Assembly (NCBI RefSeq): GCF_031769215.1
Contig: NW_026782064.1
Span: forward strand, 1,736,001-1,800,000
Length of the DNA stretch: 64,000 nucleotides
From: Ylistrum balloti
Taxonomy: Eukaryota
Direction of reading: 5' to 3'
The translations under genes were made by a program, and so were the position numbers. Shown piece by piece: positions 1 through 64,000 of this stretch. The notes beneath the pieces were generated by a model. The model did no database searches, was not told the origin of the DNA, and saw only the letters and a program-made list of their open reading frames with translations. Within the stretch, counting starts at the first letter, position 1, and every line of letters begins with the position of its first letter.

Positions 1-2109
1 AACACTAATCAGCACAATACTCAGAATTATTTCGCATTTAACAATTGATCACATTTTGCACTCCGTAAACTATCGACCAGAACGGAAATTCCGTAATTGT
101 ATATAGTGATTGTATCTGTATGTGATCCTAAATATATATCTACCACTGTATTTATGTGTAGGACATTGATAATGCATTTCAGAAAACACCCACCTGGTTT
201 CTAAACTTTCTTACAGTTTTACGATAGCTACGGACTGGGTATAATTGGTGTACCAATACTTTAATGCACCTTTGAAATGTCAATTTGTTCTGTATTATTT
301 TTGAACAATTACAAAATGTATTTTTCTATTGAAGTTTACTTTATTTTCTTGGTCATGCTTGAGAAGTAAACGAGAGTGCATATCTAAAAATGATATATGT
401 TAAACATGTACAATCAGAGTTTGGTGTCCTTATTAGTTAGTCTGACGTTTTTAGAGCGACACAACAATTCAATAACGTCATGTTTTGCCTGCCCCTGCTG
501 TGCGAAGTACTTGTGGTACGGGCACGAAAAATCAACCGCTGATGTTTTGTCGCAGTAGTTAGCTCTGAATACATTTACATGATGTCACTCCTCGAGAGAC
601 TTTTGACGTAATTATGAAGTACATCAACATGTTTGTTTATTTTGATTAAGTTTGATTTCTTGATACTTGAAATATCAGATAGAGTGTGCTTTAAACCTTT
701 TGTTTAACTTAAATAACAGAAAATACATAATGAAGTCAAGAATTGATCCTACCGTTTTCACAAGTCTTATGTAAACATACTTCCACCTTAATTCCCCTGC
801 CATTCGTTTCTTATATGTTATCGCTACTAAACCATATGCTTTTCACTTAACCATAAGCCTTTAAAATTAAAAAAAAAAGACAAAAAAGTTGGTGTATTAA
901 GGCATAAATTTTGAAACATCAAAAATGAAAATCGACCTTGGCTTCCACTTTAATGAACCGAAGACTGAAATTAGGTATAAAGAACCTTTTCTTAGTTGAG
1001 AGCCAAGAGACCTGTTGAGTCAGTTAAATGTCTTCAAACCTGTTTACCGCAAAGTGATTAAAATCACCTTTGATTATAGTATACGTTTTCTGTCAAAATT
1101 TTACAAAAGTCTGCGTGTTGTTTTGATTAAAAGATATTTGGAGACAGTTTGACAGGGGCGAATCTATAAGAAGGTTCCAACGCGTGGTGAAAGTAAAGGT
1201 GGACGTACTAGTACGAGGAGGCCGCCTGCAGATTGTTTGTTCTGAGTCAATATTTTGTACAACGTCACAAAAATTGGTCCCGTTTTAATTGGTTCTGTAA
1301 ACACCACACGTGCGTTGAGCATAATGCAATTTACGTACAAGGGAGTAGCGGAATTTGTGAGGATCATTCCATCGGTATAAATTAAACAGGAGAAAACAAG
1401 TTCAAGTGCAAAGTCTGTCAACTAAAACAATTCTTGAAAGGACGGATGTTGGGTCTTAACAGGTAGTATCTGCATTTTCATGCTACAAGCTATGTCCGTT
1501 ATCAAACAAGGTAATACCAAAGCCATTACATTGTAAATTTCACATAAATTATTTGCTTAACGATAAAGGTTTCCGTCACAATTAACCCATTGATTTTACA
1601 TATATCGAACGCAAATATAGGTAAAGGTGTGTTTACCTGTGTACCTACCGACGACACAGTCGATCGGCAGTCGTCCAGATAGCCAGTGACTGATGATCAT
1701 ATATTGACTCTCGCGTAACACAGATAGTACATTAATGCCAGGCCGGAAGGACAATGTAGACACGGCAGACAGATAACACGGACAAAACTCATCTTCATGT
1801 ACAGCGTTGGGGATTCATAAAGCCAAGGAATAGAAAAACAAAACCTATTGCATACAGTCTATTTATCTTCTAATGGATTAGCGAATGCATACTGATAATT
1901 CCGTCGGTTTTATGTAGCATTACAGAATTTACTGTGAACCCTTTTTGAATGAAAATTTGCAATGTTACTTGGATGACTAAGAAAACTATTTGAGATATAC
2001 TATTTGAGCTGGAAACAATACCATAGGTGAAAGGTTGTGCAAAAGTTTTGTAATCTAGATTACAATTTCGTGTCTTGTCCTGCAACCTCGATAGGAAAAA
2101 CAACAGGCG

Positions 2110-5100
2110 ATGAAGGAGGGGGATGTGGACCGATACATCAGGGAAAGCAGCAAGAGCTACAGTGGCTGCCGGGTAAAGAACTCCGCACGTAGGAACTCTC
2201 TTCAGAAGAAGACGATGGGGATAGAAACTGAGAGAAAGATGGCAGCAGCAAATCTCGGAAGGGAGGAGAAACAATTACGAGAACAGCTGAGGCACATGCA
2301 GATCGACAAGATGAAGAACAGTATTGTACACAATATGAGAGGTAAGAACATTCAGTGGAGAATAATGAGTACTGTACCATTGAAAAATATTCGTATTCAC
2401 TGGGTATGAGGTTTTGTTGTTGTCCTTTATTTTACGTGGTGTACGTTGTTAACAACAAAATATCCATACATTCTGAAGTGAAGTGATTGTAAATAAAAAG
2501 TCCATTATCAGGAATTTGTTACCATGTCACACCAGCAAAACGGCTCTTGTTTTGGTTTCCTTGTAAATGTAACTTAATCCACTTTTAAGTGTAGTTTTTT
2601 TTTATTTCTTTTTATCGGAACTTGCTATATAATCTTGCATTATCATAATAAGTCACCATATTTCCTTATAGATATTTTGTACTTATGCCTAATGGCAGAT
2701 ATAATTAACATTATGAAGTTGCATTTTACTGTAAATAAACAGATGTTATGGTATACTACGACTTCGTTGTATCCACGTATAAGAATTAAATATTTCCATT
2801 TTGTCATTTAATGCAATACATAAATTATACTATATTTCGTGGCGAGAAACTCATCCTTGGTTCTTGCTGTATATATGATTCAAGAGAAACATAAAAAATA
2901 TTTCTTTAGTGTGAATGTTATCATTGTAATCGAATTTACATTAGTTCCATTTCATTTGTCTGGCAGATTTACCTATGTTCTTCTAAGCATATAAATTATG
3001 GTCTGCATGTCTTCTTTGTCAGGGTATTATACAAGGTTACAACACTCTCTCCCAATTACCTAGTATTACGTAATCATCCATATGAGCACTGCTATCGAAA
3101 ATAGGAAATATTTGTGTTTAGCACTCAACCTTTCTGATATCACATATTGACAAGGTAATAAGCATAGCTATAACTAAGGTCAATCATTTCAGTTAATAAG
3201 TACATCACTACACTTCTGGTCCTCCTTAGCTTGTTTGTCATTCATTATATCGTGTTTGTGAATAAGACTAGGAGCTATTGACGTTAAAATGCAAACACTT
3301 GAGGAGGGAACATGTTTCTTCCTAAACAGGTATAATCAGATTTCTTCCGGGTAACGTCATTTTGACATGTTTTGCGAACAGTAAATTTACTTTTGGTTTA
3401 CAATTTCTTACTTTTTGCCTCCCTTCCCACCTCTACGTTAGATATTTTATATCTATAATCTTTTACTATTATGTAAATCTTCTATAAATCGCTGACATCA
3501 GTGAAAACAAGATTCGTAATGCAATCACCTTCCATGTCTACTGACTGTGTCACATGTGTTCACGCTGTCAACACACATCATGCAGGTACACATGTAGGGT
3601 ATGTTTAAACTTACAGAGAGGAAATGTATGGAAATATTACTTCTACCTATTAGGCAAACAGATATTGTATATTCATATTGTAATTTATGCATGTTTTAGG
3701 ACGTTACACAAACCTTTAAGTTATCTATTGAACTAGAATTGATTATCAGCTGATAACATGTTATGTAAATGCACATCAACTCTGGGAGTAACATAAGTAA
3801 TGCTAAATAATTACAGTAAAATCACAGAGAGATGCGTATTTTTTAAAATGCAGACTTTGCTGTAATTTTGTTCGTGTGAGCACTTCAGGACCGATGGGTT
3901 CATGTACAAGAAAACAGAACACTAGAGTTATACTATATCCGACAAGCAATAAACTTATCTACACAACTATGCTTGAAACTAAATTGTTCCATTATACATC
4001 TGACCGTGTTATGTGATCTCTTGTTGCATTTGCTAGTTTTTGAAATGAATCTATAATTTTCACTGAACAAATCTTTCGTTTTCCTGCCCGATAGTCTCTG
4101 TAGTATATGGCTTTAGTGGTACTTTAAATCACAGCAACATCCTGCAATTAAACGGGATACACTAACATGAACACATTTCAAATTATTCATTACATATTTT
4201 CAAAATCCTTTTTGGAAACATTTTTTTGCGACAAAACAGGAAACTTACAAGTACATGTAGTATAATAACATACTCCTGTGAATAGGCACCGAATTTCACA
4301 ATAAAGTTGTCTGAGCGAATTCAACAACCCTTTAATTAATAAAATAAGTTAAGTGAAGCAATAAATGCGGAAATAAGTGATAAATAGAGGCATGTTTTGA
4401 AGATTGTTACATGTTTAACGCACGACATCAATGCAGTCGAATATCAAAGGTATTTCACGACAAAGTTGTTGAGAAATTATCTTATTAGTGTAATATTTCA
4501 CGTAGACCTGTTGAAGCAAGAATTGCAAACATGAAGAATCGGTATTGAAATGTTTACCCAACAGCGATACAATAACACCACCTTATCAGGGCTGCCTGAC
4601 TTGGCTATTTCACAGCATTAACTTCATTACATCTATCACAATGTTACAATGTTATGTAACAGGGTGTTGGTAAATCAAACATTTAGTTATAAGTTAATAC
4701 CGTAATGTTCCAGACGATTACACTGACTTATGTTAGGTCGAGTAATAATCTCGATTTATAAAATAACTATGATTGTTGTAAAAACCAAAACCGATGGTGA
4801 ATTGACTTTTAGTTGTTTTTAACACTTTTACAGGTTTACATTTCTTGTTTTTGTATTCACTAAACTTATTGGTTTTATCGACATCCGTATACGTTGCTAT
4901 AGGAGACAGTTTAGAAATGTATGCCTTCAGATGATCATTCTCTTTAATAGATTTTTAAAGAAAAATCGACTTTGTCATATTTAACAATATTTTGTGTTAC
5001 ACCTCAGTTAAATTGTAGTTGAAATCATCAGGCTCGGACGCGGTGAAAAGATAAACTATTTGTAGTATCCCGAAGAAAAACCTAGCTCAAGTATCATTAC

Positions 5101-8071
5101 GTGAGCTCCTTTAAAGAAACTGATACCTTTATGATAACCATCATTCTCGATGATAATTCATTAACCACTCCTTCCCTCTGAAAATTCATGAATAAGTTAA
5201 TTTACATATTCTCGTTCCCGTAGAAAATTCATTTTAGATGAGATTATTTATTTTATGTACCATTTGTTATTTACCACATTTTATATTTGTTTGTTTTATA
5301 GATAGTACATACCAGAACCTAAAACCACATATGAATACCGATTCAGTATTAGATACTGTCGATACAAAGTTGTAAAACTACACCACACAGCTATTTTGTC
5401 CTTCCAGAGCCTAATTTGTGGAATCTACGTGACGACTGAGGAAAATCAATATTGGCTGAAATTAATCTCAAAAACAATATTGGGAGGTGCTCAAACCCCA
5501 AAATAAATTAAAAAAAGAAACCCATTAAGTGATTTCTGACCTGATCCAGTGTCTGCCTTTAATCTCAAAGATTACATACACCAAAAGATACAAAATTTAG
5601 AATTAGAGTAGAACCAAATAATGAATTAAACTGCATCATACACATGAGATGACATATAATTTTAAAAGACATATATTTAATATATAATTGTCCTCAACTT
5701 GAAGTAAGTGGATAAAATCATTTCTTTTGTCAGAAAAGGTAAAGAAGGGGAACAGTACCTATATCGAGGAGGAGGAAGAAGAACTACGTCATATACCGAC
5801 CGAACCATGGCCGGTAACATTATCAGAGAGCCCTCGAGGGTCACCACGTCTCGGTAGATCCGGCTCGAGTCTAACTCAGGCTGGCAAGTATTAAAACACT
5901 ATATCAGAGGATTTTACTGTGAAATGATGATTTAATGTTTAAAAGACTCTTCTTGGAATGCGAAATATGTCAAATCAGTTACGTGTAACCTATACAAATA
6001 ATTTTCATTCTTTCTTGTTAAAGTTTGTATAAAATTCCTCGAATTTGTATTTTGAGTCACTTTCTTAACTCACTGGCTTTTGTTTTTGTGAACTAGATAT
6101 ATCATAATAGATAACCTTTCACCTCAGTCTAATACTACAAGATGTGTATTGTAATATTATCGTGTGTCCGACCCATTTTTACCACTAAATAAGGACAGAC
6201 AACACTGTATACTGGTACATGGACGTTGGTTTCAGATTAAGTTTATATGAACACATTTGATCAAATCGTTTAAAAGTGTGCTGGGTTACCAAACGGCTAA
6301 GGGATAAAACACCTGCTTAAAAGATCAGGGTGGGCACAGTATGTGGCACAGATAGGTCGTTGATATAGATTAGATAGATATAGCACTCCCATAGAGTTAG
6401 GCATATCGTGGTAAAATTCCAAGTGTTTACGGGTCTGATGACGTCCCTTCACAACAATAAGGCACTGGCAATTTAAAGGTGTATCTCTTCCCTACTTGAG
6501 TCAGTGTTTGTTTTCCTAGTGATAAATTCAGCTTATCACATACTTAACGTTGTACCCCAAACCTCTTCTCTTTCTATATCAATATTTATGTCCTTCTCTA
6601 AAGCTAGGGATTCAACGTGGCTGGTGTTTTGATCTTTAAGTTATAACCGTATTGACCATAACTTAATGAATTGTTTCATGGATGGTTTTTGTAAAAGGAA
6701 TAATTTAGCAAAATTATGACTTTTAAAATGAAAAGTGGTGGCCATTTAAATAAATAAAACATGAAAATACCAACATGGCAACAAAATCATAATTCAGACT
6801 CAAATTCCATAAAACTAGGGTAAAATATTAACAAAAGAAAGATTTACACGGAGACACCTAAAACAAGGAGAGGAATAGTCAGGTGTTCCGGATGAGTTGG
6901 CGTTTTCTGCTTCATCGACAACACCTGCCATGTAAGAAATGTCACATTCCCAAATGTAAACAACGGAACCAATAGGCAAACTAACGAGCATAAAATACGT
7001 CTAGTTTCATTTCAAACAAAGAAATAAACTCGATCTTTTTTGTGATTCCCTCCTCCGTATATTAATTCTTTGATTTGGACGTTTTTACGAAATACGCTTC
7101 AGTATAGTTCACAACCATATATTTATACCGCCGTATTGGAGGATGGAGGAGAAAGCTCAGAACCACAGAACGAATGCGTTCCTTTAGTGTAGAATTTGAT
7201 ATGTTGGTGTACAGTGTGGAAAAATCAAAAGTTCACATAAAAGAAATGTTGTACCTGCAGGTTCGACAGTTTCCATCATGTTTTGTAGAAATCATTCTAT
7301 TATATATCAAAGGAATATTATTCTATTATTATTTTAAGAAGTAACGCTATGTACGGGTATTTCGACAAGGTAAAACCCGTATGATATGAAGCCTATTTCC
7401 ATACTGACCATTACAACGCATTAGGAACGATCATGTATATTGATGTAATGGTTTTAAGGCTCAACTTGAGTACCATATCGTGAATCTTACTCTAAGTGAC
7501 AGATAAATTAGTCTTTTATTTAGAGAAAAGAATGTAAGGTTTACGATATGTTCATATAATATATATATATTTTTTTTCGTTTTGTTGCAGAAGTAAAATT
7601 TCCAACTTTTGTCACGGTAATTTTTTTATGTTAACATGTAAACTAGTAACCTATGTCGGAATAAATGTATAGATTTATTTCATTCAAGGTATGGTCCATG
7701 CCAATAGAAGAGGCCGTCGAATGTCACACGAATTCGAAGACCTTGAGATGAACACGAAGACGGGCAAGTTACGCGAAGCACCAAATATGGCCAAAAGTTT
7801 AATGGCGCGACGGAATCTGTATCGGCCCGCGTCAGGATCTCTGTCTCCTGAAAGAAGAAATACAAGCAGTCGCGAGAATCGGGATAGCTCTGATACGTCT
7901 TCTTCGTCTGCTGTGTCATCCTTGGAAGACCTTCACTGGATTGGAAATCCCGCGGCTACTAAATCTGTTCGGCGTGCTCGAAAAACTGTCGAGGAACAGG
8001 AATTAACATCAGAACTTCACAAACTCGCAAAATCAAGTTCTAAGAAAAAGAAGCCAAAGAAAAACTCCTGA
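2110..8071 (+). CDS. 3-exon gene of unknown function, 254 aa; join(2110..2341,5734..5883,7689..8071). Predicted N-terminal coiled coil, Glu run, Arg/Ser/Lys-rich C-terminus
   Basis: Donor AGAG|gtaag at 2341/2342. Acceptor tttcttttgtcag|AAAAG at 5733/5734. GC donor GCTG|gcaagt at 5883/5884. Acceptor ttcattcaag|GTATG at 7688/7689. All junctions are phase 1, and exon lengths 232+150+383=765 nt give one open frame joining track ORFs 2110 and 7691. Confidence 0.8.
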
Positions 8072-11000
8072 TGGATGTGCCAATCGAATGAGTAACTAGT
8101 GTGATATTTAATCTCAGAAAAGAGTGTCACAGTAACAGTTAATGATTTATTACTAATTATCAATATGAATCGATTCATTTTGTCTTGTTTAACATGATTC
8201 ACGTTGTGTTGTACGTGTTGTAAGCTAGATATATTTTCATGTTAAGAACTCCAAACCGTCCATTTTGTAAATACTCTAATGTAGTTGAAGATCAATTTGT
8301 GTTGTGTTCAAGTTGTACTTTTTGTCATTTCCACACATTGTACATGGTCACAGTGGTTTGAATTCCTGAAAAAAAAATGACAATCTTATGCAAAATTTTC
8401 ATCTTGTAAACACAAACCTGTGGTATGAAATCCTCGAATTGATTGATTGATCAACTCTCATTTTATGTAAGCGAATCGATCCTGGTACAAACTTATTGTC
8501 CTTAACAATATGACATAACAAACATGTACGTTATACATCCCATTTATTTTCAAGGTCAGATTGAAGATCATAATTTTATAAAGTAAAAACAATTCAGGTC
8601 GTATTATAGACACAAGTTTGGTACATTTGGTACATTGACTTGACACAATTTGAAATAATAAACAACTGAATGATTGCAAAAGTATATTATATGATTCATA
8701 CATGGCATGTATAAAATCATTTTGTATGGTGCATCCATGGTAAGTTTATAAATACCATTTTATATACTGGAAACGTACGATTAAAACAGACACGTATGAA
8801 TTGAGTTTAAATGAGATATTAAAATAGGAAAGAGATAAATATTCCTAGTCACTTCTTCTGGTCTTCTGGACACCTTCATAAACGTATCAATACGTGTAAT
8901 ATGATATCTTCCCCCTCTGTGACATGTTATAACATTATTGACTCCGTGTTATCATAAAGAAGTAGTGTTCACGAAAAGAAAAACGGAACGATTGATTGGC
9001 GTCTGACAAGTATCAGGCATACACAAGAGGTACATCACAGCTGATGGAACATTTTTTCTGATGCATGATTAACACTAGTTACCAGTAAACGAGCCTCCAC
9101 GTATATATTCTTTAAAATGGCTATTTCATAATCATCGCTGTTAATGTAATGATTACGAGTCTTAATCAATCTATTCACTATCGTTATAATGAATCATCAA
9201 TGGTATTTCGTCATTAAATTATGCAACGTAATGATGATATGATATTTTAGAGACTGCACATATCAATGGCGTTTAGCTGGGTTGATATCTGGGCTATACC
9301 ACACAGAATAACTTTTCTAAATTTGTTTCTTTTGGTATAATATATAGTATTTACTATTATCAAATTTTCATATTACTAATAAACAAGGCCAAAAAATGAA
9401 ATACCCCCCCCCCCCCCCCCCTTGAAACGTTTGTTGAATCGTGATGAACCGATAAAAGCAAAAACTTACTTCCTTTATCCCGTGTATTTTTACAACACTA
9501 ACCATTCAGGGTAAAGTCTTTTGTTTTTTTTAATGTAGGAGATGTTTGAATGTCATCATATAAAACGACAAAACAACGATATTTTCAAAATTTGATATCT
9601 TATTGGGGTGTTCGCGCGCATAGGTTCCAACTTTCCTCGATAGCCACTATTACACCGGTATCGTTTGACCAACGGCCAATAATTAAAGAAGTACATGTGA
9701 TATAGCTGAAAATGTTCATGACATGTTTCTTTAAAGTTTACACAATATTAATTGAAATCATCGACAAGTATTCAGATTAAAACAGCATATGGTTTGTATT
9801 CCAGTACTGTTTAGGTGAATCAACTAGAGACAATGTAAATTACTGAATATCATTAATATAACGTCAAACAGGAAGTTATAAATACAAATGAAAATGCGTG
9901 TTAACACTAGCGATATGAAACAAAAAAACAACAAACACAACAACAGCAACAACAAACCCCCAACAAAAAAAGTTTGGCAAGAGTACCTGTATTAGGTAGG
10001 TAATGGGCTCTTATTTCTCTACATGGTTTTATTTATTATTAGTATCAAATGTTTCTTTTGGAACACTTGCTTAACGATCTTAAATTTAAATTGAGTTTAA
10101 TCATGTTTAATGGCTCCATCTACAAGTATGCATTGTGTATATCCTATTGGTACGAATTCTAAGGATTGAGACTCCACCAGTGGAAGCTTTGGGTTAAAAT
10201 GATATTTCAAGATAAACTTTTATACCCTGATAGAGCGGTGAAACTCTACTTATACAGGTAATGATATTTACATACAAATATGGACATTGCAACATATTGT
10301 TATAAGCAGTAGTTAGTAACGGTAGTTAGTCCGACCTTGTGATTTATCTCCCACCCGAGGTAAACCTCTGATGGGCTATCGTGTCACTATCCTCCGATCA
10401 AAGTATACACAATAACTAGCCACAAGCAATAATATCTTTGTGAATTCTAGTGTGTGGTTTAATTGGTCACTTACCTGATTAGACCCTTTCCTTTCATCAT
10501 TGTGTGTCACTGGTATATTTTGTAAAATCATTTCTATTTAGTAATTTTATTCTTTAATTATCAATTGAAACACACTTTCATTATGACATCATGCGTCGAC
10601 ACATGATGTTGCCTGGTGATTAAATGACGAAATAGATATAAATATGGTGTTTTACCATACAATAACATAAATGCTATCACAGAATCTGAAAACCAGTGTT
10701 GTAATGTTACTAAGGTCAGGATTTAAACGAAGTAATTAGATGCATTAGTAGAGTGTTGTTAAAAGGTTTGATGAAGTGTAAGTTTAATTGTAGAAATCAA
10801 ACATTATAGATTTACTTACATTCATAATAAGTTTATTGGTAGTTAACCATTGCTTATCATCAATGCTTCCGAGAAATGATCTAGTAATGGAGATTGACCA
10901 CAGTTCAATAGCATCATGAACTCATTGCACTGCCATATAGCGGAAGGTCAACATCTGGTCAGATATGTTGGAAGCATTTATAGACATACAATATTTTCTT

Positions 11001-11270
11001 ATCATTGATATATATCGCGTATTTCATGTCAACTCGGAACTACGGTAAACACTGCTGTATTAGAGAGAATTTAAAAAAAACGATTAAATTTTAATAAATT
11101 GTTAAGATAAGACAACTTTAGCAACTGCCATATAAAATAGAAGAAAACAAAGAGTTGATCTCAAATATCATAAAAACCAAAGATGTTTCAGACGTATTAA
11201 TTCAAGTCAACCTAAGGTTCACGTATAATATATAAGGTAAAGTCTTAGCCGTGTTATATATGTGAAACAG

Positions 11271-11526
11271 GGTATTCTGTATCAGACTACAAATCTACCT
11301 AATTTCTGTATAGGTTGCATTCGACTTAACACGTATTAGGTTTCCTGTATAAGGCTTACTTCTAGCAGGAGCAGGTATTCTGTATGACAACGCATACAAC
11401 CTTAACTCTAACAAAAAGCACAGGTATTCTGTATAACACCGCATACAACCTTAAACTGTAACAAAAAGCACTGGTATTCTGTATAAGGCTGAATCCAAAC
11501 TTAATTCTAACACAGATCACAGGTAT
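11271..11526. repeat. Degenerate ~49-50 bp tandem repeat (caggtattctgtata...caaccttaa...aacaaaaagca), about 5 units
   Basis: The caggtattctgta core recurs at ~11372, 11421, 11471 and 11520, with weaker copies upstream. Confidence 0.8.
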
Positions 11527-11809
11527 AATGAGTGCGGTATGATGTGGCAATTACTCTTTAACTTTATCTTACATTGCTATTTTCGTTTTAAAATGATGTT
11601 GCAATTATTATACTTTTCGGACACGTTCTTAAATATGCCTTATTTTGTTTTCATATAAATACGACGACAATGTCAACTTAAATTAAATACTCAAATATAT
11701 AAGAATATATATATATATATAGTGAAAATATCAAAAGCTCAGTGTCCGCTAAGTATATATATATATATATATAAATGATTTTTGACAAAAGAAGAAAGAC
11801 GTTACATTT

Positions 11810-11847
11810 TGCACTAGCGCTTTCACTGTATTAGATCTTCAGGTGCA
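11810..11847 (-). ncRNA. Minimal type-I hammerhead ribozyme (inverted pLTR copy)
   Basis: Exact reverse complement of the motif at 12427..12464. Confidence 0.75.
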
Positions 11848-12426
11848 TAGTAACTGTACATAATGGTGTGGCGTCACAACATGTTATCTCTTTTCTCGAC
11901 AAGAAACATCAGAAACAAAGTTACCGGAAGTCAATACTTGTCGAGAAAAGAGATGTGGAACGTGTCAACATATCATAACAGGGAATTCCTTACAATTAAA
12001 AAGTGGAAAGAAGTGGGAAGTTAAAAGCAGTATGAACTGTAAATCAAAAAACGTGATTTACTTAATCCTTTGTCCAAAATGTGGAAGTTTCTATATAGGA
12101 CAAACAGAAAACCTCCGCAAACGCGTAACATTACATCGCGAACAAATATTCCACGAAAGATATAGACATCTACCAATCAGCCGACACATAGCAGGATGCA
12201 ACGACGGCTTTTTCCAAATATTCCCCCTGTATACTTTTTCATCTGAAACCAATCGAATACAAAGAGAAGCCAAGGAGTCAGAAATTATAAACATTTTAAA
12301 ACCAGACTTGAATATTAATGTTTAACCGCATTGTAAAGTTTGCAAAATATAATTATGCCCCTTTTATATTATGACGTCATCAACAGATAACATGTTGTGA
12401 CAACACACCATTATGTACAGTTACTA

Positions 12427-12464
12427 TGCACCTGAAGATCTAATACAGTGAAAGCGCTAGTGCA
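12427..12464 (+). ncRNA. Minimal type-I hammerhead ribozyme in the PLE pLTR
   Basis: UGCAC-CUGAAGA-UCUAAUACAGU-GAAA-GCGC-U-A-GUGCA. Stem I is UGCAC/GUGCA, both core boxes are present, stem II is very short, stem III is the palindrome AGCGCU, and predicted cleavage is after CUA at 12459. This is the known architecture of PLE-associated minimal hammerheads. Confidence 0.8.
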
Positions 12465-12500
12465 AAATGTAACGTCTTTCTTCTTTTGTCAAAAATCATT

Positions 12501-12506
12501 TTTATT
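12501..12506 (-). terminator. Candidate polyadenylation signal (AATAAA) for the ankyrin-cGLR gene
   Basis: tttatt on the + strand at 12501..12506, about 310 nt past the distal stop and at the PLE boundary. Confidence 0.35.
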
Positions 12507-12813
12507 TATAATTTACTCGCATCTCGTCAAATCAAGTTTTTTCTATATACAGATTGTATATATATATATATAAGTTACATACACGCCTATGGTCAGGTTA
12601 TAATTAATTTATAAACATATTTTGCTAGAATTTTCTTCCAACGATTTCTCTTTTTGAAAATTTTCATGTCGATGTCATTTGAGCATCCCGCGGTATACAA
12701 TTGGAAAGTTAATTAACAGCGAGGTCTTATGTCAGAATATATATATTGAAATACCATTTCTTACTTCGTAATTTTTTAAATATACCAACGTTAATAACTT
12801 CAGACAGAAAATT

Positions 12814-15800
12814 TCACGAAGCCCTCATAATTGTTAATATCAAATTGAGAAAAACCCTCCTCCTCCTTCTAATGGTGTGAATTTTTCTTCTCATGGCCTC
12901 TTGGTCACCTGGCCGACGAAATTCATATATGAATTCAAACAAGTTTTGTTGGGGAAGGAAATACACAAGGAGTTATCCGGTGTCATTAACACTCTTGAGA
13001 AATTCGAATATCTTGATTGTCAAGTCCACAGTGGTCTGCCACCGTTCTTCATCTGATATCTGATTCAAATCTTCATCGCATAGTTCTGGTTGTTTTCCAA
13101 TCAAATGAAACAAAGCGTTCTTCAACATGTAACTTGTTATATCCTCATTGGCTTCATAAATAGGATCAGTGGTTTCACTTTCTTCGTCGTTATCTGTATC
13201 ATACGATAGATCGGAAATATTAGATGAACCGTCCGAGGAGGCAACATCGGATAAATCCGATTTCAATAAAGACCCGGAGGTTGTCTGCATTGCGTTAGTT
13301 GCTTCGTCCATTTCCAAGATATTTTCTTCATCAGTGCCAGACGCCTCTTTCAATGATCTCACGAGATCACAGCATTCATCGTATTCACCTGGATCAAAAC
13401 GAACATCTTCACACTGTGTAATTTCCACTGCATCCCTAGCATACAGTTCTTTAAAGAAATCTGAAGTAAACCTCACCTTAGGACATTGACTTCTTATAAT
13501 TTTCGCCAATCTGTAACTCTCTCTTACAAAGTTCGGTAAGGATTCCAGGAACGAAACTTCCATTGGTGCACATGACAGTCGAAGGAGACTATCAAAATAA
13601 TCCCGTGTGTCACTGTCGTAGATAATTTCTGTTCTCGACAAATTCACATCTTCTATTTGAAAGGTGTCTATGGTTTTTGGTGAAATATCTTCTGGGGGTT
13701 GTAACAGCAGGAAGTGTCCTGCTTCAATAGCCATATTCTCTAATGGAATACGACTATTGTCTCTCTTGGAGAAACTAACAAAATTGTTGACTACACGTAT
13801 GGCAGGGACTAAATCGATACTGATTTTGAGACCTTTAAAGAGTCGACCAATCCATAAAATTTGAAAATTCAGGACAGCCATATGGTCAAAGCCATTTTCC
13901 TCATCTTCACTGGCATAAAGGATTTGCGTATCCTGCCATAACTCTTTTTCGAGTAAAATCTTCCAGATTAGTCTGAAAAGTTCAATCCTAACATCATATG
14001 TTTTCAGATATCCATTTCTGTCAAAGAAAGCTTCCATTTTAGAAGGTAGGTGCGCTTCTTCTTTCAGTTTCACTCTCACAAAATTCTCTTGGCTTTGAAC
14101 ATTGTCGTTCATGATGTGACAGTGCTCGAGGATACCAGAGAGACAGCAGACAAAGTCAAATTCATCAGGGTAGCCTGTCTTGGTTCCTTCTCTCATACTT
14201 CCCATAGGTATAATGTCGTTTTTTAATCTAGGATCGCGTTGAGATATTCGTTTTGATAGCCTTTTTATCAGGCTTTGAACAGCATCAATGACTTGGTTAG
14301 TCTCTTGGTTGTCAAACAGCTTTCCTGATCCTGGGTTAAGCAGAAGTTGTTTTGCAAGCACTTTGCCATTATATCGCTGCATCTCCAAAAGTTCAGTGTC
14401 ATTTTCCGCTTTGACGAAGTCTTCATAGTTTATGATCAGTTGATTACCAGGCCAAACATTTCTTTCGGAAAAGTTGTGTCGTTGATATATGACTTCGACT
14501 GATCCTTTCTGTCCTTCTGCTTCTAGGCTGCATGATTCTATGTTGTGTCCCTTTAAAAAGTCATATATTTTTGTATAGCCTAACAACTCAGCCAGTTTGA
14601 CGGGAGTACGGTTTTCTTCGTCTGCAAGCGAAGTATTTCCTCCTACTCTTACGAACGTTTCTACCATATTGATATCATTCATCCACACTGCATAATGGAG
14701 AGCGGTGGACCCATTTTTATCACAAGCATTGACACTGCATCCTCTAAGCAACAACTCCTCTATCGCTTTAAGATTTCTTTGAGCTTGTAAATTCATCATA
14801 GCGTTACGTCCAAATTTGTCTGTAATTGTTACCTCAGCACCGGCATCACAGATTAAAGATATTTGTTTCACTGATCTTGCCCAAAATATTGGCGTTAGGC
14901 CAAATTCATCCTGAAGATTTGTGTTGGCGCCCCCATCTAGTAGGATTCTGCATACACTACGTCGGTTACCGATGATTTCCGTCGCCATTACCCGATGAAG
15001 AGGTGTCCTCCCCAGACTATTGGGTTTGTTAATATTTGCACCAAAACGAACAAATTCTTGAAAGATATTCAAATCAAAATGGCTAGACCCAAATAAAAAC
15101 CTCAGAAAAGGTGTTTCGCTGTCCTCAGCTTCCATATTGACGATATTACTGATAGATCCAGAACTCGATACCTGAAATGACTGGAACTGTTCGTTAAGAA
15201 TTTTGAACAAAAGGGGTCTGTCACTGCCTTGGCGCCTTATGTAAGACAGCAGGAAATTGTTTCCGTTTGCATCTTGCAACTCAAATTCAAAATCTACACT
15301 TTGATTCAAAAGTGCAGATAATATTATTTCCGGTTGAAATTCGTGTTCTGCCGCCATATGTAAAGCCGTCTGCCCTTTTGTGTTGGTGATATTGACATCA
15401 ACACCAGCTTCAATCAGCATATTTATAGCTCTGCTCCAAAATTCACCATCATTTTCGTCTTCATCAAAGGTCATTAAAGCATGTAAACATGTGTTCCCAT
15501 CTTCATCTTGTACGTTTACCAGTGTTCCTGGTAATTGCAAAATTGTTTCCATCTTGTTGAAATCGCCTCCGTAACATACATAGTGCAGTGGTGTCCTTAA
15601 CCATTTATTTAAGCAGTTTAAGTCAGCTCCAGCCCTGAGCAGTATTTCCATGACCTCATGTTCGACTGTGTCCTGCGTGGCGTAGTGAAGAGCGCTTTCC
15701 CCATCGGAGTCCTGTATATTAACAAGTGCATCATGATCAAGCAGCAACTGCACCATATGAAAATCACTGTTTTGTATCGCTATGAGCAGAGGGGAAGGGT

Positions 15801-15906
15801 CATCATCACATTTTCGGTTAGCTGAAGTACCGGACTGTAGAAGAGATTGAACGCCTGTGTGATCCTGGAATTGTATTCTGCAAAGTAATTCGTTCTTCCA
15901 AGGCAT
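12814..15906 (-). CDS. Intronless ankyrin-repeat / cGAS-like receptor (cGLR, Mab-21 nucleotidyltransferase) fusion. 977 aa to the TAA at 12973..12975; the frame continues 52 more codons to TGA 12816..12814
   Basis: About 12 ankyrin repeats (e.g. GESALHYA, GQTALHMAA, GRTPLHRV, GSTALHYAV). These are followed by IIPMGSMREGTKTGYPDEFDFVC and SIDLVPAI (GS motif and E-x-D...D triad) and ITSYMLKNALF. The first ATG is at 15906; the track start at 15936 is TTG. Confidence 0.9.
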
Positions 15907-16235
15907 AGTGAATATGTCACAAGTGCACGTATCCAACCTGTTTGACCTAGTTTAATGTGACAGAAACATAAGATCAGATTGACTTACATTGTTCGCTGCG
16001 AAGTTTCCCCATACGTCAGGTATCTGTGTAAGAAAAATTGTGACAAATCAAATATAAGTAGTAATATCAAAGGCAAGGTTTAGTGACAATGTTCTGAAAT
16101 GTGATATAAAATTAGAGAATTATCAAAAAAATTAGATTCAATCATAATTACTCTCGCTGAAATAAAGTGATATAAACAAGTATCTTATAGCTATCCATTC
16201 TGTCCATATTTATCAAATCATTCCTTTTGATTATT

Positions 16236-16514
16236 NNNNNNNNNNNNNNNNNNNNNNNNNNNNNNNNNNNNNNNNNNNNNNNNNNNNNNNNNNNNNNNNN
16301 NNNNNNNNNNNNNNNNNNNNNNNNNNNNNNNNNNNNNNNNNNNNNNNNNNNNNNNNNNNNNNNNNNNNNNNNNNNNNNNNNNNNNNNNNNNNNNNNNNNN
16401 NNNNNNNNNNNNNNNNNNNNNNNNNNNNNNNNNNNNNNNNNNNNNNNNNNNNNNNNNNNNNNNNNNNNNNNNNNNNNNNNNNNNNNNNNNNNNNNNNNNN
16501 NNNNNNNNNNNNNN
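16236..16514. other. Assembly gap (279 N)
   Basis: Run of N. Confidence 1.
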
Positions 16515-17032
16515 ACATATAAACAAATAGTTCATAGCTTTTACTATTTTGTCATTGATATGATATAAAGTTGAGTTTGCGTTAATAGTTTATCACAAGA
16601 TCAGAAGAGTTATCTACCTTGATTTGGTTTCTAGATTGTGAAATAAGGCTTGTTTTCACTATTCATTCATACAGCGATGTCACTGATTTCATTTTGATCA
16701 AAATGTTGCATCGTTGTTTGAACATTGTACAAATAGAAGATCGTCTTTCAATATGAGTTTACTTTCGTTTCACATTGAATCATCACTGACATGACTAAAA
16801 GACACTATTTTAGATCAATTGCTTTTTATGTTTAAGAACAATTGCTTTTTTAAAAACCATTTCATCAGAGTATATTAAAGCCTTCGTGTTTGCATATGAC
16901 TAAGATTGCAAAAATATAACATTTAACTTACATTTTTTCATCATTTGTAGTCCTAAACACCAGGAAGTTACTCTCTGTAGTTTTCTTGCGCATGTCTAAA
17001 AAATGAAGCGGAACTTAACGGGGTCGATCGTC

Positions 17033-17116
17033 GGTGACCAGTTAGCTCAGTAGGTAAAACATCTGTCTAGAGTTCGGAATGTCCCGTGTTCAAACCCCGT
17101 CTAGCCGCGCATTTTT
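17033..17116 (+). mobile_element. tRNA-derived SINE-like head / tRNA pseudogene
   Basis: A box tagctcagtagg (17043..17054), B box gttcaaacc (17088..17096) and a T5 run just after. The acceptor and anticodon stems do not fold canonically. Confidence 0.55.
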
Positions 17117-20102
17117 CCGCTATTGTTACAAAAACCTACAGGTATACACACCGGCTTGTTATTTTCAGTAGGCTCCCTTTAGCTTTAGAAAACACTAGAA
17201 CGCAGATATGCCAGTGGTGAATAGTCGTATTAATACGTTTGAAATAAACCGTCCTTCATAATATCAAAAGATTACTTGATGAACATTCCATTGTCCAGCT
17301 TTTAAAGCATATTTATATAGTTGAAAGCTTTATTTTTATGATAATTATTTTCTCGTTGTTTTTACGCAAAGTGAAGTTCTTTGGTTCGTCGTGTTTTTTT
17401 TTCTTTCCCGATTTAAAAAAAAAAAAAACAATCTAGCTCCACCCCATTTGGTGTCAAAAGGAAAACGCCACCTTGTGGCGGATGTTTTTGGATTTCCTTT
17501 TTTTCCTTTTTGTCTGTTACGTATACCCGTGGTGTGTGCATCGCTGTCATTCTATCGTGCCCAACAACGGACTTTAAAATCATAAAACATTAAGATATGT
17601 TACCATATACACTAAAAATAACACGAACGAATAATAATTTTATCAGGGCAAACCTGTTATTTTATGTTTTTACACATTTACACGTTAACGTCTGACTGAA
17701 CCATATAAAAACGTTGTTTTCTTATATTTTGTGTCCGACTTACGATTACAGGATGGATCACTGAAAACTTGTTTCATAATAGTTTAACGCTTAACTAAAC
17801 ACGAACACTTGTGTGTGTTTTATACCAACGTTCGTGTGTGTTCACCTAGTAACTATTACGCTCTACACATCTAGGCAGCTTATCAACCCGATAAATGATA
17901 TAATACAAAATACCTGGAATACCTTCCGACAACTTCCATCTGTATTGTCATACATAACAGGTATTTATGTAATCAGAGAATAACCTTGAAAGATATCATA
18001 ATTGATCAACGAATACACAAAAACTTGTTCAAGCTTTGTTTCCGGAGAGAGTGTGAGATATTATGAAACTGAATGATTCTTTATGAAAAATGATATACAC
18101 CTGTGTATGGCTACCTGCCAGGTAACATAACAAGGCAATTGTGATTGAAAATGACTGTATTTTCCGATTGTTCGTTTTAAATGCGAACAATAATTTTTCT
18201 TGTTAACATGAGTCTTAGGGGAAGCAATTTCATAAACCACGGTTTTACAAAAGTGGTGACAAACTAACAAAGGTTTTGTTGTGGTTGTATGTAGTCAGGG
18301 TAAGATTACTCAATGTCAGGTGTTTTGTTACTTTTTGCACGTGCCATATGATTGCTGTCGTACGCATATGCATTACACATTGTAGAAAACAATGCAGGAT
18401 ATCAAGGTAACACTTAGTATCTCATAATTTATATTCCATCGTTCACATGAAGGATAGACTGTTTTTTGTCATAAGACTTATTTATAAAGGTTCCCTTCAG
18501 ATCTCATTTGTGAAGGATATTGGTGACATAGAAATTGATCCCATTAATTACGCGTGCCTTGATATATACCGAGAACATCACACTTCTATCAAACAATAAT
18601 TGCTTAAATGTCTGATATATCATCCCGACTCGACATGCTTGATCAGGTTTCAGAAATGTCAAGACAGCAAGATTATTTATCTGTAACAATTAATTTGATA
18701 CCATCCTCATTTTCTTTTTTCTTTTGTTCCGACACTCAACTACTTTCCTGGTCTTGTTTGGGTCCCTGTCATTACTACAGGTGTAGCTTAAATCAACATT
18801 TGATAAGTCGTGATTGGTAACATAAACACAGACTCTCGGTCTCAACACCTGTATACAAAATGTACCGATACCGGTATCAGTGGTACCTATTACTTTTGAT
18901 ATGATGTAACGTATAAGAAAATGATAGGAAGATTTTCCACACTAACCATGAACTGTTACAGTATTTCGTATCTGTATAATATATTAAATAGCGATTTCTT
19001 CTGAGGGATAATTCTTTATTCACTGTCAACATTAACTTTTTTATCTAAAACAGAGACGTGACAATTTGACAATGTTATAAGCGGCGAATTGCGCGTAAAC
19101 AAAATCAACATACTTTTTTGTGATATATCCGTTATGTTTGACATGCTACTTTCTTTGCCTGTACATAAATATTGCACATGGTTTTGCAAACTTTGTAGTT
19201 ATTATTAATGTAAAGTACATAAATTCATATATGCTTGTAGGTGTTATATCACCTTTTATTGGTCATGACACAGACATGTAGCTATTTAATTCCTTATATG
19301 TGTTGTTTACATCAATACTGAGATAAATTCTTAGACTTAGGCTACGTTCACAATGGTTACTGATGTTTATATTTACTCCCATCCGTGTACGAAGATAAAT
19401 GTCTGCAGGTAAGACGGCTGGAGGAACAAAGACAACTTTAATAAGACGAGAAATTGGAGAAAATAATCTTTGTAATGTATATGGTTTAAAATGTTAAGAA
19501 GATGTATATCTAAGAGATAGGACATCAGATTAGTTCACACAATTCAGCATTTCTCCATTCAACCGTATCAATGATCCTGGTGACGTATTTTATAGCTTAT
19601 TACACAGAAACACATTGTACAATTTTTGTGATGATTTTAATAAAATTATAATAACATAAAAACGTACATGTACATTCTTTGAATGTAAAACCACTCTTAT
19701 AGCCAATCAATCAATAGAAATTACACCACAGAACATGCAACTCATCACCAACTACAAATACGCTTATAATTTTATTACGAAACTATTGATAAAACAAAGT
19801 TTAAACATAGAAATACACTAATGTCTTACAGGCTCAGACAGACAGTCTCTGTAGACAAAGTATGTAGTCGTTAAACCGGGAACAAAAGAGCACACAATAC
19901 GTAGATTTTATTTGTTTTCGCGAGTGATGACTTGATCAACACTATAAATATTTACAGTCGTCTCCATACAGAATACGTCAATGAATTACCTTCACCTGTT
20001 GGTGAATTGCAATTGTTATCACAGACAAGTGTTCTATTGACAACAAAAACACATTCATCAAAACACAATAGCATTTTGGTTTCATGTAGGAGGTGTGAAG
20101 TG

Positions 20103-21057
20103 CTATTTCTTTTTGACCGTTTTTGCTGTATAGCTAGACTCGGACGCTATCCTCTCACGAGTCAATTTCGTATTTGATGACAACTTCGAAGTTAGGTTTT
20201 CAGATTCTGCCCTACGGAAGACATGTTTCTTTGCCTGTCCATCCGTTCGCGTCGACGCTGTTTCCCCTGCTGCCATGTTCGATCTCGAGTTAGTCCGACT
20301 GGAGGTGAAACTGCGTTGTTTCTGTGACAACGCTTTGCGTGGTTTCCTTATAGATGGTACTTCGTCAGCTTCTTCGTTCTCCTCCTCGGGAATTTGCCCT
20401 GATTTTGACTTGAGATGTACAGGTAATCTTAACTGTCCAGATGATGTCTGATCTAAATCCTCGAACTCGATCGACTTCCTTCTGCCCCTTGCTTTTGTTG
20501 TTTTCTTGGCTATTGTTAAAATAAAAGTACAATGAGAAAAAACTTATCTATTCATAGTTATAATTGTCCGTAATTTTGACCAATCAATTCGAAGAAAATG
20601 TTTTCTTGTATAGAGTAACTAATAATTAATCTTGAGAAATAAAGGTTTCTACAAAGTATTTAAACAAAAGACTAGCTAATGAAGTCAACCGTGTTATAAT
20701 GAACATCAAGCTCAACACACATTATTGTTTCTTAAATAAACAGATTTTTAGGGCAGACACTGTTCTTACGTATATCAATATATTATCGTTCTCTTTACTA
20801 ATTTCTCTATTATTAACAGATATTATCACAGCCACGATTATAAAGCATGCTGTCACTGGATTATTATTAACGAACACTTTTACAGAAAAAGTTACGTATC
20901 ACGCAAACCTTTATTTGCTTGTTAAACCAATCTCAAACAAACCTTTGTTAGATTCCACCATCTTCATCATTTCTTTTGCAAAGCCAACATTGTGTTTCTT
21001 CCAGAATTTTATGAGATCTTTAAAATTTTCGTCCTCTTCTTCTTCTACAATGTCCAT
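20103..21057 (-). CDS. Paralogue of the 2110..8071 gene, at least 173 aa; join(21057..20943,20509..20103)
   Basis: Acceptor ttccttgttttag|ATATG (exon from 21059), donor AACAAAG|gtttgt, and acceptor ttttaacaatag|CCAAG, all phase 1 and in frame with track ORF 20103..20330. Reads MDIVEEEEDENFKDL...KARGRRKSIEFEDLDQTSSGQLRLP. An upstream donor CCGTG|gtaag at 21241 may be a UTR exon, because its frame carries TAA TGA. Confidence 0.72.
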
Positions 21058-21443
21058 ATCTAAAACAAGGAAAAGAATGCGTCATTGACGTCATCTATCA
21101 CGTGATATTCCACGATATTTTACATATATGACATAGTATATGAAATCTGATTTCCTTCTCTGATAATTAATAAATGACGTCATAAAATTCGAAATTTCAG
21201 TAAAAAGAAAATCATTTTTTACCAGATTTTTAAAACTTACCACGGGTTTCCGTTTCTATCTCACTAGACACTCATTAAGATATATTGTTCTTATCGATAT
21301 CATCTACAGTGAGATCTATTTTTGGTGCTACAATGTCAATAGTGAACATATATCTTAGAGATCGCGTTTGCCATCACATGATACAGATGGAAAATGTTTT
21401 ATATTTGAACATGCAAAGGAAGTTGTATTACATCCCAATCACA

Positions 21444-22285
21444 AACCGAATACATCAGTGTGTAAACTCACAAGGCCGTGTTAACCAGACCGGATACACC
21501 AATGTGTAAACTCACAAGGCCGTGTTAATCAGACCGAATACACCAATGTGTAAACTCACAAGGCTGAGTTAACCAAACCGGATACTCGAATGTGTAAACA
21601 CACAAGGCTGTGTTAACCAGACAGGATACACTAATGTGTAAACTCACAAGGCCGTGTTAACCAGACCGGATACACCAATGTGTAAATTCATAAGGCCGTG
21701 TTAACCAGACCGCTTACACCAATGTGTAAACTCACAAGGCCGTGTTAATCAGACCGAATACACCAATGTGTAAACTCACAAGGCTGAGTTAACCAGACCG
21801 GATACACGAATGTGTAAACACACAAGGCTATGTTAACCAGACCGGATACACAAATGGATAAACTCACAAGGCTGAGTTAACCAGACCGGTTACACTAATG
21901 TGTAAACACACAAGGCTGTGTTAACCAGACCGGTTACAGCAATGTGTGAACACACAAGGCTGTGTTAACCAGACCGGATACACCAATGTGTAAACTCACA
22001 AGGCTGAGTTAACCAGACCGGTTACACTAATGTGTAAACTCACAAGGCTGAGTTAACCAGACCGGTTACACTAATGTGTAAACACACAAGGCTGTGTTAA
22101 CCAGACCGGTTACACTAATGTGTAAACACACAAGGCTGTGTTAACCAGACCGGTTACAGCAATGTGTGAACACACAAGGCTGTGTTAACCAGACCTGATA
22201 CACCAATGTGTAAACTCACAAAGCTGAGTTAACCAGACCGGTTACACTAATGTGTAAACACACAAGGCTGAGTTAACCAGACCGA
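21444..22285. repeat. 44-bp minisatellite, about 19 copies (aatgtgtaaactcacaaggccgtgttaaccagaccggatacacc)
   Basis: Period of 44 (aatgtg at 21501, 21545, ...). Units are directly adjacent, with no spacers. Confidence 0.95.
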
Positions 22286-23225
22286 ATTGTTAATTTAAAT
22301 TATAACAGATATAACATCGTGTAAATACGCTATACTCCGATATAAAACAGCGTCAGCACACAAACACAAGATACAACATACGTCAAACAATTTATGAATC
22401 ATTCAAAAGGAATGCGGAGAAGAAATAGATGAGATTTTCAGAAGAAAGAAATTCAGGTCTTGAAAACTGTTGTACAAAAGAAATTGAGAATGAGATATGA
22501 TATTGCCAAAAATAATAAAACCGCCGTTTGTGAAGTTATTGAATCAAGGGCTCCAACTCTGACAACAACTTCTTGCTCCGGTGTGAAAATGTTTTAAGCA
22601 GTTATAAGAGAAATTCAGATTACAAATGTGGAGCTGTATTGTATAAAGACAAGGTGGAAGATACTGATCCATTAATTAGGGAGAAGAACAGAAATATTTG
22701 AAATAACAGACGTAAATATTAGGGACGCATTTTATTTACCTATCGTTGATTTTGACTACCATTATGTAACGTCCTCGGAAATAATTCATTGGTCTCAGAT
22801 CCTTTAAACAATGTTTGTACAGGTACAACACATCTGAAGTGTTTTTGTTAAATAAACGTTATCGATCACCAGGAAAATTCAAATTCTATCAAAATGTTAT
22901 TAGTTTTCGTGTTTCCTTTATTGATAATTATACAATTAATCAACAACATTTAAATACTTTAAATGACATACAAGTCTTATCTCCAATCACAGCCGCTCTC
23001 AGGCTGGCAGTATTAATTCACCATATCAGTAGCAATACAAAACACTAAAATGTCCCGAGAGTTTTACAAAACGTCTGTTTTGAAATTTTAATGGATTTCG
23101 TATTTGTATTTCGGATAGGTAAATATTTAAACAAAGTCTCACTCCCACTTCAAAAGTAGAATAAAAGATTTTGTAAATGTCTATAAAATAAATAACTTAC
23201 TCCAATGTCCGAGTCAAGAGGGCGA

Positions 23226-26200
23226 TTAACTACACTTTCTCAGTGCTCCGCGGGTCATGAAATACATTTCATGTCCAACTTGATGTGCAGTGATATCACA
23301 TATGCCACGTGACCAGTAATAGGACTTAGGTACATGGTTCGGAACACGTGATTCTGCGTTCAATTTGTTCATATTTTGAAGGATAGCATGCTCATAGTTA
23401 TGAGTCCACAGGTATAGCTTGCTTTCGTAAACTATCTCAATGAAGTCAGAAAAATGATACTGATTCTACATTCCATCTAATGCTATGCACATTAACACAT
23501 TTTTGAGAAACACGATTTACAGGTCAACAGATTTATTAACGAACTTGCAAAGACTTGAAGATGTAAGTACGTCTTGTACTCTGTAAGTAGTTTATATACA
23601 AATGTATACGAATCATTACCTTCTCATGGTGAGTAAAATTTTATTCTATCTTGATATATCGGAATTTATAAAGATATTTCATATTTAAGTCACAAGTTTA
23701 CAGTACAAATATCACGGATTCGAACATATGTGACATGACTGAATATTACAGGGAATATCGATAGTCCACCAGAAGTACCTACCAGCTAGTAACAAAATAT
23801 GTAAATATTCGCAGACAGGAAGTGCCTGATGACACAACTTAAATTAATGGAAATCAATTTACTGTACCATATGACCACTTCATTTAGGGTACTCCTCTGT
23901 GTAACTAAGGCAACACTAATGTGACTTTCTTATTGTAAATGTGCTGAAAATGTATAGAAATAAAACACAGGTAACGGTCCATGAAAGCCTTTTATATCAA
24001 GAAAACAATAACTCGAGGACAAAATAGTCATATAACAATTTGCACTGTAAATATGGAGGACTGATTGCCATCTTCAAGAATCACCCTACTTGAGGTGGAA
24101 AACAACTAACAGATACTCATGTTTAATATCTATCAAATCATGTGGCCATTTCGTCTCTCTACTTTTCATCATTAGTAATAGTAAATCCATGCTAAAAGTG
24201 TCTAGAATATACAGAGGAGACATGTGGAACGATACCTTTCAGAAATCCATTATACGGTAAAATGGGTGAACGTTTGATAGATGATAGATAGATTTGAGTC
24301 TATCCTATTCCATCGTATAAAAACCTGGACTGATAACATTGAAAGTGCGACTGACGCACAACAAAGTTTTCCACAAAAGATATTTCCGTACTCGTCGAAT
24401 AGGACGTCAATATCCATCACTTATTTCAGTGTGTTTTTGGATTTGTTTTTCAAGATTAAAAAAACTTCCCTTTCGATCTTAGTGAGGCCAATTAGTTCTA
24501 TGAATGAAGATTTTGGCTGTGTCAGATTTATGATAAAAACGAAAACAATATTTGAGTGGGACATAAGTTTACTAATTTTGAAATTTGATGAAATTTATAT
24601 GAAGACCACCCAATCTATATAAGCAAATGTGCATTATAATACGAAGTACAGTACAAAAGTGATACAAACATAGGGTTAGAATAAGTAGTCAGAGAGTAAA
24701 TTAAGCTGCATTATACATCAGTTTCGTCCATCTAGGACTCTCCAGTGAAACCAAAGGCCTGAATTGTTGAAACCCGGGACGCGACAGAGTCAAAAACCAA
24801 AGGGAGATAATGATTAAGTACAAAATAGAATGAATTGGATAATTTTCGATATTATTTCACCTCAAGTAAATGCCTATATTCCTACTCGTGCTTCTGTATG
24901 TTATACCTATTTTACAGGGTGGAAGCGGAAATAAGACCTGTGCTTTTCCTCCTTTCATTTATTTCTCTTGGTAAACTTTGTCATTGTTTCCTCTTTCAAA
25001 TTACTACATTTGTCTCTATCCCGTGACATTGAGTTTGGGTGTAAGCACAGCCGCATTCTCGAATAGTTTTAACTGATATGAACTTATTGGACAACACAAC
25101 ATCCAATACACAGAATTATAGCCCACCAACAGCGACGTCACAGAAATTTAAAAGTCAATGTTTGTGTTTGAGTATAACACGGGAAATGCATCGCCTTTAT
25201 CTGATAGAGGTAACGCGTTTTTAAGATAGTGAACATGCTTGGCTAGTTATAAGTGAACAACAAAATGTACGCTGATCTGTAGGTTTTAGAGTTACTTAAA
25301 TACAGTTCATTATAACAGGTACAGACACGAGACCTGTTATACACGTTCTTTTATCTTGGTATGAAACAGTATTGAATTTCTTTAGTGCGAAACTAAACAC
25401 TGGCATAAAAAGTGAAATGTCATTCTCAAACTCTAACACTGATCAGGTTTTTATTTGTCACTAAGAAAGCTCTAAAGAACCAACAGGATCTTATCCTGTC
25501 ACCATGACCTAGTTCCGATCAAGTGAGTGCAATGTTCTCGTTGTTCAAATTAAACAACCCGAATACGAATGGAATCAGTGGAGGAAACTCGCTAAATATC
25601 TTAATTTAGAAAATTACGAAGCTAACAACACAAGGCAGATTGTATATAGCAACGCTCACATAAATTCGTGTGTTTTACGTCATGGAGACATCTCTAAAAG
25701 GGACAGAGCTGAGGCTACCAATTTGTATCGTTATATACCATAACTCCTTTTCTATTGACGGCATGAGAAAAATAGAACAAAGAAATTAATTACAGTGCCA
25801 CGTGCATCTTAATTAAAACACAAATTAGATGAAACGAGCGAAAATTTTGAATAAAAGAAAAAATTACATAGAAACTGAAGTACCAGGAGAGATATTAAGG
25901 ATACTGAGTCGATGACACCTTCCAGACAAGTCTTTGACATTCCATAGGGCGGGTTTGCTGATTGAAAGCTCTCCCTTTTGGTTTGGTTGTAGGGAAAGAC
26001 CGAACACTTTTGTTACACTGTTAATAAGGTGACCTTCCAAGAAAATTGAAAAAGAGTGCCTAACTATTACATGGTGTTGTGTTAAATTTCTGCAGACGGT
26101 GTAATGTTGAATGAGTCATTTTGTCATTATTGTTCAACACTATTGCATTGTTCGAACAACCCTTAGCAGACACATTGACATTCTCAATTTTGCGGAGGTC

Positions 26201-26761
26201 ATAAATGATGACGTGTAAAGGCAACCTCAACTTGTAAATATATTATATGTCGTAATCACCTTTCAAGACATATGGTTATGTACTTGACAAGCGGTTCTAA
26301 CTTGTAAGTGGTACACTCTGAGACATTGATTGTAACTGATATTGAAAAGTTATTCCTTGTCCTCAATATTGCCCTCCTTATAATTACACGTCAAACGAGT
26401 TTGTGTTGTAACAGTTGTATCTAATCGTCTTATCTATAGAATTAAACGGTTCATAGATCGAAGGTCAAATAAATTGGGTCACCTTATGAAGATGATATGG
26501 GAGGTTATGAACTATATAATGGTTAAGAAATTAACGGACTGAAGAGATTATTGAGGAACTTTACAAGTATCATTCTACACTAAACGAAACACTACTTTTA
26601 AATTTCGCATAAAACTCGATAATAAACTGGAGAGATACCCAGACCTAGTACATACCATCTACTGTCGGTTTCTGGCCTTCCTTCACTCGGATGCGGCTCA
26701 TTCTTCGTCTCAAGGCGTCGTATTCGGTGTCCAGTCCCAACTGGGCCTTCGGTTTCGCCAT
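23226..26761 (-). CDS. Multi-exon gene of unknown function, partial model: 26761..26656, 26033..25884, probably 25751..25679, unresolved middle, 24419..24325, 23435..23226
   Basis: Exon 1 MAKPKAQLGLDTEYDALRRRMSRIRVKEGQKPTVD G|gtatgt joins in phase to GHLINSVTKVFGLSLQP.... The last two exons join in phase 0 (VMDIDVLFDEYGNIFCGKLCCASVALSMLSVQ|IVYESKLYLWTHNYEHAILQNMNK...RGALRKCS*). The middle exon(s) could not be joined without a stop. Confidence 0.55.
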
Positions 26762-29700
26762 TTTATCACAATATATATATAATTACAGTCTTTAAAATAA
26801 AGTTCGGTGTTTATTTCGAGGTATTTCAGTCAGCACAACTCACAAAAAAGCCTTGTTTCGTACAGCTTGAACAAGTGTGACAACATGCTCCATATGAACA
26901 TGGTACAATCAGCCAGACAACTCTTTGCACATCTCTAAGCTATTTTGTCTCAATTTTGGAGTGTATTACTTAATTCAGTCGGTCTGAATATCATCCATTT
27001 TCAAACACTATGTAGTTAGATGAATACGATTATCCGTGACTGTTCGTCGTGTCCCACAGCGGTCCTCCTTTCCCTTCAATGTGTATCACCACTGACCACT
27101 ACCACGCGAAAAAACAATTTTACGATCAATTACCCCTAAAGAAGATATGAGCTGGGCTTTGACCTTATAAACCCGTAATCATTCTTCAGGTGGAACAATA
27201 TTATCACTTATCATCAGAGATTACATGTTACACGCAAGTGTTGATATGTGGGCCATTGTTACGCGTGTATCAGGACTCAAAAATGAACTTGTTTTAAAAC
27301 CTAGGTCTGATAGAAGTGTTTGGTGTTAGTAAAGAGCTTCCGTAGCACCATCTGAAAACAGGTAAGAATAATTAACTGTGGTTACAAACCACTGACACTA
27401 ATCAGTCATCACAACACTGATAGTTTAATCTATTTTTTCAATATCAAACAAGTTCAATGGAAGTTTAAAAGGGATTTATGTAGTCTTAAGAGAAGCTGTT
27501 AGAAATAAACATGTTTGAGACCAAATCAGGAAATAAGATTTATATATTACACCATATTCATATTCATATTGTCGCATTGAATGCAATTTTGTTCATTTGA
27601 ACTCAAACTTAAAATAGTTCGAAGATGAAAAAATATTATCTAAAAGAAAAAAATGGTCACATATAATGATGCGTATCATGGAAATGAATTATTGCTTGAA
27701 ATAGAAAGAAACACATGCGGTATCATCAATCGAAGTGACTTACCAAACAGAACGTAGTCTTGTGATTGGAATGTTGTGATTAATCATACAAGCGCGTGAT
27801 GGCTAATGTTACAACTACTATTTTCGTGTTTTGGTTTGTTAATGTAAAATTGATTCAGTTTAAATGTAAACTACCTCTCTCAAGGAAGATATATACACAA
27901 GGACCTTACCACACATGGAAATCTTCATGTTTCTGTTACAGTTGACTAGAGGAACAATACTGATGAAGTAAATTATAACAGAGCATTGTGATGATACCTG
28001 TGTTTACAGGACCTGGTACTTACCGGTGTCACCGCCAAGTTCAAGTGTGTTGATACACGTCTAGCTTATCTGGGAACTGAAGCAATACCAGTCCGAGCGC
28101 TCTTACACTCTGATTGCACTTATCTCTCACTGATTACATTATTATAAAGTATTGTTAATGCTTTCAAGAACAGGTATCTACACTCTGGACATACGTCACT
28201 GACGTAGCTTCGAGGATAGTTTTACACTCCGTCTGTAGTTATTAATCTCTCCACTAAACAATTTTCATTGTTTATGACTGGGCCGTAAGTGAAAACTCCG
28301 GTAAATTATGTCCTATCAGATTCTGTGGTGTCGAGTTTTGACGATGTGTACCGGACGGGGCTTCCGACTCTCGGGTATATTGAAAATAGTCTTAGTGTGC
28401 AGGTGATCCTGACACGTTGTGTGGTTGACCTTGAGCTAGTCGTTACCACCATTTACAGATGTATTGGTATGTTTTCATCTGAAGTTTCTTTGTACAGTGT
28501 TTACGCGTAATTAAACTTTACCGTGGCTGTATGATCGATTGTACCTATATTTTCGTTAAGCGCCCCCCATGTCCGAACACACATTACTTACATAGAGTTT
28601 ATTACGTTTTGAAGACAATAGAAGAGATAATTTGTACGATACTTAAGTAAATACAACTAATTCTTTAGCAAAATCTTCTTTCAGATTTCGTAAACAGAGT
28701 ACATGAAAGGGGCACTGCGATTTCAATATATCTCAATAAGTAATCATCTTTCTTTTTTATGTATCCGTCCTGAAGGACATTTAAAACAAATTATGTCACA
28801 TCTATTTTTAAATAGGTCGATGTATATGAACATTATTAATGAAATATTAAAATTTGACTTCCCGTACACCAAAACGGAATTTATTATTTGTAATTATTTT
28901 GTGTAATTTGATGAACTCCTTGTACAGACTTGTCTGAAAGCTTCTTGTCATACTGATCTTGCCGTTTGTACTATATGTCCTGTTAACAAAATCAGATCTA
29001 AAAGAGTTCAGAGACTCTGTCGCAAATGAAATAATCAACATTTAATGAAAAAGGATATTTTCGTCCGTAAAACCTATTTGTGAAATAGGCGTGTAATTGT
29101 ACATGAATGACGAGTAACCGTATCCTATTGATGACTGGGACTATCAGCTGGCGATAGACAGCCGATGAAAACATTTCAGATCTAGAAAATTGTTTCCCAT
29201 TACGATCCACAATTTAGAAATGATTGTAAAGGTAATCTGACTCTAAGTACAGAGAAATGATATATAGTAATTGCAATATTTTCTTTATCGTGTTTAAGCA
29301 GGTTTCTCAATCAAAACTGAATTATGGTACAGAGATGTCTTTTATATTGACGAAAGAGTTTAAAGGATATTAAAAGTTCGAATATTTTACATTACAAGAT
29401 ACTTACATGACTAATGTCAAGCACAAGTATAACGTGCTCTTAGAATTCTTTAACCTAAATCTGTCACAAAAGTATTGTGATTATATCTAGTAGATAGTAA
29501 ATGTCCCCTTCATGCAAACACATGTTGTGATGTACATTAAGAAATGAGATGATGCTTTAAAGGCCTTGATGTAAGAATGACCCAAGCTTTGGTCACTTGT
29601 GTTGAAATCGGGGCCTGTTGGTCACGTGCTTTCTGTCCTGCCTTTGACCAAGAGATTAAATTATTGCTGCCAGGAATGACCTCTGGACGAGAAGGCCCCT

Positions 29701-32588
29701 GGTGTGCCCTAGACGTACTCGGTATATAAAGGATTAGGTCAGACATTGCCCATATCTATGTTTATTGAAGTATTAGTGTTTGGTAGATTTTAATTAAAGT
29801 AATATGGTATATGACGTAGAACAATGTCACCAAATTCTCCGTATTTACTCTATGTAAAATGGCGCTGCTGTGGAAATTATTTCACAGACTCGTTATTGAA
29901 GTGAAGCATGATCTAATAAGCTATCGGAGAGATATATCTTGTACGACTGCAGTTCGGTACAATTGGAATATGTCCAGAAAATTAATACCGTTTCATTCTA
30001 TCATTAATCATCCACCATGGCCCTTCTAGCTAGATATGTGTTGACTATAATTATCAATAACAACCAAGCTGGTTCAAAATTCAATCGTCAACACTGAAAG
30101 CATACACTTAATAATTGTATATTAAAGAGCAATATTTCATTTTAGGTGTAAAAGACTAATATATTGAGGCCATGAATCCATAGCACACCTGGTGTAGAGA
30201 CCACGCAGCATTTACATCTGGAATGAAGTGATTACCAAACACTTAATCGACAAAAATAGACATAATATCTCTGTGCACCATACCACAAAATCGGCGACAA
30301 GGAACACAAATTAAAACTCTAAATTTACTTTGTTATGGTAGAAAGTACGATTGATCTCATGTGTTTTGACGAAGGAAGGCTGATCACGGCATAAAAACAT
30401 TAATAAGAAATAACAGCTCATAGTACTGTTAAATCTTATCTGTGATATTGAAGGTGCAAAGTCATAAATAAATAAATGCGGAATGCTTTAATTATAAATA
30501 ACAATGCTGACATCTTGTGGCAAACGGGTTTTTATTGATGATTATATGTTCGAGTATACAACATTTATCTGATATATTTCATTATCAATGTACTATCTCA
30601 ATAAAGGATTTGAATTATAGATGAAATATTGGTATTGAAATCATTTGAAACTTCTGAAGGAATGATCAGCATGAAAAATTAGTTTTATTAAAAAAAACAT
30701 CAAACTCTGTAAGCATATCGGATCGAAATTTTCATTACAACTGAAATAAATTGCTTTCAAATTAGTCTTCCGACAGACAATTTTTCGTATTTCAATGATG
30801 GGATTACATTTGATCTTGATAAGAATATTTTCATTTTGTGTTCGCGAGTAAAAAAACAACAAAAAACAAAAAAACACATGCAGCTGTCAATAAAGGTTTC
30901 AATCTATTCGAAAACGATCAGAATCAATACATATCTCTTCTAGAATAGTGAACAAAACTGAAATAGATTGCTTTCGAAAGAATTTTAACAGGTTTCTTCA
31001 AATTGCAAGGTCATAGCGATATTTGGTCTGGATTTGTGGTTTTAATGGGGTTTTTTTTTAGTTCTAGTTCAGTAAAATGTTCATCTTCACACATGGCTGT
31101 TCAATATTTAATTTTTTTTTCTCATAAAAATCAGATATGATACATTTTTTTGCCGACAAATGCATTACCTAGGTGATGTTATTTTAGATTAAGAAGAATA
31201 ATTGATAATTAAATAAAGTTAGGTAATAACACGGCTCCAATATATGTCTTACAATCAATCATGGATGATAAGTGCCTTTGTGGAGAGATGTATTGAGCTT
31301 CAAGTAAATTAAAATAAAAAAAAAAAAAAAAAAATGAAAAAGCTAACCTGACAAAACAGAAATTATTATTTAAGTTCAAAATAACAGATTACTGTTAACT
31401 TCACAACACTAGATTAAGTAAATAATACAATGTGGAAAACAATTCATACTGTCACTTATGTATTGATATATATCATAGTAGGGTAAGCTGAAACATGTTA
31501 AACGTTTGTCGCCGTGGTCTTAACACATCTTACCATACATTGATGGAAACGATTACATTTTTACTTAATATGTAGATGAGGATACTATAAAGTTCAAAAT
31601 ATTCTGACTTATGATGTTCATCGACTCAGCCCCGTCAAAAACTGTCGACAGAACATCAGAATAAATCGGACTAGATTCCAGGTAATGGTGAATCGCATTT
31701 CCTTTCTGGACACTAACAAAATGAAGCGCATTAAGAGTACTACCGAATAAAGAAGTTGTCATTGAAGATTCATTTTCGTTGATGAGAAGATTATATAAAT
31801 GTTGATAACTGAAACTTTGGCCAAATGCGTTTTAACAGCGACCTTTTTTCGAATTGAGAGAAATAAAAAAAATGATACAGTGAAGCATTGTGATATAAAT
31901 TGGACAATATCAGTTAACAAAATAGTTCTGAATACTTCATAAACTAAGCGTTTCCTTATACAATTTATAGACACTCCTAAATGAACATCTAAACAAATAA
32001 TATTTACATGTATGTGTTTACCGAGTTAGTGAATTAAAATAAGTTTACTGTATTTTAGATTAGATGTGTAGTTTTGCATGGGTATTTGAATTAAACAAAA
32101 TTTGAAATGTGTTTTTTCACGCAACAGAAGGGAGGTAACCCTTGTAACATTTGTCACATCATTTACGCCACCATTTATTAACTTTTAAAGATACTAAAAT
32201 GATATCTTTTTGGTTGAAAATAACAAGAGATAAATGAACTAGGTATGTCTTTATCTTTAAGAAATAACTGGAAAATGTGACATACACAATTATCATTTAT
32301 TGGCACCGGTTCTTTATTTTCAATTCTAAGTGGCAAAGAAATTGCCAAATTATGTCAACAAAACACTTAAAACGTCATCACGTATCGGAATTGAAATCCA
32401 GATGTACCGTCATACTGCTCAGTAAAAGACAATATCACCATTGATCAGCACTGACAAGACGATACTTATCAGGTGATCAAATTGATGTCATAAAAATAAT
32501 TAAAGGTCAATCAGGCGCGAATGATAGTGACACAGTATGTGCGTGAGTGAAGCAGATTATCAGTTATAGTTAATATTATCTTATTCAA

Positions 32589-34288
32589 TTAGTCCCGGCG
32601 ACGACTGTCGATAAACGGTTCTGGCTCTTTGCCAATTAATGGTACGTTAAGGAATAGGTGTTGATAACAATTTGGGCTTGCACGGTGACCCTTACTATCC
32701 CAGTGTCGCCAATTCATTTCGCGAGGCCAATCTGATTCTAACCATATCATAACCTGCTTGAATCAGGAAAAATACTATTATCACTTGAGATCTCTTGATT
32801 TTTAATCAGAATTCAAATTTCAAAATCAATTTTTAGATCTGATATAATTAAACTAATGTTTTACATACAAATGTAATAACTGTTATGGTTGATTTTCAGG
32901 TCTTTCTCGTTGATGACCAGTAAAGACACCGTTCACTCCTGACTTTGAAGGACATCCATTTTTGTGATCTCTACGACATTTCATTCTTTGTTAATATCAA
33001 TGCTAATATAATATCATGTTCCACACAAAAATAGATATTTAGAGGAAATGAGATTTTAAGTTGGACCCACATATTCATGATGAGTGGATAAGATGTAATA
33101 TGGATGCTTATTGAAAATAAAATTTGTGTTGAAAACTGAATTATTGAATAATATATTGAAGAAAATGTTACTGATTGAATGAACATGAATGTTTTTGTGT
33201 TAGCTGGATCTTCCTCTTCATCTGGCTGCAAAAAGAATTAAGGCTTTGTGGATATACATGATTATACTTCACATTTCTACATTATAGGCTTCTTATCATA
33301 GACACTTTCTAGAAGGGTGAAACAACTGTATCATGCTGTTTAATTCACAGTATTTCATCCCCGAGTACTCTAAGAAGGATGAAATGATGCAGTTTAATAC
33401 CCTAATTAGCATCCCTGATGACTGATTGGAGATGAAACATCTTTATGCAGTATTCAGCGTCACTAACGACCCCTAGAGGGATGAAACAGCTGTATTTTTA
33501 GCTATTCTGTATTCTAAATTTGTACCCGTATTTCTTGTACGATCCTTTGGTGTGGGTTATATCTAACACTTGTGATGTGCTTTTCACCTTATATAAAATA
33601 CATTTCACCCTGTTGTCAGCAACTTTGGGTATGCTGTTTATGAAATAACATGTTAAATTGTCAATACCATTACCTAATAACTGCTTTTTGTTCTGGGACA
33701 AAAATGAAATACAAATCACTTGTAATGTTTGAAGTCATTTATTTGAGAAGGACGAACATGTTCGTTAAATCTCTAAGATAACAGGATATTCAAAGTCAGA
33801 TAACAAAGTAACAATGCATACAATCATAGTAAAATGTGAAATTCTGTAGATTTAATCTGAAGGAAGAGGGCTTCACAGACCCAGTCTTCAGCTCCATCCC
33901 GGAAAATCAATCGGATTTGATAAAATGTTTTGAAATGAAGTTCTGCAATTTGATCGTTGTTACGCAAAACTTGGCGGTATTGATTATGATATTGAGAAAT
34001 CAGACTAATACATACATATATACGTCAGAGAAGACAACGAAAGCACCATTAATATTTTAGGGTCGGTTCTGGTTCTGGTTCTCTCATGACAAGATTGAAA
34101 ATTTTATTTGCAGGTTTTTTTTTTAAATCAAAACACTGACATGTATGATGTAAACCCCTTTAACGGAGACTGCTCTTTGCAGATACAATATCCTAATGGG
34201 TTGAAAGAGTTGAAAGCGTATTGCACAACCTGGATCAATCAATCCTGTGAGATGTTTTAGCATACTTTCGTCATGATACAATGGCTGC
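32589..34288 (-). CDS. 3' exons of a gene of unknown function: 34288(or 34284)..34230, 33942..33881, 33225..33172, 32753..32589
   Basis: Four GT-AG-bounded exons join in frame: QPLYHDESMLKHLTGLIDP|ELHFKTFYQIRLIFRDGAEDW|PDEEEDPANTKTFMFIQS|VMIWLESDWPREMNWRHWDSKGHRASPNCYQHLFLNVPLIGKEPEPFIDSRRRD*. The start exon was not identified. Confidence 0.6.
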
Positions 34289-35045
34289 CTATAATACAGC
34301 GTGGAGATTGGTAAAAAATAAAATTCCAATGTCAGTAGAAGGGAATGAGAGTTCGGAACAGCTGGCATACAAATGAGACTGTTGATCTAGTTACATGTAC
34401 CTACTCCCTAGCGGGTAGGAGGTTTGTTAGGGTGAAAGTGTAAACTGTGATGTTGCATTGATATTACTGACAGTGATACTTTTTGTGGAAGACAATGACA
34501 CAAAGAATGATATAAATATAAAGCACTGTAGGATTGGGTGTCCTAAGTGTAGCTACGTTTCACAGGATATACTTAAGAATCTGTATTAATATTTACAGAT
34601 TAATACTGACTGTTTTAGACTCTAAAATGACATATAACTAAAAAGGTATTCTGTTAAAAAGAGAAAACTTAAAACTTTTTTTATATACAACCTCAAGTTC
34701 AAACTTACAAAACAACACAGTTTATTGAAAACTGAGGTAGGTCTTTACTTAAATGAAAATGGCAAGCTCTTTCTCAAAATTAATCATGATGATACAACCC
34801 CTTTAATCCCCGTTACACCCATCCACCAATGGTAATGTATCCAGGTCAATATTGACAATCAACAAATATATTTAAATTCATTGCGATACGAAAGAGAGAT
34901 TATGCGATAATCGAATATTGCAATTATTAATATCTGTCAAGAATTTGTCGCTAAAAATAGATTCAGCTAGAATATACCAGCAAAATTGATTCCAAATGAT
35001 AAGCATAGATGAGAACCTTTAGACATATCACCAAATGCCGAGATT

Positions 35046-35050
<5 letters not shown>

Positions 35051-35096
<46 letters not shown>
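35051..35096. repeat. (TA)n microsatellite, about 23 units
   Basis: Direct reading. Confidence 0.98.
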
Positions 35097-35099
<3 letters not shown>

Positions 35100-35312
35100 G
35101 ATGCTACATATTCTTTCCCTTAATAGTATTTTTTAAAAACTTAATAAACAAAACAGCCGTACTTACTAAAACTTATCTAAAATTTTGGGAAAAAAGTACT
35201 TGGGCTAATTTTAGAATAAATTTAACAGTAAAGGTGGAATTTGGCCTAAAGCGTATTAGTGTATTGGCACAGCGATGTGTGATATAGAACAACAGAACAT
35301 GCGCATGGGGAA

Positions 35313-37536
35313 TCACTCCATTTTAGTCGGTGATCTCCTCTTGCTCGAACCTGGTCTAGTAAGATGGCAATAGCATTGTTTGTATCGAAATATTTTCAAC
35401 GAATGTGGACCGGAAAGACTAAATTCCGTCACCATTAAGTGTCCCTCTTGTCCAATTGCGCAAGTCTGAACCGCCCCAGCTTCGTCAGAAGGACCAATGA
35501 GCTGTTTCAGTAGGATCCCACGTTCGGAATACAAGTTCACTGTGTGATTGAGGGCATCTCCAATGATAAGTTCTCCCAACACATTAACACAAATACCGGA
35601 TGGCAGCATGGACAAACCTTCGCCTGTAGACATAGGATTAAACTTGTATAAAAGTTTACCACCATATGTGAAGTACTTGACACAGTTATTTACGGCATCA
35701 CTAACGATCACCTCTTCTTTGTTATTGACGCAGATGTGACAGCCAATTTTATCCCGTGCCGATCCCCCTACCGGGAAGGCATGCACCAACTTACCACCTC
35801 TCCTATACACTTCTATTGACCTCCGCACTGTAGATACAATAAGGTTGTAGTCTTTGTCACTTGCGATAGCGAAAGGTTCATCGCCTGTTGGAAACATAAA
35901 TTTGAACTGTCTCCTTTGTGAGAAAACCTGAACCCGCTTGTTTTTTTTATCTGCCACTGCCAAATCTCCATTTGGTAGTTCGGTTACTCCCATTGGTTCG
36001 TCAAACTGTCCCTGCCCAGTACCTTTGCAACCTATCTTTCGTATGAAGATACCATATTGGTTGAAGATCTGAATTCTGTGATTCATTGTGTCTGCAATCA
36101 GTATCTCACCGTCCAGTGTAACAGATAAGCCACGAGGATAGTAAAAGTCACCATCACCTCGACCCTTCATACCAATGTTAAAGAGCAGTTTGTCTGGTCT
36201 GAAATACGATGAAATTGTAATTACAAATAGTGTTTGAAGCGGCAATAAAACGTTCAGCTCATATAAGTTATCTCCCTTTAATAATAATGTTTGCATTGCT
36301 TGGTTCGTCGAGTACTAGAAATTCTCTCTCAAATATTTCAGTTATGCTATGCACATCAACAGCAATGAGAAATCGACTCAAATACACATTGTGTAATGAT
36401 GAGATTTTTGTTCAAGGAATACACATGGTACATGGGTCCCAACCTAGAGGTTACTGCACACGAGTACCTCGTGATGCCCCCTTTTTCGATTGTAATGTAC
36501 CAGGGTTATGAATTTGGTGTGCTATTAAACCTAAATGTCCTTATCTTCCGTTCGTGCCTATGATTTTTTGTCGATCTTGGTCAATGAAAGTATTCTGCAA
36601 AATTTACTCTACAGTGCCCAATAAAATGAGTTCAATCTACTCCTTTTACCATGCTTATGCTTCACTGCCCTCCTAATGTGGTGTAACTTTTGATGGGCTA
36701 AATATCGCGATTTCTCTTACTAAAGCTACAATGCTATGTTGAATGCACTCACTGTATATGTTTTGCTTATTTCGCTGAAGTGTACTCTCTACAGTGGAAT
36801 ATTGGTATAGCTTGTATGTTACTGGAGGCTAAGTTCAATATCAAATCGTTATAAGGAGTGATTTTTGACTGTCGGCATGCTCACATGGCTGTTGTGGAGT
36901 GACCTCCATACCAGGCCATGCCGTTCTACAGAGTGGGTCCTAATTAGAGGTCTGACTGTTGGTATACTTACGCGGCGGTTCCCTGTGGTGTGAGCTCCTT
37001 ATCCTGGTTATGGAGGTAGTTGACACTTCTGTACACTTGGCCAAGCCCATGTGAGAACATCCATGCTTCCCAGTCTTTCTTCTCCGTCGAATCCTTTACG
37101 CTCTCCATTCGACAGTCGTGAGCTGTAATTGTGTCAGAAGGAAGTAAGTATTGTTCCTTTAGATCATGAAATATATCGACTTAACCCGGTAACACCATTT
37201 TTTCTAAACGACTTATTTTAGGTTGACAATAAAATTGACAAAAACAACCAATATGTCAAGATAATTATTATCCAAACACAAAATCAATATAACTAGGGCA
37301 AATAGGAACTTTAAAATGTTATACACGAATAAGACATTGTCAGAAATGGAAAAACCAAGATAATATAAAGGAGAAAAACTAACCACCCTACAAATATTCT
37401 TACATCGCGGTCTGCGGCCGAAGATGTGTGGAGCGCTGTCCCTGTATATTTCTCTGTAGGTGGTGATGGGGTAGCGTTGTTCTGGTGACGTGTAACCATG
37501 ACCGTACAGCCGATACCGGGAAAGGTAGTCAACCAT
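35313..37536 (-). CDS. NHL-repeat beta-propeller protein, 389 aa; join(37536..37404,37122..36972,36198..35313); no RING, B-box or coiled coil seen
   Basis: NHL repeats include GDFYYPRGLSVTLDGEILIADTMNHRIQIF and GQFDEPMGVTELPNGDLAVADKKNKRVQVF. Splice sites CGAT|gtaaga, tacag|CTCAC, CCGC|gtaagt and tttcag|ACCAG have matching phases (133+151+886=1170 nt). Confidence 0.85.
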
Positions 37537-37869
37537 CTTGACTGCAAAATCAATGATATAATTTTGTTCGAGTGAAATCCAGTTTCTCAATATTTTGACA
37601 CGTTTCTTGTCAAGCAAGCTTGCATTGTATAAAACGAAGACACCTAGACTATTTCGATGCTTTACATTTAGCTTGCGTGGTGCTGAGATTATCCGGGTGA
37701 ATATTACCTATAATTGACTTTTTGATATTATCGCAGTTCGAAATTAACAACTACTAAATGAATTGAACTTCCCAACGCAGACATAACACCACGTTGCTCT
37801 CAAATACTAATCTCTACATCACAACCTTTCAGTACACAGTTTGTACCAGTTAAAAATGTTAGCACGATG

Positions 37870-38330
37870 AACTGATATGTTAATGAATGTTAACACAAGG
37901 ACCTGATTTGTCAATGTTACCACAAGGACCTGATTTGTCATTGTTACCACAAGGACCCGATTTGTCAATTGATATCAAGAAAATGAACTCATATGTCGAT
38001 TAACATTAACACAAGGACCAGATTTCCCGATGTAAACACTTGGAACTAATTTGTCAATTAATGTTAACACAATGACCAGATTTGTCGTCGTTAACACAAT
38101 GATCCGATTTGTCAATGTTAACATTTAGGATCTGAATTATCAATTGATATTAACACTAGTAACAGATATGTCAATGTTAACAAGAGGGGCTGATATGTCG
38201 ATGTTAACACGAGGGGCTGATATGTCGATGTTAACAATAGGAACTTATTGTCAATTAATGCTAACAAGGAACAGATTTGTCAATTTATGTTACACAAGGA
38301 CCTGATTTGTCAATTAATGTAGAGAAAAGG
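37870..38330. repeat. Degenerate ~27-bp tandem repeat (aatgttaacacaaggacctgatttgtc)
   Basis: Near-identical units at ~37886, 37913 and 37940, decaying toward 38330. Confidence 0.8.
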
Positions 38331-41300
38331 AACTTACGAGAATCAACAATTTAACATGTAAATCAATAACAGTGTTATCTACCATTCTACTATCGATAAT
38401 TATATTTCCTGAACAGATGGACTGTCTCGTCCCCTTATTTCTATTTTCTATGGAAGTCTAGATAAAATGAATCAATAACGTCCTATGATAAGACAGGACA
38501 TTGCTTATATCACTTCTGTAGATACAGGTTTTGCATTCCGAGCTTAAATGCATCAGCAACACCGACAATACATCCCCTGAGGGTAGGATATATAAAATTA
38601 ATAGTTTAAAAAGCTACGCGTTATAAAAAGGTGATTGTGATGATATTATTTCTTCCTTCGTATTATAGACTATAACACTGTTGTACTCCTAAAGGACAAT
38701 TCTGTTATGTACTGTTCAGATCTATACATTAACATAGCATGTGGGCAAATGAAATTGAATTAATCATTTAACAAGCATTCCATTACAATGCCGGCCTCGC
38801 TTCTCACCGGTTTCTCTTAATGGTGGTATGTATAAAACTCTCTTTTGAATTGAATATGGAAAGGCAGAATCAAATAGATCCGATCTCATCGGCTAAATGG
38901 GATTTATATACCTTTTCATTGGATTCTACAATGATTTGAAAAGAAGACGGATACCATTCAATAGGTTTTTATTATATCTTTGTAAGGCACGCTATAACAC
39001 GTATGCCATTACTAAGTAGCTAGTATTTACCATGTTAAATCATTACAGGGATCGTAATGGAATGTAACATGACATTTCACTTAGGATTACTACTCTATTT
39101 TGATGTCTAAGACAATATATTCTATATTGACAGCACATGGATGTGATAATGTGTTAGTACAACCTTCAGGATTATCATGTCTGAGTGTATTGCCGCTCCA
39201 CAATCACCTATTTGTGAGGTAGCTGGTTAATGGCGCCGTTCGATGGTACAAGCAATGGGGAATGTTTGAACAAACCAAATTCTATATTAGTTTTAGACAG
39301 GAAAGATCTATAATTGTCCTCCAAGATATCAATAGGTACTGGGTCGACAATATCCTGATCAGGTGAAAAACGAGATAGTAACAAAATCGATATGTAGTGT
39401 AAAAACCCAGATTTTCCGGAATAAGTCTTTAACGAACAGAAATAGCATTAAGTGGATAATATCTTTAGTAGTTAGCGTCTACCTACCATTTAACGATATT
39501 TTCAGATCTCAAACGCACCATTTTTTTTGCATTGTCCGAATGTCAAATGGTATTTCTATGGTATACTAAGAATACATGGTTTGTAAACGGGAAACGATTC
39601 AGACTCGCTTCTTTTCCATGATCGTGGGAAGATAAAATATTTAATAAAAACAACAATTTTGGAGAAGGTTTATGAACGCTTCCAGGCTGCTGTCCAATCA
39701 AATTGATGTTTATCAATAAAATTTGTTGAAATTGATCACATTTTAATATGAAATATTAATTATCATATACATCTGGTTCATGCAATCGAACACATGCAAA
39801 AGCAAAACTTCACGTAAGATTATACTCCTTTATCATATTTCTAGCCTACAAAATTACAAGTAACTTCAGCACAATATGAAGCCTAGATAAATAGTTCTGG
39901 AGTTGTCAATCGCTAAAGGCTAAAGAGAGCCGTTTACAACAGCACTAAACAATAGGTTACCTTCATTACGATATCGTTTCTGGAGTTAATGGTATGTAAA
40001 TGAACACTGCCAGTGTTGTCCATATTCCGCAGGCTTTTATAAAGTGACCTTTACAGTACTCTTATTGTCAACATCAATTTATTGTACTTTCATTTGAGCT
40101 TAGAGCAATATGTATGAACATTTGTAGGATATCACAGTAGGCAATGTTCGTATATATGTAGGATATCACGGTAGGTTGTTGTTAAATATAATACTACTTA
40201 CCAACACATTCATTAATTATGTATCAATGCATGGTGGATGATAATCAATATTGGCCGTAGGTAGGACAAGCATTTTACACAATCACAGAAACAACTCCCC
40301 GTAAATCAATACAACATGTGTTTTATATTTACATACCTAATAGAAAATCGAACATTTGTAATGTAAATGTACAAAGAGATATGTTGACTGGTAACGTGGT
40401 ATTGATATAAGCCTGGAAATGCTGTTTACTTACCTGAAGTGTTATACCTATCTCAGTCCTACAGGGAATAGCTGTATGTAGATAAACATGTATATATCTA
40501 TGTAGATCCACACTTAAGTCGGTACTACCAATCATTTCGACGATCTACATAATGTATATTTTCTTACAATCAATGAACTACAGTTTGAATAGGACTAGCT
40601 GTGTTACCTTATTGATAAAGCATTAGCAAATCTTTTTATCTGTACGGATGTTACAGCTATACTCATATGATATATTAGGGCAGGCTTTGATCTGAACTTA
40701 AACATGTTTTACAATATTCATAACAATTTGAAATCTTACAAAGTCGGGTAGATTTAAGATAAACAGTAATAACCTGATTTGTGGCGAGGCCGTCATTGTT
40801 CTCTAACCATATGCATTGTGATATATATCTTTTTAAAGTACCTGCCATCTTTCGAATCACTGAATACATATTGCTGATATTAAAATAAATTTAATAAACA
40901 TTATAATGTATAACGAATTGTAACTGCTATCTATTATGATATAGAATAGCTCACAAATAATGTTTCATTTTCCTAAACGAAGTCACGTACGTATATGTTT
41001 TGACAAAATCTAAACTCTGAATGCGAGATTGGACATCTTTTGTAGTCGAGATAAGAAAATTGTCTTAGCAGGTGTGAGCAACCCAATACAGGTGAGAGAG
41101 GTACTTCAAACAAATTTGATACACGTGAGTTTAAATTTTAAGATCTGCCGAAGTACAGCTGTACATATCTTGATTTATCTCAATTTTGATCACAATATTC
41201 AATGTCGAATATAGATATAATTGTCATATCATATTATATAACTATATATATCAAATAATATATAAGTACCACTAGAGGAATGCACGTGATGATGTTCTAT

Positions 41301-42361
41301 TTAATAACTGTAATCCAATAAGATAGTCACTATTAAGATACTTTGTAAGACACCGCCCTTTTAAACACACCTGATCACAGGTAGGATCATGTAAACAAGT
41401 TACGATATAGATACCTGATTTCACCTGGGACTCGTGCTGGACAATTGATCGTCAGTCCTAATTCGGATCCATGCCCTGTCAATCTTATAATCACCACCTC
41501 TCCACCGTACAGCACGGAAGCTTCGTTAGCAACGGAAGTAGCGGAGAAGTGACGTGACCCGACCTGTTGGGGTACAATGTCACCCGAGTTCATCGCGCAT
41601 GTTTTTTGAGGAATTGTATCAAGTCTTTAGCACTTCATATTATAAAGTCAGTATACATTTAAATCCCACACAATCGGATAACCTGAAATATAATATACTA
41701 GAACAACAACGTGTGGATAGAGTTAAGCTTGTTTATAAACCCATGTTTACTATCAAGTGTAGTGATAATACACACATGGCCTATATATACAATACCGCGT
41801 CTGAGGGCTTTAAAGGAAAACATTGTGTGAAACAGATAAGACATTTCATTAGATTTAAGATTTTGTCGAAGAGAGAATCACAATCGTGATATGGTTGTAA
41901 TTAATTAAAAATAATAACACTAAATACAAAGGAGACTAAGACTTTAACTAAAACTGGATTAATTACATCAATTGTCATTTAGTTTCTATTATACAATTTA
42001 AAATTAATTTGATTTTCGACATTTTTGTTTAAAAATATATCAGAAGTAACTTTACAATACGACCTTAATATGGACAAACACAGTAACCAAATAATTCTTT
42101 AAACGATATGATGCTAGACGTTTTTATGCTTGTTAGTTTGTCTACTGGTTCCGTTGTTTTATACCTTGTTCTCGCTTGAAAACGTAACGTTACTATTTGG
42201 ATTGACCAAGGTTTACAACGCGAGTGGCGTCGATGAAACAAACGACGCTTACTCTTCCGGAACAACTGGTCTTATTCTATTTGTACTTTTTCTGGAACAT
42301 CTGTGTTAATCTTTCTTTTGTTCATATTTTGCCCTAGTTTTATGGAATTTGAGTTTGAATT

Positions 42362-44455
42362 ATGATTATGTTGTCATGTTGGTATATTGCTGATGTTTTC
42401 TATGTATGTGCTGGTCAGAAATATCCCATTACTGCCGCCTGGTTCAGCGACCACTTCTCTCGTAAAAACTGGACTGATAATCTGTCTATCTTTACCAGAA
42501 ATGGCGGAGACACAGTTCTTTTGAAAGCTCCACAATTCCTTTTTCGGTCACAACAGGATATGGAAGCAGATCCAGATTTCGCGTGTTGTGGCACCACGGC
42601 AACCGACATGGAACCAACGTGCTTTGTGGGCGAGAAAAAGGAAATGAACCAACTAGGAATCAGCATAGCATCTTTCGCGTCATACAAAAGCGGAGGCTTT
42701 CATTACATGTCCAGCGTTCGAGAAGAAATTGGATGGGGCAAGGACATATATTCATCTTGTTCTTCCGATAACAGTAAGACCTCAAAGATATATTGATTTT
42801 GATTCTAACCCACCAAATCATCTTCAATTGTGTTAAATGTTCTCGTTCAAGACTCATTTTCTGAAAAGACAATTACCATTCATAAAATTTTCAATGGAAT
42901 GGACCCTTTATCACATTATGCATCACTTCCCGATGATTTTCGTCCCATGAGCTATATTTTTAACCTTCGTATTATCTCAATTACGCCTAAGCTCCTAGTA
43001 ATGCAATAATGCAATTGAAATGTATATGCAATTATACAAATGTAGAGCACTAATCACAGTTTATTTTCTTAAATCAAATGAATTTTCAGTCTTCGGGATC
43101 CAGGGTCATTGTCCTTTTTACATCCTTTAATGACATTGATTCCAATGAGCTGTTGGTGAATGCTGCTGCAAAGAACATGTCGATATATTCGGGACTCCCT
43201 GGGGCTCCTCCAGCAATCGCTGCTACGGTTCTGTGTTAGCTTACTACGACTGGATAAATAGACTGATGGTGGACCACCAACAAAGGTACAAGAGCATAGC
43301 AGTCAAACAGTCCAAATACATGACTGCCTTCGATGCTGTTAAAGGGTACAATACAGGAGAAGAATGTCTACTAGGACAGTTCAATACTGATGCAGACATG
43401 CTGTTTTTTACTCTACACAGGGCGGTATCTTACATCACCACGGTAAGAAATTCCTTGTCTATGCTTCCGTCGACTGGAGGGTACAGTATTGACGATCACG
43501 TTCATGGATTCAACGCTCTTATAAATTCGTCGAAAGCTGACATTATAAACATCCATGAGAGGCTATGGAAGAGCTTGTTACTATTGGCCCACACAAAACA
43601 TCTTGCCCATAGCACAAGACAAGACACTTGACGCAGTACCGTTTTACCAGAACTGAAACCGAATGTAACTTTTGATGATTCTTTGTCGGTATTATACAAC
43701 AGGAATCTCAACGGACAGGGTCACGAAGGGCAGACTTGACATGGCACTGTCAGCAGGTGCAGTGTTTGTCCAGAAGGTGTCAGTATCCTCCTGGGATCCC
43801 AGCTTTACGTGCATGCCTAAGAACTCCAGCTTAACACTAGCAGGTGTACGATGAGGCTGGTTGAGCAATCATCACCGACTGTTCTTTCCACAACCGGAAC
43901 CGTAGTGGTCATATGGTTTAATTTACTAGGTCTAACCCAAACATTTTAGGTTGGTATAGCCAATTGTTTCTCTTCATCAGTACTAGCTTGATATCATCTA
44001 TTAAAATGACTTAAAATGACTTTATGTTACCAATGCCACCTTCACAATTAATGATTTGAATTAAGGGACGGTAACTGTGATTCAGTGGTGAAGTATCGTT
44101 AGTTGAATACGATTATTGCTTTGCTTTCTGATGATATAGTCCTGCAAAGATTGAAAAAGATCTCGGCTGACGGGACTCAAATAAAGTTTTAGATATTCTG
44201 GTTAGTCCATTATTTATTCCACGTTATTACAGATAACTTGGCACGACATTGGACACAAACGATATACCAGTAGCGTTAACTACTTCGAAGTTGATTTTGG
44301 CATCGAGCATCATTTTGTACCTTCCCTCAGCTATCAACAGCTATTCGATACCTACGACGTTCCACCAGAACCCAAAGGGCACTGTCAGGGTCAAAGCGAG
44401 CGGGACAAACCGAGCATGTGTGTATGCGTATGGCTATACCTATGTAGAAAAAATA
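42362..44455 (+). pseudogene. Pseudogene copy of the 46058..48612 gene
   Basis: About 94% identical to the intact copy over exon 1. Lesions: a 14-nt frameshifting deletion at ~42690, exon-1 donor GT changed to AT (42788), several further indels, and a deletion removing intron 2 plus the start of exon 3 (junction ~43707). Confidence 0.88.
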
Positions 44456-45255
44456 AATACAAATTTGGAAAGAAAATATTATTTATCCCTCTAACCCCAA
44501 CCACCGTCAACAAGTTAATGAAGTGACACACATTTTATTCAAGCCTTGCTTGGAAACATATATACGGGCATCCGTGGTTATAAAAGGCAATCTGTCACAC
44601 CGGTTATCATTATTTCAATGACGGCGCAACGCGACCAATAGGTAAATTGCATAAGAACATTTTCCCTTCCGAGTGATTGAAGAACTGGAAATAGACGTGG
44701 AACACGTATCTATGACAGATACAATATTAGTCATATAACAGAAATACATATCTATTTACGTTACAATTCACATCGTGAGCAGTGCATTTTGGAACACAAA
44801 ACAAATCAGCAAATTAATACGGCAAACCCTACCGTATTTTTTTCCAGAGTACTGACATAAATTCCTGCGTAAAAAAGCTTTACTATTTACAGTTATTTCC
44901 TTCAGAAAAAGAGTTCACTAATCAAATTTTACACAATCTACGGCAGGTCAGCACTTTGTATGGGTTTTACTAGTCAAGCATTTACACGACCAAGATTTAG
45001 AACAGGTAAACAAATAATAGTCTATGTTATAAAACATTTTTCAAACGCGCCAGTGACATAATAAAATTGGTCGTGTCTAGAGTTAAGTGCACATGCACTT
45101 GGTTAGGGATATTCGAGTTGGAATACAAGGAGTTTGCGGTGTTTTCAGTTAAATTATATCTTTAAAATCTATTTTTGGATAGCTGAGAAGTAACACGCAC
45201 TCTTTTCGGGTCACGTGTTCGCATAATCATACAATATACAGGTGACTTTACTTTC

Positions 45256-45492
45256 ACATTCTGACGCAGACAAAGTTTTAGAAGGATTGAAAACTACATT
45301 CTGACGCAGACGTAAAGCTTTAGTAGAATGTGAAAAAACTACAATCTGACGCAGATTCAAAGCTTAAGTAGAATGAGAAACTACATTCTAACGCAGACGT
45401 AAAGCTTTAGTAGAATGTGAAAAAACTACATTCTGACGCAGATTCAAAGCTTAAGTAGAATGAGAAACTACATTCTGACGCAGACATAAAGC
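45256..45492. repeat. Tandem repeat with alternating 45/42-bp monomers (acattctgacgcaga...)
   Basis: Unit starts at 45256, 45296, 45341, 45383, 45428 and 45470. Confidence 0.9.
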
Positions 45493-46057
45493 CTTTTTTT
45501 AGGATAGACCAACCGCATATTTAAGTACATTGTATGTGTGTAATTCTTTATTCTTATGCAATATAATGTCATCTCCTACATTAAGACTTCCATAGTAAAA
45601 CGTAGATTGTAAAATTGTCAGAGGGCAAGTTTGACGGGAAAAACGCTTGAAATTTACCATTTGGCCATTTTTTTTTGTCCTGCACCAATTATATTAATCA
45701 CCTGTATAATTTAAAGTGGATATCAATCACTCTGTCTTGTTTTCCTAACTTTCCCGATTAACAAGCAACTGAACATTGCTAGAAAATGTCAATACTAGAT
45801 TCATATCCAATAGTTGTAACAACTTGGAAAGCATTTATGGTAAAATGCGTTATATAACAGTAAGAGTAAGGACATGTACACACAAAAATCGAAATCAAAA
45901 TACAGAACAGTGTTGTCTGCGTAAATGTAACATCTTATCAAGTTTAAAGTGGACATTAAAACTATCGCTCTTATCAAAGAGATATACAACAGCCTTCACC
46001 TTATAGTTCCATCGCTGGAATTGTTAACGTTCTCCTGGCAATCCCACGACCAAAACG

Positions 46058-48612
46058 ATGTTGTTTTGGTTAGTTTTTCAGTCTGTATTCTTTGTATGTG
46101 CTGGTCAGAGATATCCCATTACTGCCGCCTGGTTCAGCGACCACTTCTCTCCTAAAAACTGGACTGATAATCTGTCTAACTTTACAAGAAATGGCGGGGA
46201 CACAGTTCTTTTGAAAGCTCCACAATTCCTTTTCCGGTCACAACAGGATATGGAAGTAGATCCAGATTTCGCGTGGTGTGGCACCACGGCAACCGACACG
46301 GGACCTACGTGTTTTGAGGACGCGAAAAAGGAAATGAACCAACTAGGATTCAGCATAGCATCTTTCGCGTCATACAAAAGCGGAGAAAACTTCAGTGAGG
46401 CTGTCATTACATGTCCAGCGTTCGAGAGGAAATTGGTTGGGGCCAGGACATATACTCGTCTTGTTCTTCCGATAACAGTAAGACCTCAAAGGTATATCGA
46501 TTTTGTTTCTCACCCACCGCGTCATCTTCAATTGTTCTATTGTTAAAGACACTTTTTGAGAAGACAATTACCATTAATTAAATTTTCAGTGGAATGGACA
46601 CTTGATCACATTATACATCACTTCCCGATGATTTTCGTCCCATGTTCTGCATCTTTATCTTTCTTTTTTCTCGATTCAGCCTGTGCTCCTAATAATGGAA
46701 TATATGAATTTGAAATATCTATGTAATTATACAAATATAGAGCACAAAACAAAGTATATTTTTGAATTGATTGACTTTTCAGTCAACCATGCGCCCTTCC
46801 TTCGGGATCCAGTGTCATTGTCCTTTTTACGACCTTTAATGGCATTGATTCCAATGAGCTTTTGGTGAATGCTGCTGCTGAGAAGAACATGTCGGTATAT
46901 ATGGGACTCCCTGGGGCTCCTCCGGCAAACGCTGCTACGGTGTCGGAGAAACAATTCATGTTAGCTTACTACGACTGGATAAATAGACTGATGGTGGACC
47001 ACCAACAAAGGTACAAGAGCATAGCAGTCAAACAGTCCAAATACACGACTGCTTTCGATGCTGTTAAAGGGTACAATACAGGGGAAGAGCGTCCTCTAGG
47101 ACAGTTCAACACTGATGCAGACATGCTGTTTCTTTACTCTACACAGGGCAGTATAGTACATCACCACGGTAGGAAGTTCCTTGTATCTGCTTCCGTCGAC
47201 TTACGTAAAGCTGGAGGGTACAGCATTGACGATCACGTTCATGGATTCAACGCTCTTGTAAATTCGTCGAAAGCTGACATCATGAACATCCATGAGGGGA
47301 GAGGCTATGGAAAAGCTTGTTACTATTGGCCAACACAAAACATCTTGCCCATAGCACAGGTCGACAAGACACTTGACACAGTGCTGCATTACCAGAACCC
47401 TCAGCTGAAACCCAATATCACATTTGAAGATTTCTTTGTCGGTAGCATACAGCAGGTATGATATAGTGATTTTGTTTCCTATTTTCTTAACAATGAACTT
47501 TTAAGAAGCATCGCTCAAAAACAAACCAAAAATGTAGTACTGTTCGCGAAGGTCTAATACAAATGGCTGTGATTTCAATTGGTTCCAGAGACAACAATAT
47601 ACTAGTTTTACTCGAAACGATATGTTACATCAGCACGTATTGATACACTATACATGACGTATGTCACAAAGATTCATCCAGTATATATTTTTCATTATTA
47701 TCAGGTAATGGAATCTTTGTTTGTTGCTCGAGAAGCGCTCCAGAAGAATAACATTTCCTTTGACATGTGGTTGAACCTAGAAGCGTTCGAATCCCTTCGA
47801 GATAATCCGTGTTTTCCAACATCCGGGTCTGGAACCTCAATCTCAACGGACAGGGTCACGAAGGGCAGACTTGACATGGCACTGTCAGCAGGTGCAGTGT
47901 TTGTCCAGAAGGTGTCAGTATCCTCCTGGGATCCCAACTTTACGTGCATGCCGAAGAACTCCAGCTCGACACTAGCACAACAGGTGTACAATGACGCTGG
48001 CCGACCAATCATCACTCGCTGTTCTTTCCACAGCCAGTACAACCGTTCAGTCGTGGTGATAGGGTTTAACTTACTGGGCGAAACTCAGGGATTTTCGGTT
48101 CGTATACACGGTGGTTTCTATTTCATTCGATACCATTTTCTATCTCAGTGTTTGATTTTTATTTATCAATCTTAAATAGGTCATTACTAGAAACTTGAGT
48201 TGTTTTCTTTTCATCTTTAACAATTATCAATTTAGAGCAAATAATGTTGATTGCTTTTTCGAGGTTCTGTGCTACAATTGGCATTATACGTCCTTGTTTT
48301 AGCTAACCATTTTTTACCTGATGGAATTCAAATACGTTTGGGATGTATTTAAATACTAACAAGTAATTACAGGTGAGTTGGCCAGACATTGGACACAAGC
48401 GTCATATCAGTAGCGTCCACGGTTATTACTTCGAGGCTGACTTCGGCAGCGAACATCATCTTGTACCTTCTCTCATCTACACACAGCTGTACGACCCCTA
48501 CAACATAATGCAGCTCAACCCTAAGGGCATTGTCAGGGTCAAGGCCAGCGGGACAAACCGAGCATGCGTGTTCACGTATGACTATACCTACGTAGAAAAC
48601 AAAACTGGGTAA
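46058..48612 (+). CDS. Secreted 579-aa protein, putative DUF4434-like TIM-barrel glycoside hydrolase; join(46058..46491,46783..47455,47705..48097,48373..48612)
   Basis: Signal peptide MLFWLVFQSVFFVCAG. GT-AG junctions have phases 2, 0, 0 and give 1740 nt open. Motifs WTDNLSNFTRNGGDTVLL, AVKGYNTGEE and MWLNLEAFE resemble DUF4434. Many N-x-S/T sequons. The gene structure is solid; the family assignment is by eye. Confidence 0.8.
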
Positions 48613-49063
48613 TAAATACAATGTTGAAGAGAAACAAATTCTTTATCGTGCTAACGTCAATAATAATACCTTTGCAGATTCTGGTCACAAGTTTTCCTTC
48701 AGAGATCTATATGGTGAAAAATAAAGGATTGATATCAATAGAAAAGGTAAGTCGTTAATATGAGTTATCCAGTAATAATCAGTATGAACTTCATATGTCA
48801 TTGTATGAACGCACAATTTTAGATATCCTGTTTTGTCCTCGTGTTTAGAAGGCAGTAGAGATTCACGCAACATTTGTGAAAAAAAAACCCATAGATTTAC
48901 TAGCTTGTTGTACCCTCTGAGATCGAGGATTCCTCGTATTCAAACAAGAAAGCAGCCTATCGACCATCTTGTTTTTCCGATGAGCACTAAAATGAATAGT
49001 GGACAATTAGGGGTTAAGGCAAAGCTACACAGAAAATTTGGAAATAAAAATGCAAAAACACAA

Positions 49064-49849
49064 TTTTAGCTCACCTGGCCCGATGGGTCAAGCTTCGTCA
49101 ATTTTTTCGTTTAACATAGTTTCTTCAATAACCAATGCACGAAATATTTTGATATTTGGCCGGTGTGTTCCTAGGATAAAACCCAACAAAGTTTGCGAAA
49201 AAAACGACCTTTTCCTATATCCAAGGTCACATTTATTAACACCTTTAAATGACTTTTCATGAACTAAAAGTCCTAGCGGCATGATATTTGACTATGTTTC
49301 CTAAGATGACTCCCAACAATACTGGCGAAAACAAATGACCTAGACTTATATTCAAGGTCACAGTGGTCAAATTTGTTCAAATATTTAAATGACTTTTTCT
49401 GATGAACTAAATGGCATAATATTTAGCAGGTATGTTTCTACGATAAAGCCCGACAAAGATTGCGAAAGTAAATTACCTTGACCTATATTCACGAGTGTCA
49501 GATTTGTAAAAACATTTAAAAGACCTCTTCTCATGAACTAAGAGGCCAAGAGACATTTTATTTGGCTGGTATGTTCCTAGGATAAAGCATGAAAAGGTAT
49601 GCAAAAAGAAATGGTCTTGACCAATATTTAAGTTTACAGGGACCGAATTTGTTAAAATATTTAAACGACTTCTTCTCATGAACTAAAACGCCTAGAGGCA
49701 TGATATTTTGCTGGTATGTTCCTAGGATGCAGACCAAAAACGTATGTGATAAGAAATGACCTTGACTTATAATCAAGGTCACACAGGCCAAATTTGCCGG
49801 TACGAATATATCTGGTGAGTGCTGCAGGCCCATTCGGCATCTTGTTTTT
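49064..49849 (+). mobile_element. Non-autonomous Helentron/HINE-like element with internal ~130-bp degenerate repeats
   Basis: Starts ttttagctcacctggccc and ends ggtgagtgctgcaggcccattcggcatcttgtttt. Subterminal inverted gctcacc/ggtgagt and T-rich ends. Internal units share caaggtcaca, atgaactaa and tgttcctaggat. No coding capacity. Confidence 0.55.
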
Positions 49850-52800
49850 AAAAGACAAACAGACGACAGATGAAGGGCACTGTGATTAACCCACCATCTG
49901 ATGACGGTAAAATGCACCTTTTCTTTCTCCCATTAATAACAAGTAATGTTTATTGTTGTTTCTTAACTTGGGTCACAGCACTACCTTGAATAGGGAGAGT
50001 ACATCCATCTTCGTTTATACATGGCATCTCGTTAATGTTATCGTAACGTAAATACAATTATAATATCTATTAACTATCATTGTCATTGGGATTGTTTGAT
50101 ATGTGCTAATACATCCTCATACTGGTAACATATTCATTGCTATAATTAGACAGCACACCCTACTCACAAATCTTGGCAACCAACATTATTTTAATATTGT
50201 CAACATAGCGAAAACAAAATAGAAATTTGAATACTGAGATTGAACCATGTTTTGTTGCACTTATGGTGGTATGAATGCAATGAGACCATATCAGCTATAT
50301 CTCTGTAACCCCCACCAAGGCAATCTTACCACAGTAATTGTAACAAATACCTTATCGTTAAAATTCAGTGTGGATACATATAAAAATTTCATATAACGAA
50401 TAAAAAGTCAACAACATCAAGTAACCAGACAGACAGACTTTATTTCACCAACAGTAGACTGCTCTATGTAACAGAATGGTGTATACAGTTCAGTAACATA
50501 TACAGTTCCTATCATATCTACAAAGTTGTGACATACATCACTTCTAAACGGTTGTGACTTGGTATGAAAGGCGTGAGAAAGGGTTTATCATAGATGTAAG
50601 GCAGTAGACAACCAAACCAATGAGCTTAAAGGGAAAAATATAAGGAGAATGGCTTTATTAGGATGTTGCGAATTATGTTTCTTTCACATTATGGTGTCCA
50701 AAACTGTTCAACTGAAGAAATGACTTTAAAAAGTCAAATCATAAACGCCTCGTAAATATGAGATTCAAAGTAATAAATTTCATAAAAAAGTAAATAGTCT
50801 TTATATGTAAGTCTTGATGATGGTATGTAGGGTCAATTACAACAAATAAATTGGAATAAAGTGTACTTTAGTACAAGGAAGTAGAGAAAGTCGAAACTGT
50901 TTCATTAACTTGATATTATCCTGAACCTCCTATGATTGACAATAACTCAATACCACCTCACGAAGGACAATAAATGTAAATTGTACATATACCATTGAGT
51001 GATTTGCTAATCTTGAAATTGACTGTTCAAGAAAGTAGTGTCTGTCAGCATAAAGAATTAATGTTGTAACACCTTCTCACACATAAAATCAATTTCTTAA
51101 CAGCTGAAAACAAGGAGTATCTTACAAAATGTTTTTTGGAGTGTTGATTTTCTCTCTCACATTTTAAGTTATATCATCTTTAATTGGAAAAAAACACTGG
51201 ATGTATATTTAATGAAAACAAGTCTCTCACGTTTTTGCAATTTATCACAAATCTAACCGGGAATGTCACAAAAAAATTAACATACAAAAACCAAAACACA
51301 TCACAAAGCTTGAACCTCCTATAACAATAACTTCTTTCATTGGCAATGAAAGATAACATTAAGTAACAGAAAGCTACTATAAAGTTCTCTGATCCCCGAT
51401 CTTAGTCAAATTTAAACATCTTAATTAGGATCTAGGTGACTGGCAACCACTAAGAGGAAATGGTTGTGATGCTATCAAATCATCAAACTTTGAAGAAATT
51501 GAAAATATGAAAGAAACAAATAATAAAAAAAAAGCTTAGAAGTCAAACAGAGAAATTTGAATAAGTGTTGTTCCATAATCACTGACTAATGATGCAGTTA
51601 AGTTTTGTACAAAACTACACAAATCTGACAAAGTTTTACTTTAATTTCTTTGAAAAAAAAAACCTGCACCTTAACGTCTGAGGAGAGTGGAAATCAAACT
51701 AAATAGGGGATTGGTTTAAAAGTCTGAGGAACTGAGATTAATGGTCAGCTCAGTCTATTGATTTCTTCTCAGAAATTGGGGTTTTGTCATGTAAACACCA
51801 CAGATTCTGGAGCCTTATCACAGAGTGTTGGTCTGTCCATGTAAGTACAGTAAGCCTAAGGTACGACAGGGTGAGGGCAACTATATACATGCTACACACA
51901 CAGGTAAAAGTTCAAATCACAGAATTATTCTATCATTTCAAACTTTAAATATATTTACAACTTGAAAATTGTTTTACTTTAAAATGCCTCTGTTAACCTT
52001 AAGACTTTGTTGACAATCTGATCCTTAAGTAATAAATTCGAATGACGTTCGATGGAAAAGAATGGCATAACAACTCACAGGCTTTTGAATAAGATATTTA
52101 AACGATCTTTGTTACCAATGATAAAAACATACAGGACACCATCGTTAAGACTTTTTATGGGAGATAACTCCAGCAGAAGTTTGATTCCACAAATCTTCAA
52201 AATTTCTTTCAACATATGTCTCAAGGCAGATATCTAAAGAACCGTTATCTAAATACATCGCTTAGTGTGTAAGACTATCTCTGTTATGACTGGTGATGAG
52301 AAGAAATACCCTGCCACACAGTTCATCTACACACCAATTGATACCTATTGTGGAGTGTAAAGTCAGTTGGGACACTATCTTGATAAATACAGGATTTATA
52401 TTTAACAGCTGTAAAATTTGTCTAAAATGATGCATACTTTTCTTAAATGATAAAAGATATTTACAATCTATGATTTCTAATTTAATATTGATTGACAAAT
52501 TAATTTCACCTAAATGATTAAGAGATCCTTCCTACTTAAAAACCTTCCCAAGGAGTTAATTTCCTATAGACACAGCATATTAACAATAAATGGAATGTTA
52601 CAATTTCATCATTATAATCCAAGGTTCATACATCTTCTGAAACAAGTCATTTTAAAAATGTCTACTGGTAGGCATATCCTCATCTGCTAGGGCCCTGAAT
52701 TGATTTCCTTTCTTAAAAATATAAGTTGAATTTTTAATATTAAATTTGATAAATGAAATATATATTTGGTTAAGATGCCTTGTCAAACAAAAAGCTGACA

Positions 52801-53311
52801 GGGTGGATTTCAAGTTAATATCATGTGTATGTAAGTAATACAGTAAATGTGCTGCATTTCTTCCAAGAGATTGCACTGATAAGTACTTCATCACTAATAT
52901 CATGGCAAATATTGCATTGCTGATCTCTGTTTTATTTTACTTTGGGGTCTGAAGGTCAAGGGATACAAGGTTTCAGTAGTTTGTATCCATAGATGATGAA
53001 ACTATATATGATGTACTAAAACCTTGAAAGCATGAGATTCTGAAAATGCTTTCTTTTATAACCCTCTATACACTACAACAGAAAAAAAAGATATATAAAG
53101 TACCCCCAAACAGGATAACAAGTAATGTACGTAATATAATAGCAAGTTATTTGCTAAACATAATATTTCATTCATCCTTGCCATACGTATGACTATGACA
53201 TATAACGATATATGTTCAACAGTGTATATAGATGTCTGATGACATTGCACATCATGGCCTCTGTTCACCACCTATAGGCCGTCCCTGTGCCGGCTGACCC
53301 TGCCACATCTC

Positions 53312-62671
<9,360 letters not shown>

Positions 62672-64000
62672 TACTCACACCACCCTACTCTGTAAGTACA
62701 GAAAGTGAAACAGTTTGTTATAATACATAACAACCAACATATAGACTAAACACTAAGTAAACTATTTACATTTTAATTATTTCTAAAATTTCAATACAGT
62801 ATAAATTGTGTATCGTGTTATCACAAAAACGTTGGAAGGAAATACATCAAAGGGTGACAATCTAACATGGGAAACAAATCAATGTACCAGGCTGTAGTGA
62901 TGACGTCAATACATCAACTGTTCACACAGTGCACTTTATACATCACAGTGTATCTCGTCTACCATTAACCACTATCTAGATTTCAAAACCAAATTACATT
63001 CTTGTGCATTTCTATATATGTTCACAAATGTAAATGTCACAGTAGAAAATACTATCCGTTTACGTCACAGTCTGACATTCATGATCTAAACCATGAATGT
63101 GTTGTTTCTACAAATAAATCATCTCACACAATTTTATTTCCCAATACAGTACAATGTCAATTCTTAATACCACAACAGTGAAACAGTGAAAACTACTGTT
63201 GACCAGACAATACCTAGCTTGTAAGTCTCTGACTGGTTAGCTTAGGGAGCAGTAGTATCTTTATGCTCCTAAATCATTATAGACGTTCATTAGCAATTGA
63301 ACTACCACATCAGGGATATTTAATTTTACAACTGCATTATTTAAATTTTAAATTCACTCACACCACACAACATCAAACATAATCGCTGATAATCATGCCA
63401 AATTTTGTCTATCAGTTAAATCTTTGTAGTTGTACCAGTTTCTAGGGAATCATTCTAGTATTCAGTGATGATGTCGATGGCCGACCAATCCTAATTTGGT
63501 CATCTGTTTGAAGGTTCATTACCCTGTTGTTTACAGGAGTTCATACATCTGTGAGTGTAACAGCCTACAAGACTTTGACTCACATGTTCCTATACAAGGT
63601 CAGATTATAATATAACCAATACAGATTGGCTAAGTAAGATGTTTTATACCAGTATATACTATAACACTGGTGAGAGCCCTGAAGCCTTACAGAAACTGCT
63701 TTATATTTTATCTTTGGTACAAGAACACAACAGATTGGTCCACCTCTTCTCAATAACCATCCACATATGAACCTGGCTGTTGTAAGGATGTTAAACCCCA
63801 TAACAACAAAACATGAACTTATTATAGAAACAAAAAAAATGTAGCTATATTAATCCCGCGGTTAAATTTAAACAAAATAAAGAAAAAAAATCATGAAACA
63901 TGAAAATAAAGTTGTCTATGTGAAATACAAACATCTAATAGACATACAGTCTACTGACCATGATAATTCAGTAAAACTTCATGCGAGAAAACTTCTCATT

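What the first reader, a model, noticed from the sequence alone, without database searches (positions are those of the whole stretch)
11773..12501. Penelope-like fragment whose 117-bp inverted ends each carry an intact minimal hammerhead ribozyme
Both core boxes, a 5-bp stem I and the palindromic AGCGCU stem III are visible at 12427..12464 (+) and 11847..11810 (-). Minimal PLE hammerheads are thought to cleave as dimers. Here the copies are inverted, so a transcript from either strand has only one sense ribozyme, and its full antisense partner could sequester it in a long hairpin. The arms differ at only 2 of 117 nt and the GIY-YIG frame is unbroken, suggesting a recent insertion from an active family.
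Basis: partly seen in the sequence, partly recalled or inferred. Interest (0 to 1): 0.7.

Follow-up and report, generated by a model that had tools for sequence, protein, structure and literature searches.

The report
Truncated Penelope-like retrotransposon insertion, inverted ends
This is an ordinary dead-on-arrival insertion of a young Penelope-like jumping gene into a TA repeat. Its two inverted ends, each with the family's small hammerhead-type RNA motif, are the usual by-product of how these elements insert, and the layout was described in 2014.

Summary
Arms 11773-11889 and 12385-12501 are reverse complements (2 mismatches in 117). Each carries a full hammerhead core, a 5-bp stem I and the palindrome AGCGCU. 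The GIY-YIG frame is open.

It is a 5'-truncated copy of a young Penelope-like element (PLE) family: about 98% identity between copies and at least 115 exact motif copies genome-wide. Longer copies carry a reverse transcriptase (RT) with PLE motifs.

The inverted arm is not a designed terminal repeat. At least 14 loci show the same head-to-head layout, always with 3' ends outward and with variable arm lengths. This matches the published PLE insertion architecture and both-strand priming.

A sister family (3' UTR about 59% identical) keeps every core base and shows compensated changes in stems I, II and III, so the motif is a real PLE hammerhead relative. "Intact" is too strong, though. Helix II is a U·U mismatch plus two pairs, G10.1-C11.1 is missing, and Rfam hammerhead models give no hit.

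The hairpin-sequestration idea is thermodynamically sound but has no evidence of function. No RNA data could be obtained. The scan noted a similar fragment elsewhere in this genome (s1-268604).

The parts
11754..11772 (.). Left flank: (TA)n microsatellite target
   Evidence: TA run 11754-11773. Other copies of the family are also flanked by (TA)n.
11773..11889 (-). Inverted arm: reverse complement of the element's own 3' end (12385-12501). It starts at the proximal 3' end and has no tail.
   Evidence: 117 nt with 2 mismatches. BLAST to the family reference maps it to ref 2336-2464 on the opposite strand.
11810..11847 (-). Hammerhead-like motif of the inverted arm (sense on the minus strand). 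Predicted cleavage between 11815 and 11814.
   Evidence: Descriptor hit, identical to the plus-strand copy.
11886..11903 (-). 18-nt junction piece: exact reverse complement of 11937-11954. It overlaps the arm by a 4-nt microhomology (ATCT) and is followed by 3 filler bases (11904-11906).
   Evidence: It reads as an inverted copy with an internal deletion joined head-to-head to the main copy.
11907..12501 (+). Main 5'-truncated copy of the Penelope-like element (end of the RT-EN linker, GIY-YIG domain, 3' UTR/pLTR)
   Evidence: Colinear at 97-99% with at least 14 other copies from query position 135 on.
11939..12325 (+). CX4CxxC linker plus GIY-YIG endonuclease coding part with an internal CxxC (CCHH type). 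Stop TAA at 12323-12325.
   Evidence: Translation. Pfam PF01541 E 1.3e-7. TIGR01453 group I intron endonuclease E 2.6e-6.
12371..12380 (.). Palindromic CRE-like decamer ATGACGTCAT in the 3' UTR/pLTR, conserved in the sister family
   Evidence: Invariant block in alignment A1.
12427..12464 (+). Hammerhead-like motif: stem I 5 bp, CUGAAGA, helix II (U-U mismatch plus 2 bp, 5-nt loop), GAAA, palindromic AGCGCU, A17. Predicted cleavage 12459/12460.
   Evidence: Sister-family comparison. Genome-wide pattern count 115 vs 0 for the control.
12502..12549 (+). Tail: optional 48-nt 3' extension, present at this end only
   Evidence: Shared with L031, L035, L038, L040 and L041 and absent from L032-L034, L036, L037 and L039. 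Ref 2465-2511. Conserved in sister copies L072 and L063.
12557..12572 (.). Right flank: (TA)n microsatellite

Best explanation
Window 11773 to about 12549 is one dead-on-arrival insertion of a young canonical Penelope-like retrotransposon (C-terminal GIY-YIG; Neptune/Nematis-type linker) into a (TA)n microsatellite. It consists of two cDNA-derived pieces joined head to head, with both 3' ends facing outward. The first is a 643-nt 5'-truncated copy that starts at the distal RT start site and so carries the tail. The second is a short inverted copy that starts at the proximal site and has no tail. That copy is 117 nt plus an 18-nt piece, with an internal deletion bridged by a 4-nt microhomology. 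This inferred mechanism follows what was shown in vitro for a PLE protein, which cleaves both target strands and extends both by reverse transcription from two adjacent internal start sites. Because every copy of the 3' end carries the family's hammerhead-type motif, the two arms each carry one, on opposite strands. The motif is a diverged relative of PLE minimal type I hammerheads, which pair through a palindromic helix III as domain-swapped dimers. In this family helix II has eroded to a U-U mismatch plus two pairs, so any cleavage is probably weak. This copy has no RT and no evidence of transcription. If read through, its RNA would fold into a 117-bp hairpin that buries the motif. Shown: anatomy, family membership, recurrence of the layout, and conservation with compensation between two families. 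Inferred: the twin-priming mechanism, dimer cleavage, and hairpin sequestration.
For: PLE identity: GIY-YIG with internal CxxC and a CX4CxxC linker. Longer copies carry a 621-aa RT frame (RVT_1, with GLKF and DKGG motifs), continuous with the endonuclease frame in L034. Young family: 111 BLAST pieces at 93-100% and mean pairwise identity 98.0%. Variable 5' truncation, from ref 128 to 2192. Recurrent inverted layout: 14 minus/plus motif pairs within 3 kb, 0 plus/minus pairs and 2 direct pairs among the 100 listed matches. Arm lengths range from about 100 to about 835 nt, and junction overlaps are 1-5 nt. The tail sits at exactly one outer end in all 11 head-to-head insertions of this family that I could read. 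(TA)n flanks. Literature: an inverted 5'-truncated copy, a 30-40-bp tail at one end and (TA)n bias linked to the CX2-5CxxC linker are typical of PLEs (PMC8557442). PAc protein cuts and extends both strands and starts RT at two internal sites that delimit the tail (PMC11167929). Min-hammerheads lie in PLE repeats, including pairs on opposite strands 100-700 bp apart (PMC4209133). Motif: all core positions are identical in a sister family whose 3' UTR is only about 59% identical. Compensated changes: helix III AACGUU to AGCGCU, both palindromes; 10.3-11.3 A-U to U-A; a coordinated 1-nt shift of both stem I strands. Hairpin: MFE -293.6 kcal/mol, z -23.9, with the arms fully paired.
Against: No Rfam hammerhead model reaches E 10 for this motif or the sister motif, even in 71-76-nt scans. 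Helix II lacks G10.1-C11.1 and has only 2 Watson-Crick pairs. Nearest-neighbour energies do not favour the double-hammerhead fold: -14.1 against an alternative dimer at -20.0 kcal/mol. Covariation rests on only two families, so on few independent events. Twin priming is inferred from the anatomy and from an in vitro study of a different PLE clade. The Neptune versus Nematis assignment was not tested by phylogeny. The longest copy seen (about 2.4-2.5 kb) may itself be truncated.
Confidence: 0.85

Rival explanations
1. The CUGAAGA...GAAA block descends from a hammerhead but is catalytically dead in this family. It is kept only because the copies are young, or because the sequence serves another role in the 3' end, such as RT or EN recognition.
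For: A U-U mismatch replaces the G10.1-C11.1 pair, and only 2 pairs remain in helix II. There is no Rfam hit. The active dimer fold is not favoured thermodynamically. PLE min-hammerheads cut poorly in vitro even when canonical (PMC4209133). Hammerhead mutants do not impair PLE insertion in vitro (PMC11167929). The family with the weaker helix II is the younger and more abundant one.
Against: All core bases, the palindromic helix III and stem I are kept. Helix III changed by two compensating substitutions relative to the sister family, which suggests selection on pairing after the split.
Confidence: 0.4
2. The inverted structure arose after insertion, by a DNA-level rearrangement (fold-back or inverted duplication during replication or repair), and not during reverse transcription.
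For: The junction carries a microhomology and an 18-nt snap-back-like piece, features also seen in replication-based rearrangements.
Against: The same layout recurs at 14 or more independent loci, with 3' ends always outward and different arm lengths. The arm starts exactly at the element's proximal 3' end next to (TA)n. The one-tail-per-insertion regularity ties it to the insertion step. It is the published PLE architecture.
Confidence: 0.05
3. It is a non-autonomous fold-back or MITE-like DNA transposon whose 117-bp terminal inverted repeats captured a GIY-YIG fragment.
For: Near-perfect terminal inverted repeats flank a short internal segment.
Against: No other copy shares both ends. Arm lengths and truncation points differ from copy to copy, most copies have no inverted arm at all, and longer copies encode an RT. 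The right end carries a tail that the left end lacks.
Confidence: 0.02
4. The inverted insertion acts as a hairpin-RNA locus: a source of small RNAs against the PLE family, or a structured element in or just past the 3' UTR of the adjacent ankyrin-cGLR gene.
For: The predicted duplex is 117 bp, near perfect, with a 495-nt loop.
Against: There is no expression data. The layout is a frequent by-product, so no selection on this copy need be assumed. No conservation can be tested, because the flanks are single-copy and no second allele is present in the assembly.
Confidence: 0.07

Closest known systems
Canonical endonuclease-positive Penelope-like elements with a CX2-5CxxC linker (Neptune/Nematis clades; Arkhipova 2006; Craig et al. 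2021, PMC8557442)
   Same: A single frame encodes an RT with GxKF and DKG motifs followed by a C-terminal GIY-YIG endonuclease with CCHH-type cysteines. It has a Zn-finger-like linker and inserts into (TA)n. It shows strong 5' truncation, an inverted 5'-truncated copy at the 5' side, an optional tail at one end, and a hammerhead motif in the terminal repeat region.
   Different: The family is compact, with the longest copy seen about 2.4-2.5 kb. In the copies read, direct upstream pseudo-LTRs are rare and inverted ones dominate. The clade was not resolved by phylogeny here.
Minimal type I hammerheads of metazoan PLEs (Cervera and de la Pena 2014, PMC4209133; Lunse, Weinberg and Breaker, RNA Biol 14:1499, cited in PMC6765202)
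   Same: It has a complete catalytic core, a short open stem I (5 bp), no helix III loop but a palindromic 15.1-16.1 hexamer suited to dimer formation, and a location in the PLE terminal repeat. It also occurs as pairs on opposite strands a few hundred bp apart.
   Different: Published motifs have a long helix II (6-8 bp), a conserved G10.1-C11.1 pair and one extra nucleotide after A9. Here helix II is a U-U mismatch plus 2 pairs, and the sister family has G-U plus 4 pairs. Rfam RF00163 does not score it.
Both-strand cleavage and extension by the Anolis Poseidon PLE protein in vitro (Frangieh et al. 2024, PMC11167929)
   Same: It explains outward-facing 3' ends on both sides and two alternative 3' termini about 48 nt apart (the tail) as two RT start sites.
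   Different: That work used a different clade and an in vitro system, and it saw no strand difference in start site. Here all 11 head-to-head insertions of the family have the tail on exactly one side.
Twin priming inversions of human L1 (Ostertag and Kazazian 2001; from my own knowledge)
   Same: A second target 3'-OH primes reverse transcription and yields an inverted segment joined by microhomology.
   Different: In L1 the second primer anneals internally on the same RNA, so only one end carries the 3' terminus. Here both ends carry the element's 3' terminus.

Membership tests
Penelope-like element (canonical C-terminal EN+) | RT with PLE N-terminal motifs (GxKF/Y, DKG) and RT core motifs | tested here: met
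   This holds for the family, not for the truncated window copy. The L035 621-aa frame has GLKF, DKGG and FLDD motifs and a Pfam RVT_1 match at E 5.6e-8.
Penelope-like element (canonical C-terminal EN+) | GIY-YIG endonuclease C-terminal to the RT in one frame, with CCHH-type cysteines inside the GIY-YIG core | tested here: met
   Window 11939-12322: Pfam GIY-YIG E 1.3e-7, with CPKC between GIY and YIG. In L034 a 279-aa frame runs from the RT C-terminus through the endonuclease.
Penelope-like element (canonical C-terminal EN+) | CX2-5CxxC linker (Neptune/Nematis, absent in Penelope/Poseidon; modified in Hydra) | tested here: met
   C-x4-C-x2-C lies upstream of the GIY-YIG domain. The definition is from PMC8557442. 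Which clade within this group was not tested by phylogeny.
Penelope-like element (canonical C-terminal EN+) | Insertion architecture: 5' truncation, adjacent inverted 5'-truncated copy, 30-40-bp tail at one end, microsatellite target | tested here: met
   The tail here is 48 nt.
PLE minimal type I hammerhead | Conserved core C3-A9, G12-A14, A15.1-U16.1, H17 | tested here: met
   The core is identical in the sister family.
PLE minimal type I hammerhead | Palindromic 15.x-16.x helix III without a loop (dimer-forming) and a short open stem I | tested here: met
   AGCGCU here and AACGUU in the sister family are both palindromes. Stem I is 5 bp in both.
PLE minimal type I hammerhead | G10.1-C11.1 closing pair, an extra nucleotide after A9, and a helix II of several pairs | tested here: not met
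   The closing position is a U-U mismatch, followed by C-G and U-A only. The sister family has G-U plus 4 pairs. The criteria are from PMC4209133.
PLE minimal type I hammerhead | Covariation across families | tested here: inconclusive
   There are three compensated differences against one sister family. More distant families could not be fetched.
PLE minimal type I hammerhead | Match to a curated hammerhead covariance model | tested here: not met
   No hammerhead family scores at E 10 or better. As a positive control, RF00163 scores 26.9 bits on L042.
PLE minimal type I hammerhead | Site-specific self-cleavage (as a dimer) | not testable with these tools
   This needs in vitro transcription or mapping of RNA ends.

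The most novel reading that the evidence does not exclude
The younger and more abundant of two sister PLE families carries a hammerhead with no G10.1-C11.1 pair and only two helix II pairs, while stem I and the helix III palindrome are kept by compensated changes. One possibility is an undescribed ultra-minimal helix II variant that still cuts as a dimer. The other is natural evidence that PLE spread does not need ribozyme cleavage, with the palindrome kept for RNA dimerisation. RNA dimerisation would fit the head-to-head, one-tail-per-insertion products. The resulting 117-bp hairpins could also feed small-RNA silencing of the family.
Probability: 0.12. Interest if true: 0.5.

Novelty: new member of a known kind. 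Interest (0 to 1): 0.2.

Why it matters
On its own it matters little. It is a textbook product of PLE insertion, and opposite-strand hammerhead pairs in truncated PLEs were reported in 2014. It is still a clean, young example in a bivalve. The junction (4-nt microhomology, 18-nt inverted piece), the strict one-tail-per-insertion pattern and the always-outward 3' ends are genomic footprints that agree with the both-strand priming seen in vitro for another PLE clade. The eroded helix II in a proliferating family also bears on the open question of whether PLE hammerheads are needed for transposition.

Tried and rejected
- **Rfam:** at gathering threshold on the whole window and at E 10 or better on 1 kb, on three sister loci and on 71-76-nt slices, there were no hammerhead hits. 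The positive control worked. This is real negative evidence about canonical shape, not a tool failure.
- **Strict hammerhead descriptor:** it fails on helix II. The relaxed descriptor gives only the two reported sites.
- **Thermodynamic test of the double-hammerhead dimer:** the active fold is not the MFE for either family, so it is uninformative.
- **More distant PLE families:** Pattern searches returned only the two families, decayed copies and unrelated motifs.
- **RNA evidence for transcription or cleavage:** I tried no other route.
- **Empty-site allele on another contig:** the right flank is single-copy and the left flank matches only a dispersed satellite, so no second allele exists in the assembly.
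- **PDB sequence search and NCBIfam with the RT:** nothing useful.
- **MITE or fold-back transposon reading:** rejected, because the arms and truncation points differ between copies.
- **Large protein searches:** not used. The family scans and motifs already settled the protein identity.

Full report
**Observation.** The repeat finder reports arms 11764-11892 and 12382-12510 (129 nt, 96%). A base-by-base comparison trims this to 11773-11889 against 12385-12501. That is 117 nt with two adjacent mismatches (11871/11872 vs 12403/12402). All other family copies carry the left-arm version, so the right arm is the changed one.

A descriptor requiring CUGANGA, GAAA, a palindromic helix III, H17 and a stem I of at least 5 bp finds exactly two sites in the 64-kb window: 12427-12464 (+) and 11847-11810 (-). 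In 300 randomised windows the mean was 0.017 sites. A17 is at 12459, so the predicted cleavage site 12459/12460 is placed correctly. The reading frame is open from 11864 to the stop at 12323-12325. It encodes a C-x4-C-x2-C linker and a GIY-YIG domain with an internal CxxC.

**What the element is.** The genome (648 Mb; earlier notes call it a scallop) holds at least 111 BLAST pieces of this sequence at 93-100% identity. Twelve aligned copies are on average 98.0% identical.

Copies are 5'-truncated at many different points. The longest, about 2.4-2.5 kb, carry a 621-aa reverse transcriptase frame. It has a Pfam RVT_1 match and the PLE hallmarks GLKF and DKGG. In L034 one open frame runs from the RT C-terminus through the endonuclease. 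In L035 a single in-frame stop separates the two.

An RT followed by a C-terminal CCHH-type GIY-YIG domain behind a CX2-5CxxC linker is the canonical EN+ PLE architecture of the Neptune/Nematis type. The Hydra clade is excluded because DKG and CCHH are present (PMC8557442). I did not run a phylogeny.

**True extent.** The alignment of copies shows two alternative 3' ends. One is directly after the sequence ending at window 12501. The other lies 48 nt further on, at 12549. Both are followed by (TA)n. The window copy has the extension on its right side only, and its left arm abuts (TA)n directly at 11773. So the insert spans 11773 to about 12549, within a TA microsatellite. The optional extension is the PLE "tail" described in the literature. 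It is conserved in the sister family.

**The inverted arm is a by-product of insertion.** It is not a designed terminal repeat.
- Among the first 100 of 115 exact genome-wide matches to the motif pattern, 14 pairs lie within 3 kb in minus/plus order (3' ends outward). None lie in plus/minus order, and two are direct pairs. The reversed-pattern control gave 0 matches.
- Arm lengths differ between loci, from about 100 to about 835 nt. Head-to-head junctions show 1-5 nt of overlap.
- In the window the junction is slightly more complex. The arm is followed by an 18-nt exact reverse complement of 11937-11954, sharing a 4-nt microhomology with the arm. Three filler bases follow, and the main copy starts at 11907. 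The inverted copy thus reads as a second cDNA with an internal deletion, ending within 30 nt of where the main copy ends.
- In all 11 head-to-head insertions of this family that I could read, exactly one outer end has the tail. Among solo copies 6 of 16 have it. One sister-family pair has none.

Craig et al. describe this same architecture for PLEs: an inverted 5'-truncated copy, a tail often at one end, and (TA)n bias linked to the linker. Frangieh et al. showed that a PLE protein cleaves and extends both target strands. They also showed that it starts reverse transcription at two adjacent internal sites that delimit the tail. I therefore infer two-sided target-primed reverse transcription followed by microhomology-mediated joining. 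This is inference from anatomy, not a demonstration.

**Is the motif a hammerhead?**

Evidence for:
- All conserved core positions are present, with a 5-bp stem I and the palindrome AGCGCU.
- A sister family (about 72% identical in the endonuclease coding part, about 59% in the 3' UTR) has a motif at the same position with the same core.
- The sister motif shows compensated differences. Helix III is AACGUU against AGCGCU, both palindromes, and one copy carries the one-step intermediate. Pair 10.3-11.3 is A-U against U-A. Both stem I strands are shifted by one nucleotide, preserving 5 bp.
- The location in the PLE terminal region and the palindromic helix III match the published PLE minimal hammerheads, which are thought to act as dimers.

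Evidence against a fully canonical, active ribozyme:
- Helix II is a U-U mismatch plus only C-G and U-A with a 5-nt loop. The sister family has G-U plus four pairs.
- The G10.1-C11.1 pair and the extra nucleotide after A9, which Cervera and de la Pena list as recurring features, are absent.
- No Rfam hammerhead model reaches E 10 for either family, even in 71-76-nt scans. RF00163 scores 26.9 bits on the 45-nt tandem hammerheads just upstream of the window.
- Nearest-neighbour energies favour other dimers over the double-hammerhead fold in both families, which is uninformative given the tertiary nature of the core.

My reading is that the motif is homologous to PLE hammerheads (about 0.85). Whether it is catalytically competent in this family is uncertain (about 0.4 that it is effectively dead). 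The family with the weaker helix II is the younger and more numerous one. This fits reports that hammerhead activity is dispensable for PLE insertion in vitro.

A 729-nt transcript of either strand is predicted to pair its two arms completely (MFE -293.6 kcal/mol, z -23.9). That would bury the single sense motif. A minimal hammerhead also needs a second sense copy to build helix III. The statement is sound as thermodynamics. However, the copy lacks an RT, nothing shows it is transcribed, and the layout is a frequent accident of insertion. There is no reason to assume selection on it.

No second allele exists in the assembly to test for an empty site.

**Novelty.** Hammerhead motifs in PLE terminal repeats, and pairs on opposite strands 100-700 bp apart attributed to truncated PLEs, were published in 2014. 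The inverted/tail architecture was published in 2005-2021. The scan itself noted a similar rearranged PLE fragment in (TA)n elsewhere in this genome (s1-268604), with the same verdict. This is a new member of a known kind.

The modest points of interest are the eroded helix II in an expanding family and the strict one-tail-per-insertion pattern.

No full-length consensus, repaired frame or candidate for revival was made or named.

Noticed in passing
window 12502-12549 and loci L001, L002, L006, L010/L028, L011, L015, L018, L025, L027, L030, L035: All 11 head-to-head insertions of this PLE family that I could read carry the 48-nt tail at exactly one outer end. Solo copies have it in 6 of 16 cases. 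One sister-family pair (L062) has none. If the two ends were independent, this would be unlikely (roughly 0.48^11).
   Followed up: partly
window 12371-12380; sister family in alignment A1: The palindromic CRE-like decamer ATGACGTCAT is conserved in the 3' UTR/pLTR of both PLE families, although the UTRs are only about 59% identical. The sister family has two copies. It may be an orientation-independent promoter or enhancer element of the pseudo-LTR.
   Followed up: no
window 11374-11526: Three 49-50-bp tandem units belong to a dispersed satellite. It has more than 200 matches in arrays on many contigs.
   Followed up: partly
window 12549-12973 relative to ORF 12973-15936 (-): The PLE fragment lies a few hundred bp downstream, in the gene's sense, of the ankyrin-cGLR gene noted by earlier readers. 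It could sit in or just past that gene's 3' UTR, putting a 117-bp inverted repeat into the transcript. This is untested.
   Followed up: no
L042 4421-4540 (about 3.4 kb before the window start): A 45-nt tandem repeat (2.6 units) has units that RF00163 recognises as type I hammerheads (26.9 and 26.5 bits, below the gathering score of 34). I used it here as a positive control.
   Followed up: partly
G000:C19:1146418-1146455 (-), seen only as a pattern match: An old diverged copy has A10.1-U11.1 closing helix II and AAUGUU in helix III. It may be intermediate between the two families, or a CpG-decayed relative. Its flanks could not be fetched.
   Followed up: no
L006/L034 (G000:C238:216921-219000): This complex copy has a chimeric unit (an internal piece plus the inverted 3' end) duplicated in tandem with a 247-bp period. 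That gives two sense hammerhead motifs on one strand.
   Followed up: no

What the first reader, a model, noticed from the sequence alone, without database searches (positions are those of the whole stretch)
12814..15906. Ankyrin-array/cGAS-like receptor fusion: candidate innate-immune sensor with a protein-sensing module
About 450 aa of ankyrin repeats (~12) are fused to a nucleotidyltransferase with the full GS...DEFD...D signature, so apart from the late stop it looks catalytically competent. Expanded cGLR families, including accessory-domain fusions, are known in bivalves, so the class is not new. To my knowledge the ligand and product of ankyrin-fused members are not established. A long ankyrin solenoid suggests activation by a pathogen or host protein rather than nucleic acid, signalling through a cyclic dinucleotide to STING (inference).
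Basis: partly seen in the sequence, partly recalled or inferred. Interest (0 to 1): 0.8.

Follow-up and report, generated by a model that had tools for sequence, protein, structure and literature searches.

The report
Scallop ankyrin-fused cGAS-like receptor gene
This is a scallop innate-immune gene of an already catalogued type, a cGAS-like signalling enzyme with a long ankyrin-repeat front end; its "late stop" is carried by the reference copy but not by four other sequenced samples.

Summary
On the minus strand, 15906-12814 is one uninterrupted coding exon: about 10-12 ankyrin repeats, a helical linker, then a cGAS/Mab-21 nucleotidyltransferase with the active-site residues intact (G569-S570, E582/D584, D698).

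The fold is clearly cGAS-like. The window model's top Foldseek hit is oyster Cv-cGLR1 (E 9e-11), and the ortholog model aligns to mouse cGAS at Z 28.5.

The gene is the positional, single-exon ortholog of Pecten maximus LOC117327960 and of Mizuhopecten and Argopecten genes. It aligns end to end with a Mytilus ankyrin-cGLR. Pairwise dN/dS is 0.2-0.3 in both halves.

The TAA at 12973-12975 replaces a conserved Glu and removes 52 residues that are confidently structured in the ortholog model. Contigs of four other runs from two studies read GAA there and give an open 1030-codon frame. The stop is therefore a variant private to the reference, or a base error, not loss of the gene.

The enzyme half is acidic (pI about 5) and has no Zn-thumb motif, which fits a ligand other than nucleic acid. 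Ligand, product and expression remain untested.

Ankyrin-cGLR fusions were already listed by Li et al. 2023, so this is a new member of a known kind.

The parts
12814..15906 (-). Whole orthologous coding sequence of the ANK-cGLR gene. It is a single exon of 1030 codons, with an in-frame TAA at codon 978 in this copy.
14542..15837 (-). Ankyrin-repeat array, aa 24 to about 455. About 10 repeats are supported, up to 12-13 by spacing.
   Evidence: Pfam Ank_2 3e-45, Ank_4, Ank, Ank_5; 8 repeats by self-HMM; Ank in aa 328-398
14287..14541 (-). Linker with the N-terminal helical extension that leads into the NTase spine helix (aa 456-540).
   Evidence: AF2 model: helices 2-31 and 42-65 of the 485-aa piece
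13417..14286 (-). cGAS/Mab-21 nucleotidyltransferase core (aa 541-830).
   Evidence: Pfam PF03281 24.7 bits; PDB profile hit 8gjy cGLR1 at E 8.7e-7; Foldseek 8gjw at E 9e-11
14155..14202 (-). Active-site motif G569-S570 ... E582-F-D584.
   Evidence: invariant or near-invariant in the family alignment; aligned to the same motif of solved cGLR1
13813..13815 (-). Third catalytic Asp, D698, in ISIDLVPA.
   Evidence: invariant; aligned to IDVDLVPAIR of 8gjw
13132..13416 (-). Acidic, Ser-rich insert predicted to be disordered (aa 831-925). It is greatly expanded in the Mytilus relative.
   Evidence: pI 4.05; pLDDT below 50; dN/dS 0.2-0.7; alignment
12976..13131 (-). First part of the C-terminal helical lobe (Mab-21_C), including ITSYMLKNALFH (aa 926-977).
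   Evidence: orthologs hit PF20266
12973..12975 (-). In-frame TAA replacing the conserved Glu (GAA). Four other runs read C at + strand position 12975.
12814..12972 (-). 52 codons after the stop that are still open and conserved (YFLPxQN loop plus terminal helices), followed by the orthologous TGA stop.
   Evidence: dN/dS 0.24-0.30; structured in the ortholog model at pLDDT 83-97

Best explanation
Shown: 15906-12814 (minus strand) is a single-exon gene of a pectinid scallop. It encodes an N-terminal ankyrin solenoid joined by a helical linker to a cGAS-like receptor (cGLR) nucleotidyltransferase with a complete catalytic triad. It is the syntenic 1:1 ortholog of Pecten maximus LOC117327960, Mizuhopecten LOC110449824 and an Argopecten gene. 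It is homologous from end to end with a Mytilus ANK-cGLR, so the fusion probably predates the scallop-mussel split. Both halves are under purifying selection. The TAA in the window is carried by the reference haplotype only (or is a base error). Other samples of the same or a very closely related species encode the full 1030-aa protein.

Inferred: the intact protein is an innate-immune sensor enzyme. In the resting state the NTase is inactive. A non-nucleic-acid ligand, most likely a protein or cationic molecule engaged with the help of the ankyrin array, repositions the spine helix that the array is tethered to. The ordered active site then makes a cyclic di- or oligonucleotide that scallop STING receptors read. 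The reference allele lacks the last two helices and the conserved YFLP loop of the C-lobe, so it is probably a null or unstable variant.

The confidence of 0.6 is for the whole statement. The shown part alone (identity, orthology, allele-specific stop) I put at about 0.95.
For: Architecture and motifs.

cGLR fold: the profile against PDB gives cGLR1 8gjy at E 8.7e-7 and cGAS at 3.7e-5, with the GS/DEFD/DLVPA motifs aligned. Foldseek on the window model gives 8gjw Cv-cGLR1 at E 9e-11. VIA-align on the ortholog model gives Z 28.5, rmsd 3.2 A over 328 residues against mouse cGAS, and Z 26.8 against Cv-cGLR1. The Atlas look-alikes are Mab-21 clusters.

Orthology and synteny. Single-exon CDS in three other scallops. 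Colinear alignment from residue 1 with Mytilus P0015.

Purifying selection: dN/dS is 0.20-0.30 in the ANK part, the NTase core and the C-lobe, including the 52 post-stop codons.

The stop is allele-specific: contigs of 4 runs from 2 studies read C at 12975, which gives GAA (Glu), and no other stop appears. The reference haplotype keeps the ancestral residue at most polarisable sites.

The lost tail is structured, with pLDDT 83-97.

Non-nucleic-acid ligand: the NTase pI is 5.1 and the whole protein 4.6, whereas nucleic-acid-sensing cGLRs have pI above 8.5 (Li et al. 2023). No H-x-CC-x-C Zn-thumb motif was found.

Scallops have STINGs: 5 in M. yessoensis and 3 in P. maximus (Li et al. Table S5).
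Against: No RNA run holds the gene, so expression is unshown. No biochemical data exist for any ANK-cGLR.

An intact triad does not prove activity; Mab21L1 keeps one too, according to Li et al..

The Pfam Mab-21 score is only marginal (22.7-24.7 bits).

The ankyrin array shows no raised dN/dS (0.20-0.24), which is not what an arms-race sensor of pathogen proteins usually shows.

One ortholog (P0004) has Gly at the first catalytic acid, and the Argopecten genome copy has a 1-nt frameshift. These hint that the gene may be dispensable in some lineages.

The four runs carry two coded organism labels and differ from the window by 0.7%. They are not the reference individual, so a base-call error at 12975 cannot be excluded.
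Confidence: 0.6

Rival explanations
1. The ankyrin array is not the ligand sensor. It would be a localisation, scaffolding or auto-inhibitory module, for example tethering the enzyme to a membrane, the cytoskeleton or a signalling partner. The acidic NTase groove would itself bind a small cationic or other non-protein ligand, or the enzyme would be constitutively active once recruited.
For: Li et al. found acidic cGLRs (pI about 5) that were active without added ligand, and proposed a positively charged ligand. The ANK dN/dS (0.20-0.24) equals that of the enzyme, and the repeats align in register between scallop and mussel. Both fit a conserved partner rather than a variable pathogen target.
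Against: Repeat solenoids fused to immune enzymes commonly act as sensor modules (general knowledge). The array is tethered directly to the N-terminal helix of the NTase, and by analogy with cGAS (general knowledge, not tested here) that helix is the element ligand binding remodels.
Confidence: 0.3
2. The protein is a non-enzymatic Mab-21-family scaffold, like Mab21L1 or MID51, that uses ankyrin repeats for protein interactions. The conserved triad would be a relic or would bind nucleotide without making a messenger.
For: The Pfam NTase hit is marginal. Sequence identity to cGAS is only 16-18%. P0004 tolerates Gly at the first catalytic acid. Atlas neighbours include MID51- and ITPRIPL-like clusters at lower scores.
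Against: G-S, D584 and D698 are invariant and E582 near-invariant across 12 family members down to 24% identity. The closest sequence-profile and Foldseek matches are oyster Cv-cGLR1 and other catalogued cGLRs.
Confidence: 0.12
3. The gene is a decaying pseudogene in this species, and the stop marks loss of function.
For: The reference carries an in-frame TAA. 15 of 21 differences between the haplotypes are non-synonymous. The Argopecten copy has a frameshift.
Against: The frame is open in all four other runs. There is no second lesion in 1030 codons, and the post-stop codons show dN/dS 0.24-0.30. The reference haplotype is ancestral at most polarisable sites.
Confidence: 0.04
4. The TAA is an assembly or base-call error, and the reference individual also encodes Glu.
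For: It is a single base (GAA to TAA). No independent read of the reference haplotype was available, and every run laid reads C at 12975.
Against: The surrounding 1.3 kb of the reference differs from the other haplotype by clean substitutions without indels (22 in 1262 bases). That looks like a real divergent haplotype, not noisy sequence.
Confidence: 0.3

Closest known systems
ANK-repeat-fused cGLRs catalogued by Li, Slavik et al. 2023 (cGLRs are a diverse family of pattern recognition receptors; Fig. 1C, S2A, 4C)
   Same: The architecture class is the same: a cGLR NTase with a putative active site fused to ankyrin repeats. That paper describes the class in animal genomes, names ankyrin-fused examples in the coral S. 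pistillata, and proposes a role in protein or ligand interaction.
   Different: I could not confirm that these scallop orthologs are in their list, because the stored tables are cut. No ANK-fused member has a reported ligand or product. Here the fusion is a conserved, syntenic, single-exon ortholog group, not a lineage-specific expansion.
Crassostrea virginica Cv-cGLR1 (PDB 8gjw) and the cGLR1 chain 8gjy
   Same: These are the best sequence-profile and Foldseek matches. They share the GS / [D/E]-F-D / D-L-V-P-A motifs and the YF-x-P C-terminal motif.
   Different: Cv-cGLR1 senses dsDNA and makes 2'3'-cUA. This protein's enzyme half has pI about 5, carries an acidic disordered insert and has a 450-aa ankyrin N-terminus. 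Sequence identity is about 16-17%.
Mammalian cGAS
   Same: The bilobal NTase fold matches at Z 28.5 over 328 residues, and the catalytic triad is the same.
   Different: There is no Zn-thumb motif, the surface is acidic rather than basic, and an ankyrin array replaces the basic disordered N-terminus of cGAS (general knowledge).
Acidic 'auto-active' cGLRs such as Pd-cGLR (pI about 5.0) in Li et al. 2023
   Same: The pI is similarly low, and a non-nucleic-acid, possibly cationic, ligand is implied.
   Different: I saw no accessory domain reported for Pd-cGLR. Its activity was shown, whereas this one's has not been.
Mytilus trossulus LOC134722963 (P0015) and other mussel ANK-Mab21 proteins (P0121-P0123)
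   Same: The alignment is colinear from residue 1 through the ankyrin array, the NTase, the acidic insert position and the C-terminal motif.
   Different: Identity is only about 25%, the acidic insert is about 250 aa longer in Mytilus, and all of these proteins are uncharacterised.

Membership tests
cGAS-like receptors (cGLR; Mab-21/cGAS NTase superfamily) | Bilobal cGAS/Mab-21 nucleotidyltransferase fold | tested here: met
   Foldseek on the window model: 8gjw at E 9e-11, prob 1.00. VIA-align on the ortholog model: Z 28.5, rmsd 3.2 A, 328 residues against mouse cGAS; Z 26.8 against Cv-cGLR1.
cGAS-like receptors (cGLR; Mab-21/cGAS NTase superfamily) | Sequence-profile membership (Pfam PF03281 Mab-21 at or above the gathering score) | tested here: inconclusive
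   24.7 bits against a cut-off of 24.1 for the C-half alone, but 22.7 bits in the full protein. The family profile against PDB hits cGLR1 at E 8.7e-7.
cGAS-like receptors (cGLR; Mab-21/cGAS NTase superfamily) | Catalytic signature G-S ... [E/D]-x-[E/D] ... [E/D] | tested here: met
   G569-S570, E582, D584 and D698. They are invariant or near-invariant in 12 relatives and align to the same residues of solved cGLR1.
cGAS-like receptors (cGLR; Mab-21/cGAS NTase superfamily) | Complete C-terminal helical lobe (Mab-21_C, PF20266) | tested here: not met
   In the window allele the TAA at 12973-12975 cuts off the last 52 residues. The lobe is complete in the alleles of four other runs and in the orthologs (PF20266 at 25.7 bits in P0001).
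cGAS-like receptors (cGLR; Mab-21/cGAS NTase superfamily) | Ligand-activated synthesis of a nucleotide second messenger | not testable with these tools
   This needs a recombinant-protein assay. No paper reports one for an ANK-cGLR.
cGAS-like receptors (cGLR; Mab-21/cGAS NTase superfamily) | A STING (or other) receptor for the product in the same genome | not tested
   Li et al. count 5 STINGs in M. yessoensis and 3 in P. maximus. I did not search this genome.
Ankyrin-repeat proteins | Tandem 33-residue ANK repeats recognised by Pfam | tested here: met
   Ank_2 at 3.4e-45, Ank_4 at 1.8e-39, Ank at 8.2e-36; 8 repeats by self-HMM plus Ank in aa 328-398.
DNA-sensing cGAS proper | Zn-thumb (H-x5-CC-x6-C) and a basic DNA-binding surface | tested here: not met
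   The motif is absent from this protein and from 9 relatives. The NTase pI is 5.1.

The most novel reading that the evidence does not exclude
The ankyrin solenoid is the true ligand-binding module, which would make this the first cGLR activated by a protein (a pathogen effector or a guarded host protein) rather than by nucleic acid. Because the gene is conserved as a single-copy ortholog from scallops to mussels, this would be an ancient protein-sensing branch of cGAS-STING immunity.
Probability: 0.22. Interest if true: 0.8.

Novelty: new member of a known kind. Interest (0 to 1): 0.35.

Why it matters
What the many cGLRs that ignore nucleic acids actually sense is an open question. An ankyrin-fused, acidic cGLR without a Zn-thumb could help answer it. 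This one is kept as a single-copy, syntenic, intron-free gene across scallops, is homologous end to end with a mussel gene, and is under purifying selection in both halves. Those properties make it a clean, easily cloned candidate for finding a non-nucleic-acid ligand.

The work also corrects the impression that the gene is broken. The stop is confined to the reference haplotype, so a natural intact allele can be used for experiments.

The architecture itself was already catalogued in 2023, and nothing here shows activity, so the finding is useful rather than surprising.

Tried and rejected
- **An intron hiding the stop:** rejected. There is no usable donor/acceptor pair around 12973-12975, and any splice would remove the conserved YFLP motif. 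The orthologs are single-exon and colinear.
- **A species-wide pseudogene:** rejected.
- **Single-sequence phmmer of the C-half against PDB:** no relevant hit. A family profile was needed.
- **Word-based homolog searches of the NTase half:** only 6 hits each, so they say little about how widespread the family is. I did not run the exhaustive representative search because the protein was no longer open and the operators flagged its cost.
- **Looking for the ortholog accessions in Li et al.'s tables:** no hit, but the stored files are truncated, so this is uninformative.
- **Search for "cGAS-like receptor" plus "scallop":** 0 papers.
- **RNA evidence:** no RNA run holds the gene, and all laid runs were contigs, so nothing can be said about expression or transcript ends.
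- **Exact look-up of P0001:** failed. Its twin P0125 worked.
- **Neighbouring conserved exons:** no Pfam family.
- **Scan notes:** earlier notes of this scan mention other cGLR fusions (zinc-finger, TPR) elsewhere in this genome. I used them only as context and did not check them.

Full report
**Observation.**
The minus strand carries a single long ORF from 15936 (TTG), or from the conserved ATG at 15906, to a TAA at 12973-12975. That is 977 residues from the Met. The frame then stays open for 52 more codons to a TGA at 12814-12816.

Pfam finds ankyrin families at E 1e-45 to 1e-17 over residues 24-428. The Mab-21 NTase domain sits at residues 583-738. It scores 22.7 bits in the full protein and 24.7 bits, against a cut-off of 24.1, when the C-half is scanned alone.

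A repeat HMM built from the protein itself recovers 8 clear repeats. Pfam recognises further Ank signal in residues 328-398. About 10 repeats are supported, and the spacing allows 12-13. The active-site strings GSMREGTKTGYPDEFD (14155-14202) and SIDLV (13807-13821) are present.

**Identity of the enzyme half.**
A single-sequence search of PDB found nothing relevant. A profile of six family members hit "cGAS-like receptor 1" 8gjy (E 8.7e-7) and 8gjw (1e-5), then cGAS (3.7e-5) and Mab21L1. In those alignments the GS, DEFD, DLVPAIR and YF-x-P motifs line up.

- The AlphaFold2 model of the window's 485-residue C-half has a confident core (pLDDT 88-96 over most of the NTase).
- Its best Foldseek PDB match is Cv-cGLR1 from Crassostrea virginica (E 9e-11), followed by dozens of cGAS entries.
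- The model of the intact Pecten maximus ortholog domain aligns to mouse cGAS at Z 28.5 (rmsd 3.2 A, 328 residues) and to Cv-cGLR1 at Z 26.8. Both alignments cover the whole domain.
- ESM Atlas look-alikes are Mab-21 NTase clusters.
- In a 12-member alignment reaching 24% identity, G569, S570, D584 and D698 are invariant and E582 is nearly so.

This is a cGLR by fold, profile and motif.

**Orthology and gene structure.**
The closest proteins are "Ankyrin repeat protein"/LOC110449824 of Mizuhopecten yessoensis (1054 aa, 62%), LOC117327960 of Pecten maximus (1039 aa, 63%) and a "LOW QUALITY PROTEIN" of Argopecten irradians (1039 aa, 55%). The known pectinid orthologs are 57-65% identical to one another. 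The window's species is therefore another pectinid lineage at a similar distance.

The P. maximus locus is colinear with the window on both sides. Conserved neighbour exons lie at about 20101-23354 and 5726-8113. The CDS is one exon in all four species. The Argopecten genome copy carries a 1-nt frameshift near codon 548.

A Mytilus trossulus protein of 1166 aa aligns colinearly from residue 1 through the ankyrin array, in register, into the NTase. It places the acidic insert at the same position. The fusion is therefore probably older than the scallop-mussel split (inference).

**Selection.**
Pairwise Nei-Gojobori dN/dS is 0.20-0.30 for the ankyrin part, the linker plus NTase core, and the C-lobe. 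It is higher, 0.2-0.7, in the acidic insert. dS is near saturation (0.8-1.6), so these are rough values. Both halves are nonetheless clearly constrained, and the ankyrin array evolves no faster than the enzyme.

**The stop.**
TAA aligns to a Glu conserved in all full-length orthologs. The 52 codons after it are conserved (dN/dS 0.24-0.30). In the ortholog model they form the YFLP loop, a short helix and a 27-residue terminal helix, at pLDDT 83-97. The truncation therefore removes an integral part of the C-lobe.

I laid Logan contigs of four runs on 12500-16200. The runs come from two studies and carry two coded organism labels. All four read C instead of A at + strand position 12975, which is GAA (Glu) on the coding strand. 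Applying each run's listed differences gives an open 1030-codon frame with no other stop.

The runs differ from the window at 20-25 substitutions and no indels within the gene. These are concentrated in the 3' third (22 in 1262 bases, against 2-3 in 2250). The reference therefore carries a distinct haplotype there. At polarisable sites the reference haplotype mostly keeps the ancestral residue. It is derived at A823 and at the stop.

The stop is thus a recent private variant of an otherwise healthy allele, or a base error. None of the runs is the reference individual, so these two possibilities cannot be separated here.

**Ligand inference.**
The whole protein has pI 4.6. The NTase has pI 5.1 without the insert, and the insert alone has pI 4.05. 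The ortholog enzyme halves have pI 4.5-5.2.

Li et al. 2023 report that dsDNA- and dsRNA-sensing cGLRs have pI above 8.5. They also report that acidic cGLRs, with pI down to 5.0, probably answer to a non-nucleic-acid ligand. No Zn-thumb-like H-x-CC-x-C motif occurs in this protein or in nine relatives.

By my recollection of the human cGAS sequence, the Zn-thumb site corresponds to a short loop here, and the acidic insert lies one helix further on. This was not tested.

They do not show that the ankyrin array is the sensor. The model places a helical linker between the array and the N-terminal NTase helix. By analogy with cGAS (general knowledge, not tested here), a movement of the array could be passed to the catalytic site through that helix (inference).

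**What is known.**
Li et al. 2023 catalogued 3,020 cGLRs. They state that 87% are stand-alone enzymes and that some are fused to TPR or ankyrin repeats (Fig. 1C, S2A), including coral examples (Fig. 4C). They counted 73 cGLRs and 5 STINGs in M. yessoensis, and 61 and 3 in P. maximus.

I found no paper giving a ligand or product for any ANK-cGLR. The architecture class is therefore known and the function is open. This gene is a new, well-behaved member.

**Limits.**
No RNA run holds the gene. A 279-base N run at 16236-16514 lies about 330 bases upstream of the ATG, so the promoter and any 5' non-coding exon are not readable. I left it untouched.

Noticed in passing
window 12032-12325 (+): A 97-aa ORF with a GIY-YIG catalytic domain (Pfam 6e-8) lies about 500 bases downstream of the gene's 3' end. 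This fits the Penelope-like element fragment that another note of this scan places at 11773-12501.
   Followed up: partly
window 16236-16514: A 279-base run of N lies about 330 bases upstream of the ATG of the ANK-cGLR, so the promoter and 5' UTR are unreadable.
   Followed up: no
window 15907-16010 (-): Within the roughly 100 bases upstream of the ATG there is a polypyrimidine-CAG acceptor-like site followed by a GTAAGT donor-like site. These may be small 5' non-coding exon boundaries. There is no RNA data to test this.
   Followed up: no
P0004 (ENA contig, unknown pectinid), residues equivalent to window aa 581-584: This ortholog reads E-G-F-D where all other family members read D/x-E-F/M/L-D. 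The first catalytic acid is replaced by Gly, which may mean an inactive copy in that species or an error.
   Followed up: no
L002:4643-4644 (Argopecten irradians CM084264.1): The Argopecten ortholog has a 1-nt frameshift near codon 548 in the genome, and RefSeq labels it LOW QUALITY PROTEIN. This is a second lineage with a lesion in this gene, or an assembly error.
   Followed up: partly
window 12585-13846 versus 13847-16096: Differences between the reference and the four other runs are very uneven: 22 in 1262 bases against 2-3 in 2250. 15 of 21 coding differences are non-synonymous. This suggests a recombinant or divergent 3' haplotype.
   Followed up: partly
window 35316-36296 (-): A 327-aa ORF with NHL repeats (Pfam 4.7e-25, six-bladed propeller type). 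It is probably the C-terminal exon of a TRIM-NHL-like gene.
   Followed up: no
window 55451-55870 (-): A 140-aa ORF with a C2 domain (Pfam 1e-12). It is probably an exon of a larger gene.
   Followed up: no
window 46058-48172 (+): Three ORFs of 162-199 aa gave no Pfam family at E <= 0.01 when scanned singly. Another note of this scan calls them DUF4434-like.
   Followed up: no
window 5726-8113 and 20101-23354: Exon-like blocks 72-87% identical to the two genes that flank the ortholog in P. maximus. The ORFs tested from them have no Pfam family.
   Followed up: partly
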